Shown here: positions 1 to 64,000 of the stretch, one piece after another
Position numbering within the stretch: position 1 is the first letter of the stretch
How the letters are laid out: each line of letters opens with the position of its first letter
IMG/VR virus record: IMGVR_UViG_3300045988_159790
Length of the DNA: 64,000 bases
Reading direction: 5' to 3' (one strand)
Origin: a virus
The notes under the pieces: model-generated
What the model saw: the letters and a program-made list of their open reading frames with translations, nothing else
Databases searched by the model: none
Told to the model about the DNA's origin: nothing
Translations under genes and position numbers: made by a program

Positions 1-45
1 CGAACATGCGCCGAAACAAATAATTACCAAAACAATTGTAACAAT
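1..45 (-). CDS. 5' end of leftward gene running off window; hydrophobic N-terminus (MIVTIVLVIICFGAC...)
   Basis: ATG at 45 (minus) with AAAGGGG RBS just upstream; frame open to window edge; minus-strand promoters at 121-149 and ~99-116 upstream. Confidence 0.3.
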   Translation of the reverse strand, partial: MVTIVLVIICFGACS

Positions 46-120
46 CATAAAACTCAACCCCTTTCTATATTTATATGATAACATATTTTTTTATAATTGT
101 CAACTCCTTTCTACATTGTT

Positions 121-149
121 ATTATAACATTTTGTAACTTATTTGTCAA
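121..149 (-). promoter_or_regulatory. minus-strand promoter TTGACA-17-TATAAT (proximal, cassette 1)
   Basis: rc hexamers attata 121-126 and tgtcaa 144-149. Confidence 0.6.
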
Positions 150-164
150 GAACTTTCTGAAAAA

Positions 165-192
165 CTTTGTTTTCAATCTCATTTGTTATCTG
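165..192 (-). promoter_or_regulatory. conserved leader motif CAGATAACAAATGAGATTGAAAACAAAG (minus sense), copy 1
   Basis: Near-identical 27-nt block present once in each cassette between the distal and proximal minus promoters. Confidence 0.5.
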
Positions 193-217
193 CTTTTCTC
201 TGTTCCTTACATTGAAT

Positions 218-246
218 AGTATAATACTTTGAGGCAGATATTGCAA
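218..246 (-). promoter_or_regulatory. minus-strand promoter TTGCAA-17-TATACT (distal, cassette 1)
   Basis: Read from rc. Confidence 0.5.
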
Positions 247-255
247 TAGACAATA

Positions 256-295
256 TGCACAAAGTTATGGGAAAATATTTGTGCAGTTTTATGTG
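256..295. promoter_or_regulatory. operator-like inverted repeat TGCACAAAG-N-TTTGTGCA
   Basis: 8-9 bp arms with ~15-bp spacer containing TTATGGGAAAAT; located 10-50 bp upstream of plus promoter. Confidence 0.4.
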
Positions 296-305
296 CGGAT
301 TTCGC

Positions 306-334
306 TTGACAAAATATCAAAAGTATGGTATAAT
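306..334 (+). promoter_or_regulatory. consensus sigma70-type promoter TTGACA-17-TATAAT (cassette copy 1, convergent to flanking genes)
   Basis: Exact hexamers and 17-bp spacer read from sequence. Confidence 0.7.
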
Positions 335-342
335 GGTAAATA

Positions 343-369
343 CCGGCGAAGCCGGACGCCTTCCAGGCG
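343..369 (+). ncRNA. promoter-proximal twin hairpins A (CCGGC-GAA-GCCGG) and B (CGCCT-TCC-AGGCG), copy 1
   Basis: Begins ~9 nt after -10; stems co-vary between copies. Confidence 0.35.
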
Positions 370-394
370 ATGATTTTCTGACGAAAATTTTAGT

Positions 395-426
395 CATAAC
401 TAAAAAGGTAGGCATTTCTGCCTACC
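395..426 (-). terminator. rho-independent terminator of 439..888 (GGGTAGGCAGAAATGCCTACC + TTTTT on minus)
   Basis: Hairpin plus T-run on minus strand. Confidence 0.7.
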
Positions 427-438
427 CGCAACTGACTA

Positions 439-888
439 TTATATTAAATCTTTAAGTCTTTCAATAATGTCCTGTCTCGCGTCTATCGTGCAACCCTGCG
501 ACCAACCGCGTCTTACCTTTTCATTATCATCAACTAATATCTGAAATCCGCCTAAATGTCTAGTACAATTGGCTTTCGTTGTGCCATACTTGACAAGATG
601 TACTTCATCATAAGGGAAACCTATCTGCTCAAGCCATGCTCTCTTAGCACTGCGAACAGCCGCGTCATATTTTTTATTGCTTTCCTTGCTTAACCAACTT
701 ACAATAACAATCTTCCAACCATTAATCTTGAGTGTATTAATCAAATCGTTTAACATTGTAGGCTCATAAACTGGCTGTGCTATCTCATAAGGGCGAGTGC
801 TACAATTCTTTAAATCTTCAAGCCAACCCTCAACTCCATAGAAATCTGCTATTGTTCCGTCCATATCAAAAACTAAAATTTTATTCAT
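439..888 (-). CDS. HAD-superfamily phosphatase (5'-nucleotidase-like)
   Basis: N-terminal FDMDGTIADF (DxDGT motif I), VIVSW (motif II), LVDDN (motif IV); RBS AGAGGT; intrinsic terminator 395-426 just downstream. Confidence 0.75.
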   Translation of the reverse strand: MNKILVFDMDGTIADFYGVEGWLEDLKNCSTRPYEIAQPVYEPTMLNDLINTLKINGWKIVIVSWLSKESNKKYDAAVRSAKRAWLEQIGFPYDEVHLVKYGTTKANCTRHLGGFQILVDDNEKVRRGWSQGCTIDARQDIIERLKDLI

Positions 889-944
889 ATTATATACCTC
901 TTTTCTTTTTTAGATTGTCGGGGCTTTTCAGCCCCAACTTATTA

Positions 945-1916
945 TTAGCAATATCCCTCAAGCATTAACATTAAGCCCTCAATCTTACTTACATAAGAAT
1001 TATGCGTTGTCTGCTGGCTAAGATAGTTGTTAAATGCTTCAATAACTACTGGAATGGCTTTCGGTCTCTTGTTAATAGCATAATCGTAAGTTGTACCCAG
1101 TTCTCTGAAAGGAAAAGCCTTGAGTATTGGTTCAATCTTGCCTTTCTTTAATGCCTTTGTGAGAATATCAGCTTCTATCTCACTATCACTTAATGCGGTA
1201 TGGTCCTCAGTAAAATCGTATCTCTTATTAAGATACTGGAAGCTAGTTTCTGCTGAAGATTTAAAGAACTCTCCGCTGTTAGTGATTAAGCTATTGTCAA
1301 GACAGAAGTTTCTGTACTTATCAATATTTATTAATCTCTCACAAGCTACTGCCCATAAGTCCACGATAGGAAACTCAAAATCTCTTAACTTAAATACTGG
1401 TTTAAGATACTCTGGATTACTCTCTCTATCATCTTTATATCCCCTAACAATCTTCTCACAACTCATTCTCTGCTTATCTTCCCAGTACTGATAGCCTGGT
1501 GCGTAAAGGTGTGCGATGTACTGTTCTGTAAAAGGAATTGCTTTCTTGTAATCAAATGCGGCATTGTATGCACATGTGCAAGTACACATTTCCAAATCTT
1601 CAAGCAATTCTGCAACCATATCATTCCAGTTGCGAACACCTATCTTACCCTCTGCGAGAAGCTGTTCATAAATAGGGCGCTTATTGCGGTAATAGGCTGT
1701 ATTAAAGATAGCCGGTACAAAGAAAGTTTCCTGAATAAGATAATTAACTCTCTTTACTCTATTGCCCAATCTGTCTGTTATTACCCAGCCTATATCATAA
1801 ACAAGTGGCTTGGCAATAGCAATCTTCTGTTTCTGTTTCGGATTCTTTGCAATCTCATTTGCAAAAGGTAGTGTAGCAGTCTCCGTGTCCAATGTTAAAT
1901 AATACTTCTTTTTCAT
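945..1916 (-). CDS. DEDDh 3'-5' exonuclease (DnaQ-like)
   Basis: Exo I LTLDTETAT, Exo II YNAAFD, Exo III HTALSDSEIEAD motifs; RBS GAGGT; co-transcribed with 439..888 (no promoter in 889-944). Confidence 0.85.
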   Translation of the reverse strand: MKKKYYLTLDTETATLPFANEIAKNPKQKQKIAIAKPLVYDIGWVITDRLGNRVKRVNYLIQETFFVPAIFNTAYYRNKRPIYEQLLAEGKIGVRNWNDMVAELLEDLEMCTCTCAYNAAFDYKKAIPFTEQYIAHLYAPGYQYWEDKQRMSCEKIVRGYKDDRESNPEYLKPVFKLRDFEFPIVDLWAVACERLINIDKYRNFCLDNSLITNSGEFFKSSAETSFQYLNKRYDFTEDHTALSDSEIEADILTKALKKGKIEPILKAFPFRELGTTYDYAINKRPKAIPVVIEAFNNYLSQQTTHNSYVSKIEGLMLMLEGYC

Positions 1917-1955
1917 TTCTAAATGATACCTCTTTTCTTTGATTTCTATGTGTTT

Positions 1956-1985
1956 ATTATAACACCCTTTTTATTATTTTGTCAA
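1956..1985 (-). promoter_or_regulatory. minus-strand promoter TTGACA-18-TATAAT (proximal, cassette 2; drives exonuclease-HAD operon)
   Basis: Read from rc. Confidence 0.6.
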
Positions 1986-2001
1986 GTGGTTTTTTAAAAA
2001 A

Positions 2002-2028
2002 CTTGTTTTCAATCTCGGTTGTTATCTG
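2002..2028 (-). promoter_or_regulatory. conserved leader motif copy 2
   Basis: cttgttttcaatctcggttgttatctg. Confidence 0.5.
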
Positions 2029-2057
2029 TTTTTCTCTGTTCCCCTTGAACAATTATA

Positions 2058-2086
2058 ATTATAGACCTACTACAAGAGAATGTCAA
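2058..2086 (-). promoter_or_regulatory. minus-strand promoter TTGACA-17-TATAAT (distal, cassette 2)
   Basis: Read from rc. Confidence 0.6.
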
Positions 2087-2132
2087 GCATTTTTTAGGAA
2101 AAAATTGTTTTTATTTTAGTACATAAAATCGC

Positions 2133-2161
2133 TTGACAAATTACCGAAAGTATGCTACAAT
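2133..2161 (+). promoter_or_regulatory. promoter TTGACA-17-TACAAT (cassette copy 2)
   Basis: Read from sequence. Confidence 0.65.
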
Positions 2162-2169
2162 GCAAAATT

Positions 2170-2196
2170 CCGGCAAAGCCGGTCGCGCAGAGCGCG
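2170..2196 (+). ncRNA. twin hairpins A (CCGGC-AAA-GCCGG) and B (CGCGC-AGA-GCGCG), copy 2
   Basis: Same position relative to promoter; compensatory stem changes. Confidence 0.35.
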
Positions 2197-2205
2197 GTGA
2201 AAATG

Positions 2206-2232
2206 TAAAGAAAAAGTGCGGATTTCCGCACT
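2206..2232 (-). terminator. rho-independent terminator of 2231..2575
   Basis: AGTGCGGAAATCCGCACT + TTTTTC on minus. Confidence 0.7.
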
Positions 2233-2575
2233 AATTCTGATACAAATTTTTTACTTCTATTACATTTCCGCAACTATCACATTTATAATAATAATAGTTA
2301 GTACCTCCTACACCTCTTCCGCGACTGGAAGCACTAACAAATTCATAATGTCCATTTTCGCATTCTGTACAAATTCCATTATTCCATGTTTTTATATCGC
2401 TATCTGCCTCTTGTATAAGACCAAAAGAGAATAAACCCGCAATTATACTTGTAGTTATAATAAATACTAATATTTTTAACCATTTCTTTTTAGTATTCAT
2501 ATTACTAATTATTATTATACCGAAGAATGAACAAATAAGAAACATTAAACAAAACATAACGATATTTCTAAACAT
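2231..2575 (-). CDS. hypothetical membrane protein, two TM helices plus C-terminal CxxC...CxxC zinc ribbon
   Basis: 114 aa ORF, RBS AAAGGGG, hydrophobic segments, CTEC...CDSC; terminator hairpin at 2206-2232. Confidence 0.5.
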   Translation of the reverse strand: MFRNIVMFCLMFLICSFFGIIIISNMNTKKKWLKILVFIITTSIIAGLFSFGLIQEADSDIKTWNNGICTECENGHYEFVSASSRGRGVGGTNYYYYKCDSCGNVIEVKNLYQN

Positions 2576-2613
2576 ATTTTACCCCTTTCTTGGGGCTGTA
2601 TAGCCCCAATCCT

Positions 2614-3084
2614 TTATAATGTTTTACACTCTGCGACGAAATACTTCGCATGATATTTTTCTACAATAGCCTTTACAACAGTGCTTTGCTTTTGTGTCTC
2701 ACAATAGACATTGAATAACATATACTTCTCAATATCTATGTAGCTATATGGAATCCTTAAAGTGTCTAAAGTTTCCATTAACTCTTTAGCATAATGTGGC
2801 TTCACTGTCATTTCCACTTTCCATAGTTTATCTCTTGTACTCTTTTCTTCAATCAGCTTTACAATGTAAACTCCGATAAGATTACACATAGCTATTATGA
2901 AAGCCTTTAAGAGAAGCGGAAGGTCGCACATCATGTATATTACTACAATAGTATACAAACCATAGGCTAATGCGTTGATTGCGGCGGCAGCTCCTTTTCC
3001 ACACTTGACAGTTACTAAAGATTTTGCTGTCTGAATAATAACATTTACAATGTTAAGAATAATAAATAAAACTAATAAATTCAT
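2614..3084 (-). CDS. hypothetical membrane protein (N-terminal TM helices, soluble C-terminal domain)
   Basis: 156 aa ORF with GAGGT RBS; hydrophobic N-terminal half. Confidence 0.5.
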   Translation of the reverse strand: MNLLVLFIILNIVNVIIQTAKSLVTVKCGKGAAAAINALAYGLYTIVVIYMMCDLPLLLKAFIIAMCNLIGVYIVKLIEEKSTRDKLWKVEMTVKPHYAKELMETLDTLRIPYSYIDIEKYMLFNVYCETQKQSTVVKAIVEKYHAKYFVAECKTL

Positions 3085-3101
3085 AATTAATACCTCTTTT
3101 C

Positions 3102-3323
3102 TTAATATTCTTTTACTTCTCTTACTAAATCAACTGGTTCAGGTGGTACATCTGCTTCTGTAAGGTCTAACCAACAATGTCGCTCAAGCCATCTCAAAAG
3201 AACTAACTGTTCTCCTGTTATGTGTAAATATGTTGGCAGATTATCTTCATCATCATAATTGCCCTCAAGGTCTAATTTCTTAATACTTACATCATATTCA
3301 TCTTTCATAATTGAATACCTCAT
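3102..3323 (-). CDS. hypothetical small acidic protein (probable true start at internal ATG 3308, MKDEYD...)
   Basis: ORF; GAGGT RBS sits 8 nt upstream of the internal ATG. Confidence 0.45.
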   Translation of the reverse strand: MRYSIMKDEYDVSIKKLDLEGNYDDEDNLPTYLHITGEQLVLLRWLERHCWLDLTEADVPPEPVDLVREVKEY

Positions 3324-3350
3324 TTCTATTCTATGTTTTTGTCAAGGATA

Positions 3351-3377
3351 CTTGTTTTCAATCTTATTTGTTATCTG
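3351..3377 (-). promoter_or_regulatory. conserved leader motif copy 3
   Basis: cttgttttcaatcttatttgttatctg. Confidence 0.5.
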
Positions 3378-3395
3378 TTCCCTTGAACAATTATA

Positions 3396-3423
3396 ATTAT
3401 AACAGATTATAAGCAAATGTCAA
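3396..3423 (-). promoter_or_regulatory. minus-strand promoter TTGACA-16-TATAAT (distal, cassette 3)
   Basis: Read from rc. Confidence 0.55.
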
Positions 3424-3467
3424 GCAGTTTTGGGAAAATAAAAAAATTTTTTATTTTGATTTTTCTC

Positions 3468-3496
3468 TTGACAAAAATGCCAAAATGTGATATAAT
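3468..3496 (+). promoter_or_regulatory. promoter TTGACA-17-TATAAT (cassette copy 3)
   Basis: Read from sequence. Confidence 0.7.
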
Positions 3497-3505
3497 ATCA
3501 AAATA

Positions 3506-3541
3506 CCGGCGAAGCCGGACGCCCACAGGGCGGTCTTTTTT
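3506..3541 (+). ncRNA. twin hairpins A and B (CGCCC-ACA-GGGCG) followed by T-run GTCTTTTTT; a ~40-nt promoter-to-terminator unit, copy 3
   Basis: Hairpin B plus T7 forms an intrinsic terminator on plus strand. Confidence 0.4.
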
Positions 3542-3545
3542 GAGC

Positions 3546-3582
3546 ATAAAAAGCTGATGACTATTAGTTTAGTCATCAGCTT
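3546..3582 (-). terminator. rho-independent terminator of 3587..3952
   Basis: AAGCTGATGACTAAACTAATAGTCATCAGCTT + TTTT on minus. Confidence 0.7.
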
Positions 3583-3586
3583 ACAG

Positions 3587-3952
3587 CTACTTTTTCTTTC
3601 TATGCTTTATCAGCGACAGTGAGTATTCATTCTCGCCGATGTTAAAGGTCAACTCTTTCTGCGGATTGGCTATCTGAACATTACTAATCTTGCCATTAAG
3701 TACCATTCCTCCAAGTAGAGTTTTTAAACACCCGATAAAATCAACCTTTTCATCATCGAGTTTTACTTCTCGTGGCTTCCGCGGTTTCTTTTCAGCTTCC
3801 GCACCCTTAACATAGTTTTTTATTCCCTTAGCTTTGATTTCCATTTCCGCCATTTCCATAGCTTCTTCTTTTGTGACTGGTTCTCCGTCTGCTTCACATT
3901 CCTTGAAAATCTTTAAAGCTAACTTCTCTAAGGCTTCTTTTTTACTATCCAT
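3587..3952 (-). CDS. hypothetical protein
   Basis: 121 aa ORF, RBS AGAGGT, rho-independent terminator 3546-3582 immediately downstream. Confidence 0.55.
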   Translation of the reverse strand: MDSKKEALEKLALKIFKECEADGEPVTKEEAMEMAEMEIKAKGIKNYVKGAEAEKKPRKPREVKLDDEKVDFIGCLKTLLGGMVLNGKISNVQIANPQKELTFNIGENEYSLSLIKHRKKK

Positions 3953-3974
3953 GCCCTATACCTCTTTCTTTTAA

Positions 3975-3999
3975 ATTGGGCGGTGTATTTCAACCGCCC
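3975..3999 (-). terminator. GC-rich hairpin after 4009..4386 (weak T-run)
   Basis: GGGCGGTTGAAATACACCGCCC. Confidence 0.35.
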
Positions 4000-4008
4000 G
4001 TCCGCAGA

Positions 4009-4386
4009 TTAGACAAGTGAGAAGATTGCCTTGTCCTTTTCCTCTTCTCTCTTTGCTGTGCCATTGGCAACCATAATCTTGAGAAGTGCAACTACTTTCT
4101 GATTAGAAAGCGCCTGAACCGCTTCATCAGCAGGGAAGTCTTTCATAGCCTTGAGCATAATCTGAGTAGAAGTACCCTTGAAACCGTCAAGGACAACCTT
4201 GAGCTTCTCAACCAGTGCTTCATTAGCCTTAGCTTTCTTATCAGAACCAGCCTTAGCCTTAGCTTTCTTCTTCTCAAGGAGTTCCTTTTCGTGCATAAGA
4301 TAAGTCTTATACATCTCATTGTCCTGTACGAACTCTTCTCCAAGCATAGCCTCGATAACCTGTAACTTTGTAATCTTCTTTTCCAT
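4009..4386 (-). CDS. hypothetical protein (K/E-rich, helical)
   Basis: 125 aa ORF, RBS GAGGT; hairpin 3978-3999 downstream. Confidence 0.5.
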   Translation of the reverse strand: MEKKITKLQVIEAMLGEEFVQDNEMYKTYLMHEKELLEKKKAKAKAGSDKKAKANEALVEKLKVVLDGFKGTSTQIMLKAMKDFPADEAVQALSNQKVVALLKIMVANGTAKREEEKDKAIFSLV

Positions 4387-4498
4387 AATGCAATACCTCG
4401 CTTTTATATAATATTTGAAGCTGATTTTTATTTTTTAATGTGGTCGATTGATGGCTCCCTTTCCTTTCCACATATATATGATAGCACATTTTATTGCG

Positions 4499-4789
4499 CT
4501 AGTCAAGCATAAATAATGTCATTCCGGCTATTTCCTTTTCTACCACTTCTAAAGTATCTAAATGAATAGTGGCTCTGACTATCTTCCAACAGCCAGTTTC
4601 AAACTTGTTGTGTTCATGGCGGCGTGGTAGTCTCTCTGCGGCATGGACTGCACTCTGACAATCTTCAAATACACCATCTATAACATAAGCAACTTGCGTT
4701 CCCATGCAATCTAAGTATCTCATTACTTTTAAGACATACTTAGTCTCTGTTTTTCTTGGTACATGCTTAGTCTCTGTTCCCATAACCAT
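4499..4789 (-). CDS. hypothetical protein
   Basis: 96 aa ORF directly downstream of minus-strand TTGACA-17-TATAAT promoter 4810-4838; RBS GGAAG. Confidence 0.5.
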   Translation of the reverse strand: MVMGTETKHVPRKTETKYVLKVMRYLDCMGTQVAYVIDGVFEDCQSAVHAAERLPRRHEHNKFETGCWKIVRATIHLDTLEVVEKEIAGMTLFMLD

Positions 4790-4809
4790 TACTTCCTTTC
4801 TATACCCTT

Positions 4810-4838
4810 ATTATATCACTTAGGTATCTATTTGTCAA
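4810..4838 (-). promoter_or_regulatory. minus-strand promoter TTGACA-17-TATAAT (proximal, cassette 4)
   Basis: Read from rc. Confidence 0.6.
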
Positions 4839-4860
4839 GCACTTCTTTTTTTTTGTTCGG

Positions 4861-4888
4861 GTTGTTTAGCAATCTCATTTGTTATCTC
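4861..4888 (-). promoter_or_regulatory. conserved leader motif copy 4 (more diverged)
   Basis: gttgtttagcaatctcatttgttatctc. Confidence 0.4.
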
Positions 4889-4901
4889 CCTTACAAGTAT
4901 C

Positions 4902-4929
4902 ATTATAGCAGATTGCCCCAAAATTGCAA
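4902..4929 (-). promoter_or_regulatory. minus-strand promoter TTGCAA-16-TATAAT (distal, cassette 4)
   Basis: Read from rc. Confidence 0.5.
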
Positions 4930-4939
4930 TAGTCAAAAC

Positions 4940-4969
4940 TGCACAAGATTTTGGGATAATGTTTGTGCA
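4940..4969. promoter_or_regulatory. operator-like inverted repeat TGCACAAG-N-TTTGTGCA
   Basis: Same architecture in cassette 4. Confidence 0.4.
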
Positions 4970-4988
4970 ATATGTCAACTTTTTTCCC

Positions 4989-5017
4989 TTGACAAAAATC
5001 CTAAAAGGTGGTATAAT
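4989..5017 (+). promoter_or_regulatory. promoter TTGACA-17-TATAAT (cassette copy 4)
   Basis: Read from sequence. Confidence 0.7.
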
Positions 5018-5026
5018 AGGCAAATT

Positions 5027-5050
5027 CCGGCGGGGCCGGACGTGCTCCGC
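5027..5050 (+). ncRNA. hairpin A (CCGGC-GGG-GCCGG) and degenerate hairpin B, copy 4
   Basis: Same spacing from -10. Confidence 0.3.
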
Positions 5051-5059
5051 CCGGTGCGA

Positions 5060-5200
5060 TTATTCTAACTTAAATTAGTTTGAACTAACAAGTGTTTTAT
5101 AAGTCTAACTTAAGTTAGCTTAATCTAACTACAGTTAGTTTGAATTAACAAGGATTAGCTTAATCTAACTAGAGTTAGTTTGAATTAACAACTGTTAAAA
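5060..5200. repeat. tandem ~40-bp iterons (2 near-identical plus 2 degenerate) each carrying palindrome CTAACT-N2-3-AGTTAG followed by TTTGAATTAACAA
   Basis: agcttaatctaactacagttagtttgaattaacaagg at 5117 and 5157; degenerate copies at 5060 and 5098. Confidence 0.7.
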
Positions 5201-5299
5201 ATTGCTAACTTTACTTTTATAAAACGAACTTCAATTCGTCTTCTCTAACTTTAATTTTATACAGCTAATTACAGATATTTGTAGCTAATTAAAATTAGA

Positions 5300-5335
5300 G
5301 AACGCAAATCGAATTTTGGAGGGTTGCCGCTACTT
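5300..5335 (-). terminator. hairpin GGGTTGCC-N7-GGCAACCC overlapping stop of 5330..5614 (weak T-run)
   Basis: 8-bp stem. Confidence 0.35.
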
Positions 5336-5614
5336 GGCAACCCAAACCTTTAATATTATGTCGTCATATTTAGACGACTGGTCATTAATGTCAAATAACA
5401 TCTTGACATTTTGACCCTCCGCGATATCACAGCCATCATATTCCCAGATATCGCCTGCCCTATCAGCAATCCGCACAAATCCATTATCATTGCTGATTAC
5501 CTTACCCTCTCTTGTACAGTGACCCTCAAGGTATATCGCGCCTAAGAATAATATTCCTAAAACTAAACCCAGGGCTATTCTTTTAACTATTGCTTTACTA
5601 TTGTTTTTTCTCAT
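5330..5614 (-). CDS. hypothetical secreted/membrane-anchored protein
   Basis: 94 aa ORF, N-terminal basic stretch plus hydrophobic helix (signal/anchor-like), RBS GAGGT. Confidence 0.5.
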   Translation of the reverse strand: MRKNNSKAIVKRIALGLVLGILFLGAIYLEGHCTREGKVISNDNGFVRIADRAGDIWEYDGCDIAEGQNVKMLFDINDQSSKYDDIILKVWVAK

Positions 5615-5675
5615 TTTAAATACCTCATTTCATTTTTATTTTTATATGTGGGCTTGGCTTCCCAAGCCCTAATCA

Positions 5676-5984
5676 TTAACAATATATCAAACTCATGTCT
5701 GCCCACTTGAGAATAGATATCTGTGCGCATTGTCTACCAAGTGCCAAAGCGTCTCTTTTTGTAGACACTCTGTGGCTCTTGTCTACAAAATAAACGCCAT
5801 TCTCAAGCCAAAGTCCGCAATTACCACCGTATGCTCTAACGGCTTTAATTGCTTCCTCGGGAGTTGTAACCATTACTCCCTCGGTGGCTACTTGATAACC
5901 ACTCTTGTATGTGATTATCTTACCATTCTTGAGTGTTAAACCGCCACACTCCTCAATCTTTCTTATTGTCCTAATGTTTATCAT
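5676..5984 (-). CDS. hypothetical protein
   Basis: 102 aa ORF with RBS GTGAGGT. Confidence 0.5.
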   Translation of the reverse strand: MINIRTIRKIEECGGLTLKNGKIITYKSGYQVATEGVMVTTPEEAIKAVRAYGGNCGLWLENGVYFVDKSHRVSTKRDALALGRQCAQISILKWADMSLIYC

Positions 5985-6026
5985 ACTTATAATACCTCAC
6001 TTTCTTTTCTCTTGGATAGTCCCGGC

Positions 6027-6356
6027 TTAGTAGCCGAGACTTATTAACTTGTCTATGTAAGAGTTCAGAACTGCTACAAACTGCTTGTTTGTCATCTTTC
6101 TAAACCTCTCAAGTGTAAAGTCGATAGGCGGAAGTTCTACACCCTCAACCTTTATGATGTACACCTGCGGACACGCTTTAATTGCATTGACTGCATGGAA
6201 GATGTTCACATCTTCGTATATATAAGTTGTGTCCTCATAGTTTGCAAATCTCATTGAGAACTTCTCTTTTGTATACATATTTAATTTCTTCATAGTAACC
6301 TCTTTTCTGTCTCTCTCTTGAAAGACTATCAATTTTATTTTACGGTTTTCGTTCAC
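6027..6356 (-). CDS. hypothetical protein
   Basis: 109 aa ORF with RBS AGAGGT. Confidence 0.5.
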   Translation of the reverse strand: MNENRKIKLIVFQERDRKEVTMKKLNMYTKEKFSMRFANYEDTTYIYEDVNIFHAVNAIKACPQVYIIKVEGVELPPIDFTLERFRKMTNKQFVAVLNSYIDKLISLGY

Positions 6357-6583
6357 CGCACCATTATAATATCATACCCCGTTTTCAATGTCAACACTTT
6401 TTTCAAAAATTTTTAAAAATTTTTTTATGCCCTATTTTCAAGGCTTTTCACGCACCCAAACACATGCACCAGACGATGATGTGACTACTTTTTTAGTCAG
6501 CAATAGTGACGATGTGTTTACTTTTGTAGTCAAATAGTCATCAATTATGGGATATGATTAGTCTTGTAGTCACACTCAATGTC

Positions 6584-6652
6584 GATTTGAAAAGTTTAAA
6601 TAACTAGTCAAATAGGCAAAATGCGACACGCTTTATGGGAGGAAGCGTGCCG
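6584..6652 (+). repeat. conserved ~70-bp element with hairpin whose loop is UAUGGGAGG (copy A)
   Basis: gatttgaaaagtttaaataactagtcaaataggcaaaatgcgacacgctttatgggaggaagcgtgccg; stem cacgctt/aagcgtg. Confidence 0.5.
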
Positions 6653-6660
6653 TTCAAAAT

Positions 6661-6780
6661 AACTAACCAAAGTTAGTCAAGCCTAACAATAGTTAGACTA
6701 AACTAATTAGATTTCGGGAAGACTAACTAGAGTTAGTTTGAATTAACAAGCATTAAGCTTGACTAACTCAAGTTAGTCTT
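6661..6780. repeat. second cluster of four CTAAC(T)-N-(A)GTTAG palindromes including one full iteron copy (gactaactagagttagtttgaattaacaag)
   Basis: actaac-caaa-gttagt, ctaac-aata-gttag, gactaact-ag-agttag, gactaact-ca-agttagtc. Confidence 0.65.
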
Positions 6781-6790
6781 TCCTAAACTA

Positions 6791-6823
6791 GATGAGTGCG
6801 GATTAGCGGTTTCCGCACTCATC
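6791..6823. repeat. perfect inverted repeat with 11-12 bp arms (GATGAGTGCGG ... CCGCACTCATC)
   Basis: Read from sequence; no adjacent T-run on either strand. Confidence 0.6.
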
Positions 6824-6979
6824 TAATAGACTAGACATGAAGCCGATGATGAACTCCATAAGACTAAGAAGTTCGTCATCAGATATGACTATGTGCGTAA
6901 GCACAAAGTCAACTTTCTGATTGACTTCTGTGACAGTGGAGCATTGCTCCACCATCACTATAGCTTCTAAAAAACTCAT
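6803..6979 (-). CDS. small hypothetical protein (58 aa, MSFLEAIVMVEQCSTVTEV...), not in ORF track
   Basis: Strong RBS GGGGAGGTGG; ATG overlaps the TGA of upstream gene 6976..7461 in ATGA arrangement (translational coupling); stop codon lies in loop of perfect 12-bp-arm palindrome 6791-6823. Confidence 0.45.
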   Translation of the reverse strand: MSFLEAIVMVEQCSTVTEVNQKVDFVLTHIVISDDELLSLMEFIIGFMSSLLDECGNR

Positions 6980-7461
6980 TCTACCACCTCCCCAGTTTTT
7001 TCATTTACTAAGCTACATCTAAGACCTAGTATTTTGCAAGCTTTAGCTGTATTATAGAATACTGATAATGCTGTGCCATAACTTTCAATCCCTGTAAAGA
7101 TTGGAGTGTTGCCATTATAAACTCCGTAGGTTACTTCCTGGAGTTCAAACTCCGCGATTGCGGAGTTTACTTGATTCTGCATTTCCTTAAGTAATGCTCC
7201 ACCGAAAAGCTCCTGAAGCTGATTGCCTTGAGTGAGACAGTCAAGTTCCATCTCTAACTTTGCCCAACACTCTGCTGAATCCTCATAAATAAACCCCTTG
7301 AGGATTATCTTGCAATCTACAGCATTAACTACACTGTGGATTGTATTGATTATCATAAGAGCATTATCTGCTACTGTATCAACACAGAGCCAGTTGCCCT
7401 CTTTAACTTCTTTACCTATTATTGACCTCATTGTTGCAATCAGCTTGTTTCCTTTTATCAT
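6976..7461 (-). CDS. hypothetical protein (ORF track start 7491 is TTG; ATG at 7461 with GGAAAGAGGT RBS preferred)
   Basis: ORF, RBS-supported internal ATG (MIKGNKL...). Confidence 0.5.
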   Translation of the reverse strand: MIKGNKLIATMRSIIGKEVKEGNWLCVDTVADNALMIINTIHSVVNAVDCKIILKGFIYEDSAECWAKLEMELDCLTQGNQLQELFGGALLKEMQNQVNSAIAEFELQEVTYGVYNGNTPIFTGIESYGTALSVFYNTAKACKILGLRCSLVNEKTGEVVE

Positions 7462-7573
7462 AATATACCTCTTTCCGCCCTTGCTTCTCAAGGGCTATCT
7501 AATTTATTTTGCCGCCATTGCCTTGCGACACCATTATAGTACACCCACCGCGCACTCATTGCAATATGCAAAA

Positions 7574-7603
7574 TGCACAAAGTTTGACAGATGTTTTTGT
7601 GCA
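7574..7603. promoter_or_regulatory. operator-like inverted repeat TGCACAAAG-N-TTTGTGCA (third copy, outside a full cassette)
   Basis: Preceded by same ATTGCAATA context as copies 1 and 4. Confidence 0.4.
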
Positions 7604-7741
7604 ATTTGTACAAAAGAGAATGCACCAAGATGGAAGTACCGAACATTTGTTCACCGCTTTAGTCAGCTCCGAGAATAGTTTAGTTTTTTAGACGCATGAG
7701 TTGTGGGAATTTTTATTTGACTACTTGATTAGACTTTTAGA

Positions 7742-7810
7742 ATTTGAAATGTTTAAATGACTAGAAATATAGTAAAATGCGGAGCGCTTTATGGGAGGAA
7801 GCGCGCCGAT
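7742..7810 (+). repeat. conserved ~70-bp element copy B with compensatory stem change (gcgctt/aagcgc)
   Basis: aatttgaaatgtttaaatgactagaaatatagtaaaatgcggagcgctttatgggaggaagcgcgccg. Confidence 0.5.
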
Positions 7811-7987
7811 GATTTGAAAATGTACGGGACTACAGTCTCAGTGTATGCTGATTATTTTTTGATAAAACTACAGACCATACATAAAAGGTGGTCATCAGTT
7901 TAAAATAAAAAAATTTTCTCTTTTTACCCGGGGATATATTATGGGAAAATGAAAAATTAATTCGATGAAATCATATTTAGCTGGTAC

Positions 7988-8050
7988 ATTCACACACCCC
8001 AAATTTTTTGAAATTTAAAAAACGATTCACACACCAAAAATTTTTTCGTT
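7988..8050. repeat. direct repeat ATTCACACACC(C/A)AAAATTTTTT x2 (37-bp period)
   Basis: Read from sequence. Confidence 0.5.
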
Positions 8051-8065
8051 TTTTAAAATACGAGA

Positions 8066-8371
8066 TTAATTCCGAACAACTCTTCCATGTTTCCCTGTTT
8101 GCTTATATGCCATAAACAGATTATTTAATTTAGTATTATTTCCATCCCCTAAGTTAATTAATAGGAAATCACAATTTTTTATAATATCTGAAGTTTCCGC
8201 ATTTTTTATATAGCGGGTCGGCGCGCCAACCGAATCAGCCCATTTTGCGGCAATGCTATCTTTATTTGTTACTAGCATATAAAATAAATAGCATTGACTT
8301 TCCGCAATTAACTTCTGCATTTCCGCATCAATATCTTCAATTTTATTAAAACCAATCGCCGCGACTATCAT
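8066..8371 (-). CDS. hypothetical protein, first gene of leftward arm at the divergent promoter region
   Basis: 101 aa ORF, RBS AAAGGAGTG, minus-strand TTGAAA-17-TATAAT promoter 8394-8422. Confidence 0.5.
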   Translation of the reverse strand: MIVAAIGFNKIEDIDAEMQKLIAESQCYLFYMLVTNKDSIAAKWADSVGAPTRYIKNAETSDIIKNCDFLLINLGDGNNTKLNNLFMAYKQTGKHGRVVRN

Positions 8372-8393
8372 TTTTATTCACTCCTTTATAATA

Positions 8394-8422
8394 ATTATAT
8401 CAAAAATTTTTTTTCTTTTCAA
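8394..8422 (-). promoter_or_regulatory. minus-strand promoter TTGAAA-17-TATAAT for 8066..8371
   Basis: Read from rc; divergent from plus promoter 8440-8468. Confidence 0.55.
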
Positions 8423-8439
8423 ATTATCTACTTTTGTCC

Positions 8440-8468
8440 TTGACTTGTGAAAATTTTTTTGGTATAAT
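8440..8468 (+). promoter_or_regulatory. promoter TTGACT-17-TATAAT for rightward late/structural operon
   Basis: Read from sequence. Confidence 0.65.
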
Positions 8469-8499
8469 TATTATAAGAATAAGAAATAAGGAGAGACTA

Positions 8500-9582
8500 A
8501 TGGAGCAACAAAAAGAAAATAGTGATTATATTAAAATGGATTTTAATATTGAATCACCTGCGGAAAGAGTAGAGAAAGTAAAAGAAATTATTGCCAACAC
8601 TCCTCCTGAAAGATTAACTCATTCTTACTTAGAGAAATTAAGTAATTACATAATTTTTGCTATGGATAAAGAAGAAAGAAAACAAAACAAAATCTTAACA
8701 GATAACCATATGCAAACAGTAAATGTAAGAGAGACATCTTTTGAAGGACTTGTAGGTAGATTAGAAAATGGTGAAGATGGTATATATAATATGATTGCGA
8801 ATGACAAAAATATTATATTTAAACCAAAATTTGAAATTACAGACGCGGATATCGCGGAAATGCCTGAGCTAAGAGAACTCCGCAAGGGCATAGAAGAATT
8901 AAAAGAACAGTTAAAAACAGCAAGAGGCAAAAAAGCATATCAAATAAAAAAACATATCATAGAAGCAAGTCAAGACCAGTATGTAATAAAAAATTCTTAT
9001 AAAAAACCTATCTATTGTATAAATCCCCTTAAAAGTGTAGCAAAATTAGATTTAGATGAACATGTAACTGTTGATGAAAATGATGAAATTCATACTGATG
9101 GTATTTTAAGTTTACTCGTGCCGCGACATATTTGCGCGGTATTATGTAATTATGAAAAATTAAGAATTCAAACTTGGGATAAGTTAAATAGTGATGTTAA
9201 ATGGTTTCTTGTAGACTTAGATAATCTTATAGATGAAACTTTAAAATATGATTATCCAATATATTATGATATCACTCTCTTGAAAATTCGCGGCTACCAG
9301 AATACAGAAATTCAAGAGTATTTAGAAATAAAATATAATGTAAATCACTCTGTTGAATATATTTCTTCTCTTTGGAGAAATAAAATACCAAAATTACTTG
9401 CGGAAAAGGCACAAGAGAAATGGTTAGTTTGGTATTATACTAACAAAGCAGAAGGAAAATGGAAAAAATGTTCAAGATGTGGGCAAATTAAGTTAGCTAG
9501 TAATAGATTCTTTTCAAAAAATAATACAAGCAAAGACCATTTTTACAGTATATGTAAATGTTGCAGAAATAAAAGAAAATAA
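8500..9582 (+). CDS. hypothetical protein with C-terminal Cys4 zinc ribbon; first gene of rightward late operon
   Basis: ATG 8500 with AAGGAGA RBS (ORF track start 8434 lies inside promoter); CSRCGQ...CKCCRNK. Confidence 0.6.
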   Translation: MEQQKENSDYIKMDFNIESPAERVEKVKEIIANTPPERLTHSYLEKLSNYIIFAMDKEERKQNKILTDNHMQTVNVRETSFEGLVGRLENGEDGIYNMIANDKNIIFKPKFEITDADIAEMPELRELRKGIEELKEQLKTARGKKAYQIKKHIIEASQDQYVIKNSYKKPIYCINPLKSVAKLDLDEHVTVDENDEIHTDGILSLLVPRHICAVLCNYEKLRIQTWDKLNSDVKWFLVDLDNLIDETLKYDYPIYYDITLLKIRGYQNTEIQEYLEIKYNVNHSVEYISSLWRNKIPKLLAEKAQEKWLVWYYTNKAEGKWKKCSRCGQIKLASNRFFSKNNTSKDHFYSICKCCRNKRK

Positions 9583-9600
9583 TATAAAGGAGCTGACAAA

Positions 9601-10893
9601 ATGGGCGCACAAGAAGTAGAACCAGGGAAGTATTACTGTGAGAAATGTCGTAAGACAATGGGCGCAGTACAATTCTTTACCTATAAAGATGGTAGTAAAA
9701 GTGAATTATGCAAACAATGCTTAACTATGCATATTAATAATTGGGAGCCAGAAACATTCAAATGGCTATTGGAGAAATTTGATGTTCCATACCTTCCTTG
9801 GGAATGGGATAAAATTAGAGATAAACAATACGCGAAAGACCCTTATAAAATGACTGGAAATAGTGTTTTTGGTCGTTATCTCGCAAAAATGAAATTAAAT
9901 CAATGGAATAAATATCATTGGTCTGATACTGAGCGGCTGGTGCGGGAAGCAGATGAACTTGCTAATAGAGCGGCAGCGGCAAAAGAAGAAGATGAGAAAC
10001 TTGAAAATATGCGGAAACTCGCGGATGAGGGCGCAATTAGTGAATCTCAATATCAAACTTATGCGGAAACGCAGATTGAGAAACCTATACCTAAGTCAGA
10101 GAGTTTACCCAACCCATATGAAAATGGACAAGCTAATCCGGCATATCGAGCTGCTGCGCGAGCATCAGTTTATCCTGTAAATAATAATCCATTTGAAGAA
10201 ATTGATTTACCAGATGTAGGAAATGATTTAACACAAGAAGATAAGATTTATTTAGCCACAAAATGGGGTAGATTTTATTCCGCAGAAGAATGGGTAACTT
10301 TGGAAAAGAAATATAATGATTTTACAAATTCCTTTGATATACACTCTGCGGCGACAATAGATACTTTAATTTTTATCTGTAAGACTTCATTAAAAATGAA
10401 TCAGGCTCTTGATAGTGGAGATATTGAGTCTTATCAAAAATTATCAAGAGTTTATGATGCACAGATGAAAGCTGCGAAGTTTACAGAAGCACAGAACAAA
10501 GAAGATAAAAGTAATGATTTTGATGCTATTGGTTGCATAGTAGAATTCTGTGAAAAAGAGGGAGGATTTATTCCAAGATTTTATACAGAAACTCCGCAAG
10601 ATAAAGTTGATGTTGTTATTGCGGATGAGAAATCTTATGTTAAATCTCTTGTTGATGGCGATTCTGGATTAGCACAACAGATAGAACAGTATCTTAAAAA
10701 GCGTGAAATCCTTGAAGAACAGAAGAGAAATAAAGAAAAAGCAAAATTAGAAGGCAAAGAACAAATTGAATTAACAGATAAAGATATCCAAGAATATATG
10801 GAACATCAACAAAGAGAAAAAGAAAAAGATATTATTGCGGAAGATGATAATGAAGATAATTTTGGAAGCCTCTTTAGTGTGGAGGTTGAGTAA
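9601..10893 (+). CDS. hypothetical protein with N-terminal Cys4 zinc ribbon; possible small terminase/packaging protein by position
   Basis: RBS AAAGGAG; CEKCRK...CKQC; immediately precedes terminase large subunit with TAATG overlap. Confidence 0.55.
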   Translation: MGAQEVEPGKYYCEKCRKTMGAVQFFTYKDGSKSELCKQCLTMHINNWEPETFKWLLEKFDVPYLPWEWDKIRDKQYAKDPYKMTGNSVFGRYLAKMKLNQWNKYHWSDTERLVREADELANRAAAAKEEDEKLENMRKLADEGAISESQYQTYAETQIEKPIPKSESLPNPYENGQANPAYRAAARASVYPVNNNPFEEIDLPDVGNDLTQEDKIYLATKWGRFYSAEEWVTLEKKYNDFTNSFDIHSAATIDTLIFICKTSLKMNQALDSGDIESYQKLSRVYDAQMKAAKFTEAQNKEDKSNDFDAIGCIVEFCEKEGGFIPRFYTETPQDKVDVVIADEKSYVKSLVDGDSGLAQQIEQYLKKREILEEQKRNKEKAKLEGKEQIELTDKDIQEYMEHQQREKEKDIIAEDDNEDNFGSLFSVEVE

Positions 10894-12635
10894 TGAGTTT
10901 ACAAAGTATATTAGACCTTTCCGCGGAAAGAGATAATAAAAAGGTAGGCTGTTCAGAAGAAAGACTAAGAGAATGTCTTCCTGAATTAAGAAAAGCTATT
11001 GCTTTTTATCGTGAATATCCAGATATTTTTGTTGATGATATTAAAGGACCAGATTGTAATTTCCAATTTTATTTTTATCAGAGAGTCTTTTTAAGGTCAG
11101 TTATGCGGCATCGTCGAGTCTATGCAGTATTTCCTCGTGCTTACAGTAAATCATTTTTAACTATGATGGCTTTAATGTTGCGTGCAATTCTTTATCCAGG
11201 TGCAGCATTATTTGTAACTACAGGTGGAAAAGAGCAAGCTGCAAGTATTACAATCGCAAAGATTGAAGAAATTTGTCGACTTATTCCCGCATTAAACAAA
11301 GAAATCAATTGGGACAGAGGAGCCTCAAAAAAATCAAAAGATAATGTAAAATATATCTTTAAAAACGGTTCTACTATTGATATTCTTGCGGCAAGGGAAT
11401 CATCCAGAGGTCAGCGTCGTACAGGTGGAGCAATGGAAGAGTGTGTACTTATTGACGGAACTGCTTTAAATGAAATCATTATTCCAACTACAAATGTCGA
11501 TAGACGACTTGCGGATGGTAGTAGAGACCCTAAAGAAACAGTAAATAAAAGTCAAGTATATATTACAACTGCAGGATGGAAGAATTCATTTGCATATGAA
11601 CACCTTATTGAGATGTTGATTGATTCAATTTTAGACCCTGGTGAAGTAATGATATTAGGTGGAACATATGAAGTTCCAGTTGAAGCTGGTCTGTTGAGTG
11701 AAGATTTTGTAGACCAGTTAAAATTACAAGGTACATTCAACGATGCTTCATTTGATAGAGAATATCGAAGTATTTGGTCAGGAGACGCGGAAAATGCATT
11801 CTTCTCAAATGAATTATTTGATAAATATCGTCAGTTACTTCAGCCAGAATATGAATTTAGTTCAAGAAGTTCAAAAAACGCATATTATATACTATCAGTC
11901 GATGTAGGTCGTTTTGGTTGTACAACTGAGGTTATGGTTATAAAGGTAACGCCGCAAGTGCAAGGAACAGCATTGAAGACTCTTGTTAATATTTACAGTT
12001 ATGATGAAGAACATTTCGGAGTTCAAGCTATAAATATAAAGAAACTTTATTACAAGTATCGTGCAAGAACCGTGGTTATAGATGCTAATGGTTTAGGTGC
12101 TGGACTTGTGGATTTTATGATAATAGGTCAAGAAGACCCGAAAACAGGAGAATATTATCCACCTTTTGGAGTTGAAGGCGGAACTTTTGATGATTGGTAT
12201 GACCAATATAAGAAATTTAAAACTGATGATATGGTTAGAGATGCAATGTATTTAATTAAAGCGAATGCACCAATTAATACTGAAGCACATAGCTATTGTC
12301 AAACTCAAATATCTAGTGGGAAAATTAAATTTTTAATTGATGAAAGAGATGCAAAAATAAAGTTAATGTCTACAAAAGTTGGTCAAGAAATGACTCCAGA
12401 ACAACGTGCGGAAAGGCTGATACCATTCACTTTAACCACGATATTGAAGGAACAGATGTTAAATCTAGTGGAAGAGAATGAGGGCGTAAATATTATTCTT
12501 AAGCAAGCTAATAGAGGAATTAAGAAAGATAAGTTTTCTGCTTTCGAGTATGGATTATATTATATAAAGCAGCAAGAAGATAGGAAAAAAGATAGACATA
12601 GTAGAGATGTTTCAAAAATGATGTTTTTCAGTTAA
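10893..12635 (+). CDS. terminase large subunit
   Basis: 580 aa; N-terminal ATPase region with deviant Walker A-like VFPRAYSKSF, C-terminal acidic nuclease-like region (VVIDANGLGAGLVDF); position before portal; terminator 12640-12676 after. Confidence 0.7.
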   Translation: MSLQSILDLSAERDNKKVGCSEERLRECLPELRKAIAFYREYPDIFVDDIKGPDCNFQFYFYQRVFLRSVMRHRRVYAVFPRAYSKSFLTMMALMLRAILYPGAALFVTTGGKEQAASITIAKIEEICRLIPALNKEINWDRGASKKSKDNVKYIFKNGSTIDILAARESSRGQRRTGGAMEECVLIDGTALNEIIIPTTNVDRRLADGSRDPKETVNKSQVYITTAGWKNSFAYEHLIEMLIDSILDPGEVMILGGTYEVPVEAGLLSEDFVDQLKLQGTFNDASFDREYRSIWSGDAENAFFSNELFDKYRQLLQPEYEFSSRSSKNAYYILSVDVGRFGCTTEVMVIKVTPQVQGTALKTLVNIYSYDEEHFGVQAINIKKLYYKYRARTVVIDANGLGAGLVDFMIIGQEDPKTGEYYPPFGVEGGTFDDWYDQYKKFKTDDMVRDAMYLIKANAPINTEAHSYCQTQISSGKIKFLIDERDAKIKLMSTKVGQEMTPEQRAERLIPFTLTTILKEQMLNLVEENEGVNIILKQANRGIKKDKFSAFEYGLYYIKQQEDRKKDRHSRDVSKMMFFS

Positions 12636-12639
12636 AAAA

Positions 12640-12676
12640 TGCGGGCAGATTTATATAATTTGCCCGTACTTATTTT
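12640..12676 (+). terminator. intrinsic terminator after terminase gene
   Basis: GCGGGCAGA...TTGCCCGT imperfect hairpin + TTATTTTT. Confidence 0.5.
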
Positions 12677-12728
12677 TAATTAATATAGTAAGGATTACAT
12701 CATTGTACACATTGTGGAGGTGAGTAAT

Positions 12729-13085
12729 TTGAGAAGTTCTCGCGGAGAAATAAAAATTGAAGAAATTTTAACAATGGCAAATTTACCTTTTCAGGAAGAA
12801 TATAGCTTTCCAGATTTAGTAAGTTCAAGTGGAAGACCATTACGTTTTGACTTCTGTGTATTTGATGACAATGGAGATATAGATTTCTTAATCGAGTATC
12901 AAGGTATTCAACACTACGAGGCCAAGTCGAAATTTGGAGGTACTAAAGGGTTATATCGCCAGCAATATAATGATAAGATGAAAAGAATTTATTGTCAGCA
13001 ACATAATTATACTTTAGTTATTATTCCTTATTGGGAAGAGGGATTAGTAGATTATGATTATTTATTAAAAGCCGCAGGTTATTGA
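12729..13085 (+). CDS. PD-(D/E)XK endonuclease, DUF559/Vsr-like (free-standing homing-endonuclease-like)
   Basis: RFDFCVFDD...IEYQGIQHYE resembles DUF559 ...DF..IE.DG.QH core; TTG start 12729 with GGAGGTGAG RBS (ORF track GTG 12714 overlaps the RBS). Confidence 0.55.
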   Translation: MRSSRGEIKIEEILTMANLPFQEEYSFPDLVSSSGRPLRFDFCVFDDNGDIDFLIEYQGIQHYEAKSKFGGTKGLYRQQYNDKMKRIYCQQHNYTLVIIPYWEEGLVDYDYLLKAAGY

Positions 13086-13110
13086 CTTTTAACGAAAAAT
13101 TTGATATAAT
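13082..13110 (+). promoter_or_regulatory. internal promoter TTGACT-17-TATAAT upstream of portal gene
   Basis: Read from sequence. Confidence 0.6.
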
Positions 13111-13136
13111 AAGAAAGTAAAGGGGGCGAAAGATTA

Positions 13137-14741
13137 GTGACTGAAAAAACCAAGGAGATTAAAGAAAAAGGTTTCGATATGTTTAATAAAGAACCTTCAG
13201 CTCCAACAACCTTTTACAAAGATATGTTTTCTGAAGATAAATCAGATATCTATTTTAGTAGTGTAAAAGTAGGTCAAAAGAAACTGGATGATGCAACTTT
13301 AACGCTTAGTGATTTAAAGAAAGCAAATCCAAGATTAGCTGATAAAAATACTATTTTACAAGCAATAGATAGATATGATTTAAAACAAATGAGAGAAATT
13401 TCTGATTTCTTTTATCGGACAAGCGGAATTTATTCCAGAATATTACGATATATGGCATTTATGTATAGATATGATTATTTTATCACGCCTTATGTTAATG
13501 ACTCAAATATGAATAAAGAGAAACTTTTAAAAGGTTTTTATAATTCAATGTCAACTTTAGATAATTTTAAAGTTAAGAAAACATTAGGTGAAATAGCATT
13601 AAAAGTATTAAGGCATGGATGTTATTATGGATATAAAGTTGAACAAAACGGCGGAGCGGTATTACAAGAATTACCGCCAAATTATTGTAGAAGTAGATTC
13701 TCAGCTAATGGCAAACCCGCAGTTGAATTTAATATGAAATTTTTTGATGATAATTTTAGAGATATCCAGCAAAGATTACAGGTATTAAACATATTTCCTA
13801 AAGAGTTTTCTAAAGGATATGTAAAATATAAAAAAGGTTTACTGCCACCTCAATTTTCGGGTGACACAAATGGTTGGTATTTATTAGACCCAAAGCAAAC
13901 AGTTAGATTTACTGCAAATGGAGAAGAATATCCTGCTTTTATTTCTGTAATTCCTCTAATACTAGACTTAGATGAAGCGCAAGGTCTTGATAGAAAGAAA
14001 ACTTTACAAAGATTATTAAAACTTGTTGTTCAAAAAATGCCTTTAGATAAGAATGGGGAAATGATTTTTGACATTGATGAAATGAGAGCCTTTCATAATA
14101 ATGCGGTTACGATGTTAAAGAACGCTTTAGGATTAGAAGTTTTAACAACACTCGCGGATGTTAGTGTAGAAGATATGACTGATAGTAATGCTTCTGCGCA
14201 AACAGATGATTTACAAAGAGTTGAGCGTCAATTATATAATGAAGCAGGTGTGTCTCAAATGCAGTTTAATACAGATGGTAATATTGCATTAGAGAAATCT
14301 ATTTTAAATGATGAAGCTACAATGTATAATATGCTTTTACAATTTGAAGATTTTTTAAATGAGCTGTTAGAGCCATATAATAAAAGCCCTAAGAAAGTTC
14401 AGTATAAAGTACAGTTATTAACTACAACTATTTATAATTATAAAGAACTTTCAAAAGCGTATAAAGAGCAAACTCAATTAGGTTATTCTAAGATGTTGCC
14501 GCAGATAGCTTTAGGTCAAACTCAAAGTAGTATTTTAGCTACTGCTTATTTTGAGAATGAAGTTCTTGATTTAGTTAGCTTATTCATCCCACCTATGCAA
14601 AGTAGCGTAATGAACGCAGATATGTTAGATAGAACATCTAAGAAAATTGCAAATGGAGATGAAAAAGAAGCGGGAAGACCTGAAAAAGAAGATGACCAAA
14701 AATCAACTAAAACTTTACAGAATAAAGAAAGTATGAGCTAG
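13137..14741 (+). CDS. portal protein (by size and position)
   Basis: 534 aa, follows terminase; GTG start with GGGGG RBS; consensus promoter 13082-13110 upstream. Confidence 0.55.
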   Translation: MTEKTKEIKEKGFDMFNKEPSAPTTFYKDMFSEDKSDIYFSSVKVGQKKLDDATLTLSDLKKANPRLADKNTILQAIDRYDLKQMREISDFFYRTSGIYSRILRYMAFMYRYDYFITPYVNDSNMNKEKLLKGFYNSMSTLDNFKVKKTLGEIALKVLRHGCYYGYKVEQNGGAVLQELPPNYCRSRFSANGKPAVEFNMKFFDDNFRDIQQRLQVLNIFPKEFSKGYVKYKKGLLPPQFSGDTNGWYLLDPKQTVRFTANGEEYPAFISVIPLILDLDEAQGLDRKKTLQRLLKLVVQKMPLDKNGEMIFDIDEMRAFHNNAVTMLKNALGLEVLTTLADVSVEDMTDSNASAQTDDLQRVERQLYNEAGVSQMQFNTDGNIALEKSILNDEATMYNMLLQFEDFLNELLEPYNKSPKKVQYKVQLLTTTIYNYKELSKAYKEQTQLGYSKMLPQIALGQTQSSILATAYFENEVLDLVSLFIPPMQSSVMNADMLDRTSKKIANGDEKEAGRPEKEDDQKSTKTLQNKESMS

Positions 14742-14753
14742 GAGGATTAAATA

Positions 14754-16103
14754 ATGAAAAGAGCTTTTAATCGTAGTGTTGCTACTATTGATAAGCCAGA
14801 ATTTATAAATGTCACTTCAATTAATCCTCTTATCTCCGAATGTGAAGTAAAGGTTTTATATGTAGGTGAAAACCGCAATAAATCTTTAATCACAAAAGAA
14901 GTTGCTAGAAATATGGCAGAAACACTTCCAGGCTGTCCTATTGTTGGATATTATAGAGCAGATAAAGAAGATTTTTTTGACCATGGCGATATTCTTACTA
15001 TTGATGGAGATGGGATAAAATTTAGTGATGCAACAAGACCTTATGGTTTTGTAGCTCCAAATGCAAAAATTTGGTTTCAGAAATTTATTGATACTGATGA
15101 AAATGGAGTAGAAACGGAAAGAGAATACTTAATGACTACAGCTTTTTTATGGACTGGCTCTTATCCAGAATGTGAACAAGCTTTAGACAATAATAATCCG
15201 CAATCTATGAAATTAGAAAAAGACAGTTTAAAAGGAAATTGGGCAAAAACGGAAAATTCTAATGTTGAATTTTTCATAATAAATGACGCAATAATTCAGA
15301 ACTTATGTATTTTAGGAAATGATATTGAGCCTTGCTTTGAAGGCGCAGATATATCTGAACCAGACATAAGTGCTAATTTTAGTAAAGAAGATAAAGTTAC
15401 TACTTTATTTACTATGATGGAGCAATTAAAAGAATTATTAACTACTCAAAAAGAAGGAGGACAAAGTTCAATGAGTATGGTCGAAGAGACTAAGCTTGAT
15501 GAAACTTCTGTTGAAAATTTTTCAAAAGAACAGGACAAAACTGATGAAACTGTTCAAAAGAAAAATGAAAATACAATAGAAGAGTTCAAGAAACAGGATG
15601 AAGAAGAGAAACCTTCTGACAATAAAGAAGATGAATCTAAGGACAATAAGGAAGAAAAATCTTCTGATAATAAAGACGAAAAAGACAGTGAAGATAAGAA
15701 CGAAGATGAAGATAAAAAGAAAAATGAAAATTTTGAATTACTTCAGTCAGAGTTTGATGCCCTTCAGGCTAAATATACTTCATTAGAAGAGTCTTATAAT
15801 GAACTCGTAGCTTTCAAGAAAAGCATCGAAGATAAGCAAAAAGATGAATTAATTCAGTCTTTTTATATGCTTAGCGATGAAGATAAGAAAGATGTCATTG
15901 AAAACAAATCTAATTATAGTTTAGATGATATTGAAAAGGAACTTTCAGTTATCTGTGTAAGAAAGAAAGTTAATTTCAATTTAGATGATGACAAAGAAGA
16001 TTCTAAAGATGTTTCAACAACATTTAATTTAGATTCTTTAGAATCAGATAGTGATTTACCAGCTTGGTTAAAAGCGGTAGAGTCTACAGCTAAAAAGCAT
16101 TAA
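14754..16103 (+). CDS. capsid scaffolding protein (possibly with N-terminal protease-like domain)
   Basis: 449 aa; highly acidic low-complexity linker (KEDESKDNKEEKSSDNKDEKDSEDKNEDED) then coiled-coil-like C-terminus; between portal and capsid genes. Confidence 0.5.
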   Translation: MKRAFNRSVATIDKPEFINVTSINPLISECEVKVLYVGENRNKSLITKEVARNMAETLPGCPIVGYYRADKEDFFDHGDILTIDGDGIKFSDATRPYGFVAPNAKIWFQKFIDTDENGVETEREYLMTTAFLWTGSYPECEQALDNNNPQSMKLEKDSLKGNWAKTENSNVEFFIINDAIIQNLCILGNDIEPCFEGADISEPDISANFSKEDKVTTLFTMMEQLKELLTTQKEGGQSSMSMVEETKLDETSVENFSKEQDKTDETVQKKNENTIEEFKKQDEEEKPSDNKEDESKDNKEEKSSDNKDEKDSEDKNEDEDKKKNENFELLQSEFDALQAKYTSLEESYNELVAFKKSIEDKQKDELIQSFYMLSDEDKKDVIENKSNYSLDDIEKELSVICVRKKVNFNLDDDKEDSKDVSTTFNLDSLESDSDLPAWLKAVESTAKKH

Positions 16104-16125
16104 TTAAAATAGGAGGAACATAAAA

Positions 16126-16833
16126 ATGGCATTTACTAGAATTGGTTTTGGTCAGGTTGAAGAAAACCAGATGTCTTACTACCATACAGGTCAGATGTTT
16201 GCTAGTTTACCTCTTGATACATCGGTACAGTTACTTCAGAATGGTGAATTCATGTACTATGATTACGCAAGTGGAAAGGTAACAGCAGAGCCTAAAGTTG
16301 AGGGCGTAGAACCTATGTTAGTATTAAATGAAATTAAGGTTTATGAAGATTACCTTGCAAATAAAGATTTTGCTATGATGAGAGTAGGAGAGAACTATGT
16401 TACTAATCCTGCGGCAATCGGTAGAATTACTTCTGTAGTTATTGACCCAGCAACAGGTGGGGCAGCTAATCCTTATGGTGGCGGTTCAAAAACTGTAAGC
16501 GCAACAATCGACCCAGCTCATACAGAGTATGGTTATAGAATGAATGGTATAGCTCCAAGAGTTGTAAAGACTAATATTGGAGATATTTATACAACAAACA
16601 TGGTAGCTACAGGTGTAGATTATGCAGTTGGTAATATTTTAGTTCCAACAGTAACAGAAACAACAGTTAATGATTTAACTAATGGTGGAACAACAACACA
16701 GAAAACTTTAGTTCTTACAAAGAACGCTGATGGTGAGACTGCAGTACCTACTAAGGGTATGGCTTGGGCAGTTGTTAAGGTTTACACAATGCCAGACGGA
16801 CAGCCTGGATTAAAGTTACAAAGAGTACAGTAA
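16126..16833 (+). CDS. head protein (capsid accessory/decoration candidate)
   Basis: 235 aa beta-rich (G/T/V/P/Y) protein with perfect AGGAGG RBS directly upstream of putative major capsid gene. Confidence 0.45.
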   Translation: MAFTRIGFGQVEENQMSYYHTGQMFASLPLDTSVQLLQNGEFMYYDYASGKVTAEPKVEGVEPMLVLNEIKVYEDYLANKDFAMMRVGENYVTNPAAIGRITSVVIDPATGGAANPYGGGSKTVSATIDPAHTEYGYRMNGIAPRVVKTNIGDIYTTNMVATGVDYAVGNILVPTVTETTVNDLTNGGTTTQKTLVLTKNADGETAVPTKGMAWAVVKVYTMPDGQPGLKLQRVQ

Positions 16834-16851
16834 TAGGAGGAAAAGATAATA

Positions 16852-17886
16852 ATGGCATTACAGTATAGTGATATGTTAGCATTATGTAAGACAGTTGCTA
16901 AAGCTAATCCAGCTTCTCCTGTTGCTTATAGCTTCGGAGATAAAAAGTTTGGTTATGAAGATATGCATGAAACACTTCGTTCAGAGTTTCAGGCTTTAGC
17001 TCCAGATTACAGAACTTATGTAGAAAATCAGAATACAATATTCAGATTATTAGAAGAAACTTTCGATGATGTTTTACCAGAGAGAGTTATGCAGCAATAT
17101 TCTCAGTTTGCTGAAATTAAGACATTCGCGCAAGGAGATAAGCCTATTTTCTTACAGAGAATTACAACAGCTTCTCGTAGAAGAGCAAAGCAGTTCATTG
17201 GTAAGGTTGGCTTAAATGGTATGTACGAGGCATTCAGACTTGATGGTCGTGCTTACGAAGTAACAACTAACGCTATTGGTGGCGCTGCTAGAATCGGCTT
17301 TGAAGAATTCCTTGATGGTCGTGTAAATATGGCAGATGTCCTTGATATCGTTCTTGAAGGTCTTGATGAGTGCATCTATGTTGAGATTGAGAAGCAGTTA
17401 ATTGGAGCTGCTAAGAATGTTCAGGCAGCAAATAAGCATTCAGATAGTAAATTCAATGAATCACAGATGGATAGATTACTTTCTATTGCTGATTCTTATG
17501 GAAAGTCAACAATTTATTGTACTTTTGAATTTGCGGCAACAATGATTCCTTCAGAAGGTTGGATTTCAGATGAAATGAGAAATCAGAAGTGGAATAATGG
17601 TTACCTTGGTAACTATAAAGGACATACAGTAATTGTATTACCACAATCTTTTGAAGATGAAACAAATACAACAAAGGTTATTGACCCATCATATGCATTC
17701 ATTATTCCTACTGGTGCTGAAAAGCCAGTTAAGATTGCATTTGAAGGTGGTACAATTGCTAAGAGCTTCACAGGATATGATAACTCAGAAGAAATTCATA
17801 TCTATAAGAAGGTCGGTGTAAGAGCTATATTCTCTAATGCAATTTGTGTATATCAGAACACAACTCTTAAGAGAACAGCAGCCTAA
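16852..17886 (+). CDS. major capsid protein (putative)
   Basis: 344 aa; strong RBS; followed by very strong intrinsic terminator 17900-17934, as expected for the most abundant structural transcript. Confidence 0.6.
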   Translation: MALQYSDMLALCKTVAKANPASPVAYSFGDKKFGYEDMHETLRSEFQALAPDYRTYVENQNTIFRLLEETFDDVLPERVMQQYSQFAEIKTFAQGDKPIFLQRITTASRRRAKQFIGKVGLNGMYEAFRLDGRAYEVTTNAIGGAARIGFEEFLDGRVNMADVLDIVLEGLDECIYVEIEKQLIGAAKNVQAANKHSDSKFNESQMDRLLSIADSYGKSTIYCTFEFAATMIPSEGWISDEMRNQKWNNGYLGNYKGHTVIVLPQSFEDETNTTKVIDPSYAFIIPTGAEKPVKIAFEGGTIAKSFTGYDNSEEIHIYKKVGVRAIFSNAICVYQNTTLKRTAA

Positions 17887-17899
17887 GTAAAATTTAATA

Positions 17900-17934
17900 G
17901 GGGAGATAATTAATTTTATCTCCCCATTTTTTTT
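17900..17934 (+). terminator. strong intrinsic terminator after putative major capsid gene
   Basis: GGGGAGATAATTAATTTTATCTCCCC + ATTTTTTTT. Confidence 0.85.
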
Positions 17935-17958
17935 AGAGATAAAAGGAGAAAAAAGATA

Positions 17959-18552
17959 ATGGATGGAAATAAGTTAATTTCAGTTAGAAATAGAAACAAT
18001 GGTTCTACAGGATATTCTATTCCAGATAGAAACATTACTAGACTTTGGAATGTACCAGGAGAAACAAAAAATATTCCTTTTGCGGAATTACAGAGTTTAC
18101 AATATGTTCCTGGCGGAGAATATATCCTTGAGAATCTTTTAATTGTTGAAGATGATGAAGCTTTAAATGCATTAAATATGCATGTTGAGCCAGAATATAA
18201 ATATACAGAAGAAGATATTAAGAATATTCTTTTATCTGTAGATAATGATAGCCTAGATAGACTTGAAGATTTCTTAAACTTCAGTCCTGCAGGCGGAATT
18301 GATTTAGCTCAAAAATTAGCAGTTGAGTTAGAAATTCCAGATACAAGAAAGAGAAAGATGATTTCTGAAAAAACAGGATTAAATATAGATAACGCTATTA
18401 TGATTAATCATATGATGAATGATGATGATAGTGAAGAAGAAAAAGCTGCAGCTCCAAAAAGAAAAACAACTCCATTAGGAGAGGAAAAGAAGAGTGCTGC
18501 GCCAGTGAGAAAAACAACACCTAAGTATGTTGTAACATCAATGGGAAAATAA
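17959..18552 (+). CDS. hypothetical head-tail joining region protein; C-terminal tandem AAPKRKTTP/AAPVRKTTP repeats
   Basis: ORF with AAAAGGAG RBS. Confidence 0.5.
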   Translation: MDGNKLISVRNRNNGSTGYSIPDRNITRLWNVPGETKNIPFAELQSLQYVPGGEYILENLLIVEDDEALNALNMHVEPEYKYTEEDIKNILLSVDNDSLDRLEDFLNFSPAGGIDLAQKLAVELEIPDTRKRKMISEKTGLNIDNAIMINHMMNDDDSEEEKAAAPKRKTTPLGEEKKSAAPVRKTTPKYVVTSMGK

Positions 18553-18580
18553 TATAGGAAAGAGAGGTGCTTTATTTACA

Positions 18581-19183
18581 ATGAGCAAAATATACACCTC
18601 ATTCTCTACCATATATGATAATTTTTTAACAAGAGTAACTTCTGATATGTACATGGAATGGACTGAATTAGATACTTATAGTCATTTACAAGATTTATTG
18701 ACAGTATCAATTCCAAGATTTGAGTTTCCGCGCTTTAATATTTTTGATTATGAAGAAGGATATTATGATAGTTTAGGTACATATAAAGGAGTAGAAAGTA
18801 ATAATATTGAAGTGCCTGCGGCTGGATGGGTCGGAGGCACTTTTCATAATGACTTAACTCTTGAAGAGATTAATATTATTGCATTAGATATGGTTATAGA
18901 ATGGTTAGGACAGCAGTTATCAACAACAGATAATACTGTTATGAAATATAGCGGAAGTGATTTTAAATTTACATCACAAGCAAATCATATGGCAAAAATT
19001 AAAAATTTACTTGAAAAATATGAACAGGAGTCTAATCATCTTCAAAAGTTATATAAAAGAAGAATTGTTGATAAAGATGGTTCTATAAAAACTACTATTC
19101 CTACATTAATGATGCCTTTCTCTTCTCCGGAAGAAGAACGAATGAAAGGAGTGTTTTTTAATGGTTATGAAATACGACATTGA
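18581..19183 (+). CDS. hypothetical structural protein (connector/adaptor region)
   Basis: ORF with RBS GAGAGGTG. Confidence 0.5.
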   Translation: MSKIYTSFSTIYDNFLTRVTSDMYMEWTELDTYSHLQDLLTVSIPRFEFPRFNIFDYEEGYYDSLGTYKGVESNNIEVPAAGWVGGTFHNDLTLEEINIIALDMVIEWLGQQLSTTDNTVMKYSGSDFKFTSQANHMAKIKNLLEKYEQESNHLQKLYKRRIVDKDGSIKTTIPTLMMPFSSPEEERMKGVFFNGYEIRH

Positions 19184-19472
19184 TATTAGTATTAAAGCAG
19201 TTGAAAAGAATCTGGATAGAATTACAAATCGTATTTTTAAGCTACTTCCTTCAAGAGAAGAAGGAGATGATTGGAAAACTCCTTTAAAAAATTTAATTGT
19301 AGAAATTGGCGGAATGTCAAGTCTGTTATACGACCAAACAGATTTATTACATTTATTATGTAAGTTAGAAGGATTATTAGTCTTAACTGAAGATAATGAT
19401 TTTTTAGTATTTAGAGCAACTATTTTTGAATGCTTAGGACTAATAAATAAAATAAAACAATGTCTGGCTTAG
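19161..19472 (+). CDS. hypothetical structural protein
   Basis: ORF with AAAGGAGTG RBS, overlaps neighbours by a few codons (operon packing). Confidence 0.5.
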   Translation: MVMKYDIDISIKAVEKNLDRITNRIFKLLPSREEGDDWKTPLKNLIVEIGGMSSLLYDQTDLLHLLCKLEGLLVLTEDNDFLVFRATIFECLGLINKIKQCLA

Positions 19473-20410
19473 ACAATATGAAACAAAGACTTGATAGTCG
19501 CGGTGGTTTTCTTAATGGTCGTAATGTAAAAGGAAAATTGAATTCTTTTCATGCCGCACTTAATAACTCCTATCAGTCAGAGTGGATAACAGTAAATAAA
19601 GGAAAAGAAAATGAACAAAAAGTTCATTGCCTTATAAATCCTAGTAGATTAACAGAAGAGTTTGATAAAAAGGTTATTTCTGTTGATTTTGACAAAGGTA
19701 TAACTGAAGGAACTGTGTTCTATTGGGATAGAACAGAGAAATATTGGATTGTAAATTTACAGCAACATACTGAAGAAGCTTATTTTAGAGGAGATATTAC
19801 AAGATGTGATTATCAAGTTGATATTGATGGAGAGCATTATTGGGTTTATCTTCGTGGTCCAATAGAAACAGATATATCTTGGAGTCAAAAACATGGAATA
19901 TATTTTAATAATTTGAATTACTCTATGTTAATGCATATAACAAAAAATAAGAAGACTTTAGATTATTTTTCACGATTTAATGTAGTTAAGGTAAGTTTCT
20001 CTTATATAGATGAGAATGGTGAAAAACAAGAAGAATGGCATAGATGGCAAGTCGCGGCAACTGATAAATATTCTAATAACAATATTATTGAAGTGTATTT
20101 GAATGAATATGCGGATAACCCAATTGAAGAAGATAAAGTCAAGCAAGAAGAGAAAAAATTCTCTCCTGAAGAAGCTTATATCGATGGTCCGCAGTTTATA
20201 AATCCTTACGATGAAAATATTGTCTATACTATTAAAAATAGTGTTTGTGGAAGATTTATAGTTAATTCTAATAAAGTTAAAATTGTTGAATCGAATGACA
20301 ATTCATTAACATTAAATGTTTTAACAGGAAAATCTGCAAAATTTGATATTATATATCGGAAGCCAGAAGAAGATGATGTTGTTCTTAATGTAACAATTAA
20401 ATCATTATAG
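19460..20410 (+). CDS. hypothetical structural protein
   Basis: 316 aa ORF, overlaps previous stop. Confidence 0.5.
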   Translation: MSGLDNMKQRLDSRGGFLNGRNVKGKLNSFHAALNNSYQSEWITVNKGKENEQKVHCLINPSRLTEEFDKKVISVDFDKGITEGTVFYWDRTEKYWIVNLQQHTEEAYFRGDITRCDYQVDIDGEHYWVYLRGPIETDISWSQKHGIYFNNLNYSMLMHITKNKKTLDYFSRFNVVKVSFSYIDENGEKQEEWHRWQVAATDKYSNNNIIEVYLNEYADNPIEEDKVKQEEKKFSPEEAYIDGPQFINPYDENIVYTIKNSVCGRFIVNSNKVKIVESNDNSLTLNVLTGKSAKFDIIYRKPEEDDVVLNVTIKSL

Positions 20411-20428
20411 AGATAAAAGGAGAATAGA

Positions 20429-21037
20429 ATGGGAGTTAGAAGTCAGAAAATGAACTCAACTCTTCAAGGAGAGCCAAAATCCTCTTTTCTTTCATGTGAA
20501 AAAGATTTGGAATCAATTATTCGTAAGCTTTTTATAGAAGATAAAACTGTAAGTAATTATTTAAAAAGATTACTTGCAGTAAATACTTCAGATTGTTTAA
20601 TTGACAAAACAAATCCTGCTTACACAGATAAAGTAAATAAGTTATCTATAAAGAAATTATTAGATGATGGATATATCAGAATAAGTCCAAAGATTGAAAG
20701 AAAAGAAAATGAAGAAGTAAAATCATATATTAGAATTAATTTTGATAATTTTACTGAATCTAGTAATCCAGAATATAGAGACTGTATAGTAGAAATAGAT
20801 GTTTTATGTCATACTGATTACTGGGAATTGGAAAACTATCAATTAAGACCAATAAAAATTGTTGGATATATAGACGCCATTTTAAATAAAGCAAAACTTT
20901 CGGGAATAGGAACATTAAACTTTTTTGGTTGTACTGAAGTAACTTTAAGTAATGATTTATCAGGTTATTGTTTAATGTATCAAGCAACACATGGAAGTGA
21001 TGATTCAATTCCTGAAGAAGATGAAGATAATGATTAA
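20429..21037 (+). CDS. hypothetical structural protein (tail completion/terminator region)
   Basis: ORF with AAAGGAG RBS. Confidence 0.5.
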   Translation: MGVRSQKMNSTLQGEPKSSFLSCEKDLESIIRKLFIEDKTVSNYLKRLLAVNTSDCLIDKTNPAYTDKVNKLSIKKLLDDGYIRISPKIERKENEEVKSYIRINFDNFTESSNPEYRDCIVEIDVLCHTDYWELENYQLRPIKIVGYIDAILNKAKLSGIGTLNFFGCTEVTLSNDLSGYCLMYQATHGSDDSIPEEDEDND

Positions 21038-21779
21038 TGAGTTATTATTACTATCAAAAAATGACATTCCTTTTATTGAAGGACATGCAGTTATTCATAA
21101 TCCAACAATGAACGAGATTGCTCTTATAGGAGAGCGAGCTTTTAATATTGGCACACAATTTTTAAATTTTTCTAAAGAACTTTTATCTTCTAAGGACAAA
21201 AATGATTTAGAGGATAAAAGCGATTTTGATATATTTATGTCAGTAATGAATAGTCATGAGCGCTATGAATATAGAACTGATGCAATGCTAGTATTAGCAT
21301 TATTATTTCCAAACTGTCAATTAAAGATAGATAAAGATAAACTTATTTTAAAAGACCAAAATGGAGAAATCTTTATGGAAATAAATAATGATAATTTTAT
21401 TTCTTTTAGAGATAAAATAAGTGATTTATTTTGTCTTAAAAAAGTTGCAACTACTGCGGCGGTCTATGACCCAGCAGATAAGCAAGCCCGCAAGATAGCT
21501 GAGAAATTGAAAAAGAGACATGAGACTCTTGATAAAAAGAAAAATGGGGAAGAAAATGAGAATCAAAAAGTTTCAATTTTTGTTCGATATATTTCTATTC
21601 TTTCTATTGGTAATCATAAAGATATTAATGAGCTTATGAATTATACAGTTTATCAATTATTAGATGAGTTTACTCGTTTTCAAAAGAAACAAAGCTTTGA
21701 TGCTTATGTTCAAGCTAAAATTGCAGGGGCTAAAGACTTAGAAGAAGTTGAAAATTGGATGGGAGACATCCATTCATAG
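21030..21779 (+). CDS. hypothetical structural protein (start ATG 21030 overlapping upstream stop as ATGATTAA preferred over track start 20991)
   Basis: ORF; coupling overlap. Confidence 0.45.
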   Translation: MINELLLLSKNDIPFIEGHAVIHNPTMNEIALIGERAFNIGTQFLNFSKELLSSKDKNDLEDKSDFDIFMSVMNSHERYEYRTDAMLVLALLFPNCQLKIDKDKLILKDQNGEIFMEINNDNFISFRDKISDLFCLKKVATTAAVYDPADKQARKIAEKLKKRHETLDKKKNGEENENQKVSIFVRYISILSIGNHKDINELMNYTVYQLLDEFTRFQKKQSFDAYVQAKIAGAKDLEEVENWMGDIHS

Positions 21780-21809
21780 CAAATTATTTATTTAAGGAGG
21801 AAAAATATA

Positions 21810-22775
21810 ATGAAGTTTGGTGTCCGCGAAATATGCGATGTAACTTTTAAAGCTACTTCAAATAACCAAAAAATCGGAAAGAAAACTTTCAAAGCTGGAC
21901 AGCCAGCGTTTTTCATTGATAGTGCAAAAACATCTACTTTAGAGCAGGCTACAACAACAGTATATGCTCAAGGTGGTAAAGGTAACTCTCGTCTTATTGC
22001 TTGGGAAGGTGAAAAGACTATGACATTTACAGTTGAAGATGCTTTAATTTCTCCACAGGGTCTTGCTGTACTTTCAGGTGCAGGATTACTTGAAGCTGGT
22101 GAAAACGCAATTCAGCATGTTCATGTTACTATTGATGCAACAGTTGGTGATGAAGGTAAGGTAGAAATAAGCTTAGCAGAACTTAATGATGAATTAGGTA
22201 CAAATGAAGAAGAGCTTACTATCTGCGGAGATATTCCAGTATATGCTACAAAGCTTGATGGTTCAGGTGCAGGTATTGATTATTATTCAGATGTTACACT
22301 TACAGGTGCAACAGGAACAGAAAATGATTATCTTGTAAAAGTTAGCGATAATGCTGAATTTACAATTAAGGATGATGCATCTTTAGCTGTTACTAAGGGT
22401 ACTGTTGTTAAGTTAGACTTCTATGTAGCAATGAAGAAAGGTGTATCTGAAATTACTATTGCTCCAGAAGATTTCGGTGGATATTACTATGTTGAAGCTG
22501 ATACTTTATTCAGAAGTGAAGCTACTGGTAAAGATATGGCAGCTACAATTACAATTCCTAAAGCTAAAGTACAGTCAGCAATGACATTTACAATGGCTTC
22601 TAGTGGAGACCCAAGTACATTCACATTCACAATGGATGCATTCCCTGGATATACTTACTTTGATAGAACAAAGAAAGTTATGTGTACTATCCAGGTTGTA
22701 GGTACAGATGGAACAACAGAGGATGAAACATACCATAAAAATGTTCCAGCAGATACTCACAAAGCTACACCCTAA
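21810..22775 (+). CDS. major tail protein (zero-frame product)
   Basis: 321 aa beta-rich protein with AAGGAGG RBS between head-tail genes and chaperone/TMP genes; followed (after extension ORF) by strong terminator 23101-23140. Confidence 0.6.
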   Translation: MKFGVREICDVTFKATSNNQKIGKKTFKAGQPAFFIDSAKTSTLEQATTTVYAQGGKGNSRLIAWEGEKTMTFTVEDALISPQGLAVLSGAGLLEAGENAIQHVHVTIDATVGDEGKVEISLAELNDELGTNEEELTICGDIPVYATKLDGSGAGIDYYSDVTLTGATGTENDYLVKVSDNAEFTIKDDASLAVTKGTVVKLDFYVAMKKGVSEITIAPEDFGGYYYVEADTLFRSEATGKDMAATITIPKAKVQSAMTFTMASSGDPSTFTFTMDAFPGYTYFDRTKKVMCTIQVVGTDGTTEDETYHKNVPADTHKATP

Positions 22776-23073
22776 AGAAGAGCCGGCAGAGCCGGTATAC
22801 ACTATTTCATTAGGAGAGCCTGATAGTAGTGTTGTAGGAAAAGTATCGTGGGATGTTACAGTTCAGAAAGACGGAAAAACAGAAGGAACTTGTGCATTAG
22901 TAAGCTCTACTGTAAACGCTCTTGATGCAACAGAGAACACAACAGTAGTAGGAAATAAAGTAACAGTTGACTATACAGCAGCAGGAGGAACTACTGATGA
23001 AGAAGTTAAGATTGTCGTTAAGTGTGTAGAAGACAATACTAAGACAGCTACTGGAACTTATACAATCGCGTAA
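22774..23073 (+). CDS. C-terminal Ig-like (Big_2-type) extension of major tail protein reached by predicted programmed +1 frameshift at CCC_UAA (22770-22775)
   Basis: +1 frame ORF with no RBS of its own overlapping end of 21810..22775; sequence ...VTVDYTAAGG...TGTYTIA typical of phage Ig-like domains; shifty stop context CCC UAA A. Confidence 0.45.
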   Translation, partial: KEEPAEPVYTISLGEPDSSVVGKVSWDVTVQKDGKTEGTCALVSSTVNALDATENTTVVGNKVTVDYTAAGGTTDEEVKIVVKCVEDNTKTATGTYTIA

Positions 23074-23100
23074 GCGGGAATCCCGGTCAAGGATTTCTTT

Positions 23101-23140
23101 AGCGGGGTCGGGTTATTATACTCGACCCCGCATTTTTTTT
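23101..23140 (+). terminator. strong intrinsic terminator after major tail protein/Ig extension
   Basis: GCGGGGTCGGGTTATTATACTCGACCCCGC + ATTTTTTTT. Confidence 0.85.
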
Positions 23141-23159
23141 GTTTATAGGAGGTGAGACA

Positions 23160-24314
23160 GTGTCAAGAAAAAGTAATAAAAATACTGATACAGCATTATT
23201 TACTGCTAATGAAATTGAAGAGATAATTACTAATGTAGAAGGAATATTTAATTCTACAGAAGTAGATAATATTAGAGAAAAATTATTCAATATTTTAACA
23301 AAATTAAAAAGCTTAAAAGAAGACCTTATAAATGAATCTAATAAAAGAAATACTGTAAAACAAATGCGAGATTTTATAACAAAGAGATATACTGAATTAA
23401 AACCAAAAGATATACAGACGAAAAATCAAATGATAAAAATATATAACCATCATTTAACACAGTTATATGCTGAAGTTTATTTATGGATTATGAAAACTAG
23501 AGAATTTTTAACAGACCAAATAATTGATTATCATATATATTTTGGTGATGATACAAATAATATTAAATTATTAGATTTGAATGATTATGAGCTATTAAGA
23601 GTTTTAACTGGCTCAGTAAACGAAATTAAAATAGTGACTAGTAAGCTATTAGAACAAATTAGACAAGAAAGATTGGAAGGAAAACAGTTAGTTCAAAAAG
23701 AAGGAATACTTTCTAATGAAGAGAAGCAAAGAATAATAGATAGTCAAAATATTTCAGATTCACAAGGCGCACAACTTTCTAAATATTACAATTTAGCATT
23801 ACAAAGTGGGCATCTTAAAAAAGAAGGAAATTCAACTTATTATGTAAAATTACCATTTCCAAAGTACCAAAAAGGAAAAGGGAAAGAAAAGGAAGAAGTA
23901 AGTTTCAATTTTGGACATGTAGCGGAAGGTTTTGATACAGCTTTTAGTGAGGCACAAAGAGACGAAAAATTATTCACATTAAACGATTTTGCTATTAAAA
24001 TTGAACGAGATAATGTTAAAGCAGCTCAAGGTGGAGATAATTCTACATATATGTTTCATCATTATTCTGTTAAAGCGAATATGAAAGATAGTGGAGCTTC
24101 TCTTCAGCTTACTTCAACTATAATGTTAAATTTAGATAGATTAATCAAATTACTAAATACAAACACTGAAGAACTAAAGAAAAGAGAAGTTCTAAAAGAG
24201 TTGTATTTTAAAGAAAAAAAATATGAAGATTTAAAAAATGGTGCAGAATTAATGAATTCTCAGATAGATAAAGCTTTAGATATCGTTCTAAATGATTTTA
24301 ATAAGAAGACTTAG
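23160..24314 (+). CDS. hypothetical protein in tail assembly chaperone position (K/E-rich, helical)
   Basis: GTG 23160 with AGGAGG RBS (track TTG 23139 less likely); between major tail and tape measure. Confidence 0.5.
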   Translation: MSRKSNKNTDTALFTANEIEEIITNVEGIFNSTEVDNIREKLFNILTKLKSLKEDLINESNKRNTVKQMRDFITKRYTELKPKDIQTKNQMIKIYNHHLTQLYAEVYLWIMKTREFLTDQIIDYHIYFGDDTNNIKLLDLNDYELLRVLTGSVNEIKIVTSKLLEQIRQERLEGKQLVQKEGILSNEEKQRIIDSQNISDSQGAQLSKYYNLALQSGHLKKEGNSTYYVKLPFPKYQKGKGKEKEEVSFNFGHVAEGFDTAFSEAQRDEKLFTLNDFAIKIERDNVKAAQGGDNSTYMFHHYSVKANMKDSGASLQLTSTIMLNLDRLIKLLNTNTEELKKREVLKELYFKEKKYEDLKNGAELMNSQIDKALDIVLNDFNKKT

Positions 24315-24317
24315 AAA

Positions 24318-24346
24318 TTGACAATTTAAAAAAAATATGATATACT
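24318..24346 (+). promoter_or_regulatory. internal promoter TTGACA-17-TATACT upstream of 24376..24903
   Basis: Read from sequence. Confidence 0.6.
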
Positions 24347-24375
24347 ATAATTAAGAAATAAAAGGAGGGCTAATA

Positions 24376-24903
24376 ATGCCAAGTTTTAAAGAGTTAGATA
24401 TATCAGTAAATTCTGATTTATATTATGAGGGAGCAACTATAAATAATCACCCTATAAAAGTAAAGCAATATATCCCTATTGAAGAAAAAATAGAGATTGC
24501 GACAAATGTATTAAAAAATTCTTTTGATGAAAAGAATAGTTTTGCCAATCCTTTTAAAGTATCTGTTTATTTTGCTTTAGAGGTTATATATCATTATACA
24601 GATATTTTCTTTACAGATGAAGAAAAAGAAGACCCTACTAACTTATATAACATTCTTGAAAGTAATGATGTTATAAGTGCGGTTATTTCATTAATACCAA
24701 AAGATGAATATGATTATTTAAAATCAACTACAGATGAATTAATTAAGAATTTTTATGCTTATCGTAATTCTGTGTTAGGTATTTTAGAAGCTGTTAATGA
24801 AGATTATGCTGTTACACAGGCAGATTTAGACAATATTATTAAGGAAGTAGAAGACCCTAATTCATTAGGATTATTAAAAGAAATTATGACAAAATTGGGC
24901 TAA
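24376..24903 (+). CDS. hypothetical acidic protein in tail assembly chaperone position
   Basis: RBS AAAGGAGGG; own consensus promoter 24318-24346; terminator 24960-24996 after. Confidence 0.5.
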   Translation: MPSFKELDISVNSDLYYEGATINNHPIKVKQYIPIEEKIEIATNVLKNSFDEKNSFANPFKVSVYFALEVIYHYTDIFFTDEEKEDPTNLYNILESNDVISAVISLIPKDEYDYLKSTTDELIKNFYAYRNSVLGILEAVNEDYAVTQADLDNIIKEVEDPNSLGLLKEIMTKLG

Positions 24904-24959
24904 AATGTTCTATCGGTTCATAGGTTTCTCGAAATATTTTAGAAAAAGAAAATTATAAT

Positions 24960-24996
24960 GGGAATGTGATATTCATATCGCATTCCCATTTTTTAG
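24960..24996 (+). terminator. intrinsic terminator before tape measure gene
   Basis: GGGAATGTGATATTCATATCGCATTCCC + ATTTTTT. Confidence 0.7.
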
Positions 24997-25020
24997 TATA
25001 GAGAAAAAGGAGAAAAATGA

Positions 25021-28000
25021 ATGGCAGGAAGAAAAAGAATTGATATTGATATAGGGTTCAATACCGATACCTCAAGAGCAAAAGCTCAAATTCAAGATTT
25101 ACAAAAACAGATAGTTAATTTATCGGTTGCCGCAAAGCAGAATACAGCAACTAATACCTTATCTTCTGATATTTCCAAAGCTGTAATAGAAGCTAGTAAA
25201 TTAAATGGTATATTATCACAATCAATGACTTTTAAGGGAGATAACCTTGATTTATCTAAATTTGTTACAAACTTAAATAAGTCTGGTACTACTATTTCTC
25301 AAGTTCGTAAGAATTTAGAATCATTAGGTCCTCAAGGTCAAAAAGCATTTACATCTTTAGCGCAATCTATTATGTCTGCGGAAGTTCCTTTAAGACAGTC
25401 TGAAGGACTTTTAAAGAGTTTTTCTACTACTCTTACAAATAGTGCGAAATGGACTGTAGCTTCAGGTGCCGTTCATCAAGTACAAACAGAATTTAGTAAA
25501 GCTTTTGAATATAGTAGAAAGCTTGATAAATCATTAAATGAAATTAGAATAGTATCTGGAGAAAGTTCAGATAATATGGCTAAATTTGCTAAACAAGCAA
25601 ATGAATCTGCCAAAGCTTTAAATACAACAACAACTGCATATACAAATGCGGCATTAATCTTCTATCAGCAAGGTCTGGATACTGCCGCAGTTAAGGAACG
25701 TACTGATGCAGTTACAAAGATGGCAAGTGTTACAGGAGAGACTGCGGCGGATGTTTCTTCTTATATGACAGCTATTTGGAATAACTTTAATGATGGTTCA
25801 AAAAGCGTAGAATACTTTGCAGATGTTCTTACTGCATTAGGTGCGGCAACTGCATCTAGTACAGATGAAATCGCAGCAGGTCTTGAGAAGTTTGCTTCTA
25901 TTGGTAATACTGTAGGTTTATCATACGAATATGCTACTTCTGCTCTTGCAACTGTTGTTGCAGAAACTCGTCAGTCCGCAGATACTGTAGGTACTGCATT
26001 TAAGACATTATTCGCACGTATCCAGGACTTAGAGTTAGGTAATACTTTAGATGATGGAACAACATTAGGTCAGTATTCTAAGGCTCTTGAATCTATTGGT
26101 GTTAATATTAAAGATTCAAAAGGCGAAGTTCGTGATATGGATGATATCTTAGACGATATGGGTTCTAAATGGAAAACCATTTCTAAGGATACACAGATTG
26201 CAGTTGCGCAAGCAGTTGCAGGTACTCGTCAGTATAGCCAATTAATTGCCTTAATGGATAAATGGGATGTCTTCCAAGAGAACTTAAATATAGCTAAGGG
26301 TGCAGAAGGTTCTTTACAACAGCAAGCTGATATTTATGCAGAATCATGGGATGCCGCATCTAAGAAAATAAAAACTTCATTAGAAGAAATTTATTCAAAT
26401 CTTATTGATAGTAAAACTATGGTTGATTTAATGAAATTCCTTAGTAAAGCTATTGAAGGATTTGGTCATTTTGTTGATTCTGTTGGTGGAGTTAGAACTG
26501 CTTTTATTTTATTAGCAAATACTATAATTTCTAATCAAGGTCCTCAAATAAGCAAATATGTTGATAAAGTTGTTGATAACTTTAAAATTAAATTTGGTAT
26601 TATGGGCAAAGAAATTGAGGCAACCCGAGAGAAGGCTCAAAAAGAATATAAAGCTATGATTGCGGGAATGGATATAAGAACGCCAGAAGACCGTGCGCAA
26701 GTAGCTAATATGAAAGCAAATTATGATATTGAAAATGCTATTTTTGAGAAGAAAAAAGAGTTAGCTAAAATAAATGCAAATTTAACTGAATCTCAAATAG
26801 AACAAATAGCTAATGAAAAAGCTCAATTAAAACAATTAACAGAAGAAGCTGAAGTTACAGCTCAGATTTATGATACTAAAAATAAAGCTAGACACGCTGC
26901 ATCTGACGATATTTCATCTATTGGTCAGAGATTTAAAAGCACTAATTTATCTTTAGACAACGTAGACAGTAAAAAAATTCGTGAAAAAATTACTTCAGAA
27001 GTAAACAAAGCTTATTATGCAAAAAATTTACCTGAAAATACTTTACAAGAGCTTTATGCAAAGAAAGTATTATTAGGTGAAGCAGATGAATTACCTAGTG
27101 AATATTATCTTAGTCAAAACTATAAAGGTATAGAAAAAACCAGAGCAAGAAATAGCCGCTATTGGGATATGATACATCAAGTTGACCCTGCAGATGAGAA
27201 TGGTAATTATAGATTCTCAGAAAAAGAACGAAGACCAACAAATAGTGCGAATATTAATAAAACAGTATATAAATCATACCTTGAAAAATATAGAGATACT
27301 AAAAAGTTAGCTGAAGGCATGGTTAATCCTAATTTTGATGAAGAAGCACAGGAAGCTCTTCAGAATCAATTTTTTGAAGACTATAATGCTGCAGAATTAG
27401 CATATGCTGGAAATGAAACTAATATTTCTACTAGTAATAAAGTTTTAAATTTATTTGATATGAATAAAGTTAAATCAGGTAAATTTTCTTTAAAAGATAT
27501 GCAAGAAACATTATCTACTCTTTATAATTCTTCAAATGAAAATAAGCGAATGATTGATGACCTTATGAAATTAAATGAATATAAAAAAGAAGGTAATATT
27601 AAAAAGCTTATTACTGGTCAGAATGTAGCAGGTGCAGATAAAACAGACTATGCTCATATGCTACAGATGATTGAAAACAATAGAACGAGTTATCTTACAA
27701 ATCGAGATACTCTTAGTGGCAATCTCAGAGGTGTTTTACAAAATTACGGTTTTGAAGCTACAGATGTTACAAAGATATCTGACGCACTTGATGAACAACA
27801 TAAAGCGATAAAGGCTTCAGATAAGTCTTTAGCAGATTATGTAAAATCTTTATTAGATGTTCAAAATCATTCTAAATCAGTAGTTGATTCTATTAATGAG
27901 ATGGGATTTTCTGTAGGTAGTATTGGCGAGAATTTTGCTAATGGCGCGAGTGCTATGAGTAGTTTTGCGATGACTGCTAATAGTGCTTATTCTGTTTTTG

Positions 28001-31000
28001 AATCTATAGAAGAATTATTTTCTGGAGATTTAAAATTAAGTATTGGTTCTATAATTGGACTTTTTACTCAATTGGGCTTTAGTGTGTCTGGTTTTCTTCA
28101 AACAAAGAAATCATTTAATCAATTTTCAAACATGCTTTCGGGAACTATTGGTAATAGAGCTACTTTAAAAGACCAAAAAGCATTAGAAGACAGAAAATAC
28201 AATTTAGCAGAAACAAAAGATAGTATTGATGCTTCATTTAAAGAATATCTTGAAAAGAAAAGTGTATTTGGAAAAGATAAAGGTAAACAAAAGAAATTAT
28301 CAGATTTTGCAAGTTTGATAGGTGAAAGTCAAACAATAGACTTGCCAGATAATTTATCTAAAATGAGTGCTGATGAAAGAAAAGATTGGCTTTCTAAAGT
28401 AAGTGGAGCAAAAATTGATTCGCAATATAGAACTAGAGATTCTAGACTTACAGGAATTACAAAGGGTCTTATTACAAATGATAATGAATGGGCAAACTTT
28501 ACTGAAAGTTTAAAGCAGAGAAAAGCTGCCGCACAAGAAGAGCAAGATATTGTAGCAACAACTCAAGCGGTTGAAGGTCGTGGAATTCAAATCGCAAGTA
28601 AAGTTTCAAAGGCAATGGGCGCAATTGGTATTGCTGTTCAGGTTGCAACAGCAGCGTATGCCGCGTATAACCTTATTCATAAAGCGGTTGTAGCTAATTT
28701 ACAAAAAGAGGCAGAAGAAAGTCTTAGAGTAGCACAAAATACAACAGAAAGAACAAAGCAGTATAAAGAAGAATCAGATAAAGTTAGTGAATTAAAGAAA
28801 GCTTATGATGAATTATATAATAAGTATAATGATGGAGAATTATCAGCTTCCGCATTAAAGAAACAAAGCTATGACCTTTGTATGCAATATGGTGAAGAAG
28901 AGCTTGCAGTAAAAGCATTAAGTGGAGAATATAAGAGTCTCGAAGAAGCTATGAAGTCTATTGAGAGTAAAAAAACAGAGAAAACACTTAATTCTGCAAA
29001 GCAAGAACAGAAAAACTATGAAATAGCTCTTAAAGACCAATTAAGTGCAAGTGCAGAAGAAGATTCAGGTAGAAGAGATTTTGTTAATGGAACTGAGACT
29101 ATTGACTTAAAAGGTATGGTTGCAAGAAATTCTAAAGAAAAGAATTTAGCTAGTCAACTTCAAGAATTAGGAGTTCAATTCCTTACAAATGATAAAATTA
29201 GTCTCCAAAGTTTAGCTACTGCAATTAAGACAGATGCGGATGCAGTTCAATCTGTATTAAATGATTCTGATACTTCTGCAGCAAAACAATTAAGACAGTA
29301 TTTATCAAGTGCAAAAGACCAAATTGATGGTTTAACAGAATCTATAGATACTGCGCATGAAGCCCAAAAGACTATGATTGTAGATGCCCAAAACTTTGAT
29401 GCGATTAATTCTATTGAAGACTATACTACAACATGGAGAAATATGGTCCATGAAGCGTTAAGTAAAGGTGTTTATGATTCTATTGAGGATGCTTCAAAAT
29501 GGGCAAATTCGTATATGTCTGCTATTGATAGTATAAAAGAATATGCTCAAACTGCAACAGTTGCTGACACTATTATGTCTAATACTTCTACAGATGTATT
29601 TAAAGATATTCAAAAACAGAAAGATGAAATTGATAAGAAGACTACTGAAGATTATCTTAATGCTGTTGGGGATAATGCTAAATATATCTATCAAGATAAA
29701 GGTTTATTTGGTACGGGTCTTTTTGCAAAAGGTGAAATAACTGAAGAAGAATACAATAGCCATAATAAGTCTTATAATCAAGTTGGCGCAGGCGGTAATT
29801 ATATATATACTAAAGAAGTTGACCAAAATGCTGTTCAAGAATGGAAAGATAGTCAAAAAATAGCTTCTGAATTAAATAGTTTACAATATTATGAATCTAT
29901 GACGAAAGCTTTAGATAACTATTCTACTTATGAACAAAGTTTCTTTAGTGATAATTTTTCTCAGTTGCTTAGTGAAGCAATGGAGAAGAATAGTAATAAT
30001 ACAGAAAAAGCTTTATCTTCATTGGCAGAAAAGCTTCCTAATGTATTTAAAGGAAGTGCAGAAAAAGGCGAAGCTGATTATGCACAAACTTTAGTTGATG
30101 GTTTAATTACTGATAAAACAGAACTAACAGATAAGCAAAAGAAACAAATTCTTGATACTCTTGATTTTTCCGGTGTTACATCTGAAGGTGTATCAGTTGA
30201 TGAAAAAACTTTAAATAATATGGATTGGTCATCTCAAGCTACTCTTATGGCATCTTTCTATGGCGAGAAATTAAAGTTAATTGAAGAGACTGGTGATGCG
30301 GCAAGAGAAGAAGCTCAATTAGAAGCTGATACATATAAAGAAAAATATAAAGAGCAAATAGATGACTATAAAGAAGCTCAAAAAGAATTAGAATTATTAT
30401 CAGAAGATTCAGATGCTAATTTCACTCAAGATGATATTGGTAAATTAGTTGATAAGTTTAATGGCAATGATTTAAGTGGTCTTAATAGTGACACTATTAG
30501 AGATTTAAAAGATGCTATGAAAAATCAAGGCTATGGCAGTGATGATAGTGATGTTGTAAATTTCTTTAAAAAGCTTAGTAATAAAAAATATTCAGACCAG
30601 TTAGAGAAACTTGATGATTTAGTTAAAGACCTTACCGTTGATTCAGAAGATTGGAACAAGGTTGTTAAAGCTGGCGAAAAAGCGCAAGAAGCTAATAGTA
30701 GTGTTATTGATGAAATTCAAACTGGGTATAAGACTCTAACATCTGCTATGAAGGATTATAATGCTAATGGTTACTTTACTATGGATAATCTTCAAGCTAT
30801 CCTTGAACTTGAACCTAAATATCTTTCAGCATTAGAGTGGGATGGAAGTCAGTTTAAGTTAAATACTGCTGACTTAAAAGAGATGACTAAGGCTAAACTT
30901 GCGGATATGGCAGTAAGTCAAGCAAGAATTACTGTAGCTAAAGTTGAATCTATTTTATCAAGCGATAATGTAGTTAATGCAGCTATGGAATTAGAGATGA

Positions 31001-34000
31001 CTCAAAAGTTGACTACATCGACAATGAGTTATGCAGAGACTTTAATTGCAGAAGCTAGAGGTTTAGCTGCTGCAAACACAGAGCTTCAGAACAATGCTGC
31101 AGCAATGCAACAAGTTACAATGTATATTGATGCGCAGGAAAATGCGATTGCCGCGATAGGCAATGTTTATGATAATATTGATGCGCATTTTGATAAGATT
31201 ATGGGTAGTAGTTCTGCTGCTTCATCTTCAAAGAAGAAATACTTTGAAGATGAGTTCGATAGATATTGGGAATTTAAGAAGGCTATTGATGAAGTTGCTC
31301 ATGCAATGGAGCGCCTTGAAGATGAACAAGATAATCTGTACGGACAAGAATTAATTGATAATCTTAATCAAGTAAATGATTTATTAGTAACTCAAAAAGC
31401 TAATTATGAAGCTTTATATGAAGCACAAAAGGTTGAAGCAGAAGAATTAAGAAGCTCATTAAGTGCTTATGGTGCATTATTTGATGAGGAAGGTCGTCTT
31501 ACAAACTATGCAGATATTACGACATCTATGTTTGCACAGTATGGTAATGTTGATGATTCAGAAACATATGAAGAATTTAAGAAATATCTTGAAAGATATG
31601 ATACTCTTTATTATTCTGAAATGGTCGATACTACAGATAAGATTGTAGAAGAATCTAAGAAGATACTTGAAAATAATCTTAAGATTTGGGAAACAGATAT
31701 CCAAATTAACTTAGATTTAAAACAAGCTGAAAGAGACTGGAATGATTTCTTAAAAGAGATTAACAGAAACTTTAAATCAACATTTAGTGATGCAGGACAA
31801 GAGATTGAATATGCTTTAAAGAAAGCTCAAACATTTAACTTAAATGATGGAACTCTTGCAAGTGATATTCAGAAAGTTGAGAATATCAACTATGAAATAG
31901 ACCAATTGAAGAATGGCGGAACAAGTGATTTATTTAGTTCTTTATCAGAAGCAGAAAATGCTTTAAAAGAAGCTAACAAGACACTTCAAGATGATGCTGA
32001 GGAGCTATTCTCAACATATGAAGAAGGTTGGAACGCTTATTTAGAATATATTGATGATGTAGGAACGCATCTTGATAATATTAATAAGAAATATGAAGAA
32101 TTAAATGAAGAGCTTGAACATCAAGCTAATTTAATTAGTCTTTTATATGGAGATACAGCTTATGATAAACTTGCTAAGTTATATGATACTCAACAGAAAA
32201 ATAATTTAGCTCAATTAAAATCTTTAAGACAACAGACAGATTTTTATCAGGCACAATATGAGAAAGCTGTTCAATTAGATGGTGAAGATAGTAAATCCGC
32301 AGAAAAATGGCTTGAAAAGAAAAAACAAGCTATGCAAGACCTTCGTTCAGAAGAAGAGACTTACATTAAGACTATTCAAAGTAAATATAATAATACTATT
32401 GATAGTATCATTAAAAAAGCTAGAATGGCTACTAATGGCGGAGTTGACACTGATTGGGCTAGAACCATGTATGATTTAACAAAGACTAAATCAGAAGGTA
32501 ATTATGATGATGTTGAAAGAGTATATCAATTAACTTCATTACAATCTAAATGGAATAAATTAATTGCAGATACTACAGGAACTAAAAATCAAGAAAAGTT
32601 AAAGAAGATTATGGATGAGCAATTAGCTAATCTTGAAAAGAAAGCTACTTTAACAGAGTATGACATTGGTCTCGCGGAAAAAGCACTTGCGGTAGAACAA
32701 GCTAGAATAGCGCTTGAGCAAGCTCAGAATTCAAAAGATAGTATGAAGCTTACTAGAAATGCAGAAGGTAATTGGTCTTATCAATATGTAGCAGATGAAG
32801 ATAATGTTGCGGAAAAGCAACAAGATTTATTAGATGCTATTAATGATAAATATGAATATGTAAAATCTGCAAATCAACAAGCTTTAGATGATTTACTTCA
32901 ATATGAAGAAGATTTCTGGAATAAATACGCGGAGATTATGAAAGATGTTTCCTTATCTGATGAAGAAAGACAAAGTAGAATAGCTCAACTTTATGATATG
33001 TATTATGGAAAAGAAGGTATTCTTACTCAAGCTTATCAAGACTCTGCACAAACACAACAAGATTTAAACCTTGTTACAGCAGAACAATTATGGGCTATTT
33101 ACGAATCAGACCAAGAGAAGTATGCTACTATGACTGCTGCAGAACAAGAGTTAATAGATGGTTTAAAGAACGGAACTATTAAATCTTATGAAGATATTCA
33201 AGAAGCTGGTCAAAGAGTTAATGATGAAAGTCTTGACTATTGGAATACAACTGCACAAGCAATGGCAGATGCATGGAATGCAGATGATGGAATGAGTATT
33301 AAATCTCAGGTTAATGAAGCTTTAAAGGATTGCTCATCTGCATTAGGAGATTATAATGCAGATGTTGATGCAGGATGCGCAGCCGCAGGTGAAGATTTTA
33401 CAGATGTGGGTAGTGCGATAGATGATGTATCTAGTGCTATTGATGATTTAGATGGAACAACTGAAGATTATATTGACAATGCAGAAAAATTAATTGATGA
33501 TTACATAAATAGTTTAAAAGAATTAGAATCTCAATGGAAAGAAGTTAAGGCTATTGTTGAACAAAATATTGAAACTATGAAGAAATATGAGTTAGCAGCA
33601 AAGAGTGCTTCTACTGTCAAAACTCCAGCTGCTGCAGCTCCATCAAGCGGAGGTAGTGTAGGTGGAAATTCTACTGATATTGCAGATAATAACCCTCCGG
33701 AAGAAACAGTTCATTACTATTCAGTAGATAGCGCACCAGATGGTGATGGTTTAGTAGTAACAGTATATGAAAGAACGGGAAATAGTGAAAAAGCGATAGG
33801 ACGAGATGGAGAAGAGCCAAAAGATTACAGAGACCATAGAATTAGTTCTGTTTGGGAAGCTAGAGATTATATAAATCAAGTTTTATCTGATAATGGATAT
33901 GATGAAGAGTTAGACCCTAATGTAAATGTTCAAACAAGCGGTTACAAATATTATTTAGATAATGCAAGAGTAAATACATATTCTTTCGATACTGGCGGAT

Positions 34001-34353
34001 ACACTGGAGAATGGGATAATTCAGGAAGACTTGCAGTATTGCATCAAAAAGAGCTAGTTTTAAATAAAGATGATACAGAAAACATTCTTAATGCAGTTGA
34101 ATTTGTTCGTGGAATTGCAAGCTCTATAGGAGCTTCATTATTATCTCAACTTGCGGGAATGACAAATGCTACTTCTAGTATTCATCCAGTTAGTGCAGAT
34201 TACTTATCTTCTAATGTTAGTAATGCTTCTAATAATAATGTCTATAATGTTACTGCAGAGTTCCCTAATGCAGAGAGTGTTCAAGATATTAGAGAAGCTT
34301 TATTAAGTTTACCTAATTTAGTTAGTCAAAAAGTTAATGAAAAAAATATTTAA
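25021..34353 (+). CDS. tail tape measure protein (3110 aa)
   Basis: Very long A/S/Q/K/E-rich, largely helical ORF in canonical position after major tail/chaperones; RBS AAGGAG. Confidence 0.85.
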   Translation: MAGRKRIDIDIGFNTDTSRAKAQIQDLQKQIVNLSVAAKQNTATNTLSSDISKAVIEASKLNGILSQSMTFKGDNLDLSKFVTNLNKSGTTISQVRKNLESLGPQGQKAFTSLAQSIMSAEVPLRQSEGLLKSFSTTLTNSAKWTVASGAVHQVQTEFSKAFEYSRKLDKSLNEIRIVSGESSDNMAKFAKQANESAKALNTTTTAYTNAALIFYQQGLDTAAVKERTDAVTKMASVTGETAADVSSYMTAIWNNFNDGSKSVEYFADVLTALGAATASSTDEIAAGLEKFASIGNTVGLSYEYATSALATVVAETRQSADTVGTAFKTLFARIQDLELGNTLDDGTTLGQYSKALESIGVNIKDSKGEVRDMDDILDDMGSKWKTISKDTQIAVAQAVAGTRQYSQLIALMDKWDVFQENLNIAKGAEGSLQQQADIYAESWDAASKKIKTSLEEIYSNLIDSKTMVDLMKFLSKAIEGFGHFVDSVGGVRTAFILLANTIISNQGPQISKYVDKVVDNFKIKFGIMGKEIEATREKAQKEYKAMIAGMDIRTPEDRAQVANMKANYDIENAIFEKKKELAKINANLTESQIEQIANEKAQLKQLTEEAEVTAQIYDTKNKARHAASDDISSIGQRFKSTNLSLDNVDSKKIREKITSEVNKAYYAKNLPENTLQELYAKKVLLGEADELPSEYYLSQNYKGIEKTRARNSRYWDMIHQVDPADENGNYRFSEKERRPTNSANINKTVYKSYLEKYRDTKKLAEGMVNPNFDEEAQEALQNQFFEDYNAAELAYAGNETNISTSNKVLNLFDMNKVKSGKFSLKDMQETLSTLYNSSNENKRMIDDLMKLNEYKKEGNIKKLITGQNVAGADKTDYAHMLQMIENNRTSYLTNRDTLSGNLRGVLQNYGFEATDVTKISDALDEQHKAIKASDKSLADYVKSLLDVQNHSKSVVDSINEMGFSVGSIGENFANGASAMSSFAMTANSAYSVFESIEELFSGDLKLSIGSIIGLFTQLGFSVSGFLQTKKSFNQFSNMLSGTIGNRATLKDQKALEDRKYNLAETKDSIDASFKEYLEKKSVFGKDKGKQKKLSDFASLIGESQTIDLPDNLSKMSADERKDWLSKVSGAKIDSQYRTRDSRLTGITKGLITNDNEWANFTESLKQRKAAAQEEQDIVATTQAVEGRGIQIASKVSKAMGAIGIAVQVATAAYAAYNLIHKAVVANLQKEAEESLRVAQNTTERTKQYKEESDKVSELKKAYDELYNKYNDGELSASALKKQSYDLCMQYGEEELAVKALSGEYKSLEEAMKSIESKKTEKTLNSAKQEQKNYEIALKDQLSASAEEDSGRRDFVNGTETIDLKGMVARNSKEKNLASQLQELGVQFLTNDKISLQSLATAIKTDADAVQSVLNDSDTSAAKQLRQYLSSAKDQIDGLTESIDTAHEAQKTMIVDAQNFDAINSIEDYTTTWRNMVHEALSKGVYDSIEDASKWANSYMSAIDSIKEYAQTATVADTIMSNTSTDVFKDIQKQKDEIDKKTTEDYLNAVGDNAKYIYQDKGLFGTGLFAKGEITEEEYNSHNKSYNQVGAGGNYIYTKEVDQNAVQEWKDSQKIASELNSLQYYESMTKALDNYSTYEQSFFSDNFSQLLSEAMEKNSNNTEKALSSLAEKLPNVFKGSAEKGEADYAQTLVDGLITDKTELTDKQKKQILDTLDFSGVTSEGVSVDEKTLNNMDWSSQATLMASFYGEKLKLIEETGDAAREEAQLEADTYKEKYKEQIDDYKEAQKELELLSEDSDANFTQDDIGKLVDKFNGNDLSGLNSDTIRDLKDAMKNQGYGSDDSDVVNFFKKLSNKKYSDQLEKLDDLVKDLTVDSEDWNKVVKAGEKAQEANSSVIDEIQTGYKTLTSAMKDYNANGYFTMDNLQAILELEPKYLSALEWDGSQFKLNTADLKEMTKAKLADMAVSQARITVAKVESILSSDNVVNAAMELEMTQKLTTSTMSYAETLIAEARGLAAANTELQNNAAAMQQVTMYIDAQENAIAAIGNVYDNIDAHFDKIMGSSSAASSSKKKYFEDEFDRYWEFKKAIDEVAHAMERLEDEQDNLYGQELIDNLNQVNDLLVTQKANYEALYEAQKVEAEELRSSLSAYGALFDEEGRLTNYADITTSMFAQYGNVDDSETYEEFKKYLERYDTLYYSEMVDTTDKIVEESKKILENNLKIWETDIQINLDLKQAERDWNDFLKEINRNFKSTFSDAGQEIEYALKKAQTFNLNDGTLASDIQKVENINYEIDQLKNGGTSDLFSSLSEAENALKEANKTLQDDAEELFSTYEEGWNAYLEYIDDVGTHLDNINKKYEELNEELEHQANLISLLYGDTAYDKLAKLYDTQQKNNLAQLKSLRQQTDFYQAQYEKAVQLDGEDSKSAEKWLEKKKQAMQDLRSEEETYIKTIQSKYNNTIDSIIKKARMATNGGVDTDWARTMYDLTKTKSEGNYDDVERVYQLTSLQSKWNKLIADTTGTKNQEKLKKIMDEQLANLEKKATLTEYDIGLAEKALAVEQARIALEQAQNSKDSMKLTRNAEGNWSYQYVADEDNVAEKQQDLLDAINDKYEYVKSANQQALDDLLQYEEDFWNKYAEIMKDVSLSDEERQSRIAQLYDMYYGKEGILTQAYQDSAQTQQDLNLVTAEQLWAIYESDQEKYATMTAAEQELIDGLKNGTIKSYEDIQEAGQRVNDESLDYWNTTAQAMADAWNADDGMSIKSQVNEALKDCSSALGDYNADVDAGCAAAGEDFTDVGSAIDDVSSAIDDLDGTTEDYIDNAEKLIDDYINSLKELESQWKEVKAIVEQNIETMKKYELAAKSASTVKTPAAAAPSSGGSVGGNSTDIADNNPPEETVHYYSVDSAPDGDGLVVTVYERTGNSEKAIGRDGEEPKDYRDHRISSVWEARDYINQVLSDNGYDEELDPNVNVQTSGYKYYLDNARVNTYSFDTGGYTGEWDNSGRLAVLHQKELVLNKDDTENILNAVEFVRGIASSIGASLLSQLAGMTNATSSIHPVSADYLSSNVSNASNNNVYNVTAEFPNAESVQDIREALLSLPNLVSQKVNEKNI

Positions 34354-34457
34354 AAAATGGGGCAGGAAACTGCCCCAATATTTTTTTGGTCAGTTTTAAA
34401 TAATTTTGCCCAAAGAAAAATTAATTATTGTAAGAGATTAAAAGGAGGTTTTACAGA

Positions 34458-37400
34458 ATGTCAAATAAGAATAGTCAAGATATTTCTTCAGCTTTATTAG
34501 CGGCATTTGAAACTTATAGTAAAAGTACTGCCGCGTCAGTAAAAGCATCTGCTACTATTGAATGTACAATTACTGGTATCGTAGATAGAGCTGCAGGCAT
34601 TTATACAGTTAAATATCAAAACAATATATTTAATGTATACTCTAATAACGCTGACTACTCTATTAAAGATATTGTTTATGTTTTAGTTCCAGAAAATGAT
34701 TTTTCAAAAAAGAAAATGATTGTAGGATTAATAAAGCATAATACTAATGAATCAGCATCTTCTGCAGAGGAAGATTCTACAGCTAGCCAATATCTTGTAA
34801 TTGCAGACAATGTTTTAGATATTAACTCAAAAGAAGTTATAAACCTTTGTTCTTTTCATACAGAAACGAAAGATGTTTTTTCAAGTAATGTAGATTCCGC
34901 AGACCAAGTTTTAATGCCAAAATACTTAAAACATTATAAAACTTATGCTTTATCTATGAAAGTAAAAACTGCATTAATAGATAGTCAAAGAGTTGGCGGA
35001 GATTATGGTATTATATTACAACTTCCATTTTTTAGATATAGTGAAGATAATGATAAGATGATTAATGATAAGACTTTAACATTTGATATTCATAAGATGT
35101 TAGGTAATCCATATAATTATCAAGTTTGGACACAACAGACTTATTACTTTACATTAGAAGAAAATGATGAAGAATTTTATGATAGCCGCAGAAGCCCTAT
35201 TATTTCTGCTTTTGTGAGAGACTTTAATCAAGATGAAAATATTGATACAAATGATATTTTTATTAAAGATGTTCAATTTTTAGTTGTTCAAGCTTTAACA
35301 GAAACAGAAATGCAAGGTAACTATTTAAAAATAAAATCCGATACTGGAGAATACTTTTTAAAGAACTACTTTGAAACAACGAAAACTTTAAAGCCAATTT
35401 TAAAGATAAAAGGACAAGAAAAAAATATTAATGGTTATGATTGCTATTGGTTTGTAAAAGATGCTTCAGTTAATGCAACTAATAATCCTGACTATTGTAC
35501 AAAAGGTGGACTTGGTTGGAAGTGTCTTAATGAGAAAACTAAAGTTAATACAAATGACAATGGCGATACTTCTTATCAATATGTTACAAATGTATATAGT
35601 TATCAAGTAAAGATAGAAGATGTTAAAACATCATTAATTTATAAATGTGTATTAACAAAAGATACAGAAAGAATTTCTGATGAATTAGAAATTGTAAATC
35701 TTAATTCAGATATTAAGTTTAGTTTGTATTCAACAACAGGAAGTAATAATTTTGTAAAAAATATAGGTAAAGTAAGTCTTGCGGCAGACCTTTATTATCC
35801 AGGAATTACAGATAATGAAAACTCAACAAGTAATTTTAAATATTACTGGGATAGATACGCAAAAGATGGAACTTACTTAGATAGTGACTTCTTAACTTTT
35901 AGTGATATAAATGCTAAAGAGAACGGACATTATATTACTAAAGGTACTTATCCGACTTCTAAAATGCAAGATAGTAATTTAATTACTTGTACAGTATTTG
36001 AAGAAAAACAACGCGCGGATGGTAGTATAGAGAGCATTAACCTTGGTAGCGCAGATTTAGCTGTCGCCGCAGCGGATAGTTATGAATATGTAACTTATTT
36101 ATATAATGCAACTAGATTATATAATTATGATTCAGATGGAGATTCTCCTTTTACAGAATATTATGATAAAGATACAGTAAACTTAAATGAAATTGAACCA
36201 ATTACATTTAAGATATATAAAGCAAATGGAAATGAATTAACAGAAACAGAATATTTAGCTGTTAATATTATTTGGAGAATACCAAAGAAGTCTTTGATTA
36301 ATATTAATCCTGTTTTAATTAGTGAGGAAGACGATAATTATTATTATGTTCGTGGCGAGAGAAATCTTCCTTATACCATTGATGCTACATACAATCCTTC
36401 AAAAAGCAATAATGAGATTACTTTATATACCACTTTTGCGGGAGTTGAGATGTTAAATAATACATCATTTACTTTTGTTAAAGATGGCGGAAATGGTACT
36501 AATGGTACAAATTATAGTGCAGAAATTATCATTGACGGATATGCATATGGACAAAAGAATCCTACTACTAACGGAGTGTATAAACTTTGTTATGTTTATT
36601 TTGCAGATAGTGCAAAATGGATGCTATATGATATGCAAAATAATCAATTAATTGATGATACAACATTAAGGACTCTTGATGTAAGAGTATTTAGTCAAGG
36701 TAAAGTTATTACTGATGATACTTTATATACAGTAACATGGAGTATGTTTGATAATAAAGCAACTAATCCTTGCTTTACTTTTGATAGTACAAAAAATCAG
36801 TTAATTCCATCAAAGATATTTGACCCTTCAGAAGTATATTGTAATATTTTGCAAGCAGAAGTAACTGTTACAGATACAAGCGTTGCTAATAAGAATTGGA
36901 TAATTTATGCTTACTATCCTATTGAAATTACTTATTGTGCAAAAGAGTCAGATGTTATTTATACAGATGAAAAAGGCAATAAGAAATGCGCAGTTCCAGT
37001 GCTTAATGGCGGATATTCAGAAGTCTTATTTGCTTCAGATGGTACAAATCCAAAGTGGGACAATAGTTCTAACTTTACTGTTGTAGATAATCTATATAGT
37101 ATAGATAGTTCAAATGTTTATGATTATGAATGGGAGGCTTCAGAAAACTTAAACATTTCAGAATATAGAAGTGCAGACTTACCAGAAAATCAGAAAGTAA
37201 TTGAGCCTACTTCAAAATTTGATAGTGGTATTAGTAAGAACTATATAAAGACAACACTTACTCTTGATTCAAAAACTAAAGAGGGATTAACTAAAACAAA
37301 AGCAGAATATGATAAAGAAGCAGAAGATTATCAAAATCAAATTACTACTTTAACAACTAATTATTCAACTTTAAAAAATGTTTTAAGCTATTTCCAATAT

Positions 37401-39896
37401 AAACCTTGGTTAAATGTTTTAACAGAAGTAAAAGATTATATTTCTCTTAATAATGATATGATTAGAACTTTAAGAGAAAGTGAAAGTCTTTTAAGTGATG
37501 TTAGTAAATATTATCAACAACATACTGAAATTGGCGGAATTGTAACTATTGATTTTGTTACTTATAATAACTATATCAATAGAGATGTTACAAATGCATT
37601 GTTAGGTAAAACTTTGCCAGTTTCTTTTTCAACTAGAAAAATTGATTTAACAGATAGACAGCTTGCTAGGTTAAAAGAAAAACTTGATATTTCTGTTTAT
37701 AATGTATTTATAAATTATGTAAATATATATAATGATAAAGTAGAAGTAGTTCTTCAATATAAGAATCAATTAATCGCAGAAGAAGGCGGTGCTAGAAAGT
37801 ATGAAAGTAAAAGAGAAAAACTCTATAATCTTTGCTCTGGAGATTCTACTAGTGCAATTACAGGAGGAATCTATCCTGTTTCCCGCATGATTTCTACTTT
37901 TGATAAGATTAAAACAACATATAAAAATTCTTATGATAATTTGGTCGCATTACAAAATCATTTCACAGAGATAAGTTCTTATTCTGAATACAGCGATATT
38001 TTTGAAAATATGAAAAAGACACTGTTAGATTATGGAAAATTATCAGATTCAGAAGAGAATATGGAAATTAAAGAAAATCTTACAAATGATTATAATGAAC
38101 AATTAAAATCATTATATAGTTCTAAAATGGCAGCTATAACTCATGCTAATGCGTATGATGTATTAATTGGTGTTGAAATGAATAGAATTATTCATATTAA
38201 ACCAATTATTATGTTGTATAATAGATATGCTATGTCTAACATTAATGGTTGGGATGGTAATAAAATATATACAGGTGATGAAGATAGCTTCTTATTAGCT
38301 CCGCAAGTAGGCGCAGGTAAAAAAGATAGTAATAATAAATTCACAGGTATGGTTATGGGACTTAGAAATTTGAATAAGACATCTGCCGCAGAAGATACCC
38401 AAGTAGGTCTTTTTGGATATAGTGGCGGCGCGCAATCACTTTTCTTAAATGCGGAAGATGGTTCTGCAATATTTGGTCTTCATAAAAGAGGACAAATTAT
38501 TATTGACCCATTAACATCACAAGCCTTGTTATACAGTGGTAATTTTTATAAAGAATTCGGTAAAGATGGAAAGCCAACTGGTTATTCTTCTCAAAATAGG
38601 AATAATCAAGGTATGCAGATTGATTTAACAACACCTAAAATTGAGTTTGGTTCTGGTAATTTCATAGTTACTCCTGAGGGGCATGTAACTGCAAAAGGTG
38701 GAGGCTCAATCGCGGGTTGGCAAATTGGAAATACAACTTTAAAAAGTTCTGATGGGAATGTTACATTAGATTCTCAAAATACTAAGATTTATGGTCATGG
38801 TCACTCTACTCTTGACAATACTACTGATGGATTCTACTTAGGTCCAGATGGTATTAGTATAGGTTCTTGTTTTAGAGTAAATCAAGATACTTTATTATTA
38901 GGAAGCTTAAGAAGCGGTAGTAGACATTGGGAATTAAAGTATGATGCAGATAATAGCTATTTAAGTTACGGTAGAAAAGGAAGTAGTAGTTCTGTTTATG
39001 TAGGAACAGATGCAATCACTTTAGGTCGAAAATTCAGTGTTAATAACGAAGGTGAACTAACTGCAACATTAGGTCACATAGGCGGCTGGAGTATTGAAGA
39101 TAAAAGTTTATCTTGTGATAGTAGGAGTGCTTCTATGTATAGTGGTAGTCATACTACTTTAGATTCAACATCTGGCGGATTTTATTTAAGTTCAGATGGA
39201 TTTAGTCTTGGTAAACATTTTAAATTTAAAGAAAATGGAGAAGGAACAGTTGGTAATCTATATGTTTCTGATTCGGGTTGGTTAGCTTTAAATGTAAATG
39301 AAGATAATGAGTGTGGTATAGGCACTAATTCATCTGCATTTTATGGTGGAAGTCCAGATTCGAGTACTGCGCCTTTTAGAGTTACATATGATGGTCATTT
39401 ATATTCAACTAATGCTACAATATCTGGTGATATAACTGCTTCAAGTGGAACTATTGGTGGTTGTACGATTGAAGAAGGTGTCTTAAAAGTAGACACTATA
39501 AATATTAGAACTGGAGCTATTACTGCAAATGAAATTGCTTCACATACTATTACATCTGATGAAATAGATACTGATAGACTATATTGTAATGCTGCGAATG
39601 TTAAAGGAACTCTTACTGCAAATCAAATAGATTGTCAAGGTGTTATTGATGCTGGAACTATTAATGCAGACAATATCACAACAGGAACTCTTTCTGTAGA
39701 AAGATTAAGTAGTCCAAAGCATACGAAGGCTATTGAATGGTATAGCTATTTTATACCTGGTTTTACGCAAAAAACAATTCAGGTTAATGAAAAACAGGCT
39801 GATGGGACATATCTTTTTCATGATGTTACAATTGATGTAATTCAAAGTAATACTCAACATTACTTCTTAGCAGCAGTACCTGATACTGGTAATTAA
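34458..39896 (+). CDS. large tail/baseplate-associated protein or tail fibre (1812 aa) with C-terminal GGW/IGGW beta-repeat region
   Basis: RBS AAAGGAGG; repeated ...SIAGWQIG.../...IGGWSIED.../...TIGGCTIEEG... motifs and G/S/T-rich C-terminus typical of phage fibre proteins. Confidence 0.55.
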   Translation: MSNKNSQDISSALLAAFETYSKSTAASVKASATIECTITGIVDRAAGIYTVKYQNNIFNVYSNNADYSIKDIVYVLVPENDFSKKKMIVGLIKHNTNESASSAEEDSTASQYLVIADNVLDINSKEVINLCSFHTETKDVFSSNVDSADQVLMPKYLKHYKTYALSMKVKTALIDSQRVGGDYGIILQLPFFRYSEDNDKMINDKTLTFDIHKMLGNPYNYQVWTQQTYYFTLEENDEEFYDSRRSPIISAFVRDFNQDENIDTNDIFIKDVQFLVVQALTETEMQGNYLKIKSDTGEYFLKNYFETTKTLKPILKIKGQEKNINGYDCYWFVKDASVNATNNPDYCTKGGLGWKCLNEKTKVNTNDNGDTSYQYVTNVYSYQVKIEDVKTSLIYKCVLTKDTERISDELEIVNLNSDIKFSLYSTTGSNNFVKNIGKVSLAADLYYPGITDNENSTSNFKYYWDRYAKDGTYLDSDFLTFSDINAKENGHYITKGTYPTSKMQDSNLITCTVFEEKQRADGSIESINLGSADLAVAAADSYEYVTYLYNATRLYNYDSDGDSPFTEYYDKDTVNLNEIEPITFKIYKANGNELTETEYLAVNIIWRIPKKSLININPVLISEEDDNYYYVRGERNLPYTIDATYNPSKSNNEITLYTTFAGVEMLNNTSFTFVKDGGNGTNGTNYSAEIIIDGYAYGQKNPTTNGVYKLCYVYFADSAKWMLYDMQNNQLIDDTTLRTLDVRVFSQGKVITDDTLYTVTWSMFDNKATNPCFTFDSTKNQLIPSKIFDPSEVYCNILQAEVTVTDTSVANKNWIIYAYYPIEITYCAKESDVIYTDEKGNKKCAVPVLNGGYSEVLFASDGTNPKWDNSSNFTVVDNLYSIDSSNVYDYEWEASENLNISEYRSADLPENQKVIEPTSKFDSGISKNYIKTTLTLDSKTKEGLTKTKAEYDKEAEDYQNQITTLTTNYSTLKNVLSYFQYKPWLNVLTEVKDYISLNNDMIRTLRESESLLSDVSKYYQQHTEIGGIVTIDFVTYNNYINRDVTNALLGKTLPVSFSTRKIDLTDRQLARLKEKLDISVYNVFINYVNIYNDKVEVVLQYKNQLIAEEGGARKYESKREKLYNLCSGDSTSAITGGIYPVSRMISTFDKIKTTYKNSYDNLVALQNHFTEISSYSEYSDIFENMKKTLLDYGKLSDSEENMEIKENLTNDYNEQLKSLYSSKMAAITHANAYDVLIGVEMNRIIHIKPIIMLYNRYAMSNINGWDGNKIYTGDEDSFLLAPQVGAGKKDSNNKFTGMVMGLRNLNKTSAAEDTQVGLFGYSGGAQSLFLNAEDGSAIFGLHKRGQIIIDPLTSQALLYSGNFYKEFGKDGKPTGYSSQNRNNQGMQIDLTTPKIEFGSGNFIVTPEGHVTAKGGGSIAGWQIGNTTLKSSDGNVTLDSQNTKIYGHGHSTLDNTTDGFYLGPDGISIGSCFRVNQDTLLLGSLRSGSRHWELKYDADNSYLSYGRKGSSSSVYVGTDAITLGRKFSVNNEGELTATLGHIGGWSIEDKSLSCDSRSASMYSGSHTTLDSTSGGFYLSSDGFSLGKHFKFKENGEGTVGNLYVSDSGWLALNVNEDNECGIGTNSSAFYGGSPDSSTAPFRVTYDGHLYSTNATISGDITASSGTIGGCTIEEGVLKVDTINIRTGAITANEIASHTITSDEIDTDRLYCNAANVKGTLTANQIDCQGVIDAGTINADNITTGTLSVERLSSPKHTKAIEWYSYFIPGFTQKTIQVNEKQADGTYLFHDVTIDVIQSNTQHYFLAAVPDTGN

Positions 39897-39915
39897 AAAA
39901 GGAGATAAAAGGATA

Positions 39916-40095
39916 ATGGAAAAATTAAGATTAAAATTAATAGAAGATATTAATGCAAGCGGACTTCCGCTTGAAGCAATTGTTTTTGTAGTTAGAGATG
40001 TTTATAGAGATGCTCAAGAAACATATCAAAAATATCAACTTGCACAACAAACTCAAACTACAGAAGAAAAGAAAGAAGATATAGACCACCAGTAA
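39916..40095 (+). CDS. small hypothetical protein (59 aa), not in ORF track
   Basis: AAAGGAG RBS, ATG 39916, ends immediately before strong terminator 40085-40114. Confidence 0.45.
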   Translation: MEKLRLKLIEDINASGLPLEAIVFVVRDVYRDAQETYQKYQLAQQTQTTEEKKEDIDHQ

Positions 40096-40114
40096 TGGTG
40101 GTCTTATTTTTTTG
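40085..40114 (+). terminator. intrinsic terminator after small ORF 39916..40095
   Basis: GACCACCAGTAATGGTGGTC + TTATTTTTTT. Confidence 0.8.
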
Positions 40115-40182
40115 GTCTAAAATATGTAATTTATATTTTTTAGATTTTAAATGTAATATAGGATAGGAGGTAGCTTATCTAA

Positions 40183-40635
40183 ATGTTAGCTTTATTGAAA
40201 TCTTATTCTGTTGGAGAAATTTTTATCTTCATAGTTGTGCTTGCTTTGGCGGTAAAGGAAGCTATCTCATTATATCAATATTTTGCAAAAGGAATTTCTG
40301 ATAACTTTGATAAGAAGTATAAAAAGCAGGAAACTCTTAATAGTTTAAGTGAGAAAATAAACCAATTAACAATAATGGTTAAACAACTTCAAGAAAATAA
40401 TGAACAGCAAAATAAGAAAATCGAGAACTTAATTGATTCTGATGTACAAGATATAAGAAGTTGGATTGTGCAACAACATCATGCGTGTCAACAAGGAAAA
40501 CGCTTAGACTCGTTTGAAATGGATTGTATTGAAAAAAGATATGCGTGTTATGATAAAGAAGGCGGCAATTCATACATCCATAATCTTGTAGAGGGGATTA
40601 GAAAAATGAATAATAGTCAAGAACAAGAGAAATAA
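40183..40635 (+). CDS. hypothetical protein with N-terminal TM helix and coiled-coil
   Basis: 150 aa ORF with AGGAGG RBS. Confidence 0.5.
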   Translation: MLALLKSYSVGEIFIFIVVLALAVKEAISLYQYFAKGISDNFDKKYKKQETLNSLSEKINQLTIMVKQLQENNEQQNKKIENLIDSDVQDIRSWIVQQHHACQQGKRLDSFEMDCIEKRYACYDKEGGNSYIHNLVEGIRKMNNSQEQEK

Positions 40636-40651
40636 AAGGAGGCATATTTCG

Positions 40652-43231
40652 ATGGCAAGTAATACTTTATATGCACCAACATTAAGTAGTTATATGCCAG
40701 CTTTTCTTGCAAGTAGCAATTCTTGCAGAATATATTTTTCTCTATCTAAATTTAATACCGCCGCAGATATTAAGTCCGCTCATATTTCAGTTGTTAAACA
40801 ACCGAGCGGACTTAGTGTTGTTGAAACAAATTCTGGAGCGAGAATAAATAATAGATATAGAAATACTGGTATTATAGTTAATGCGGAAGTCCATGCCGCA
40901 GATAATGATTTATATTATGTTGAGTTATTTGGAAATGAATTAAAAAATAATAATTATGATAAAGATTCTTCTTCAGGCATAACAGCTCTTGGTCGTGTAG
41001 GTTTTACAGCCGGATGGATTTATAAAATTCAAATTCGATTATGCGGAACGGAGAATTATACAGCTTCTTCTATTGGTCTAGCACAATGGCTCGTAGATAA
41101 TTCAAATAGTTTTTCTGAATGGTCTACAGTAACTTTAACTAAAGCTATTGATGATACGAGAATCCAGATTAGCACTTTAGATTTTGATTCCTCTGTTATT
41201 AATAATGTAAATGAAGATAAAAGTCTATATTTATCCACACTGGATTTAAAGGGTAAATATAGTTGTAAAGACACAACTGAATTACTCTATTCATATCAAT
41301 TAAAATTATATGGAGAAGATTATATTGCCGCAGATTCTGAGGAAGGTTTATTAGAAGATAGCGGAATTAAATATGGAAACCAGTATGAGGCAAGTCAAAA
41401 TGAATTTGGACATACTTTTAAAACAGAATTAAAAGATGGGCAGAATTACACATTAGTATTTTCATATATGACTACCAATAAATATGAAAAACAACTAATT
41501 ATTCCTTTTGATGTTATAGTAGATGAGCTACCCGAGGTTGATGCGGAAGTTTATACAATAGATAGTTTTAGCCCTTATAATCATCATAAGCCTGAAACTA
41601 AAAATTTTATGCGAGCTATTACAGATTTAGCAACAGAAGAAGAAGAAGGTTATATTTGCTTAAAGTTACATACATCAAGTGAAAATTTATATAATGGAGT
41701 TATTTGTTTGCGCAGAGCAGATAGTAAAGATAATTTCAAGACATGGCAAGATATTAAATTGATTTATATTAAAAATCAAAATATTAATGATATTCCTGAA
41801 GTATATGATTTTGCTATTGAAAGTGGTGTTTGGTATAAATATGGTATTCAGACATATTCAGAGTTAGGTCGTGGCATATTAAAGTCTATGTCTGTACCTG
41901 TTATAAGAAATTTTGAGCATATGTTTCTTTTAGGAGAGAATAATCAACAATTAAAGATTGAATTTAATCCAAAGATAAATAGTTATAAATATAATGTATC
42001 AGATGGGAAGACTGATACTATTGGCGGCAAGTATCCATTTATTACAAGAAATGGCGCAGTTCGATATAGAACAATTCCACTTGAAGGTCTTATTTCTTTT
42101 AACATGGATGAGAATGGACATTTTATAACAAAAGATAAAGTATATGGGAAAGAGATTGCGGATTTACATAGAGCTTATGAACAAGAACATGGAATTGATT
42201 TTTATAATTATAATTATGAAAAAGATTTTCGTGAAGAAGTATTAAAGTTCTTATTAGATGGAAAACCAAAACTTTTCAAATCTCCAACTGAAGGAAATAT
42301 TATTCTGAGATTAATGGATGTCAGTTGTACACCAAATCAACAGTTGGCAAGAATGATATATACATTTACCGCAAATGGACATGAAATTGCGGAGAATACT
42401 TTAGAGAATTATGTAAAATATAATTTCTATGACCCAGGTCAATATGGAGAAGATGAAATGTCAACAGAAGTAAGACTTGGGCAATATTGCGGAACTATTA
42501 AATTAGGAGAGAATATCCTTGCGAAAGTAAAAGAGAAATATAATTTTAAAAATGAAAGTTTAAATCTCCAAGAAGAGCTTATTAAATTATCAAATGTAAG
42601 AATCGAAATTCAAGATGGAAAAGGTGTTACATCTAATATTCTTCAAAAACCTGGATACACTTTAGTCTATAATAATAATATACCTATTAACTTATTTGGA
42701 CCAAATGAAGAATATCAATTTGACGAAATGATAGAGATTGCCGCGGATGATAATTTACATATTGTAAGTGCAGAAGAGACTAATCCAAACACTACAGTTA
42801 CTATACAAATGGATTATTTATATACTGTTTCTATTGGCGCTTATACTGCAAAGCCAGTAAAATCAAGAATTATTAGAAGAAATATTGGACAGATATATGA
42901 TGTATTTGAACCTAATACTTCTCTATATAATGAAATATATTATAAATATTATATTGACTGGGATAATCAATATAGAAAATTATATAATTTAAGTTCTATT
43001 TCTATTGAAGCAGAACCTGGAGCAACTTTTAGTATCAAAACTAAAGATAACAAAGAAGCTAATAAGTATATAATTGGCGAAAATGGACGATTAACATTAG
43101 GAGATATTACAACTATTACTGCAATAGATTTTATTGGATATACTACTGCAGATGGTCAAGCAGAAGAAAAGGCTATGCAGATTATGCTTGACTATACTTA
43201 TAGTGTAATATCTGGTGAATATATAGGATAG
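40652..43231 (+). CDS. baseplate/distal tail structural protein (859 aa)
   Basis: Large ORF with AAAGGAGG RBS in tail-tip gene block. Confidence 0.5.
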   Translation: MASNTLYAPTLSSYMPAFLASSNSCRIYFSLSKFNTAADIKSAHISVVKQPSGLSVVETNSGARINNRYRNTGIIVNAEVHAADNDLYYVELFGNELKNNNYDKDSSSGITALGRVGFTAGWIYKIQIRLCGTENYTASSIGLAQWLVDNSNSFSEWSTVTLTKAIDDTRIQISTLDFDSSVINNVNEDKSLYLSTLDLKGKYSCKDTTELLYSYQLKLYGEDYIAADSEEGLLEDSGIKYGNQYEASQNEFGHTFKTELKDGQNYTLVFSYMTTNKYEKQLIIPFDVIVDELPEVDAEVYTIDSFSPYNHHKPETKNFMRAITDLATEEEEGYICLKLHTSSENLYNGVICLRRADSKDNFKTWQDIKLIYIKNQNINDIPEVYDFAIESGVWYKYGIQTYSELGRGILKSMSVPVIRNFEHMFLLGENNQQLKIEFNPKINSYKYNVSDGKTDTIGGKYPFITRNGAVRYRTIPLEGLISFNMDENGHFITKDKVYGKEIADLHRAYEQEHGIDFYNYNYEKDFREEVLKFLLDGKPKLFKSPTEGNIILRLMDVSCTPNQQLARMIYTFTANGHEIAENTLENYVKYNFYDPGQYGEDEMSTEVRLGQYCGTIKLGENILAKVKEKYNFKNESLNLQEELIKLSNVRIEIQDGKGVTSNILQKPGYTLVYNNNIPINLFGPNEEYQFDEMIEIAADDNLHIVSAEETNPNTTVTIQMDYLYTVSIGAYTAKPVKSRIIRRNIGQIYDVFEPNTSLYNEIYYKYYIDWDNQYRKLYNLSSISIEAEPGATFSIKTKDNKEANKYIIGENGRLTLGDITTITAIDFIGYTTADGQAEEKAMQIMLDYTYSVISGEYIG

Positions 43232-43241
43232 GAGGAATTGA

Positions 43242-45533
43242 ATGAATAGCAATGATTATTTACAAGATTATTCTTTTTTAAAAGAGTTAGATAATGAAAG
43301 AATAAAAGTCTATTATGTTAAAATCATTGTCTTAACATTAGATGAACTTCCTATTAGAGCTATTGAAGGAAGAGTCGGGATTGGCTCTTCTATATCAATA
43401 GCCGCAAACTCTGCGGTTCGTAGAACATGTAGTTTAAATTTTGTCGCAGAAGATTCTGATAATGATTTAAGCGATATTGATAACTTATTAAGTATGAATA
43501 GAAAGATTAAAATACTTATAGGTTTTGAAAATACAATTAATAACAAATATGATAAAATAGTGTGGTTTCCGCAAGGAATTTATGTTATAAATCAAATTTC
43601 TTTAACGCATGGTATAACAGGAGTTAATGTTTCAATCTCTTGTAAAGATAAGATGTGTTTATTAAATGGTGAGAATGGCGGTAATTTTCCTACTTCAGTT
43701 ACATTTAATCCATATGACCAATTATATGGTTATATGAAAATTGACTATGATAGTGATGAGATACCGTTTCCCGCAGATTATAATGATTATACAATTTATG
43801 GATTCTATAGTACTGTTACTAAAAGTATTTCTTATTATTATCATAGTAAAGATACTGGCTTATGGACAGAGGGTGGAGAAGATTTAATCAACTCTACTGT
43901 TTCTATTGAAACAAAGATATATGATATCATTCAGACAGTTGTATGTAATTATGGCGGAGAATCTATAGATAAAATTTTAATTACTGACATTCCGCTTAGA
44001 ACAAAACAGCTATCTCATTATGGCGGTTCTAATGTTTTATATTATAACAGTAAAAATAATTATTACACCACTAATGAGAAGTATGTTGCAGAAGATACAA
44101 GAAGTAACACAGAAGAAACATCCGCATGGCAGCAATTTTCTTTTAATGAAGATGTAGGATATGAATATGTTGATTTTGTTTATCCAAAAGAACTTACTGG
44201 CGGAATGGGAGATAATGTTTGCACTATCCTAGATACTATTGTTTCTACATTAGGTAATTATGAATATTTTTATGACATAGATGGAAATTTTGTTTTTCAA
44301 GAGAAAAAGAATTATCTTAATAATTCTTATACTCCTGATAATTATTATAGACTAGATAATGGAAAGCCAATGGCTTTAAATAGTTTAAATAATATGGTTG
44401 TATTAGATAATACTAATTATCAAGTTGATTTTACAGGAAATACCGAATCTGTATATACCTTTAATGAAGGTAATGGATTAATTTCATCTTATTCAAATAA
44501 TCCTTCTTATACAAATATTAAAAATGACTATCATATCTGGGGTAAAGATGATAATTCTAATGCTATTCACTATCATTTAGTTATAAAAGAAAAACCTAAA
44601 ATAGAAAATGAATATAAAGTTATTTTCTTAAAAAATGAAGATGGACAGTATAATGGTAAAATTAGATTAGCTTTGCCTAATGAGATAAGCGCCATGTTAG
44701 AGTATAATGAAAATCAAAAATCACTTGATATGAGCGGTAATGCTTCATTCAAGTATGATGAAGAAAGTGGTACTTATATTATTGATACTAATTATTATGG
44801 TCAAGTTGACAAATCTGCATTACAAATTGACGGTAATACAATTTATAATTATATTCCGGATGATTGGCGTGCGGAGATATACTTACAAGGTTTAACAAAA
44901 TTACAAGCTTCTCAAAGACCAGATATTTATGAACAAGAATTATTAGATAATTTTAATTCTATTTATGAATTTTGTTATTATAATGAAGATAATGAATTCA
45001 TTCCGCATGGTCGTTTTAAAGAAGATGTATTTAAGCCAAATAATTTAAAATACTATATTGATTATTTAGAACCTGTAGATAGTATGTATGATTTTTCTGT
45101 TGATGCTATTAATAGCAAGATATATACTTACCAACAAGACAGTATTAAAAAAATTTATGATAGAGATGTTCCAAATGTTATTTTAATAGATATCAATGAT
45201 GAACAAAGAGATTCTCTTATAAAAGAATGTGAACTAGCAGGACAAACTTATTCAAATATTGATTCTGCATTATTTAAAAATATTATTCCAACAACAGTAG
45301 GATATTCTGCCGCGGAAATAGCTAGACAAGCATTATACCAATATATTACTTATAATGAGTCAATTTCACTTCAAAGTAGACCTATTTACTATTTAGATGT
45401 AAATAGAAGAATTACAGTAGAAGACAAAGCATCAAAGATATCAGGAGATTATATTATATCATCTATCTCAATGCCATTAGATGCGTCTGGCAATATGTCT
45501 ATAACAGCCACTCGTGCAGCAGATAGATTATAA
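43242..45533 (+). CDS. baseplate/tail-tip structural protein (763 aa)
   Basis: Large ORF with AGGAGG RBS. Confidence 0.5.
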   Translation: MNSNDYLQDYSFLKELDNERIKVYYVKIIVLTLDELPIRAIEGRVGIGSSISIAANSAVRRTCSLNFVAEDSDNDLSDIDNLLSMNRKIKILIGFENTINNKYDKIVWFPQGIYVINQISLTHGITGVNVSISCKDKMCLLNGENGGNFPTSVTFNPYDQLYGYMKIDYDSDEIPFPADYNDYTIYGFYSTVTKSISYYYHSKDTGLWTEGGEDLINSTVSIETKIYDIIQTVVCNYGGESIDKILITDIPLRTKQLSHYGGSNVLYYNSKNNYYTTNEKYVAEDTRSNTEETSAWQQFSFNEDVGYEYVDFVYPKELTGGMGDNVCTILDTIVSTLGNYEYFYDIDGNFVFQEKKNYLNNSYTPDNYYRLDNGKPMALNSLNNMVVLDNTNYQVDFTGNTESVYTFNEGNGLISSYSNNPSYTNIKNDYHIWGKDDNSNAIHYHLVIKEKPKIENEYKVIFLKNEDGQYNGKIRLALPNEISAMLEYNENQKSLDMSGNASFKYDEESGTYIIDTNYYGQVDKSALQIDGNTIYNYIPDDWRAEIYLQGLTKLQASQRPDIYEQELLDNFNSIYEFCYYNEDNEFIPHGRFKEDVFKPNNLKYYIDYLEPVDSMYDFSVDAINSKIYTYQQDSIKKIYDRDVPNVILIDINDEQRDSLIKECELAGQTYSNIDSALFKNIIPTTVGYSAAEIARQALYQYITYNESISLQSRPIYYLDVNRRITVEDKASKISGDYIISSISMPLDASGNMSITATRAADRL

Positions 45534-45550
45534 TATTAGAAAGGAGAATA

Positions 45551-46300
45551 ATGAATTATAGTATTGGACAATATAATAATATAAATGAGTCTTTACAAAT
45601 TATGAGTCCTGTGAGCCAAAGTGGTGACCCATATGAAGTAGAAACTGTTATTGAAGATACAGGTATTGTTTTTAAAGACCCCGCAGTTAAATTAAGTGGG
45701 TCTTTATCTAGTAATAACAATTACTTTTTACATTGTAAAATAAAACGACTTAGTACAGAACAAACTTTTTATGTTAAATTAAGAACTGCAAATGATGCAG
45801 AAACAAAAGAACAGAATATCAAGATTGTAACTGTAAAACAAGGTGCGGGATGGTTTGACCTTCAAATAATTTTTAATCCAATTATAAATTCTTTTAATGA
45901 AATTTTATTTAATTTAACAAGAAGTACAATTGACTATACTAGCGCTCCAAGAAAACCAATTATTATTTTTGAAGAATTATCTGAATTACAAAATTTATTA
46001 GGCGGAAGTGCGATTCCCGCGAGTGTAGTTTTAAAATTAGGAGTTCAAGCAGGACCAGGTCTTAATATGTGTATTAACGGGGAAGGTGTTATGGTTGGTA
46101 ATAGTGGAAAATATGAAGTTAATAATGGAAAAGTTTATGTAACTTTTCTTTCTATTGTTACAACCGCAACAGATACAGATATAGAAGATAAGCAAGCTGA
46201 AAATAAAACAATCTGTTTATTTAACAGAGTGGATGGAGATAATAGAGTACGAAAAGTACGACCATTTACTATTGATTATATTTATGAGGAAGGAGAATAA
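45551..46300 (+). CDS. baseplate-associated hypothetical protein
   Basis: 249 aa ORF with AAAGGAG RBS. Confidence 0.5.
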   Translation: MNYSIGQYNNINESLQIMSPVSQSGDPYEVETVIEDTGIVFKDPAVKLSGSLSSNNNYFLHCKIKRLSTEQTFYVKLRTANDAETKEQNIKIVTVKQGAGWFDLQIIFNPIINSFNEILFNLTRSTIDYTSAPRKPIIIFEELSELQNLLGGSAIPASVVLKLGVQAGPGLNMCINGEGVMVGNSGKYEVNNGKVYVTFLSIVTTATDTDIEDKQAENKTICLFNRVDGDNRVRKVRPFTIDYIYEEGE

Positions 46301-46303
46301 TAA

Positions 46304-47983
46304 ATGGAAAGCTTTTATGGCGGAAGACAAGGTAAATCATTTATTCTAGTTGACCATTTTGACACAATTGCGGATATGGAAAAATGCTTTGCCGCAGGTG
46401 GTAGTACAACAGATAGAGTGAATTATGGAGAATATGTTATTATTGATACTATCATAAATAGACATGATAAACAAGATTTGGACAATGGTAAAGTCTATAT
46501 GCGTAAGATAGATAATACTGCAGAATATATAGGTCAAATTGTAGGACCACAAGGTAATTGTCCTATTGTTGATTTTCAAGAATTTAATGACCCTAATCAT
46601 TATTTAACTGATGGTACGCAGATTTCTACTATTTCTAATACGGGACTTGTACCGGGTAAAGATAGTGCGGGTAATTATAATGATAGTGTAACTACTAAAT
46701 GGGGAATTATGAGAGACAAATATAACAATGTAATAGGCTGTTATATTGGTTTAAAATTTCCTTATTTAGTTGAAGATTATACTGCAACAAGCGTTTCTGC
46801 GTATGTAGATGCATCTATTGATAAGATAGAAGATGAACATCCATTTTATAAGAAGTGGAGAATTAATGTTCCAAAAGGTATTAAAGGTGATGCTGTTACT
46901 GGAGTTGAAACAGTAACAAATAGCGGAAGACAGTATTATAGATTTACAATTACTAACTATGATAATTCAACTCCAACAACAAGAACTGTTGATTTTGATT
47001 ATAATGTAATTAGCAATATTACAGTAGCGGATAATGGTACTTTAACAATATCCTTAACTTGCCATGATGATATTATATTTAGTAATAGATTAAGATGGAT
47101 TGATGAAATGACATTAAATGATAGTGGTGTCTTAAGTGTTACATATAATAATGTTAATAGCCCAACTATTATTAATCAAGATAATCCAGTTAGATGGGTT
47201 AATGGTATGAATATTGCGGCAGATGGTAAAGTTTCTACAACATATAACACTTCAACAGCACCTGTTATTATTAACAATGATAATCCTATTAAATGGATTG
47301 AATCTATATCATTTGCGCAAAATGGTCAGGTTAGTGTAAAATATAATACACAAGAAACTGCTACAATAGTAAATAGTGAAAATCCTATTTTATGGATTGC
47401 CGCAATGTCGATTGATGATGAAGGTCATGTCGTTGCTACCATGAATGATAATAGTGAAAAGAAATCAACTGGTCATTTAAAGTGGTTTGATAATGTCACA
47501 CTCGCGGCAGATGGTACACTTACTTTTGTTTATCATAATTCAGAAGATGGAAATGTTATTTTTAGTAAAGCTATTAAATGGATTAGCGGTATTAAAGTTA
47601 ATACAGGAGATAGTGAAGGCGAAGGGAATCAAAAGCTTAATATAAGTTATAATAATGGAACTAATGAAGATATTGGTAATCCTATTAACTATATTATGGA
47701 AGCTATTGTTTCTCAACCAAATATTGAAAATTCAACAGCAGAACCTTATCATTTATTAATTTTATATGCAGACCCTGCATATCGTGCAGCATTAGCCTCA
47801 CCAGTTAGTTATCCAAGTCAGAAATTTAATACTTTAAGAACAGATTGGTTTGATGCGGGTATGATTCGTGGAGAAAAAGGTGAAGTGACTGGAATAGTTC
47901 CAAGTCAGATTATTAGTACATCTGCAGATAGTTTAGTAGAGAATGGTATTTTATTAAATACAGTAACAATAAAACATGCTTAA
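46304..47983 (+). CDS. tail fibre protein with six to seven ~22-aa tandem repeats (NP.rW..g...dG.vsv.YN)
   Basis: RBS AAGGAG; internal periodic repeats; strong terminator 47988-48016 after. Confidence 0.55.
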   Translation: MESFYGGRQGKSFILVDHFDTIADMEKCFAAGGSTTDRVNYGEYVIIDTIINRHDKQDLDNGKVYMRKIDNTAEYIGQIVGPQGNCPIVDFQEFNDPNHYLTDGTQISTISNTGLVPGKDSAGNYNDSVTTKWGIMRDKYNNVIGCYIGLKFPYLVEDYTATSVSAYVDASIDKIEDEHPFYKKWRINVPKGIKGDAVTGVETVTNSGRQYYRFTITNYDNSTPTTRTVDFDYNVISNITVADNGTLTISLTCHDDIIFSNRLRWIDEMTLNDSGVLSVTYNNVNSPTIINQDNPVRWVNGMNIAADGKVSTTYNTSTAPVIINNDNPIKWIESISFAQNGQVSVKYNTQETATIVNSENPILWIAAMSIDDEGHVVATMNDNSEKKSTGHLKWFDNVTLAADGTLTFVYHNSEDGNVIFSKAIKWISGIKVNTGDSEGEGNQKLNISYNNGTNEDIGNPINYIMEAIVSQPNIENSTAEPYHLLILYADPAYRAALASPVSYPSQKFNTLRTDWFDAGMIRGEKGEVTGIVPSQIISTSADSLVENGILLNTVTIKHA

Positions 47984-47987
47984 TATA

Positions 47988-48016
47988 GGGCGGCTTAATT
48001 GCCGCCCATTTTTTTA
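47988..48016 (+). terminator. intrinsic terminator after repeat-containing fibre gene
   Basis: GGGCGGCTTAATTGCCGCCC + ATTTTTTTATT. Confidence 0.85.
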
Positions 48017-48084
48017 TTGGTCAAAGTTTTGTAATTTATTAATTGAGATTTTTATATTATATATAAATATGGAGGTGTTGTTTA

Positions 48085-48300
48085 ATGAGTAAAAGTGATT
48101 CATCTAAGTTCATCTCACAAATAACACTTGGAGAAGATAAAGTTGTATTAAAAGACCCAAATGCTATTGAGAGAGAAAAAGATAGTGATGTTGAAGCTGT
48201 TTTAAATTTTGTAAATGGTTTTAATATTTTTGGTATGAATATAACTTTAAACAAGGAAGATAATACAATTAATTTTGGAAAACAGGAGGGTGAAGAATGA
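48085..48300 (+). CDS. small hypothetical protein, paralog of next gene
   Basis: RBS GGAGGTG; shares V.LKDPNAI...DSD...LNF.NG..FG...TINFG with 48297..48641. Confidence 0.5.
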   Translation: MSKSDSSKFISQITLGEDKVVLKDPNAIEREKDSDVEAVLNFVNGFNIFGMNITLNKEDNTINFGKQEGEE

Positions 48301-48641
48301 GTGATAAAGTAAGTACGAAGATTACTTTTGAAAATGAAGTTTATACTGTAAAAGACCCAAATGCAATAAATAAATATGAAGATAGCGCTGATTCTGATGA
48401 AGTACAAGGTCAGGGTGATGTAACTGGAATTTTAAATTTTTCAAATGGAATGAAATTATTTGGAATTACTGGTGTCGATTATGATAAAGATACTGAAACA
48501 ATTAACTTTGGGGAATATAATCCTGAAGACAATGCGCCAGTATATAAATTTAAAATAATGACAGAAGATGAGTATTCTGTTTTAACTGATAAAGACCCTT
48601 ATACTTTTTATTTATTAGAAAAAAGTAGTAAGGAGGAATAA
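48297..48641 (+). CDS. small hypothetical protein, tandem paralog; C-terminal ...DKDPYTFYLLEK motif
   Basis: RBS AGGAGGG, ATGA overlap with previous gene. Confidence 0.5.
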   Translation: MSDKVSTKITFENEVYTVKDPNAINKYEDSADSDEVQGQGDVTGILNFSNGMKLFGITGVDYDKDTETINFGEYNPEDNAPVYKFKIMTEDEYSVLTDKDPYTFYLLEKSSKEE

Positions 48642-50545
48642 TGCAAGAATATTATTTAGATGGTAATGATAATAAAACTAAAACAAGTTTTTATCAAGAT
48701 ATTAATAGTGGAATATATAATAATGTTGCTATTGGTAAAATATATTTTGATAATAGATTACTTTGGACTGCACCAAAGAAAAAATATGCTATTATTAATA
48801 TCTATAAAATGAGCAGAATTAGAACAATAGAAAATAATCAGTATAATTATTTAACTTATGATATTAATTTTACAAAAGGCGCCTTACCAGAATATTATAA
48901 TGTAGCAGAAAAAGACTCTCCTGCCGCAATTTATGCAAAAGAAGGTAAGCTTTATTCAACTGCAGATTATGCTTATTTTAGTGAATTAAGATTATTAAAT
49001 TCATATATGGGGTTCGGTGGCATACCGACAGAAGGACCTATCACAAGTCAACCAATTGATATAGGTAATTCAAATATATGGTTTAATAAAAGCAATTATC
49101 ATGGTAGTTATAATGATGATGGATTTATGACTTTTTCAGATTGTTACTGGAATTATCAAAATATTATTTTTCCCAATACTGTAACTAATCTATCCTATAC
49201 TTTTTCAAATGCTTGGGGATTAACTTGGCAGTTACCTCTTAAATCTAGTGATTTTGTATTAAATATGTATTATACTTATTTTAATGCGGGTGGCGGTATA
49301 GAAATTATAAATAATAAAGTTCAAAGAAAATCTATTAATAATTGGAGTACTTTATGTTTAATGCATGAAGGCGGAATTGGCAATAATGTATTAGATATGC
49401 AAAGTACTTTTGAAGGTAGTTCTTTAACGGTTCCACCTTGGCCTCATGCTATGGATAATTCATGGGGTTTTTTTGGTCCTAATACGGTAAGAGCTATATC
49501 TACTTATCGTAGCTGTCCTATGATTACTGCAGTAGGGATTGATTGGATGGGACATAGTGATTCTAATATTTTTCCTACTAATTTAAAATATATTAGTCAA
49601 GTTTTTTATAATTGTCAAAATTTAACAACTGCAGTAGTTGGAGTACAAGACCCAGCAAATACTTATATTTGGGAAGTATATCGTGATTGTCCAAATATAA
49701 ATTTAATACTTATGGACCCAACGGTATCTAATTTTGGAGGTAGTATTTTTGGAGGCTGGAATTGGTGCATTGGTGGGGATTGTGCTTTACTTAAAGATAA
49801 TATAGTTTTTAGAGCTGGTGGTTGTGGTGCTTTGTTAAATGCCAGTGCTTTAGGACCTAGTTTAGGTTATAATGCTAGAAGACAAGTTAATAATATGAGT
49901 TTTAGTATGTCATTAAATGTAGTAGATTTTTCTTATTGCGCAGATTCTTGTTCAAATCTAAATTATTTTGAATTTGAAGGTGAAAATGTTATTAATATAG
50001 CATGGTGTTTTAATAACTGTAATAATTTAAGAAATGTATATCAAAGACAATTAATGCAAAATTGTAATACTGTAGATATGAGCTTTACTTTTTCTTATTG
50101 CCCTAAATTAGAATATGATGAAACTTTATTAATAACTTCAAAAAACTTAATGACTATTCAATGTTGTTATTTTGGTTGTACTAATTTAAAACATATTCAT
50201 GACCGTTATATCACTAGTAATTGGACAAGAATTGGCGGAGATAAATTGGTAAATGTAAGTGCTGCATTTCAAGGATGTCCATTATTAGGTGGTAATTATT
50301 ATTTTGCTTCTGAAAATATCATATATGGAGATTTATTAGGATATCAATCTTCACCTGGAAGAGGGAATATCTTAAATATTTATATTAAATCAAATACTTT
50401 AACAAATAATAGTTTTGCAAAACATTATGCAAAAAATATTTGGTCTAATGGGAATGGTTATGATGATGCTGCAAATAATATTTTTATATATTATGCTGAA
50501 AGACAACCAGAATATAATCGTTATAAAGAAGCTAATTGGGGATAA
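48641..50545 (+). CDS. LRR_5 (BspA-type leucine-rich repeat) protein; putative receptor-binding/fibre protein
   Basis: Repeated F.nC.nL/YY.C.NL units; C-terminal WSNGNGYDDAANNIFIYY motif shared with 51679..54312. Confidence 0.55.
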   Translation: MQEYYLDGNDNKTKTSFYQDINSGIYNNVAIGKIYFDNRLLWTAPKKKYAIINIYKMSRIRTIENNQYNYLTYDINFTKGALPEYYNVAEKDSPAAIYAKEGKLYSTADYAYFSELRLLNSYMGFGGIPTEGPITSQPIDIGNSNIWFNKSNYHGSYNDDGFMTFSDCYWNYQNIIFPNTVTNLSYTFSNAWGLTWQLPLKSSDFVLNMYYTYFNAGGGIEIINNKVQRKSINNWSTLCLMHEGGIGNNVLDMQSTFEGSSLTVPPWPHAMDNSWGFFGPNTVRAISTYRSCPMITAVGIDWMGHSDSNIFPTNLKYISQVFYNCQNLTTAVVGVQDPANTYIWEVYRDCPNINLILMDPTVSNFGGSIFGGWNWCIGGDCALLKDNIVFRAGGCGALLNASALGPSLGYNARRQVNNMSFSMSLNVVDFSYCADSCSNLNYFEFEGENVINIAWCFNNCNNLRNVYQRQLMQNCNTVDMSFTFSYCPKLEYDETLLITSKNLMTIQCCYFGCTNLKHIHDRYITSNWTRIGGDKLVNVSAAFQGCPLLGGNYYFASENIIYGDLLGYQSSPGRGNILNIYIKSNTLTNNSFAKHYAKNIWSNGNGYDDAANNIFIYYAERQPEYNRYKEANWG

Positions 50546-50558
50546 AAGGAGGGCTTAA

Positions 50559-51671
50559 ATGAAAAATTGGAACTTTAATGGTTCATTAAAAGAAAATAAT
50601 AAAAGAGTTCTTACTGAAGCAGAAGGTACTGTAAACATGATTGGCGCAAGAAAAGACCCTTCTGTATCTTTTAATAATGACAATGGTAAGCTTAAAATGA
50701 CATTAAATATACCTGCGGGAGGCGGTTCTTCTGGTGGAGGCAGTGAAGAATCTGGAGTAGGTAGAACATATGTTACTGAAGATGGCGAAAGCCGTGGAGA
50801 ATATTTTAATGTTTATGAAGCACCTGAAGGAACTGATTATATTGGAAATGCATGGGGGTATGGCTCTCATGCAGAGGGCGGAGATTTATGGAGAAGTGAT
50901 GTTTCTCAAACACCTTCTTATTTAGAATATGATGCAGAAAAAATACCCTATAATATAATAGCTAGAGATACTCTTTTTGCAGCAGGGTCTTGTGTATATA
51001 TTCACACTTCTGCAGCGATAGGCTTAAATTCTCATGCCGAGGGGTATCAATGTATTGCTGCGGGAGATGCTTCTCATGCAGAAGGATATAAAACATTTGC
51101 AGATAGTAGTGCATGTGGAGCGTCGCATGCTGAAGGTTATAAAACAAAAGCAACTGGTAAATATAGTCATGCAGAAGGATATCAATCAGAAGCTAGTGGA
51201 GGAGCATCTCATGTAGAGGGTACTAATACAAATGCTACTGGATGGGGTTCTCATGCAGAAGGATGTAGTACAATAAGTGCGTGTGATTATAGTCATGCAG
51301 AAGGATACTATACAAAAGCTAATAGAAGTATGTCTCATGCTGAAGGTAACAATACTATTGCAGATGGAGTAGCTGCTCATGTAGAAGGTAATACAACTAT
51401 TGCAGGTAGCGATTATCAGCATGTACAAGGAAGGTATAACATTGCAGATTATAATAATAAATATGCTATGATTATTGGAAATGGAACTGGTAGTAGTAGT
51501 AATCGTAGAGCCAATGCCTTAACGGTAGATTGGGGAGGAAATCAAACAATTGCAGGTGAATTATATATTAAGAATTCATCCCAACCTTTGATTAGATGTT
51601 TAACTCAATCAGAATATGATAATTTAGCTACTAAAAATCCATATACATTATATTTAATAAAGGAGGAATAA
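50559..51671 (+). CDS. fibre protein with YadA-head/Hep_Hag-like beta-roll repeats (SHAEGY...A.G ~14-aa period, >=10 copies)
   Basis: Periodic SHAEGY.T.A.G repeats; C-terminal ...KNPYTLYLIKEE motif shared with 48297..48641. Confidence 0.55.
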   Translation: MKNWNFNGSLKENNKRVLTEAEGTVNMIGARKDPSVSFNNDNGKLKMTLNIPAGGGSSGGGSEESGVGRTYVTEDGESRGEYFNVYEAPEGTDYIGNAWGYGSHAEGGDLWRSDVSQTPSYLEYDAEKIPYNIIARDTLFAAGSCVYIHTSAAIGLNSHAEGYQCIAAGDASHAEGYKTFADSSACGASHAEGYKTKATGKYSHAEGYQSEASGGASHVEGTNTNATGWGSHAEGCSTISACDYSHAEGYYTKANRSMSHAEGNNTIADGVAAHVEGNTTIAGSDYQHVQGRYNIADYNNKYAMIIGNGTGSSSNRRANALTVDWGGNQTIAGELYIKNSSQPLIRCLTQSEYDNLATKNPYTLYLIKEE

Positions 51672-51678
51672 ATATTAT

Positions 51679-54312
51679 ATGTTAATTATTAATAATTTTA
51701 ATATTTGCGATGGATACTATAATAATAGTCCTCTTATAGCAGCTTATTGGGGTAGTAATTTAGTTTGGCAGAAACAACTTTCTAATCCATATGTTAGATA
51801 TTTAAACGGAATTGCTTTTAAAAATATTTTCGATACTTTAGAATATGGAGCCTATTCTGAAAATATTGCTAATATTTGTTTTTATAATGCTTCTAATGAG
51901 ATAGCTAATCATTTTACAAAAAATATCTTTTTTGCATATAATGAACCAATAAATTTTAGAACTACAACCCGAAATATCTTTATTGAAGATAATAAAGAGC
52001 CTCCTTCAGAAATTTTTCTTGTAGGAGATTGTAGCTATTTATTATCAAAATGGCAAACGCAAGCTTATTATTTTGATATTAAAAATAATAAAAATAAAAT
52101 TCCTTCTTTAAATTTTCATTATGCAGAAAATTTAGCTTTTTTTTTAGGGGACCCCTATTATTATAATTATAAAGTTTATTCAAGATATTCCAAAAATAAT
52201 ACTTTTTATTACTATCTCTTTGATGAAGTACCATTTTCTATAGATTGTGGAGATAATACTTTAAATTTATATTGTGCATATTATAATCAAAATACTATTA
52301 TAAAAGCAAAAAATCTATGTGGTGAAAATACTATTTCACTATATGGTAGTTATGAGAATTGTTCCAATTTAGTAGCTTTTCCGCAATGTAAGAATAATGT
52401 TATAGATATGTCTCGTACTTATTATAATTGCAGCAACTTGATAGGTACTCCAGTATGTGGAGATAATGTTATAAATATGGATTGTACATATTATAATTGT
52501 AGTAATATTACTGGGCAGGCAAGAATAAGCAAAAAAGCTACTATGGTATCTCAGACTTATGCTTTTTCAGGCGTAAATGAGGTAGCTCGAGAATTAAATC
52601 CTCTAATGACCCATTATAATTGGGTATATTTAGGTTGTCATAATATAAAAAATATTTATTGGGATTCAAAAATAAATTATAGAAATATTGGAGAACTAGA
52701 CCATTATGGTTTTTTTAATCATTATTTTAGTGGAGTGTATGCAGATACTGGAATTGAAGAGGCTTTTTTCCCTTTTATTAACAATAATTCATATTATGAA
52801 TTAGAGTCTGGCTACTCTATGTTTCAATCTTGTCAAAATCTTCATAAAATAAATTATTCTTTTGATAATAATATAACTAAAATAAGCGGACATGTCTTTA
52901 TAAATAATAGTTTCTCATATTGTCCTAATTTAAAAAATATTCATTTTCCAAATTATGCAACTTCAGTATCTTTTTTATCTCAAAATACAGGAGTGACTTC
53001 TATTAATTTTGATAATCTTATTAATACTTCTAGTGTTACATTAGACTTATCTTATAGTCAAAATTTAATAGAGGTTAATAGTTGTAATATAAATTATTTA
53101 CGTTCGTATAGAACTGTTTATTATTATTTTGAAAATTGCAGTAATTTAAAAATTTTTAATGTTAGTAATTTAAACCTAGGAGGCGATACCTGGGCTGGAG
53201 GTGTAAAGTTAAATAACTGTATTAATTTATATTCTGCCAAAGTAGATGAGTTTCCTCATGTAAACTTTTATAATTGTAGAAATTTAAAAAATATAGTTCT
53301 TGGAAAAAAAATAAGAGAATTATATCATACTTTTGAAAATTGTATAAGTTTATCATCTGCAATACTACCAGAAGATTTTTCTAATAGTAATAAAACAGGA
53401 CATTATCCAGATAGAGGCTTGCTCTTCTGTATGGAAGCAGCTTTTAAAAATTGTACAAATTTATTATCTGTTAATGGAGGTTTACAATTATTTAGAAGCG
53501 CTGCGGATAGAAAGGAAATTTTTTGTAATTGTTATAATCTTGTAAATGTGCCAACTTCTTTTTATAATAATGCAAAATATAATTTTATTATGTTTCAATA
53601 TGATTATAATACTAATAATTATGGTATTTGGAATAATACTTTTGCAAACTGTTATAATTTAATTACAGCTCCTTTTATTCCTGTTAGGAGTTACAATGGA
53701 TGCTATTTCTATGATACTTATTGGAATTGTACAAATTTAAGGTATTTAAAAGTAGAAGGTATTGATATGAATGATTATTATAATATAAATAAAGATATGC
53801 TTCAATATAACATATCTTTAAGTAGAACTTTTGGATATTGTAGATGTTTGAACAAAGAGGGCTTCGGACCTTTATTTAATAGAATATTAAATAATGTATC
53901 CTTTTTATTTGAAACTTTTATTGGTTGCGATAATTTATATGAAGCTTTTGAAATGCCAAATGTTAGACTAATGGAAGGTGCATATAGTAATTGTAAAAAT
54001 TTAATTACTGCATATAGTGGACCAAATACAATAGATTTATATTCAACATATTCAGATTGTCCTAATTTAAGAGGCAATCTTTATCTTCAAAATAATAATA
54101 TGAATAATATTAGTCGTTGTATTTATAATAGGAATAATCAGAATATTTTAAATATTTATGTAAATTCAAACACAAAAACCAACAATACTTTATATTATAA
54201 TAATTTATATGAAATATGGAGTAATGCAAATTATTGGAATATATGGTCTAATGGTTTAGGATATGATGATGCAAAGAACAATGTTTATGTTTATTACTTA
54301 GATAAAATGTAA
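51679..54312 (+). CDS. LRR_5 (BspA-type) repeat protein, larger paralog of 48641..50545
   Basis: Many NCxNL repeat units; shared C-terminal WSNGLGYDDAKNNVYVYY motif. Confidence 0.55.
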   Translation: MLIINNFNICDGYYNNSPLIAAYWGSNLVWQKQLSNPYVRYLNGIAFKNIFDTLEYGAYSENIANICFYNASNEIANHFTKNIFFAYNEPINFRTTTRNIFIEDNKEPPSEIFLVGDCSYLLSKWQTQAYYFDIKNNKNKIPSLNFHYAENLAFFLGDPYYYNYKVYSRYSKNNTFYYYLFDEVPFSIDCGDNTLNLYCAYYNQNTIIKAKNLCGENTISLYGSYENCSNLVAFPQCKNNVIDMSRTYYNCSNLIGTPVCGDNVINMDCTYYNCSNITGQARISKKATMVSQTYAFSGVNEVARELNPLMTHYNWVYLGCHNIKNIYWDSKINYRNIGELDHYGFFNHYFSGVYADTGIEEAFFPFINNNSYYELESGYSMFQSCQNLHKINYSFDNNITKISGHVFINNSFSYCPNLKNIHFPNYATSVSFLSQNTGVTSINFDNLINTSSVTLDLSYSQNLIEVNSCNINYLRSYRTVYYYFENCSNLKIFNVSNLNLGGDTWAGGVKLNNCINLYSAKVDEFPHVNFYNCRNLKNIVLGKKIRELYHTFENCISLSSAILPEDFSNSNKTGHYPDRGLLFCMEAAFKNCTNLLSVNGGLQLFRSAADRKEIFCNCYNLVNVPTSFYNNAKYNFIMFQYDYNTNNYGIWNNTFANCYNLITAPFIPVRSYNGCYFYDTYWNCTNLRYLKVEGIDMNDYYNINKDMLQYNISLSRTFGYCRCLNKEGFGPLFNRILNNVSFLFETFIGCDNLYEAFEMPNVRLMEGAYSNCKNLITAYSGPNTIDLYSTYSDCPNLRGNLYLQNNNMNNISRCIYNRNNQNILNIYVNSNTKTNNTLYYNNLYEIWSNANYWNIWSNGLGYDDAKNNVYVYYLDKM

Positions 54313-54328
54313 TAAAGGAGAGCAGATA

Positions 54329-54763
54329 ATGATAACAACCACAATAAATAGCTTAACTAAAAAAGCTGAAAATTCAGATACTACATACCAAATTGCAGTA
54401 AAACAATTTCTAGTAGAACCTTTAAGAGGTTCTACTGGAGTTAATAATCTTGAAGAACAATTTTTATTAGGAGTTGATTGTGTAACAACAGAGCAAGAGG
54501 ATTCTAGTACACATGTAAAAACAATAGTACAAGAATTTAGAAACGCGGATTCTGTTACAACTAATTATTATACAATCACTTCAACTATACAACCAGAACT
54601 AAGTGCGGGATACACCGCTGCATATACTGAAATAGAAAGACATGTTCTCTCTTTTGTTTCTGCGGCTGGCACTATTACTGTAGCAACTAAGGTTGTATCA
54701 AAAAAGAAAGAGAACAATATTACTTCTACTAAGACAGTAATTACAAATAGTCTGGCGGGTTAA
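54329..54763 (+). CDS. hypothetical T/S-rich protein, last gene of fibre operon
   Basis: RBS AAAGGAG; strong terminator 54754-54783 overlaps its stop. Confidence 0.5.
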   Translation: MITTTINSLTKKAENSDTTYQIAVKQFLVEPLRGSTGVNNLEEQFLLGVDCVTTEQEDSSTHVKTIVQEFRNADSVTTNYYTITSTIQPELSAGYTAAYTEIERHVLSFVSAAGTITVATKVVSKKKENNITSTKTVITNSLAG

Positions 54764-54783
54764 AATACCCGCCTTCTTTTTTG
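54754..54783 (+). terminator. intrinsic terminator ending fibre operon
   Basis: GGCGGGTTAAAATACCCGCC + TTCTTTTTT. Confidence 0.85.
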
Positions 54784-54974
54784 TAATTAGCTGTAATCTA
54801 ATTTTCTTTGTCAATTCGGACAAGTTTTCACTTTAAAAAATAATCGTATGTCTCCTGTTAAATTGCGAATTTCTACATGAAATAGTTAAAATTTTCCAAA
54901 ATTTCATGACAATTCTACATAAATCACTTAACGCTATTTTTATATAGTATTGCAAGGGAAAGGAGAAAAGAAAA

Positions 54975-55385
54975 ATGTATAATCAAATGCCTTATTTTGG
55001 TCAACAAACTCAGTCGCCATATAGCTTGCCACAATACTACCAGCAAGCACCAACGCCGCAACCACAGTTTGTAGCACCACAACCACAACAACCTACATTA
55101 AAAGGAAGACCGGTTTCTTCAATAGATGAGGCTAAAGCCTCTCAGATTGATTTTGATGGAAGTCTATATCTATTCCCAGATATTGCTAATAAAAGAATTT
55201 ATACAAAGCAGATAAGCGAAAATGGAATAGCTATAATGAATTCTTATTCTTTGCAAGAAGAAATTTCCACACTTCCGCAAGAATATGTAACTAAGGAAGA
55301 GTTTGACAAGGTTGTTGCACAATTGAAGTCTCTATTGGAAGAAAGAGATAAAAAGGAAACACCCAAAGCAACTATGAGTTTTTAA
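54975..55385 (+). CDS. hypothetical protein with Q/P/Y-rich low-complexity N-terminus
   Basis: RBS AAAGGAG; first gene of a separate five-gene unit. Confidence 0.5.
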   Translation: MYNQMPYFGQQTQSPYSLPQYYQQAPTPQPQFVAPQPQQPTLKGRPVSSIDEAKASQIDFDGSLYLFPDIANKRIYTKQISENGIAIMNSYSLQEEISTLPQEYVTKEEFDKVVAQLKSLLEERDKKETPKATMSF

Positions 55386-55397
55386 TAGGAGGTTTTA

Positions 55398-55634
55398 ATG
55401 AGTAATGGAATAAATCCAATGCAACTACTTGGAATGATAAAAAATGGTTCTAACCCACAGCAATTAATGCTGTCAATCTTAGAACAAAATCCTAATATGA
55501 AGACATTAACAGACTTAGCAAAAGCTAATAATGCAAATGGTATTGAGAATTTTGTTAGAAATTATGTTAATAGTCAAGGTGGAGATTTTGATAAAGATTT
55601 TAATGCCTTTAAACAAATGTTAGGCGTTAAATAA
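55398..55634 (+). CDS. small hypothetical protein (N/Q-rich)
   Basis: RBS AGGAGG. Confidence 0.5.
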   Translation: MSNGINPMQLLGMIKNGSNPQQLMLSILEQNPNMKTLTDLAKANNANGIENFVRNYVNSQGGDFDKDFNAFKQMLGVK

Positions 55635-55661
55635 ATAAATTTTATAAGGAGGACAAAAGAA

Positions 55662-56444
55662 ATGTTCAATTCAAACAGTGGTTATTCATTAGCCGATATT
55701 GCTGCGGCAACCGGCAATAATAACTGTAACAATGGCGGTTGGAATGACGGAGGTGCCTGGTGGATTATTATCTTGTTCTTATTCTGCTTTGCTGGCGGAT
55801 GGGGAAATGGACGAGGTGGACTCTTCGGAGGTTCAGATTCTACAGGTAGTGGTATAACAGATGGTTATATTTTAACTTCAGATTTCGCTAACATCGAAAG
55901 GAAAATCGACAATGTAAACAACGGTATCTGCGATGGATTCTATGCTATGAATACTGGTATGTTAAATGGCTTTGGTCAGGTAAATAACAATATTACACAG
56001 CAAACAATAGCAGATATGCAGAATACTAACGCAGTAACTGCTCAAATTACCGCGTTAAGTAATCAGATGAGTCAGTGCTGCTGCGATAACAAATTCCAGT
56101 CTGCAACGCAATCAGCTGACTTAAATTATCGCTTAGCTGAACAGAGTTGCCAGACTCGTCAGACTATAGCGGATGCTGCGCAGGCAATAACATTAGGAAA
56201 TGATGCTAATACTCGTAGTATCTTAGCTGCTATCCAGGATATGAATACTCAAGCATTACAAGATAAGATTGCTACTCTTACAGCAGACAATCAGGCTCTT
56301 AAGTTTGCTGCTTCTCAGCAAGCTCAGAATGCATATCTTGTTCACACTTTAGCACCAAGTCCAAACCCAGCATATATTGTTCCTAATCCTTACACAGGAA
56401 ATTATGGATACAATAATTGTGGTTGTTGTGCATGTGCAGGCTAA
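55662..56444 (+). CDS. hypothetical protein with one TM helix, Gly-rich segment, Q-rich helical middle and Cys-rich termini (QCCCDN; NNCGCCACAG)
   Basis: RBS AAGGAGG. Confidence 0.5.
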   Translation: MFNSNSGYSLADIAAATGNNNCNNGGWNDGGAWWIIILFLFCFAGGWGNGRGGLFGGSDSTGSGITDGYILTSDFANIERKIDNVNNGICDGFYAMNTGMLNGFGQVNNNITQQTIADMQNTNAVTAQITALSNQMSQCCCDNKFQSATQSADLNYRLAEQSCQTRQTIADAAQAITLGNDANTRSILAAIQDMNTQALQDKIATLTADNQALKFAASQQAQNAYLVHTLAPSPNPAYIVPNPYTGNYGYNNCGCCACAG

Positions 56445-56460
56445 TTAAAGGAGGTCTATA

Positions 56461-56883
56461 ATGGAGATTACAGCAAATGCAGTTCAGACAGTAACAGCAA
56501 ATTCAAATGTAATATTTACAGACACTCCGGTGTCAGGTAATTGCTCTATTGTTCATAGAGAAGGTTCAGGTCTCGTAAAATTACGCGGCCTGACTTCTAC
56601 CCAATGTAGAGCAAGATTTAGAGCTAGTTTTGGAGCAAATATCGCATTGCCAGATGGCGGTACTGCTGGTCCAATTTCAGTAACTATCTCTCTTGATGGA
56701 GAACCAATCTCCGCTACTAGAATGATTGTTACACCAGCCGCAGTTAGTAATTATTTTAATGTTTCTGCAGATATTTTTGTAGATGTGCCTAAAAATTGTT
56801 GTGCTACAATAGCAGTTACAAATACAAGTGGAGTAACTATCTTAGTACAAAATGCTAATTTAATTGTTGAGCGAGTAGCTTAA
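56461..56883 (+). CDS. beta-sandwich protein resembling C-terminal (C1q/TNF-like) domain of exosporium protein BclA (ends ...NANLIVERVA)
   Basis: RBS AAAGGAGG; all-beta composition; C-terminal ...LIVERVA resembles the BclA ending ...IIIEKVA as I recall it (not checked). Confidence 0.4.
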   Translation: MEITANAVQTVTANSNVIFTDTPVSGNCSIVHREGSGLVKLRGLTSTQCRARFRASFGANIALPDGGTAGPISVTISLDGEPISATRMIVTPAAVSNYFNVSADIFVDVPKNCCATIAVTNTSGVTILVQNANLIVERVA

Positions 56884-56897
56884 AGAAAGGAGTCCTT

Positions 56898-57443
56898 ATG
56901 AATAACTTAAAAAGTATGAAAGAGCAATTAACCAGTGTTGTCCAAGCGCAAATGGGAAATATGCAAAATGTAAATGCTAAAGAGTTAGGCGAAGCTGTTG
57001 ATATGATAAAGGACCTATCTGAAGCTATTTATTATTGCACAATTACAGAAGCTATGGAAGAAAAAGAGAAAGAAGAAATACATTATTATACAGATAAAAG
57101 ATATCCAGATTACTATAGAGACGTAGATAGAGAATATGGAAGAATGTATTATGATGACAAACCTGGTGCGGGAACTGGATATACTGGTACACGAATGATG
57201 TATACAGAACAAATTCCAAAGACAATGATGCGTGATTCTAGAGAGGGTAGAAGCGGTATGAGCCGCCGCATGTATATGGAATCTAAGGAAATGCACAAAG
57301 ATAGTACTACTCAAATGCATGAATTAGATAACTATATTAAAGAATTAGGTAGTGATATCACAGAAATGATAAAAGATTCTACTCCAGAAGAAAAACAAGT
57401 TCTCCAACAGAAAATAGCTAATTTAGCTGCAAAGATAAAATAA
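56898..57443 (+). CDS. hypothetical Tyr/Met/Arg-rich low-complexity protein
   Basis: RBS AAAGGAG; YYTDKRYPDYYRDVDREYGRMYYDD. Confidence 0.5.
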   Translation: MNNLKSMKEQLTSVVQAQMGNMQNVNAKELGEAVDMIKDLSEAIYYCTITEAMEEKEKEEIHYYTDKRYPDYYRDVDREYGRMYYDDKPGAGTGYTGTRMMYTEQIPKTMMRDSREGRSGMSRRMYMESKEMHKDSTTQMHELDNYIKELGSDITEMIKDSTPEEKQVLQQKIANLAAKIK

Positions 57444-57760
57444 TGAAAATAAATGGTATTGATTGGAGGGTTTATTTTGTTGAAAAAGATAATGAAAAAT
57501 TACAAAGAAGTGATGGCTCATATACCCTCGGTTCATGCGATAATAATACTAATATTATTTATCTTAGAGAGGATTTGTATGGAAGGTCATTAAAAAAAGT
57601 CTTATGTCATGAACTAGCGCATGCGGCAATGTTTTCGTATCAAATTAATTTGACATTAGACCAAGAAGAGCTAATTGCAGATTTTATTGCAACTTATGGA
57701 GAAGAAATTATTGATATTACGAATTTTCTTTTTAATAAATTAAAGGAGAGGTCTTATTGA
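57443..57760 (+). CDS. small HExxH zinc metallopeptidase-like protein (SprT/ImmA-like)
   Basis: CHELAHAAMF motif; TAATG overlap with previous gene; stop inside bidirectional terminator hairpin. Confidence 0.5.
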   Translation: MKINGIDWRVYFVEKDNEKLQRSDGSYTLGSCDNNTNIIYLREDLYGRSLKKVLCHELAHAAMFSYQINLTLDQEELIADFIATYGEEIIDITNFLFNKLKERSY

Positions 57761-57780
57761 CCTCTCCTATTTTTTTGTTT
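57745..57780. terminator. terminator hairpin at convergence of rightward and leftward arms
   Basis: GGAGAGGTCTTATTGACCTCTCC + TATTTTTTTGTTT on plus; sits between convergent genes. Confidence 0.7.
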
Positions 57781-58304
57781 TAAAAAGCAGATTTACTAGG
57801 TATACTATTAGCTTTAACTTTTTGGGCATTTGTAGTCCCATTTACTAAATAGGCATCTAAGATGCAAATAGCATCTGCTTCATCATCATTTACTATTTTA
57901 TTATAATTATTTTTTACATATTCTATATCTGCCGCTTTTAACCTATCTCTTGTTATTCCACGTCCCGTATGAATACCAATAGCACTTCTCCAAGAGCTTG
58001 GTAGTATAGTCTCAATTTTTATATTTTTATTATATTCCCAAACTGCAACTCTTAAACATCCTTGTAACCAATTTAATTTTTGATTAACTGTTGAATTATG
58101 CGTATACTCTGCATGAACTTCTTCTATTACTATTATATCTATATTATATTTTTTTATAAGTTTTAGTATCTCATCTCGCATATATGCAATTCTTTTCTCT
58201 ATTGATGTACTTGCGGAAGCTATACATCCTGAGTCTCTTACTTCTTCACTTTTAATACTCCAACCTGTTGATTTAGTACTGGCATCTAATGCTAATATAT
58301 TCAT
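57780..58304 (-). CDS. RuvC-like Holliday junction resolvase
   Basis: N-terminal ILALDASTKSTGWSI and C-terminal DDEADAICILDAY catalytic motifs; RBS AGGAGA. Confidence 0.8.
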   Translation of the reverse strand: MNILALDASTKSTGWSIKSEEVRDSGCIASASTSIEKRIAYMRDEILKLIKKYNIDIIVIEEVHAEYTHNSTVNQKLNWLQGCLRVAVWEYNKNIKIETILPSSWRSAIGIHTGRGITRDRLKAADIEYVKNNYNKIVNDDEADAICILDAYLVNGTTNAQKVKANSIPSKSAF

Positions 58305-58454
58305 TGTTTTTTTCTCCTATCTAAAATTTGATTTAAAAAAATCCAAAACCTAATTTTGTTTTCTATTTACGAGTGTCTGCAACCTGAGCAGATTTTTTCT
58401 CTTACATTTAGTATATCAAATTTTTTCTTTAGAGTCAATGAGTTTAATGTAGAA

Positions 58455-58489
58455 AATAAAAAAAAATGGAGAGTGAATTAACACTCTCC
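58455..58489 (-). terminator. intrinsic terminator after dut-region genes
   Basis: GGAGAGTGTTAATTCACTCTCC + TTTTTTTTT on minus. Confidence 0.8.
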
Positions 58490-58729
58490 ATCAAACATAC
58501 AAGTAAAATTTTTATTTCCTTTATAGTAATATTCTTTCATCATCTTATTATGATAATATTCTAAATCTCTAAAAGTAACAAATTTATTTCCAAAATCATC
58601 ACGTATATCATTGGCAACAATTTTTTCTGCTGTTATCACTCCAGTACTTAAATTACTTGCATCAATAGTAGTTGAAATATTAGTTATTTCCGGAAGAACC
58701 AAAACCGCCATCTCCTCTATCTGTTTCAT
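58478..58729 (-). CDS. small hypothetical protein overlapping 3' end of dut in another frame
   Basis: ORF only; no clear RBS; ends at terminator 58455-58489. Confidence 0.3.
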   Translation of the reverse strand: MKQIEEMAVLVLPEITNISTTIDASNLSTGVITAEKIVANDIRDDFGNKFVTFRDLEYYHNKMMKEYYYKGNKNFTCMFDGEC

Positions 58730-59138
58730 TCAAATCATTAACTTCTGTGAATTCCATTGATTGATATGGTAATAAAATCATTTGCGCAATTCTATCCCCA
58801 GGCGAGATAACTGTATTTCTATTCGAGTCATTATGAATAGCTACGATAACTTCGCCTCGATAGTCACAATCAACCACACCTACGCAATTAGCTGGTCTAA
58901 GCCCTTGCTTAGTAGCCAATCCGCTTCTAGCAAAGATTCCTGCAAAGAATCCTTCAGGTAACTCAAAAGCTAAGCCAGTTCCAATTTTAACAGTTTCTTC
59001 AGATTTTATTGTAATTGGAGCATCTATAGCTGCATAGAGGTCATATCCGGCAGCATACTTTGAACCCTGAGTAGGAATAATAGCATCGTCCCGCAATTTT
59101 TTAACATTAATCATAAATGTATTACTTAAAAGACTCAT
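58680..59138 (-). CDS. dut: dUTP diphosphatase
   Basis: AAGYDLYAA, GVVDCDYRGEV, RGDGGFGSSG dUTPase motifs; RBS GGAGGA. Confidence 0.95.
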   Translation of the reverse strand: MSLLSNTFMINVKKLRDDAIIPTQGSKYAAGYDLYAAIDAPITIKSEETVKIGTGLAFELPEGFFAGIFARSGLATKQGLRPANCVGVVDCDYRGEVIVAIHNDSNRNTVISPGDRIAQMILLPYQSMEFTEVNDLNETDRGDGGFGSSGNN

Positions 59139-59431
59139 TAATCTTCATCCTCCTCATCATTCCTTGCTATTGTTGGGAAACTGCCAAATTTTCTTGAATA
59201 ATCTACTGAAATAGTAGAATCTGGTTCTTTCTCTTCCTGGAATACTCTATTAAGAGTAACACGATACCATGACTGAACAACTTCACCTTTAACCTTCTGC
59301 TCTTTATATTCTGATGAATATTTTGCTAAAATAGAAGTTTTTTCATTTTTAGCTTCTTCAATAAGAGCTTTTGCTTCAGACTCTGAGTCTACTCTCCATT
59401 GCTCTTGTGTTTTTATTAAATATTTTGACAT
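59138..59431 (-). CDS. hypothetical protein
   Basis: 97 aa ORF with AAAGGAG RBS. Confidence 0.5.
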   Translation of the reverse strand: MSKYLIKTQEQWRVDSESEAKALIEEAKNEKTSILAKYSSEYKEQKVKGEVVQSWYRVTLNRVFQEEKEPDSTISVDYSRKFGSFPTIARNDEEDED

Positions 59432-59445
59432 TTTATTAACTCCTT

Positions 59446-59706
59446 TTATCTCGAAACAATATTTATATTCAAATCTTCACAATCATACTTAGTAAAGAAA
59501 TCTTTTTTATATTTTTCAAGATAAGCTGTATTTCCTACTAAGTCTATATCATTTATTGAATACTCTTTACAAAAACCAATTATAGCATCGACTAAAGAGT
59601 CAGTAGGCGCAGATTGTAACTCTACGCCTATACCACGCTTATAGATAGCTATTGTTTGGTCATAATCTCCTATATTAAACAATACAATTATTTTATCCAT
59701 TAGCAC
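59446..59706 (-). CDS. hypothetical protein
   Basis: 86 aa ORF with AAGGAG RBS. Confidence 0.5.
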   Translation of the reverse strand: MLMDKIIVLFNIGDYDQTIAIYKRGIGVELQSAPTDSLVDAIIGFCKEYSINDIDLVGNTAYLEKYKKDFFTKYDCEDLNINIVSR

Positions 59707-60068
59707 TCAATTACTCCTTGTGACCAATCTGCTAAATAATATACAAAGCTATCATTTAACTGCGGATTTCTTATCCATATCTCATAGGCATCTCCCTCAG
59801 ATTGCTTAATAATATCCATAACCTCTCCAAGAGAATGAAGAATTTCTGATAACTTTAAAGTAATGTTATCCCAATCTGCATTCTTGCAATTAAACAATGT
59901 ATAATAATGTGTTTCATTATTTACAAGTATAAAATATGTCTGTTTATCACTCATATATCCAGAAACTTGATTAAGCTTTTTATTATACTCAAGGGGGTCT
60001 AAAGGCTGACCTTGATTTATAATCTGTTTATTAATCTCATATATAGTTCCTAACTGAATATTAGCCAT
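59700..60068 (-). CDS. hypothetical protein
   Basis: 122 aa ORF. Confidence 0.5.
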   Translation of the reverse strand: MANIQLGTIYEINKQIINQGQPLDPLEYNKKLNQVSGYMSDKQTYFILVNNETHYYTLFNCKNADWDNITLKLSEILHSLGEVMDIIKQSEGDAYEIWIRNPQLNDSFVYYLADWSQGVIEC

Positions 60069-60119
60069 TCTTTTCTTACCTTTCTTCTTTTTATTAATTA
60101 TATCATAAATTTTTAAAAA

Positions 60120-62288
60120 TTACAAATGTAATACTCTATCTCTTATTTCTTCTGTTCTCCCCTGATTCCAAAAATTCGTGCCTATATATCCACATGTTCT
60201 TCTGGCAACATTCATCTTGCTAGTATCTGTATTACCGCAGTTAGGACATCTCCAATAAAGTTTATGATTGTCATCTTCTTCAATCATTATTTGACCGGTG
60301 TATCCACAACATTGACAATAATCAGATTTGGTGTTAATTTCTGCATACATAATATTGCCATAAATAAATTGTAAAACTGATTCAATAGCCTCAATATTAT
60401 TCTGCATATCTGGAACTTCAATATAACTGATTGCACCACCAGGAGAAAGTTTCTGAAATTCTGATTCAAGTTTTAATTTCTTAAAAGCATCTATTTTCTC
60501 TCTTACACATACATGATAAGAATTTGTAATATAATCATGGTCTGTTACATTTTCAATAATACCAAATCTTTTCTTCAAACATTTTGCAAATTTATATGTT
60601 GTTGATTCTAGAGGGGTTCCATATACAGAATAATCTATATCTTCTGCAGCTTTCCATTGTTCGCATTTATCATTAAGATACTGCATTACGGATAAAGCAA
60701 AATGCTTTCCTTCTTCTGTAGTATGAGATTTTCCTAACATTCGATATGTCATTTCATATAATCCTGCATAACCTAAAGATATAGTGGAATAACCATGATA
60801 TAATAATTCATTAATATTATCATCCTTACTTAATCTTGCTATTGCGCCATGTTGCCATAATATTGGTGCAATTTGAGAAGATGTATTTAATAATCTACCA
60901 TGTCTACATTTTAAAGCTATATGACATAATTCAAGTCTTTCCTCTAATATTTTCCAAAATTCATCAAAATCTCCATTAGAAGAACATGCAACATCTACTA
61001 AATTAATAGTAACAACACCTTGATTAAATCTGCCATAGTATTTACCTTTATTTTTATCATAATTTAAGGCATGAGCATAATTTTCCTTCATTCTATCAAC
61101 TGTCAAGAAGCTACGACAGCCCATACAAGGATATAAATCGCCTTCCTTAATTTCTTTTTCAATCTTATTAGAAATATAGTCTGGAACCATTCTTTTAGCA
61201 GTACATTGAGCAGCTAAGTGTGTTAAGTACCAATATTTACTATCTTTATGAATATTTATATCATCAAGAGCGTAAATTAATTTAGGAAAAGCCGGAGTAA
61301 TATAAACACCTTTTTCATTCTTTACACCTTGTATTCTTTGTTTTAACACTTCTTCAATAACAAGAGCTAAATCTTCTCTGTCTTGTCCTTCTTCAGCTTC
61401 TATTAAGTTCATATAAACAGTAATAAAAGGAGCTTGACCATTTGTAGTCATCAAAGTAACTATCTGATATTGTAAGGTTTGAACACCTGCGCGAACATCA
61501 TTTAAAACCATTTTTTCAATAGTCTCTTCTGAAAGCTCTGGATAATCTTTTCTAAATTTCTTTCTACTTTCTTCAACAAAAGGAGATAAATGAGCTAAAC
61601 TTACTGACTGTCCTCCATATTGAGAACTTGCAACTTGAGCAATTATTTGTGTGGCAATGTTACAAGCTGTTGAAAATTTATGAGGTTTATCAATCTTTGT
61701 TTTACTTATAACAGTTCCATTTTGTAGCATATCTTCCAAATTTATTAAACAGCAATTATAAATTCTTTGAATAAAATAATCTGCATCATGGAAATGCAAA
61801 ATTCCTTTTTCATGAGCATCTACAATTTCCTGTGGTAATAGAAATCTTTTAGTTACATCTACTGAAACTTCACCAGCTACATAATCTCTCTGTGTAGTAG
61901 CAAGCATTGCGTCCTTATTTGAATTTTCATGTAAATAATAATCATTTGAAGAATCTACAATTTCATTAATTGTGTCATCTATTGTATTCTTTCTTTTTTT
62001 ATTTCTTTTTTCACGAAATAATATATAAGATTTTGCCACATCTTTTCTTTTTGTTGACATAAGACCTTTTTCAACATAGTCTTGAATCTCTTCTATTGTT
62101 AAAGTTTTTTCTTCTGCAATATCGCTAATATAATCTGCAATATTACCAGCTTTCTCAATAGCATAATCATCTACATTACCATTGTCAACATCTTTAAACG
62201 CGGCAAGCACAGCATCAATAATTTTATTTCTATCAAATTTCTGTACTCTTCCATCTCTTTTTATAATAGTTTTCATTAGAACCTCCAT
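60120..62288 (-). CDS. nrdD: anaerobic ribonucleoside-triphosphate reductase (class III RNR)
   Basis: N-terminal ATP-cone, C-terminal Zn ribbon CQCCGYTG...CPNCG and glycyl-radical motif RRTCGYIG; RBS GGAGGT. Confidence 0.93.
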   Translation of the reverse strand: MEVLMKTIIKRDGRVQKFDRNKIIDAVLAAFKDVDNGNVDDYAIEKAGNIADYISDIAEEKTLTIEEIQDYVEKGLMSTKRKDVAKSYILFREKRNKKRKNTIDDTINEIVDSSNDYYLHENSNKDAMLATTQRDYVAGEVSVDVTKRFLLPQEIVDAHEKGILHFHDADYFIQRIYNCCLINLEDMLQNGTVISKTKIDKPHKFSTACNIATQIIAQVASSQYGGQSVSLAHLSPFVEESRKKFRKDYPELSEETIEKMVLNDVRAGVQTLQYQIVTLMTTNGQAPFITVYMNLIEAEEGQDREDLALVIEEVLKQRIQGVKNEKGVYITPAFPKLIYALDDINIHKDSKYWYLTHLAAQCTAKRMVPDYISNKIEKEIKEGDLYPCMGCRSFLTVDRMKENYAHALNYDKNKGKYYGRFNQGVVTINLVDVACSSNGDFDEFWKILEERLELCHIALKCRHGRLLNTSSQIAPILWQHGAIARLSKDDNINELLYHGYSTISLGYAGLYEMTYRMLGKSHTTEEGKHFALSVMQYLNDKCEQWKAAEDIDYSVYGTPLESTTYKFAKCLKKRFGIIENVTDHDYITNSYHVCVREKIDAFKKLKLESEFQKLSPGGAISYIEVPDMQNNIEAIESVLQFIYGNIMYAEINTKSDYCQCCGYTGQIMIEEDDNHKLYWRCPNCGNTDTSKMNVARRTCGYIGTNFWNQGRTEEIRDRVLHL

Positions 62289-62362
62289 TATTTTTATATT
62301 TTTGAGTCTATAAATATATAACTTTTATTATATAAAAGTTATATATTTTTGACCAATGGAAA

Positions 62363-62635
62363 CTATTCTGTGTAACCTAATTTTACATCATCACTAGGTC
62401 TTGGTATATCACATAGTTCCTTATATTTATTGATATACCAATCTGATTTCCGCATATCTTCCTCACCATTCTTAAAAAGCGCTCTTTTTCTATATTTCCA
62501 AGCATTTAATTTACAAAAAGATTTAACCTCTTCTTTACCAAAAAGTAAAATCATTTCATCTATACATTCCATAGACCCTTCTCTACAATAATGAGAAGGG
62601 TGGTTTACAGCATCATGTTTTTGTGATTCTGACAT
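62363..62635 (-). CDS. DUF3310-family phage protein
   Basis: NHPSHY signature near N-terminus; RBS AAAGGAG. Confidence 0.6.
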   Translation of the reverse strand: MSESQKHDAVNHPSHYCREGSMECIDEMILLFGKEEVKSFCKLNAWKYRKRALFKNGEEDMRKSDWYINKYKELCDIPRPSDDVKLGYTE

Positions 62636-62647
62636 TTTTTATCTCCT

Positions 62648-64000
62648 TTAATCATAATATTCTTCTTCTTCAAAAGCGTCTACAGATGTCCATCTTTCAT
62701 GGGTAATTTGCATTTTATCTCCCATAACATTTGTAATTTTATACAACTGATGCGCATTTGTTGATTTATAAGTTTTTCCAACAAAAGTATCTTCTCTTCT
62801 GAAGCCTGTTATCATTAACATTGTTCCTCGTGTGAACCAACCTTTTTCCATAACAGTTTTAGTTCCATCAGGGTTTCTTCTACTAATCTGTTTTTTAAAC
62901 ATTGCATAATACTCTCTTGTAAATTTTACATTCACAACACCTGTTGTTGTTAATAAAGAAATTGATGATTTACTATCATTCTTTGCAACTACAGTACCAA
63001 TAATAGTAGAAAGTTTAAAGATTGGAATTCTAGACTTTCCTCTCTTAAAGAAGTAGTCTACTTCTGGTTCTGAACTTAAATCATTAAAATCACTTAATCC
63101 ATAAGTATATTTATTTATATTACTTAATTCATGTGGATGGAAATAAAAACATAAAGATTGCATTTCCCAATGCGAAATTGTTCCTAATGCATATTTATTC
63201 CACATTTGTTTAAATAATAATAAATTATAATCATACAATAATTGATTTTGGTTTTCAGATAACCATGCTCTTACCATGTCCATTTTCTTTTTATAATAAT
63301 TGTCCCAAACTGTTTGTTTAAAACAAATATAATTATTTATATTTTCTGTATCATTCATAGCTTCAGGGATAAATTTTTCTATAAAGCTAATACAACTTCC
63401 ATCTAAAACATAATATAAACCTGTTCGATGAGTTTTTAGATACTTATTAAAATTATATATTCTCACATATAACTCTAAATCTTTTGGAACTAAATTATTT
63501 TGTATTAAGCCATTAAAATTCTGTAATGTTAATTTCTTTTTAGGCTCGCAAACTTGACTAATATAATATATCATAATAGATTGTCTATTAGAAAAATCTT
63601 TATCAACTTCATCAAAAGCTCCACTCTTAATCAAATTAATCATTGCCGTTTTTGGTAATTGTATTTTAAACATAAAGTCTTTTATACCATAAAATGGTCT
63701 TAATTGTTTAATTACATCTATTGTATTTTTATTAATTCCACTAATAGCTTTTAATCCATACAAGATTCGATTATTTTCAACATCTGGCTTAAAACCATAA
63801 TCCGAAGTATTTATATTAACAAGAGATACTTCAATTCCCTTTGATGTAATCGCGCCAATGGCTTTTGCTATTTTTGTATAATCAGTACCTTTTTCTTTTT
63901 TCTTTAACTCATCTTCATTATCATATTCATACTCTATATCTTCATCTTCTTCAAGAGACCCGCTATTTACAACTAAGCACGCAGTATCCCAATATATAGG
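62648..64000 (-). CDS. DNA polymerase III alpha (DnaE-type) C-terminal region, gene continues off window
   Basis: Frame open upstream of track start (TTG 63763) to the window edge, with ...GFKPDVENNRILYGLKAISGINKNTIDVIKQLRPFYGIKDFMFKIQ...IKSGAFD matching the DnaE helix-hairpin-helix/PDVN region, then OB-fold-like C-terminus. Confidence 0.75.
   Translation of the reverse strand, partial: PIYWDTACLVVNSGSLEEDEDIEYEYDNEDELKKKEKGTDYTKIAKAIGAITSKGIEVSLVNINTSDYGFKPDVENNRILYGLKAISGINKNTIDVIKQLRPFYGIKDFMFKIQLPKTAMINLIKSGAFDEVDKDFSNRQSIMIYYISQVCEPKKKLTLQNFNGLIQNNLVPKDLELYVRIYNFNKYLKTHRTGLYYVLDGSCISFIEKFIPEAMNDTENINNYICFKQTVWDNYYKKKMDMVRAWLSENQNQLLYDYNLLLFKQMWNKYALGTISHWEMQSLCFYFHPHELSNINKYTYGLSDFNDLSSEPEVDYFFKRGKSRIPIFKLSTIIGTVVAKNDSKSSISLLTTTGVVNVKFTREYYAMFKKQISRRNPDGTKTVMEKGWFTRGTMLMITGFRREDTFVGKTYKSTNAHQLYKITNVMGDKMQITHERWTSVDAFEEEEYYD

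Follow-up and report, generated by a model that had tools for sequence, protein, structure and literature searches.

Phased GTTAG/CTAAC arrays in the early region of a large siphovirus-like phage: a possible binding platform for a host DtxR-type repressor

Two clusters of CTAAC/GTTAG palindromes flank a small gene block in the virus record IMGVR_UViG_3300045988_159790. The locus raises the question of which protein reads these sites and what the clusters do for the phage. The window, by which we mean the whole 64-kb stretch of DNA analysed, belongs to a large, siphovirus-like phage. Among its genes are one resembling a sigma factor and those for the large terminase, portal, NrdD, dUTPase, a RuvC-like resolvase, and a fragment of a DNA polymerase. 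The portal shares 33–38% identity with its counterparts in the Enterococcus phage EF1 group and gut phage Phass-1, and SPbeta-like phages were also matched. A megablast search of positions 4000–9000 against GenBank phages returned no match. A leftward block of small ORFans, dense in perfect sigma-A-type promoters, has the arrays at its start; the point where it diverges from a rightward block of sigma, terminase and structural genes is 1.6–3.4 kb away.

Two palindrome arrays and their surroundings

Seven exact copies of CTAAC-N4-GTTAG were counted on both strands of the 64-kb window, compared with 0.02 expected from dinucleotide-preserving shuffles, and none of 100 shuffles reached seven. The sites are thus far more frequent than AT-rich composition, the trivial explanation to be checked, would produce. 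Four of the copies, starting at 6663, 6683, 6723, and 6763, fall within 6661–6780 (array 2), exactly where the earlier note had placed and described four palindromes. The other three start at 5105, 5125, and 5165 (array 1), with a one-mismatch copy at 5065; outside the two arrays the palindrome is found on neither strand of the window. Positions 5165 and 6723 share an identical 27-mer, CTAACTAGAGTTAGTTTGAATTAACAA, which corresponds to the complete repeat copy that had been reported as shared with the first array.

Exact sites are spaced 20 or 40 bp apart inside each array, and the 20-bp register is filled by degenerate units, with approximately 12 units at 5065–5298 and 6–7 at 6663–6796. Half-sites number 18 per 382 bp in the arrays vs 1.23 per kb in the window outside them, and the AT content of the arrays is 73–78%. 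The lattice is built of 5+4+5+6 bp and has two dyad axes per 20-bp period, so that GTTAG-N6-CTAAC describes it as validly as CTAAC-N4-GTTAG. The N6 form is exact at 5114 and 6672, and a further eight one-mismatch copies in the window are all array-internal; N4 pairs are better kept there than N6 pairs (7 vs 2 exact). The 20-bp unit can be written A-GTTAG-TYwwRA-CTAAC-TnnA. The centres of its half-sites are alternately 11 and 9 bp apart, which would place the half-sites roughly on one face of the DNA, and cooperative binding by a row of dimers could follow. The features around the arrays are as follows.

4009..4386, minus strand: FamB, a winged-helix protein, the nearest recognisable DNA binder
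4989–5017, plus strand: perfect consensus promoter (TTGACA-17-TATAAT with TG), aimed into array 1
5027–5039 (CCGGC-GGG-GCCGG) and 5041–5058, plus strand: two GC hairpins after the promoter at 4989
5065..5298, no strand: array 1, about 12 units, degenerating progressively toward 5298
5321..5343, minus strand: GC-rich hairpin seen by inspection of the sequence, extending over the stop codon of 5330..5614 and adjoining the end of array 1
5330..5614, minus strand: bracketed gene 3, 94 aa, N-terminal segment hydrophobic
5676..5984, minus strand: bracketed gene 2, 102 aa, of a very large and highly conserved phage family (3735 homologues)
6027..6293, minus strand: bracketed gene 1, 88 aa from ATG 6293, ORFan
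6366..6394, minus strand: sigma-A-type promoter of the bracketed three-gene operon (TTGACA-17-TATTAT with TG)
6478..6620, no strand: unrelated repeat family, three copies of the 22-nt direct repeat GATGTGnnTACTTTTGTAGTCA and more TAGTCA copies
6627..6649, minus strand: hairpin with a 7-bp stem on the far side of array 2, with a compensatory A-T to G-C change relative to locus L003 of a close relative
6663..6796, no strand: array 2, 6–7 units, with degenerate units at 6703, 6743, and 6783 between exact ones
6789..6825, minus strand: hairpin with a perfect 14-bp stem, directly after gene 6803..6979, adjoining the upstream edge of array 2

Each array in the window is flanked by hairpins on both sides, and the three minus-strand ORFs between the arrays confirm that a small gene block is bracketed. 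The ORF at 6027..6356 more likely starts at ATG 6293, which is preceded by AAGAGG, and its homologue in L003 is also 88 aa long. The promoter of the operon has an A/T tract (UP-like) upstream of it at 6400–6430. Between this promoter and array 2 are the repeats of 6478..6620, which are kept in L003. No ORF lies behind the plus-strand promoter at 4989, and the arrangement around this promoter is repeated in two other loci (L005 and L016).

Spread of the lattice and anatomy of its sites

The lattice was searched for in IMG/VR, requiring two sites at 20-bp spacing, and was retrieved from 29 stretches on 27 contigs with a GC content of 29–49%. Nearly all of these stretches have further in-register sites, with approximately 21–28 consecutive units in L021 and L016; a composition-matched permuted palindrome gave 0 matches in IMG/VR. 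In a metagenome collection the lattice occurs in at least 120 stretches, most of which, among the matches listed, carry markers of the same phage group. Most lattice carriers are related large SPbeta-like phages, and early-region proteins are common to the window and many array loci. The motif itself is invariant in phages spanning 29–49% GC.

A 150-kb contig (L003 and L005) is a close relative in which both arrays recur at matching positions. Array 2 shares 94.8% identity with its counterpart in L003, compared with 83–89% in the neighbouring non-coding DNA, and an indel the size of exactly one 20-bp unit distinguishes array 1 from its counterpart in L005. Among the array loci, an array usually lies about 35 bp past the terminator of the 5676..5984 homologue. 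A second array is usually found directly upstream of the gene of another protein family, FamA. It thus held up that the two clusters form one family of predicted protein-binding sites, kept in many related phages and at the same positions in the close relative. Array numbers and sizes vary widely: the number in relatives ranges from one up to the approximately 15 of L013, the richest, which has them within 11 kb with one in nearly every early intergenic gap, and individual arrays range from 2 to about 48 half-sites. Arrays are absent within 10 kb in 55 of the 62 IMG/VR loci of the same supergroup fetched via the FamB protein, indicating that they are accessory. Several array-free relatives carry clusters of other palindromes instead.

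The spacing between half-sites is strict. Across the phage loci, GTTAG-Nx-CTAAC occurs 229 times with x = 6, once with x = 7, and never with x = 5, and CTAAC-Nx-GTTAG occurs 209 times with x = 4. Flanking bases extend the half-site to A-GTTAG-T-Y, and the middle two positions of the 4-bp spacer are uninformative. Complementarity at spacer and flank positions is near the level predicted from base preferences (observed/predicted 0.43/0.40, 0.42/0.35, and 0.18/0.26). No compensatory covariation was seen at these positions across the phage loci, and many variants would break a stem. The flank preferences and the complementarity at the predicted level point to protein contacts on duplex DNA, not to RNA or cruciform stems. 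On this evidence the lattice is a set of predicted protein-binding sites in DNA and not of hairpins. Isolated sites in the phage loci are of the N6 form in 11 cases and of the N4 form in one, and runs of two half-sites are likewise N6 in 130 cases vs N4 in 67.

In relation to promoters the arrays follow no fixed pattern. Sites between −80 and +20 of consensus promoters amounted to 0/191 in the phage loci. Of the promoters flanking arrays, 18 are aimed inward and 27 outward, and 41 arrays have no consensus promoter within 150 bp; some arrays are located 15–60 bp downstream of strong promoters. A fixed operator position was looked for and none was found, promoter cores being avoided. The earlier description of the arrays as regulatory therefore stands only in a loose sense, as the sites never overlap promoter cores; looping between arrays 1 and 2 is conceivable, although no result points to it in particular. 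Taken together, the comparisons show a conserved, helically phased lattice, apparently of protein-binding type, in insulated intergenic gaps of the early region.

The same lattice at bacterial feoAB promoters

Genomes of 185,579 species were scanned for the lattice, yielding 22 stretches. Several of these are long arrays on phage-like MAG contigs assigned to Oscillospiraceae, Erysipelotrichaceae, and Eubacterium bins; the genuine chromosomal matches have only two to four phased sites. In two Lachnospiraceae and one Spirochaetales MAG the sites are directly upstream of feoA-feoA-feoB, and the Spirochaetales feo locus has a divergent DtxR-family gene. In Saccharibacteria a double site is located upstream of the gene of a 74-aa HTH_3 (XRE-family) protein, whose own gene it precedes. 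Other chromosomal matches occur at a radical-SAM gene of Succinivibrio and next to lexA. The metagenome scan added at least four feo operons, three with adjoining DtxR-family genes, and at least six XRE-type loci.

Among the matches listed, the feoAB loci with the lattice are L037, L042, L045, L145, L150, L174, and L210. All seven have two or three phased units overlapping the promoter, and a DtxR-family gene is adjacent in five of them. The DtxR identity was assigned by Pfam domains (Fe_dep_repress and Fe_dep_repr_C) for L042 and by homology to L042 for the others; the regulators of L150 and L210, for example, are encoded at 6771–7151 and 307–726 of their loci. In L150, L174, and L210 the operator consists of TTGACA followed by three complete GTTAG-N6-CTAAC units in 20-bp phase, spanning the promoter. 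Three such units at 20-bp phase are likely the operator of DtxR-family feoAB regulators in anaerobes, judging from this gene context. The operator is apparently undescribed: a literature search for a DtxR or feoA motif of lattice form found nothing specific.

The placement of DtxR dimers on the DtxR box belongs to the general background of this comparison. So does the tox gene of corynephage beta, which is controlled by the host DtxR and provides a precedent for a phage element read by a host DtxR. The arrays resemble DtxR/IdeR operators in their GTTAG/CTAAC half-site, and the TTAG-N6-CTAA of the DtxR box is the N6 unit of the arrays. The classical DtxR consensus is TTAGGTTAGCCTAACCTAA (PMC7762939), in which TTAG-N6-CTAA occurs twice with a 5-bp offset. 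The arrays thus contain the inverted TTAG/CTAA half-sites of TTAGGTTAGCCTAACCTAA with their 6-bp spacing, and the same architecture is found at metal-uptake promoters beside a DtxR-family gene. However, a site overlapping the regulated promoter, as a DtxR operator should have, is missing from the phage loci (the 0/191 given above). In the classical box the sites overlap within a single 19-bp element, whereas the phage sites are non-overlapping, recur every 20 bp, and number 6 to about 28 copies. The phage arrays also stand outside promoter cores, and the likeness is one of sequence.

Double operators of controller proteins and other XRE regulators offer a second resemblance, since the Saccharibacteria 74-aa HTH_3 gene has exactly the double site of the lattice. 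That an XRE-family protein has the same double site in another phylum means that the motif by itself does not name its reader. Unlike in such systems, no XRE gene accompanies the phage arrays, and isolated phage sites are of the N6 type.

Candidate readers and roles of the arrays

A phage-encoded binder was searched for in array-bearing phages, represented by partial genomes, and in the window, which is part of a genome and of which some ORFs were scanned. The earlier note had proposed looking for the binder among the genes at 5330..5614, 5676..5984, and 6027..6356, but no recognisable DNA-binding or Rep-like domain is present in them. None of the bracketed genes matches Pfam or PHROG. The model of the 5676..5984 protein (pLDDT 95) has no convincing match to solved structures and no recognisable DNA-binding fold, and the 88-aa protein (6027..6293) has no sequence match in PDB. 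The 94-aa protein of 5330..5614 is probably a membrane or secreted protein, given its hydrophobic N-terminus. FamB is modelled (pLDDT 92) as a long helix with a winged helix. Its structural matches are generic winged-helix proteins, the best being a weak one to AspA, the centromere-binding protein of pNOB8 (E 0.009). FamB was rejected as the binder, as 55 of the 62 FamB loci have the same recognition helix but no arrays, and sub-clustering did not separate out any subfamily specific to array-bearing phages. FamA (about 150 aa), often encoded immediately downstream of an array, has no family match and is read as PD-(D/E)xK-like from its GD..DG..QIK motif. It was likewise rejected, because the window lacks it and array-free phages commonly carry it. 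When array-bearing and array-free loci were compared, none of the ORF families proved enriched in the former. Neither XRE nor DtxR homologues were found in the window, nor XRE homologues in the phage loci, and Pfam and PHROGs revealed no other DNA-binding domain among the window proteins scanned. A profile of four feo-linked regulators found no homologue in IMG/VR except one partial match at a contig end.

From the site anatomy we infer that the ligand is a dimeric HTH protein, one that recognises GTTAG half-sites and either accepts or requires the 20-bp phasing. A host metal-dependent repressor of the DtxR/IdeR family appears the most likely such ligand, and on sequence comparison the host DtxR family would be the sole protein family to which circumstantial evidence positively points. 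This evidence consists of the identical lattice at feoAB promoters of gut and rumen anaerobes, usually beside a DtxR-family gene, and of the TTAG-N6-CTAA geometry that also occurs twice in the classical DtxR box. A ligand of host origin is further supported by the lack of a phage protein family specific to array loci and of a feo-type regulator on the IMG/VR contigs. We therefore tentatively favour, at well short of even confidence, the view that the arrays may be a binding platform for a host DtxR-type repressor. Dimers of the HTH protein would occupy the helically phased, operator-type sites cooperatively and in rows. The platform, flanked by hairpins in the gaps between early operons and kept off promoter cores, would allow high-capacity binding. 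More speculatively, it might tie the early region to the metal status of the host, or soak up repressor as phage DNA multiplies. A promoter-independent platform, whether sensor or sink, is favoured over a classical operator or an origin by the position of the sites off promoter cores, the mixed promoter directions, the twenty-fold range of array sizes, the invariance of the motif in very divergent phages, and the dispensability of arrays in relatives.

Several findings count against a host DtxR-type reader. Few bacteria yielded a feo operator with the exact lattice; the spacer preference is ...A-CTAAC in phages but mostly ...G-CTAAC in feo operators; and the N4 pairs, not the N6 pairs of the DtxR box, are the better preserved in the window. 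The use of the same double site by the XRE-family Saccharibacteria regulator means that several families can read the motif, and the arrays of other palindromes in relatives could mean phage-specific systems. The arrays located 15–60 bp past strong promoters would also fit an ordinary roadblock repressor.

The lattice could instead be read by a phage regulator encoded outside the stretches examined, which would control early transcription through a cooperative filament, a roadblock, or looping. We consider this only slightly less likely than a host repressor. Phages usually encode their own operator-binding proteins, and the arrays occupy a promoter-dense early region, often at −60 to −120 upstream or +20 to +60 downstream of consensus promoters. 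In L013 an array stands 23–51 bp upstream of the −35 element at seven early promoters. In array-bearing phages one array is almost always directly upstream of the FamA gene, and other palindromes in relatives would be expected if protein-site pairs diversify. On the other hand, no protein family tracks the arrays, with FamA and FamB equally present in array-free phages, and the window protein scans described above disclosed neither an XRE or DtxR-type regulator nor another DNA-binding domain. The complete avoidance of promoter cores and the 41 examined arrays remote from any consensus promoter also weigh against such a regulator, and 20–28 tandem units are too many for an operator. The closest described analogue in role is the SPBRE of SPbeta, a 15-bp element present singly at each promoter, dispersed intergenically, and bound by the master regulator MrpR (YopR) (PMC10516654). 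Like the arrays, it is a repeated intergenic element in a large SPbeta-related siphovirus. Its core, AATATGTATA, is common to the upstream regions of six MrpR-bound SPbeta genes. The arrays were nevertheless not identified with SPBRE, since AATATGTATA is unrelated to the array motif in sequence and the architecture differs. No CTAAC-type sites occur in SPbeta at 40–90 kb, and no MrpR-like domain of tyrosine-recombinase fold was found among the window proteins scanned, a subset of the ORFs of a partial genome.

Long rows of phased sites also recall origins, centromeres, and structured transcripts. Tandem, helix-phased units of about 20 bp are known from lambda ori, bound by the O protein, and from P1 incC-repA-incA and F ori2-repE-incC, where two arrays bracket genes. 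The arrays could accordingly be iterons bound by an initiator, with the two arrays bracketing control genes and possibly engaging in handcuffing or looping. The strict 20-bp register with its internal dyad and two-helical-turn phase, seen in both arrays and in relatives, falls within the 17–22 bp or so of tandem iterons and resembles those of lambda and plasmids. The bracketed gene block, the strong promoter that enters array 1 with no ORF behind it, recalling transcription-activated origins, and the somewhat elevated AT content would also fit. The arrays lie 1.6–3.4 kb from the cumulative GC-skew minimum and the strand switch near 8 kb, but gene orientation accounts for the skew switch. No cognate initiator is encoded at or between the repeats, and neither a Rep nor a winged-helix fold was recognised in the bracketed proteins (88, 102, and 94 aa). 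DnaA-box matches form no cluster near the arrays, the closest being at 2995 and 10549, and apart from the 6400–6430 tract there is no discrete AT-rich block for unwinding. Iterons are expected at one or few loci per replicon and in all relatives that share the replication module, whereas array number varies up to the approximately 15 in 11 kb of L013, most close relatives with the same early-gene set have none, and the motif is invariant across very divergent phages with no conserved candidate initiator alongside. The replication-region interpretation in the earlier note is hence disfavoured, and an origin appears unlikely.

Centromere arrays are known in plasmids, as in pSK41 parC, where ParR binds 20-bp repeats, and pB171, where parC1 and parC2 flank the par2 operon. 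A 20-bp tandem repeat could carry a protein superstructure, and the long phased arrays on either side of an operon, together with the weak AspA match of FamB, would suit a partition centromere of a plasmid-prophage lifestyle. Unlike plasmid centromeres, however, the phage arrays are multiple and dispersed, with many in some relatives. FamB is not array-specific, no ParA, ParM, or TubZ-type NTPase occurs beside the arrays or among the window proteins scanned, and the neighbours are small ORFans in which no partition operon and no ribbon-helix-helix adaptor was identified. We judge a centromere very unlikely. A role as RNA, in which transcription of array 1 from the promoter at 4989 would give a chain of short hairpins serving, for example, as a protein sponge, is more improbable still. 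This promoter is aimed into the array with no ORF behind it, and the predicted fold is better than shuffles (z = −4.7), but any palindromic lattice yields such a score. The missing covariation and the many variants that disrupt the would-be stem argue against RNA, as do the prevalence of outward-aimed promoters, the arrays with no promoter nearby, and the lack of a comparable promoter at array 2. No Rfam match was obtained at the gathering score or E<0.05. In arm length and spacer, CTAAC-N4-GTTAG matches the Firmicute LexA (Cheo) box, CGAAC-N4-GTTCG; the array arms CTAAC/GTTAG differ from it at the conserved G, and CGAAC variants are only sporadic.

The lattice family is widespread among large gut and rumen phages. 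The usual interpretation of a tandem site array in a phage is an origin, operator, or centromere on which a phage protein acts, whereas here the exact architecture of a bacterial iron-uptake operator is found and no matching phage regulator was detected. A more specific version of the preferred reading, a platform for a host DtxR-type repressor, treats the arrays as a DNA decoy. Tens of feoAB-operator copies would titrate the host DtxR-family Fe2+ repressor and derepress ferrous-iron uptake during infection, and the extra iron could feed the phage anaerobic ribonucleotide reductase. This is rather unlikely; if true, the arrays would be an auxiliary 'metabolic gene' consisting of non-coding DNA. 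Should the ligand be a host metal repressor, the iron status of the host could govern phage development, as it does the tox gene in corynephage beta, or, alternatively, host iron homeostasis could be manipulated through titration by DNA alone.

Promoter cassettes, repeats and genes in the window

Four perfect consensus promoters were identified on the plus strand, in a part of the window whose genes all lie on the minus strand. A TTTTGGGAAAAT-like motif precedes each of the four promoters, and about 10 nt or less beyond each comes a conserved CCGGC-RRR-GCCGG hairpin, with a second GC hairpin after it. The conserved sequence CAGATAACAAnnGAGATTGAAAACAAG recurs close to several minus-strand early promoters.

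306-369, plus strand, promoter cassette
2133-2200, plus strand, promoter cassette
3468-3532, plus strand, promoter cassette
4989-5058, plus strand, promoter cassette
about 150-195, 2000-2057, 3350-3395 and 4850-4880, minus strand, CAGATAACAAnnGAGATTGAAAACAAG
4009-4386, minus strand, FamB
3587-3952, minus strand, partner family gene adjoining FamB
6478-6620, second repeat family, separating array 2 from the promoter at 6394
8434-9582, plus strand, sigma-factor-like protein (PHROG 5767, E 1e-49)
25021-34353 and 34458-39896, plus strand, giant ORFs of 3110 and 1812 aa in the structural/late block

The four promoter-hairpin sites are one repeated cassette of about 100 bp. Its transcripts would be no longer than about 35-40 nt; alternatively, it would serve as a bidirectional terminator with an outward promoter. 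Only the copy at 4989 is followed by an array. CAGATAACAAnnGAGATTGAAAACAAG probably belongs to a promoter/leader cassette that has been duplicated.

The winged-helix protein FamB is small and rich in lysine. Nearly all related phages carry both FamB and its partner family, each in approximately two to four copies per early region, with 180 FamB and 114 partner family members in about 70 loci. The sigma-factor-like protein has no Pfam match; its C-terminus is rich in cysteine and has a weak match to endonuclease VII (E 1.5e-4).

The second repeat family beside array 2 comprises three copies of the 22-nt direct repeat GATGTGnnTACTTTTGTAGTCA, spaced by 33 and 40, together with more TAGTCA copies and one inverted TGACTA. 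This family is kept in L003, a close relative of the window, and AGTCAAAG-type repeats occur alongside the arrays of phage contig L021 (about 4160-4300).

The motif in bacterial and metagenome contigs

Two or three GTTAG-N6-CTAAC units in 20-bp phase overlap bacterial feoAB promoters at seven loci, mostly with a DtxR-family gene alongside. These units are likely an operator for the neighbouring DtxR-family regulators, and no description of such a phased feoAB operator was found in the searchable literature. Saccharibacteria-type contigs have the same double site immediately upstream of a 74-aa HTH_3 (XRE) gene, which is adjoined by RadC-like and phospholipase-D-like nuclease genes. The site resembles the operator of a controller protein in a mobile or defence module. 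The motif also occurs in high-GC metagenome contigs (GC 0.63-0.64) and a Mariniblastus MAG, two contexts that are each unlike both the phages and the feo loci.

feoAB promoters: L150:7140-7215, L174:4100-4170, L210:760-830, L037:1270-1350, L042:4350-4415, L045:6955-7000, L145:545-605
Double site before the HTH_3 gene: L030:1484-1517, L044:617-650, L048:6332-6365, L051:6495-6528; also L120, L140, L196, L201, L209, L233
Six phased CTAAC-N4-GTTAG sites per run, high-GC contigs: L148:457-570, L203:4665-4780
20-bp tandem repeat carrying CTAAC-N4-GTTAG, Mariniblastus MAG: L046:7400-7500

Other palindrome clusters in array-free relatives

Several phages of the same supergroup that lack CTAAC-type arrays carry clusters of other palindromes (L061:39-508, L067:2966-3090, L059:16268-16510, L094:14871-15250, L074:494-710). 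The palindromes are GTTAA-N4-TTAAC in eight to ten copies, ATAGA-N5-TCTAT at a 16-bp period, GGAAC-N5-GTTCC, ACAAC-N7-GTTGT at 60-90 bp and GACAA-N5-TTGTC at 67 bp, suggesting that site arrays with differing specificity are a general trait of this phage group.

Follow-up and report, generated by a model that had tools for sequence, protein, structure and literature searches.

Organization of the Terminase–Portal Locus

We analyzed a 64-kb stretch of viral DNA, hereafter called the window, which covers less than half of a genome of ~150 kb (IMG/VR record IMGVR_UViG_3300045988_159790). An open reading frame (ORF) for a small nuclease, a terminator-like hairpin, and a promoter-like site, which the original prediction had placed between the terminase gene TerL and the portal gene, were all present there (table 1). 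The nuclease gene occupies the gap that separates two consecutive transcription units, within a same-strand late block of ~50 kb. No group I intron or other Rfam element was found in the window.

Table 1. Features of the terminase–portal locus in the window, and short inserts in the nuclease genes of related loci
Feature	Position	Strand	Description
Promoter TTGACT-17-TATAAT with TG	8440..8468	+	Same type as the site before the portal gene; heads the unit of the sigma-like gene, a 430-aa gene, and TerL
TerL, 580 aa	10893..12635	+	Matches to phrog_2, phrog_15503, and phrog_24618; uninterrupted and intronless in the window
Terminator-like hairpin and T-run, 3' of TerL	12640..12678	+	12-bp stem, 5-nt loop
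RBS GGAGGTGA	12716..12723	+	Strong site, 5 nt upstream of the TTG; read off the sequence
Nuclease ORF, 118 aa, TTG start	12729..13085	+	Predicted stand-alone Vsr/EDxHD fold, catalytic core only
Promoter-like site TTGACT-17-TATAAT	13082..13110	+	Sigma-70-type, extended -10 TG, 11/12 matches; before the portal gene
Portal, 534 aa	13137..14741	+	phrog_2739, E=4e-86; anchor for the synteny analysis
Insert, L056	before F40-D41		CTT[TAG CCG CTA], +9
Insert, L073	before F40-D41		CTT[TAG CTC], +6
Insert, L174	before F40-D41		CGA[TAGCCGA], +7
Insert, L176	before F40-D41		CGA[TAGC], +4
Insert, L164 group	H62/Y63		CAG[TGA CAG], +6
Insert, L015 group	H62/Y63		CAT[AGGTT CAT], +8
Insert, L076	H62/Y63		CAC[CTAC CAT], +7
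Insert, L023	H62/Y63		TAT[TAAC], +4

The hairpin is separated from the end of TerL (position 12635) by 4 nt; five of the 12 pairs in its stem (12640–12668) are G-C, its dG is approximately -17 kcal/mol, and it is followed by CTTATTTTTA. It was the strongest among the five terminator-like sites found in 10 kb, a number that was not above chance (3.8 expected). The promoter-like site downstream, the -35 hexamer of which overlaps the nuclease stop codon, was compared between relatives and controls: sites with at least 11/12 matches and a 17-nt spacer were observed upstream of the portal gene in 38 of 68 distinct relatives and in only 2 of 544 control windows, which indicates that the portal promoter is more than a chance match. 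This promoter is predicted from its sequence to drive the portal gene and the downstream structural genes. The description of the nuclease gene as flanked by a terminator-like hairpin and a promoter was thus correct for the window. Of these two elements, the hairpin is the less conserved, with a strong one (dG of -13 or below) 3' of TerL in a minority of relatives only. The upstream unit that includes TerL starts with a promoter of the same type, and the probable true start of its sigma-like ORF is located near position 8500, downstream of that promoter.

An AAGGAG or GGAGG sequence precedes the nuclease gene in nearly all of the 98 distinct relatives. The start codon equivalent to the TTG of the window is ATG in 69 of 82 related loci, which favors the 118-aa start over an upstream GTG at position 12714. 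A AATATAGTAAGG-like motif upstream of the nuclease gene was considered as a phage-specific promoter and was dropped, as its 13 matches in the window did not exceed the 15.5 expected.

Fold and Active Site of the Nuclease

The original prediction had described the 118-aa protein as DUF559/Vsr-like, and the DUF559 identity was not borne out at the Pfam level: Pfam DUF559 (PF04480) gave no match even at E<=1, the only Pfam matches being sub-threshold ones to RAP (E=0.055) and DUF2726 (E=0.098), and no NCBIfam match was obtained. The motif IEYQGIQH of the window protein has a spacing that we take to be that of the 'IExDGxxH' signature of DUF559. Among the anti-phage defense families of PADLOC, none matched the nuclease. 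The PHROG assignment was phrog_9084 ('homing endonuclease', E=7e-28), and the protein also matched an internal domain of longer 'HNH/intron-encoded nuclease' PHROG families; in public phage records, the gene is labeled 'homing endonuclease', 'HNH endonuclease', or 'hypothetical protein'. Searches of the PDB with TerL and with the nuclease profile gave no sequence-level relatives, and only fold comparison was informative.

An AlphaFold2 model built with 47 homologues (pLDDT 83) showed an alpha-beta-beta-beta-alpha-beta topology. The predicted fold was closest to Vsr and to the catalytic domain of I-Bth0305I, and its core could be superimposed on both; the identity to Vsr was 18%, and the latter is longer (155 vs 118 aa). 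The fold also occurs in RNA-binding RAP domains, a point against a role in DNA processing. Residues E7, D41, E56, Q58, H62, N81, and D82 were invariant in the 47 homologues and were retained across 108 distinct gene sequences, and a putative active site is formed by E7, D41, E56/Q58, H62, and D82. All elements of the EDxHD pattern were found, with a Glu and an Asp located in helices 1 and 2, respectively, a further Asp in strand 2, a strand 3 residue that is polar or acidic, and a His following this strand; the Glu/Asp/x/His/Asp catalytic set is the hallmark of both Vsr and the EDxHD homing endonucleases (PMC3239194). The probable correspondence of these residues to D51, H64, H69, and D97 of Vsr is one of secondary-structure position and of published description (PMC3239194), rather than of residue-level superposition. 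On the basis of the structural model, we assigned the 118-aa protein to the Vsr/EDxHD branch of the PD-(D/E)XK superfamily at the fold level. The nuclease looks catalytically competent, as predicted from its intact residues. Thus, the PD-(D/E)XK-type identity that had been proposed was upheld, and modeling revealed no loss of the nuclease residues.

The catalytic core takes up the whole of the 118 aa, and a DNA-binding or target-recognition module is absent. To place the protein among its relatives, its profile was compared with a library of 1.8 billion proteins, in which 19,741 clusters matched and only 22 did so at E<=1e-30. The latter were mostly stand-alone proteins of 110–135 aa or shorter fragments, and the next tier consisted mostly of proteins of 230–500 aa with a C-terminal Vsr-like domain. 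These tiers indicate that the window gene and its stand-alone orthologues form a group of their own, to which true homing endonuclease domains are related as paralogues. Fragmentary or chimeric proteins from the large database (e.g., P0145, a portal–nuclease chimera) were judged too unreliable to interpret.

Distribution and Conservation of the Nuclease Gene

Related loci were gathered from IMG/VR, GenBank phages, and a genome collection with the portal as the anchor. The nuclease gene was located directly upstream of the portal gene in all 137 viral or phage loci with a portal identity of 33–100% (108 distinct gene sequences), and all 10 loci from the genome collection with at least 33% portal identity carried it as well, giving 147 loci in total. 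The carriers include the Enterococcus phages VRE9_3, EF1, EF5, and H1 and phage phAss-1. The original prediction had looked to relatives without the insert to define an empty site; no empty TerL–portal site was found among the 147 in-clade loci, and the gene was lacking only in distant outgroups. The 30 outgroup loci (portal 24–31% identical), of the SPbeta-like, phiCD211, Sundance, and KKP_3916 types, all lacked the gene, and with few exceptions their TerL and portal genes are immediate neighbors, with a gap of 20–230 nt; in the named distant relatives examined individually, the two genes are only 16–30 nt apart. It is relative to these outgroups with adjacent TerL and portal that the gene is indeed an insert between two conserved genes. 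No outgroup phage record was matched by a megablast search with the TerL–nuclease–portal region. The presence and absence of the gene split cleanly along the phylogeny, which points to one ancient gain followed by vertical descent; on this comparative evidence, we place a single insertion at the TerL–portal junction of the common ancestor of a family-level clade, with vertical inheritance since. The clade comprises gut and rumen siphophages with genomes of roughly 135–160 kb, including the window phage, the Enterococcus phages EF1/EF5/H1/VRE9, and phAss-1; the published description of phAss-1 gives no genome-end type. The genome collection was uninformative about hosts: whole-phage contigs were binned in metagenome-assembled genomes with the incompatible labels Bacilli, Methanobrevibacter, Treponema, and Bacteroidales.

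Amino acid identities to the window proteins were 61–83% for the nuclease, 52–70% for the portal, and 59–76% for TerL; for the Enterococcus phage VRE9_3, the corresponding values were 57%, 33%, and 41%. The conservation of the nuclease gene thus equals or exceeds that of its neighbors. The pairwise identities of the nuclease and the portal were strongly correlated (Mantel r=0.82), with none of 2,000 permutations giving a value as high. The dN/dS of the nuclease gene ranged from 0.02 to 0.14, and comparison with the closely related locus L002 gave a dN of 0 and a dS of 0.34. In one rearranged locus (L074), TerL is no longer adjacent, and the nuclease gene is still located 81 nt upstream of the portal gene. 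Taken together, these results make us highly confident that this is a fixed core phage gene and not a mobile homing endonuclease gene. The mobility that had been proposed originally is thus contradicted by the occurrence of the gene in 137 of 137 and 10 of 10 loci, by its co-divergence with the portal, by purifying selection, and by the lack of a DNA-binding module.

Homing Endonucleases and Short Inserts in Related Loci

Several other endonuclease genes were observed near TerL, the nuclease gene, and portal in relatives, and all of them are patchy in distribution and multi-domain, unlike the window gene. In two loci with 93–94% DNA identity to the window (L002 and L003), TerL carries a 1079-bp insert with an HNH+NUMOD ORF at a site equivalent to window position 11485/11487, and group I introns are present in TerL of L015 and L044. 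The latter locus also encodes a 381-aa protein with zinc-ribbon repeats and a C-terminal Vsr-like domain, as well as a 303-aa HNH/NUMOD protein. A zinc-ribbon+Vsr gene is located between TerL and the nuclease gene in L129, L134, and L144, and in L019-22 and L138, the nuclease gene and portal are separated by a GIY-YIG+NUMOD gene.

The nuclease gene itself is interrupted in some relatives. Eight independent alleles carry inserts of 4–9 nt at two places, either just before F40-D41 or at H62/Y63 (table 1). The first codon of the insert is a stop in six of the eight alleles, and AGG and CTA in the other two; the last codon matches the codon preceding the insert in six of the eight, which is the anatomy of short ribosomal hops. 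In addition, a 262-aa GIY-YIG gene was found 9–26 nt upstream of the nuclease gene in eight loci from three lineages, all eight of which carry an H62 insert; the GIY-YIG domain was confirmed by Pfam PF01541 for the L015 and L164 copies. An H62 insert occurs without a full 262-aa GIY-YIG gene in L076 only, where an apparent 3' end of such a gene remains. By hand calculation, the association between the GIY-YIG gene and an H62 insert has a value of roughly p~1e-5 at the lineage level. The upstream GIY-YIG genes appear to target the nuclease gene of these relatives. The window copy is uninterrupted, and both the short inserts and the GIY-YIG cassette are absent from the window.

The stop and frameshift inserts in eight lineages could mean that the nuclease gene is dispensable, although for one lineage the substitutions argue against this. 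L164 and L169 both carry the TGA insert, and their nuclease genes differ by 14 synonymous substitutions and a single nonsynonymous one; 9 of the former and the nonsynonymous one are located downstream of the TGA. In-frame TGA is absent from TerL and portal of these loci. This substitution pattern indicates that the half of the gene downstream of the TGA is still translated and that the nuclease product matters. The picture as a whole, which resembles the mobA/gene 60 cassette of T4, suggests that homing endonucleases treat the nuclease gene like other indispensable genes.

Stop-Codon Usage in the Clade

The window uses the standard code, and at least four different stop-codon usages were recognized in the clade as a whole, affecting TerL, the nuclease gene, and portal. 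In-frame TAG aligns with Gln in L076, L080, L081, and phAss-1, and with Trp or Tyr in L026-33; in-frame TGA aligns with Trp or Tyr in L059-63. In about 30 loci (L126-L168), in-frame TAG aligns with Glu and in some cases Asp, also at the invariant nuclease residues E7 and E56. An interpretation of the in-frame stops as marks of pseudogenes was rejected for most loci, since lineage-wide reassignment of stop codons is also seen in TerL and portal. Reassignment of TGA to Trp is known, and recoding of TAG to Gln is mentioned in the literature; a literature keyword search found no mention of TAG read as Glu. In the loci with TAG aligned to Glu, no suppressor tRNAs were found near portal in roughly 11 kb per locus.

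Proposed Role of the Nuclease and Alternative Explanations

From the bare catalytic core and the site of the gene in the late packaging and head block, we proposed a low-level, late DNA-processing role. In this explanation, which we consider reasonably probable as a whole, the protein is a vertically inherited minimal Vsr/EDxHD core nuclease that serves as a late DNA-processing accessory. The gene was inserted once and has since been kept as a core gene by strong purifying selection. Its position behind a terminator and ahead of the portal promoter suggests that the nuclease is made in small amounts, and it would act late in infection as an accessory Mg2+-dependent DNA endonuclease. It could help the terminase–portal machine to mature or cut concatemeric DNA; alternatively, it could trim branched or mismatched DNA before packaging. 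Since a DNA-reading module is absent, specificity must come from elsewhere, and its most likely source would be DNA structure or a partner protein.

A more specific role as a packaging or maturation accessory nuclease is a tentative proposal, toward which we lean less than toward the general one. Conserved nucleases beside packaging genes are needed for virion production in other phages (PMC3592412, PMC12967558), and the gene position is the sole link between the present nuclease and packaging. Two further observations speak against such a role. The three Asp residues of the TerL nuclease motif (D337, D397, and D546) were invariant in 35 relatives, so there is no missing terminase nuclease to replace; a loss of the TerL nuclease compensated by the 118-aa gene was rejected on the same grounds. 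Moreover, outgroups with homologous TerL and portal manage without the nuclease gene. We also considered, as a somewhat unlikely extension, that the nuclease, probably derived from a homing endonuclease domain, is an obligatory low-copy partner of terminase and portal and a target of the GIY-YIG endonucleases, with the D41 and H62 inserts being protective and read through by hopping or frameshifting. In such a case, its indispensability and its conserved catalytic-site codons would be what makes the gene a target for GIY-YIG homing.

These proposals were weighed against other explanations of the gene. An active free-standing homing endonuclease gene would cut the TerL–portal junction or a neighboring gene in phages without it and would spread by recombinational repair during co-infection. 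Its fold and motifs match the EDxHD family of homing endonucleases, the PHROG and GenBank annotations read 'homing endonuclease', the gene is an insertion relative to distant outgroups and is preceded by a terminator-like site and followed by a promoter, and homing endonuclease genes cluster in this neighborhood. However, no empty site exists in the 147 in-clade loci, and the genomes without the gene have only 24–31% portal identity and no megablast match, such that homing by homologous repair looks implausible there. In addition, the gene co-diverges with portal and has remained under strong purifying selection long after fixation, and its uniform length of ~118 aa without NUMOD, HTH, or zinc-ribbon modules is unlike that of both the characterized family members and the neighboring paralogues. 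We therefore regard active homing as extremely unlikely. A general recombination or repair nuclease with an incidental location, for example a resolvase, a debranching enzyme, or a Vsr-like mismatch nickase, is also an unlikely explanation, but less so. The small size would suit a dimeric structure-specific nuclease, and recognition of DNA structure would need no sequence-reading domain; on the other hand, the protein is only 18% identical to Vsr and is shorter (118 aa vs 155 aa), and a strict linkage to portal over deep time, even in the rearranged L074, would be unexpected for a generic repair gene.

It is very unlikely that the nuclease is a weapon that degrades host DNA or the unprotected DNA of co-infecting phages. 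Such a role would agree with the intact catalytic residues and with a phage population engaged in nuclease-mediated conflict, as seen from the numerous homing endonuclease genes in the TerL–nuclease–portal region. The gene follows a terminator and is part of the late block for structure and packaging, however, and is not among early genes; an inhibitor or immunity gene is not evident alongside, and no match to PADLOC or other defense families was obtained. Finally, an RNA-processing endonuclease or RNA-binding protein of the RAP/FASTKD-like type, acting on late polycistronic transcripts, would be consistent with the sub-threshold RAP match (E=0.055), but the invariant acidic and His residues fit the DNA-cleaving set of Vsr and I-Bth0305I, and by sequence the protein is most closely related to DNA homing endonuclease domains. 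This possibility we consider improbable in the extreme. Thus, a vertically inherited core nuclease with a late accessory role in DNA processing is the explanation that we favor.

In public records, the gene is labeled as an endonuclease or as a hypothetical protein; the comparative sequence evidence instead shows a nuclease core of the EDxHD/Vsr type that has become fixed in the packaging block. This evidence identifies a core packaging-block gene in a large and mostly uncultured clade that nevertheless includes culturable Enterococcus phages. More generally, the clade represents a natural experiment, in which three adjacent genes are surrounded by several kinds of homing endonucleases, by short recoding inserts, and by no fewer than four stop-codon usages.

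Comparison with Known Systems

The closest characterized relatives are found in the I-Bth0305I/EDxHD family (PMC3239194; PDB 3R3P), which shares the same conserved acidic and His set with the window nuclease. The close paralogues of the window nuclease in this family form the C-terminal part of phage endonucleases, some of them intron-encoded and others free-standing. Unlike these, the window nuclease lacks an N-terminal NUMOD, HTH, or zinc-ribbon module and is located outside any intron or intein; rather than occurring sporadically, it is fixed, keeps its synteny throughout a family-level clade, and is under purifying selection. Among the traits of homing genes, it is free-standing between conserved genes, and empty sites, a DNA-binding module, and incongruent descent were not found. 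With respect to Escherichia coli Vsr (PDB 1CW0) and the DUF559/NGO0050-type proteins, the window nuclease is shorter than Vsr and shares 18% identity with it, DUF559 is unmatched, the window nuclease is not known to be associated with a cytosine methyltransferase, and the context is a phage late operon.

For the GIY-YIG genes and short inserts of the relatives, a parallel exists in T4, where mobA and the 50-nt bypass of gene 60 form a cassette (bioRxiv 10.1101/2022.08.31.505936). In both cases, a free-standing homing gene lies beside a conserved gene that carries a short insert at a conserved coding site, which is untranslated in T4 and predicted to be so in the relatives. The inserts of the relatives are only 4–9 nt long, however, the associated endonuclease is GIY-YIG rather than HNH, and bypass and immunity are putative here. 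If the nuclease were indeed an obligatory partner of terminase and portal protected by such inserts, the D41 and H62 inserts with their GIY-YIG genes would represent miniature versions of the mobA/gene 60 cassette.

The proposed role itself is best compared with that of HK97 gp74, the phi12/80alpha-type HNH proteins, and Skunavirus HrdP, which are likewise small nuclease genes conserved beside packaging genes group-wide and on which genome maturation or the production of virions depends (PMC3592412, PMC12967558, PMC9410871). Conserved adjacency to terminase and portal genes throughout the lineage, the trait expected of a packaging nuclease, was also found for the window gene, which stays with portal where TerL has moved. 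Both these terminase-associated HNH proteins and the window nuclease have little or no intrinsic sequence-specificity module. In contrast to the HNH partners, the window nuclease has a predicted Vsr-like PD-(D/E)XK fold rather than a beta-beta-alpha-Me fold, is encoded at the TerL–portal junction and not next to TerS or a cos site, and is known from its genes alone; thus, it would be a functional analogue at most and not a member of the same family. If the nuclease is a packaging or maturation factor, it would represent a second, structurally unrelated answer to the accessory role played by the HNH nucleases, and a clear case of the domestication of a nuclease domain from a selfish element.

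Mobile Elements in and around the Terminase Gene

The TerL gene of the window is uninterrupted and represents the empty allele of a site that is occupied in two relatives of 93–94% DNA identity, L002 and L003, in which a 1079-bp insertion encoding an HNH_3+NUMOD1 endonuclease splits the gene; no group I intron was called by Rfam in L002 at the gathering threshold. In two further loci, L015 and L044, TerL was broken by group I introns (RF00028, 67–106 bits). Of the two homing endonuclease ORFs at the L044 TerL, one encodes an HNH/NUMOD protein of 303 aa and the other a zinc-ribbon protein of 381 aa whose C-terminus is paralogous to the 118-aa nuclease. The database proteins matching the nuclease profile included two in which the nuclease adjoins other sequence. 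P0124 (296 aa) resembles a homing endonuclease in its architecture, with HTH/NUMOD-like modules fused C-terminally to the stand-alone nuclease; in P0145, portal sequence comes first and the nuclease follows from residue 43, and this protein is probably a metagenomic chimera or rearrangement.

In a 137-kb relative (L074, 1–5563), TerL is absent from the upstream position and the nuclease gene is adjoined by a divergent minus-strand block encoding metallophosphatases, a P-loop kinase, and a PhoH-like protein; the nuclease gene still lies upstream of the portal gene with a spacing of 81 nt. In two relatives with TAG aligned to Gln, a protein of ~400 aa with a signal-peptide-like N-terminus is encoded between TerL and the nuclease gene, and looks like a moron and not a homing endonuclease gene.

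Coordinates of features in the window and in related loci collected with the portal gene as anchor
Feature	Window	Related loci
Sigma-factor-like ORF (phrog_5767)	8434-9582	
Consensus promoter sites	8440-8468 (+); 8422-8394 (-)	
Site of 1079-bp TerL insertion	11485/11487	L002 3272-4350; L003
344-aa ORF	16852-17886	
Terminator-like hairpin (perfect 10-bp, G+C-rich)	17900-17925	
Group I introns (RF00028)		L015 907-1333 and 1651-1881; L044 3624-3845
Homing endonuclease ORFs at TerL		L044 330-1241 and 1729-2874
Inserted ~400-aa gene		L076 1170-2375; L081 4294-5484
GIY-YIG gene		L015 4052-4840; L017 955-1740; L016 2-508; L023 321-1133; L164 2006-2797; also L166, L169, L172
Nuclease-gene inserts		L056 ~1808; L073 ~986; L174 ~3715; L176 ~3705; L015 5032-5040, equivalents L016 (~703-709) and L017 (~1935-1941); L023 ~1333; L076 ~2711; L164 ~2986, equivalent sites in L166, L169, L172

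Other Features of the Window and Host Labels

The sigma-factor-like ORF as listed includes a consensus promoter at its 5' end, so that its true start is probably near 8500; a divergent consensus promoter on the minus strand points away from this one. The last ~45 residues of the ORF contain a Cys-rich motif with a weak match to endonuclease VII/HNH zinc-finger families (E=1.5e-4). Directly 3' of the 344-aa ORF, probably the major capsid gene, is a hairpin with T-runs on both strands, which makes it terminator-like in both directions.

Contigs of this clade of whole-phage size (up to 159 kb) from the genome collection (L173–L182) were binned into MAGs labeled Bacilli, Eubacteriales, Methanobrevibacter, Bacteroidales, and Treponema. 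This placement is almost certainly a binning artefact, and the labels are therefore uninformative on the host.

Stop Codons and Short Inserts in the Nuclease Gene

At least four distinct in-frame stop-codon usages were observed inside this one phage clade. TAG aligned mostly with Glu in ~30 loci among L126–L168 (e.g., L141, L142, L149, L155, and L168), including at two invariant residues of the nuclease, E7 and E56; a limited keyword search of the literature found no mention of TAG=Glu. Trp/Tyr positions aligned with TAG in four loci (L026, L030, L031, and L033) and with TGA in four (L059, L060, L062, and L063), and TAG aligned with Gln in four loci (L076, L080, L081, and L083), phAss-1 among them.

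Eight independent alleles with inserts of 4–9 nt were found in the nuclease gene of relatives, confined to two places at putative catalytic residues, just before D41 or at H62. Most have a stop codon or a rare codon at the start, and in six of the eight the last codon of the insert matches the codon preceding the insert. From these sequences, the inserts look like sites of short hops or frameshifts in translation. In the part of the gene that follows the inserted TGA, the L164/L169 pair still differs by nine synonymous versus one nonsynonymous change.

In three lineages, the nuclease gene is preceded at a distance of 9–26 nt by a free-standing GIY-YIG homing endonuclease gene (~262 aa). An insert at the H62 codon accompanies this endonuclease gene in every locus that has it, and among the remaining loci occurs only in L076, which suggests that the H62-codon site may be targeted by the GIY-YIG endonuclease and that the insert may confer immunity. 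Such an arrangement in these relatives, with an endonuclease aimed at a neighboring gene and an insert conferring immunity, would resemble that of T4 mobA/gene 60.

Follow-up and report, generated by a model that had tools for sequence, protein, structure and literature searches.

A probable programmed +1 frameshift at a CCC_UAA site would join an Ig-like domain to a YomU-type phage tail tube protein

The window examined here is a 64,000-nucleotide stretch of viral DNA (IMGVR_UViG_3300045988_159790) from a phage known from metagenome assemblies only, and scans of genome contigs for prophage relatives found none. A tail tube gene is followed in the window by two further genes and then by a gene for a 3110-aa tape measure protein. 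The end of the tube gene overlaps a second open frame, and the elements that define this region, all on the same strand, are arranged as follows.

21794..21800, + strand: Shine-Dalgarno sequence AAGGAGG of the tail tube gene, read from the sequence
21810..22775, + strand: gene for the tail tube (major tail) protein, 0 frame, 321 aa, from the ORF list
22702..22772, + strand: +1 open frame overlapping the end of the tube gene, from the frame boundaries
22770..22776, + strand: putative shift site CCC TAA A, from sequence, codon counts and conservation
22774..23073, + strand: +1 extension of 99 codons plus stop, comprising a Pro/Glu-rich linker (KEEPAEP) and then a predicted seven-strand Ig-like beta-sandwich
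22782..22796, + strand: hairpin GCCGGC-AGA-GCCGGU (6 bp, 3-nt loop), a candidate shift stimulator, from folding and covariation
23102..23140, + strand: intrinsic terminator, a 12-bp stem with nine G-C pairs and then a T-run, from a terminator scan

The terminator closes the transcription unit of the tube gene and sits after the extension rather than after the 0-frame stop. An equivalent terminator is found in relatives, residing after the extension or the long in-frame form of the gene where one of these is present, and directly after the stop codon where there is no extension. No tRNA genes were found in the window, and an Rfam search of positions 20000-26000 returned just chance, sub-threshold miRNA matches.

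The 321-aa product of the upstream gene is identified by sequence and model comparisons as a tail tube protein and a member of the YomU_Tube family (PF27173). It matches phrog_2729 (E = 5e-52), and PF27173 is precomputed on homologs with 97% identity to it, including P0001, in which this identity extends across all 321 aa; the same family is precomputed on the tube genes of L021, L023, L024, L065 and L067. The neighbours of homologous tube genes are YomW, YomV and YomO, and homologs from isolated phages bear the annotation "tail tube protein" or "major tail protein". A phmmer search of the tube protein against PDB chain sequences gave no match, which indicates that its relation to the SPR protein is itself distant and that a fold comparison is required for its identification. 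The best Foldseek matches of the predicted structure are to the SPR tail tube protein (9jgi, 9jgh, 8xkn and 8ygm; E ~1e-6), and others are to the tube proteins of YSD1, Chi and JBD30. The protein is thus of the SPbeta/SPR YomU type, and a beta domain is inserted in it at approximately residues 100-210; these YomU_Tube homologs and SPR matches uphold the assignment as a major tail protein made in the preliminary description. Translation of the gene is preceded by a Shine-Dalgarno sequence whose duplex with the anti-Shine-Dalgarno (-11.1 kcal/mol) is typical for the genes of the window.

The 0-frame gene ends with ...AAA GCT ACA CCC TAA A, in which ACA CCC TAA A occupies positions 22767-22776, and at CCC TAA the codon CCU is readable in the +1 frame. 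A +1 shift at CCC would yield ...KATP-KEEPAEPVYTISLGE... and a product of 420 aa. This gene end and its continuation in the +1 frame as P-K-E-E-P-A had been described previously, and the sequence confirms both. Codon usage in the 52 ORFs of the window is uneven for proline: CCC is the rarest codon, accounting for 15 of 447 (3.4%; 0.79 per 1000 codons), and CCT accounts for 186. The tube gene is alone among the 52 in ending with CCC and a stop. Eleven metagenome assemblies provide eight versions of the site that are not identical, and the segment ACA CCC TAR (TAA or TAG) is invariant in all of them; among these assemblies, the identity of the tube protein falls as low as 69% and that of the extension as low as ~45% or less. 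The sequence preceding the site, ...GATACTCACAAAGCTACA, has no Shine-Dalgarno-like element, and the 24 nt before CCC (CCAGCAGATACTCACAAAGCTACA) contain no GGAGG-like run that could serve as an internal Shine-Dalgarno. With respect to the putative junction, cleavage by trypsin (...HK/ATPK/EEPAEP...) would leave just the four-residue peptide ATPK, and the Asp-N junction peptide would be DTHKATPKEEPAEPVYTISLGEP.

The +1 frame is open from position 22702, has its first ATG at 22708 and ends with a stop codon at 23071-23073, so that the earlier description of a +1-frame ORF that runs to 23073 and begins within the final part of the tube gene holds. Within the extension this frame bears the marks of a coding sequence: its dN/dS is 0.17-0.22, compared with values >1 for the other frames, and no stop codon interrupts the +1 frame across 91-100 codons, while each of the other frames contains 9-14. 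Together with the codon counts at the site, these figures exceed what chance would be expected to produce. Because the low dN/dS is confined to the +1 frame, the pattern of substitution indicates that the extension is under purifying selection in this frame and hence translated. For the final 600 nt of the tube gene, the comparison of the window with L021 was not used, as a one-codon length difference may inflate its dN/dS.

In the overlap itself (22702..22772), substitutions between relatives track the codon phase of the 0 frame, albeit in small counts, and the +1 frame probably goes untranslated here. Three in-frame ATGs reside here, at 22708, 22723 and 22741, and the +1 frame contains no ATG, GTG or TTG after 22741. 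Their Shine-Dalgarno duplex energies, -3.1 to -5.2 kcal/mol, fall within the background of random ATGs; the median for genes of the window is -11.1 kcal/mol, and 27 of 33 genes have a strong Shine-Dalgarno (-9 kcal/mol or stronger). The earlier remark that the ORF has "no RBS or plausible start" is therefore correct with regard to the ribosome-binding site but slightly overstated with regard to the start, given the three ATGs, one of which is used by gene callers for a protein of 116 aa.

The fold of the extension is predicted to be Ig-like: in the model, seven strands form a sandwich of two sheets, which can be superposed on domains of the immunoglobulin or FN3 kind. Confidence in the underlying coordinates varies, with pLDDT values of 39-68, which are low, for the extension in the AlphaFold2 model of the full-length 420-aa protein, and of 40 to 92 among five unstable models of the extension alone. 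An hmmscan of the 99 residues against Pfam-A gave no family at E up to 1, and a PHROGs search gave no match. Thus, in the earlier designation of a "Big_2-like Ig domain", the Ig-like fold is retained on the basis of the model superposition, but the Big_2 label (PF02368) has been dropped. The sole sequence link of the domain is a weak one to Big_1 repeats (PF02369), whose Pfam model itself is unmatched: phmmer against 1.84 billion representatives gave P0126 at E = 4.6e-6 over 12 stretches, a score that may be inflated by the 13 Big_1 repeats of this protein. Altogether, searches with the extension returned the +1 ORFs of close relatives, one Big_1 repeat protein and P0127, and word-indexed and exhaustive protein searches revealed no in-frame fusion of the 99-aa domain to a tube protein. 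The in-frame 404-aa homolog P0096 was considered as a carrier of the same domain but is not demonstrably one, as BLASTP with the extension gave no significant similarity.

Downstream of the site, beginning 6 nt past the stop codon, is a short GC-rich hairpin with a folding energy of -10 to -11.9 kcal/mol (z = -2.3 to -3.2 relative to shuffled sequence). All of its positions pair in six distinct sequences and two of its six pairs show compensatory changes, although the P-x-E-P linker that the hairpin encodes is conserved as well, which confounds the two, and the covariation derives from just those six sequences. Equally good covariation arose in 12 of 500 shuffles, and a shifted pairing register destroys the pairing. 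The rare codon CCG, for which P(CCG|Pro) = 0.085, occurs twice in the stem, and the 6-nt spacer between stop codon and hairpin is conserved in length and variable in sequence. From these sequence features, the hairpin probably prolongs the pause of the ribosome and raises the frequency of shifting. A larger structure in the 81-nt downstream fold (z = -3.8) is not conserved in sequence in L065 and L067.

The YomU-type tube family accommodates C-terminal domains in several ways, as evidenced by a survey of ~94 non-identical tube genes. Such a domain is encoded in frame in ~33 of these genes, behind -1 sites (C_CCA_AAA/C, U_UUU-stop and others) in ~22 and in the +1 frame in ~10. Counted among the in-frame long forms are L094 and L128, in which the downstream open frame is the next gene. 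The in-frame precedents carry domains other than the 99-aa domain of the window. One of the +1 cases, L085, has an independent CCC TAA site with a different domain and appears to have no hairpin.

Overall, it is likely, judging from the sequence, that a programmed +1 frameshift at CCC_UAA fuses the Ig-like domain to the tube protein; conservation of the site, selection in the +1 frame, the predicted fold and the family context all favor this proposal of the preliminary description. One gene would then give rise to two products, tube proteins of 321 aa and 420 aa. The majority of ribosomes would end at UAA (22773-22775) and release the shorter form. In a fraction of ribosomes, when the P site holds the rare CCC and the A site holds the stop codon, which is decoded slowly, the peptidyl-tRNA-Pro could slip by +1 onto CCU, whereupon AAA (Lys) becomes the next codon and the +1 frame would add 99 residues, consisting of the linker and the Ig-like beta-sandwich. 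The hairpin would be situated at the mRNA entrance of the ribosome when CCC and UAA fill the P and A sites, and probably lengthens the pause and makes the inferred slip more frequent. Both forms would enter the same tube, so that a fixed share of its subunits would carry an Ig-like domain on the outside. The cases of SPP1, lambda and T5 suggest by analogy that this domain may provide a weak, dispensable adhesion to carbohydrates of the host surface.

A different outcome would follow if the +1 ORF were a separate small gene, translated either from an internal ATG (at 22708, 22723 or 22741) or through reinitiation once the ribosome has terminated at the stop codon of the tube gene. The product would be a free Ig-like protein of 110-121 aa, such as a separate decoration or assembly factor. 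Public gene calls take this form (116-117 aa in P0121-P0124 and 112 aa in P0127), and coupled overlapping genes exist elsewhere in the window, for example at 19161/19183 and 20991/21037. An in-frame ATG is found in the overlap of every relative examined, but chance alone predicts one in 19-27 open codons of AT-rich sequence, and those of the window have no Shine-Dalgarno sequence of the strength that distinguishes most of its genes. The closest ATG lies 32 nt before the stop codon and no start codon is present past it, and the few substitutions in the overlap retain the 0-frame phase. Moreover, a separate gene would leave the invariant rare CCC before the stop and the fixed 6-nt distance to the hairpin unexplained, and in-frame C-terminal fusions to the tube protein exist in the family. 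A free protein is thus improbable as the product of this ORF.

That the extension is an unexpressed, decaying remnant, put out of frame with the tube gene of an ancestral fusion by a 1-nt indel that is either a pseudogenising mutation or an assembly error, is much less probable still. The frequency of in-frame fusions in the family makes a broken fusion conceivable as the origin of the locus, and such a route was proposed by Fraser and colleagues for out-of-frame Ig-like domains later expressed by frameshifting (as cited in PMC5009743). Nevertheless, sequencing error is excluded by the recurrence of the identical arrangement among different samples, in eleven independent assemblies whose tube proteins diverge by up to 31%, and a dead remnant by a dN/dS of ~0.2 and a +1 frame that stays open where the other frames are repeatedly closed. 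The change of frame might also occur at the level of the RNA, through slippage of RNA polymerase, which is a known route to alternative frames in bacteria and phages. Transcriptional slippage requires a long homopolymer, typically at least 7-9 A or T, whereas the overlap (22702-22775) contains none and no homopolymer near the site is longer than CCC or AAA; what is conserved is rather the CCC-stop site and the downstream hairpin, and this explanation has the slightest probability of those considered.

The locus is a well-supported new example of the mechanism proven in SPP1 and Listeria PSA, and no new mechanism needs to be invoked. It probably belongs to the shifty-stop class of tube genes (SPP1 gp17.1* and Listeria Tsh type), in which virions carry two polypeptides alike at the N-terminus and different at the C-terminus in a fixed ratio, given the CCC-stop gene end, the rare CCC and frequent CCU, the uninitiated +1 ORF under selection and the siphovirus tube gene in which these occur. 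The preliminary description had considered a +1 shift at a stop codon to be the less common mechanism, but it is not unusual in tail tube genes, where it is documented for SPP1, PSA, A118 and A500 (PMC6316719; PMC5009743).

In SPP1, a shift at CCCUAA yields gp17.1* from the gene for gp17.1; the added 87 aa include an FN3 motif, and the two forms occur at a ratio of 3:1 (Auzat et al., 2008, as summarized in PMC6316719 and PMC8718954). The end of SPP1 gene 17.1 was read as GCT CCC TAA T. Shared with the present locus are the siphovirus tail tube gene, the +1 shift at its terminal CCC UAA from a rare CCC to a frequent CCU, and a cargo of similar kind, an 87-aa FN3/Ig-like domain there and a 99-aa Ig-like domain here. 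The host type, a low-GC Firmicute in SPP1, is probably also the same. The two systems differ in that the SPP1 tube protein has 177 aa and belongs to a different family from the 321-aa, YomU/SPR-type protein with its inserted domain, that their extension domains have no detectable sequence similarity, and that SPP1 has no obvious counterpart to the 6-bp GC hairpin 6 nt downstream of the site. The products of SPP1 and their 3:1 ratio are experimentally proven, whereas those of the present locus are predicted.

Similar comparisons can be drawn with Listeria phages, in which +1 shifts are described at CCC_UGA in tsh, the gene for the major tail protein, of PSA, A118 and A500 and at ACA_CCC in cps of PSA (Zimmer, 2003, and Dorscht, 2009, as summarized in PMC5009743). 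The tsh genes resemble the tube gene of the window in their gene-terminal CCC-stop shift and in their low-GC hosts, in which CCC makes up ~5% of proline codons as against 3.4% here (PMC5009743), and differ in protein family and in the stop codon, which is UGA there and UAA or UAG here. The cps gene of PSA has ACA_CCC, the same two codons as the site in the window, and likewise uses downstream RNA structure (PMC5009743). According to that review, tsh relies on the stop codon alone and cps on a pseudoknot with no stop, while at the locus studied here the stop codon is accompanied by a simple hairpin that is conserved. This hairpin is the only feature of the locus that is even mildly novel.

Tail tubes decorated by Ig-like domains encoded in frame are known from lambda gpV (Big_2), T5 pb6 (Big_2) and the YSD1 MTP (Big_1) (PMC8718954). 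The tube domain, flexible linker and outward-facing Ig-like beta-sandwich of these proteins correspond to the organization predicted here, and the YSD1 MTP, a Foldseek match (6xgr), also resembles the tube protein of the window in having an inserted "domain2". In contrast, each of these phages makes a single in-frame product, such that every subunit is decorated, whereas just the frameshifted fraction would be decorated here. Their domains are also of the Big_2 or Big_1 type, and the domain in the window matches neither Pfam model.

The bacterial gene prfB undergoes a +1 shift at CUU UGA, for which an internal Shine-Dalgarno 3 nt upstream is required and which serves as a feedback sensor of the RF2 level. 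The analogy to prfB that had been suggested for this locus is apt insofar as a P-site tRNA would slip by +1 while the A site is occupied by a stop codon, but it does not extend to the internal Shine-Dalgarno, which is absent upstream of the site, a conserved hairpin being present downstream instead. Furthermore, the site in the window uses CCC, and the apparent purpose of the shift would be the production of two structural proteins at a set ratio.

Public gene calls separate the 321-aa tube protein from a hypothetical orphan of 116 aa; the locus would be better annotated, in the manner of the SPP1 record, as one gene that yields two products, and the same correction is due in dozens of relatives with -1 or +1 sites. 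With this locus, the proven CCC-stop mechanism of +1 shifting would come to include the SPbeta/SPR-type tube family, found in large siphoviruses (~147 kb) of the gut and rumen, and the conserved hairpin is a simple candidate for an element that stimulates +1 shifts at stop codons in bacteria. That a single protein family has its decorations attached both in frame and through shifts of either -1 or +1 illustrates the idea of Fraser and Atkins that Ig-like domains landing at random can be rescued by recoding. SPR-type tube proteins trigger the DSR2 defence system, and it is conceivable, if speculative, that variable decoration of the tube could matter for immune recognition.

Elements resembling this site also occur outside the YomU type. 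In three Phage_TTP_1-type tube genes (L069, L071 and L076), ACA-CCC-UAR, a 6-nt spacer and an NCCGGN-AGA-NCCGGN hairpin that encodes P-x-E-P are present at the gene end with the same spacing, and the +1 extension comprises just 17 acidic residues. The DNA motif scan also produced chance matches in long ORFs (L070 and L078) and ambiguous high-GC cases (L073-L075), which were left out. One possibility, which we hold only tentatively and consider rather doubtful, is that these elements constitute a portable +1 cassette in which the hairpin is a genuine stimulator and which moves between unrelated tube families. Were this the case, the cassette would be a modular "recoding linker" with which tail decorations could be attached or swapped at a tunable stoichiometry.

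The tail tube gene of the window, a stretch of 31% GC that is identical to part of a 147-kb IMG/VR contig (UViG_3300045988_154566), ends inside a second open frame, and a strong terminator is placed after this +1 ORF, not after the 0-frame stop.

21810..22775, + strand: tail tube gene, 321 aa, with a strong Shine-Dalgarno sequence and the 3′ end AAA GCT ACA CCC TAA A
22702 to the stop at 23071-23073, + strand: +1 open frame
22782..22796, + strand: hairpin downstream of the 0-frame stop
23102-23140: strong intrinsic terminator, 12-bp stem and T-run

A shift at CCC would yield a 420-aa product (...HKATP-KEEPAEPVYTISLGE...). Among the 52 ORFs of the window, no proline codon is rarer than CCC (15 of 447 proline codons; 0.79 per 1000 codons), and only the tube gene has it as its last sense codon; the CCC-stop arrangement exceeds chance expectation. 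The preliminary description gave the ORF coordinates, gene end and +1 frame correctly, and its proposal of a +1 frameshift fusing an Ig-like domain to the tail protein is supported by site conservation, purifying selection and the family pattern. On this sequence evidence, the locus most probably directs a programmed +1 ribosomal frameshift, by which a minority of the tail tube protein would be made in a decorated form.

The designation of the 0-frame product as a major tail protein is confirmed by several lines of evidence. PHROGs assigns it to virion structural proteins (phrog_2729, E = 5e-52), and the Pfam model PF27173 (YomU_Tube) is found on 97%-identity homologs and on the equivalent genes of related contigs, where the neighbors are homologs of YomW, YomV and YomO together with a tape measure gene; by sequence, this gene set corresponds to the tail module of the B. 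subtilis prophage SPbeta. Among PDB structures, those closest to an AlphaFold2 model for the full 420 aa (mean pLDDT 65.6; core and inserted domain good) are of the tail tube protein from phage SPR, which is SPbeta-like (9jgi, 9jgh, 8xkn, 8ygm; E about 1e-6), followed by the YSD1, Chi and JBD30 tube proteins. The homologs that tblastn finds belong to large siphoviruses of Firmicutes (Tsamsa-like Bacillus phages, the Lactococcus 949 group and ~140 kb Enterococcus phages), and the annotation of some of them reads tail tube protein or major tail protein. The beta domain inserted in the tube fold (residues about 100-210) is confidently modeled (pLDDT 83-94), resembles “domain2” in the major tail protein of YSD1, has a weak, sub-threshold Pfam match to DUF5006 and varies more than any other part of the family alignment.

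The arrangement recurs in eleven independent assemblies representing eight non-identical versions (window/L002, L003, L024/L025, L021/L022, L023, L065/L066, L067 and L079, the L-numbers denoting related contigs), whose identity to the window falls to 69% in the tube and to about 45% or less in the extension. In all eight, ACA CCC stands directly before TAA or TAG, the spacer is 6 nt long but differs in sequence, and a hairpin of 6 bp capped by an AGA loop comes next. The two arms of this stem read GCCGGC/GCCGGY in the group of the window; in L065 they are UCCGGU/ACCGGA, and in L067 UCCGGU/GCCGGA. All cells of the hairpin alignment pair (36/36), with two-sided changes in two of the six stem pairs (G-U/G-C to U-A; C-G to U-A/U-G); pairing is lost on sliding the register and equaled in 12 of 500 column shuffles, in a small sample in which the same stem also encodes a conserved P-x-E-P linker. 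Hairpin energies are -10 to -11.9 kcal/mol (z = -2.3 to -3.2 against shuffled sequence), and the stem uses the rare codon CCG (8.5% of proline codons) twice. A ribosome holding CCC in its P site and the stop in its A site would have the start of the stem 13 nt from the first P-site base, at its mRNA entrance, a placement consistent with a stimulatory role.

A similar site is present in an unrelated phage group of about 45% GC, on contigs L069 (- strand, about 7626 on the reverse complement), L071 (2686-2711) and L076 (4216-4241). There, a tail tube protein of ~190 aa from family Phage_TTP_1 (PF04630) terminates in ...VPTP at ACA CCC TAG/TAA, and behind this stop come a spacer again of 6 nt and a hairpin reading TCCGGT-AGA-(C/G)CCGGA; the +1 frame continues for 17 codons only, encoding an acidic tail (S.TPVDPEDDTDDEPNG). 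This recurrence suggests a shared or convergent shift cassette, and the hairpin, together with its identically spaced counterpart in these Phage_TTP_1-type genes, is the single feature that would merit experimental work.

The 99 codons after the shift contain no stop in the +1 frame, against 9-14 stops in the two remaining frames of this stretch. Differences between relatives concentrate at third positions of +1-frame codons (17/15/41), and dN/dS is 0.17-0.22 in this frame and >1 in the others. Together, these properties indicate that the extension is translated sequence under purifying selection. Pfam and PHROGs searches with the extension find no family, and thus the earlier label “Big_2-like” is unsupported; sequence searches return only the equivalent +1 ORFs of relatives and one Big_1-repeat protein, the latter weakly (E = 4.6e-6 over 12 repeats). 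Modeled alone, the 99 residues form a seven-strand beta-sandwich (pLDDT 92.2, pTM 0.79), to be read with caution as the five models span pLDDT 40 to 92. The extension is thus modeled as an Ig-like fold outside any named family.

Conceivably, the +1 ORF could be made by independent initiation or reinitiation, and public gene callers call a 116-aa protein from one of the three ATGs in the overlap (22708, 22723 and 22741). The anti-SD duplex energies at these ATGs (-5.2, -4.2 and -3.1 kcal/mol, respectively) fall within the background of all ATGs in the window; 27 of its 33 + strand genes reach -9 kcal/mol or stronger (median -11.1 kcal/mol). Beyond 22741, the +1 frame contains no ATG, GTG or TTG up to its stop, and substitutions in the overlap, in small counts, track the 0-frame phase. 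Separate initiation seems unlikely, as it leaves unexplained both the invariant rare CCC-stop and the fixed-distance hairpin. A broken fusion or assembly error is highly improbable given eleven independent assemblies and purifying selection, and transcriptional slippage, which would have no homopolymer run to act on, is more improbable still.

The closest case to the programmed +1 shift proposed here is that of SPP1, whose gene 17.1 ends GCT CCC TAA T. There, a +1 shift from rare CCC to CCU yields gp17.1*, with 87 extra residues and an FN3 motif; the ratio of incorporated short to long forms is about 3:1, and SPP1 can do without the extension (PMC6316719; PMC8718954). In Listeria phages PSA, A118 and A500, the tsh gene closes with a CCC_UGA site, and the cps gene of PSA has ACA_CCC and a pseudoknot (PMC5009743). 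The window locus shares every sequence-level hallmark of the SPP1/Listeria tsh class but differs in the family of its tube protein (YomU/SPR type, 321 aa, with a YSD1-like inserted domain), in an Ig-like domain of no named class, and in combining a stop codon with a simple conserved hairpin. The analogy previously drawn to prfB-type shifts holds for the A-site stop and no further, because the window site lacks an upstream Shine-Dalgarno sequence. The mechanism is already established; the value of the locus lies in an annotation correction and a comparative picture.

C-terminal arrangements among about 94 non-identical YomU-type tube genes (IMG/VR and metagenome contigs)
In-frame C-terminal domain: about 33; 100-190 additional residues
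No extension: about 28; terminator directly after the stop
-1 frame: about 22; C_CCA_AAA/C, TCT TTT TAA, (N)CT/GAT TTT C.., G_GGG_GAA-stop, A_AAA_AAA
+1 frame: about 10; eight window-type versions, L020 and L085

The -1-frame extensions span 93-183 codons behind recognizable slippery sites at the tube gene end (L010, L012, L013, L016, L031, L044, L060, L108, L112, L116, L119, L124, L129, L130, L136, L140, L141, L145, L148, L153). These sites include canonical heptamers (C_CCA_AAA, C_CCA_AAC), P-site-only slippage at a stop (TCT TTT TAA) and T_TTT_C followed by rare CCG or CCA, besides G_GGG_GAA-stop and A_AAA_AAA. Most of these extensions are the same ~140-aa domain (ANQ...WIALDI.TG..DIT...GHFVLW), for which Pfam has no model and which is in frame in other members. 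This larger domain also forms the +1 extensions of two other lineages: L085 (2083-2297), where it is of ANQ/WIG form, ends GTG TTA CCC TAA, a CCC-stop site of independent origin that lacks an obvious hairpin, and L020 (3970-4429) ends GCT TTT CCC GGT TAA, with 148 open +1 codons downstream and a shift that may occur at UUU_C while the A site holds rare CCC. Since the same domain occurs across arrangements, the tube family appears to attach outward domains interchangeably (in frame, -1 or +1), a pattern matching that described for phage Ig-like domains (Atkins et al.; PMC5009743). Two further tube genes, L082 and L083, end ACT TTT TAA and TCT TTT ACG TAA, with the -1 frame open for 35-36 codons only, and may be degraded remnants of the -1 arrangement.

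Downstream of the tube gene, the mechanically called ORF at 23139-24314 starts at a TTG (23139) inside the T-run of the terminator. Its real start is probably GTG 23160, with AGGAGGTG ahead of it; the resulting length of 384 aa agrees with the gene calls in relatives (L024), and the product has no Pfam or PHROG match. A weak YomO-like match lies at 24376-24903. Between the tube and tape measure genes, a pair of ORFs joined by a -1 frameshift in the manner of lambda G/GT is not evident, and the 64-kb window contains no tRNA genes. The tape measure gene (25021-34353; PhageMin_Tail in relatives) encodes 3110 aa, and at the usual scaling of about 0.15 nm per residue this implies an unusually long tail of roughly 450 nm. 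Human-gut and other metagenome assemblies hold thousands of relatives of the tube gene, and none were found in 185,579 species-representative genomes; the phage group is abundant, with no host or prophage form identified among those genomes. Its nearest isolated relatives are the ~140 kb Enterococcus phages H1, EF1, EF5 and VRE9_x, at 39% protein identity.
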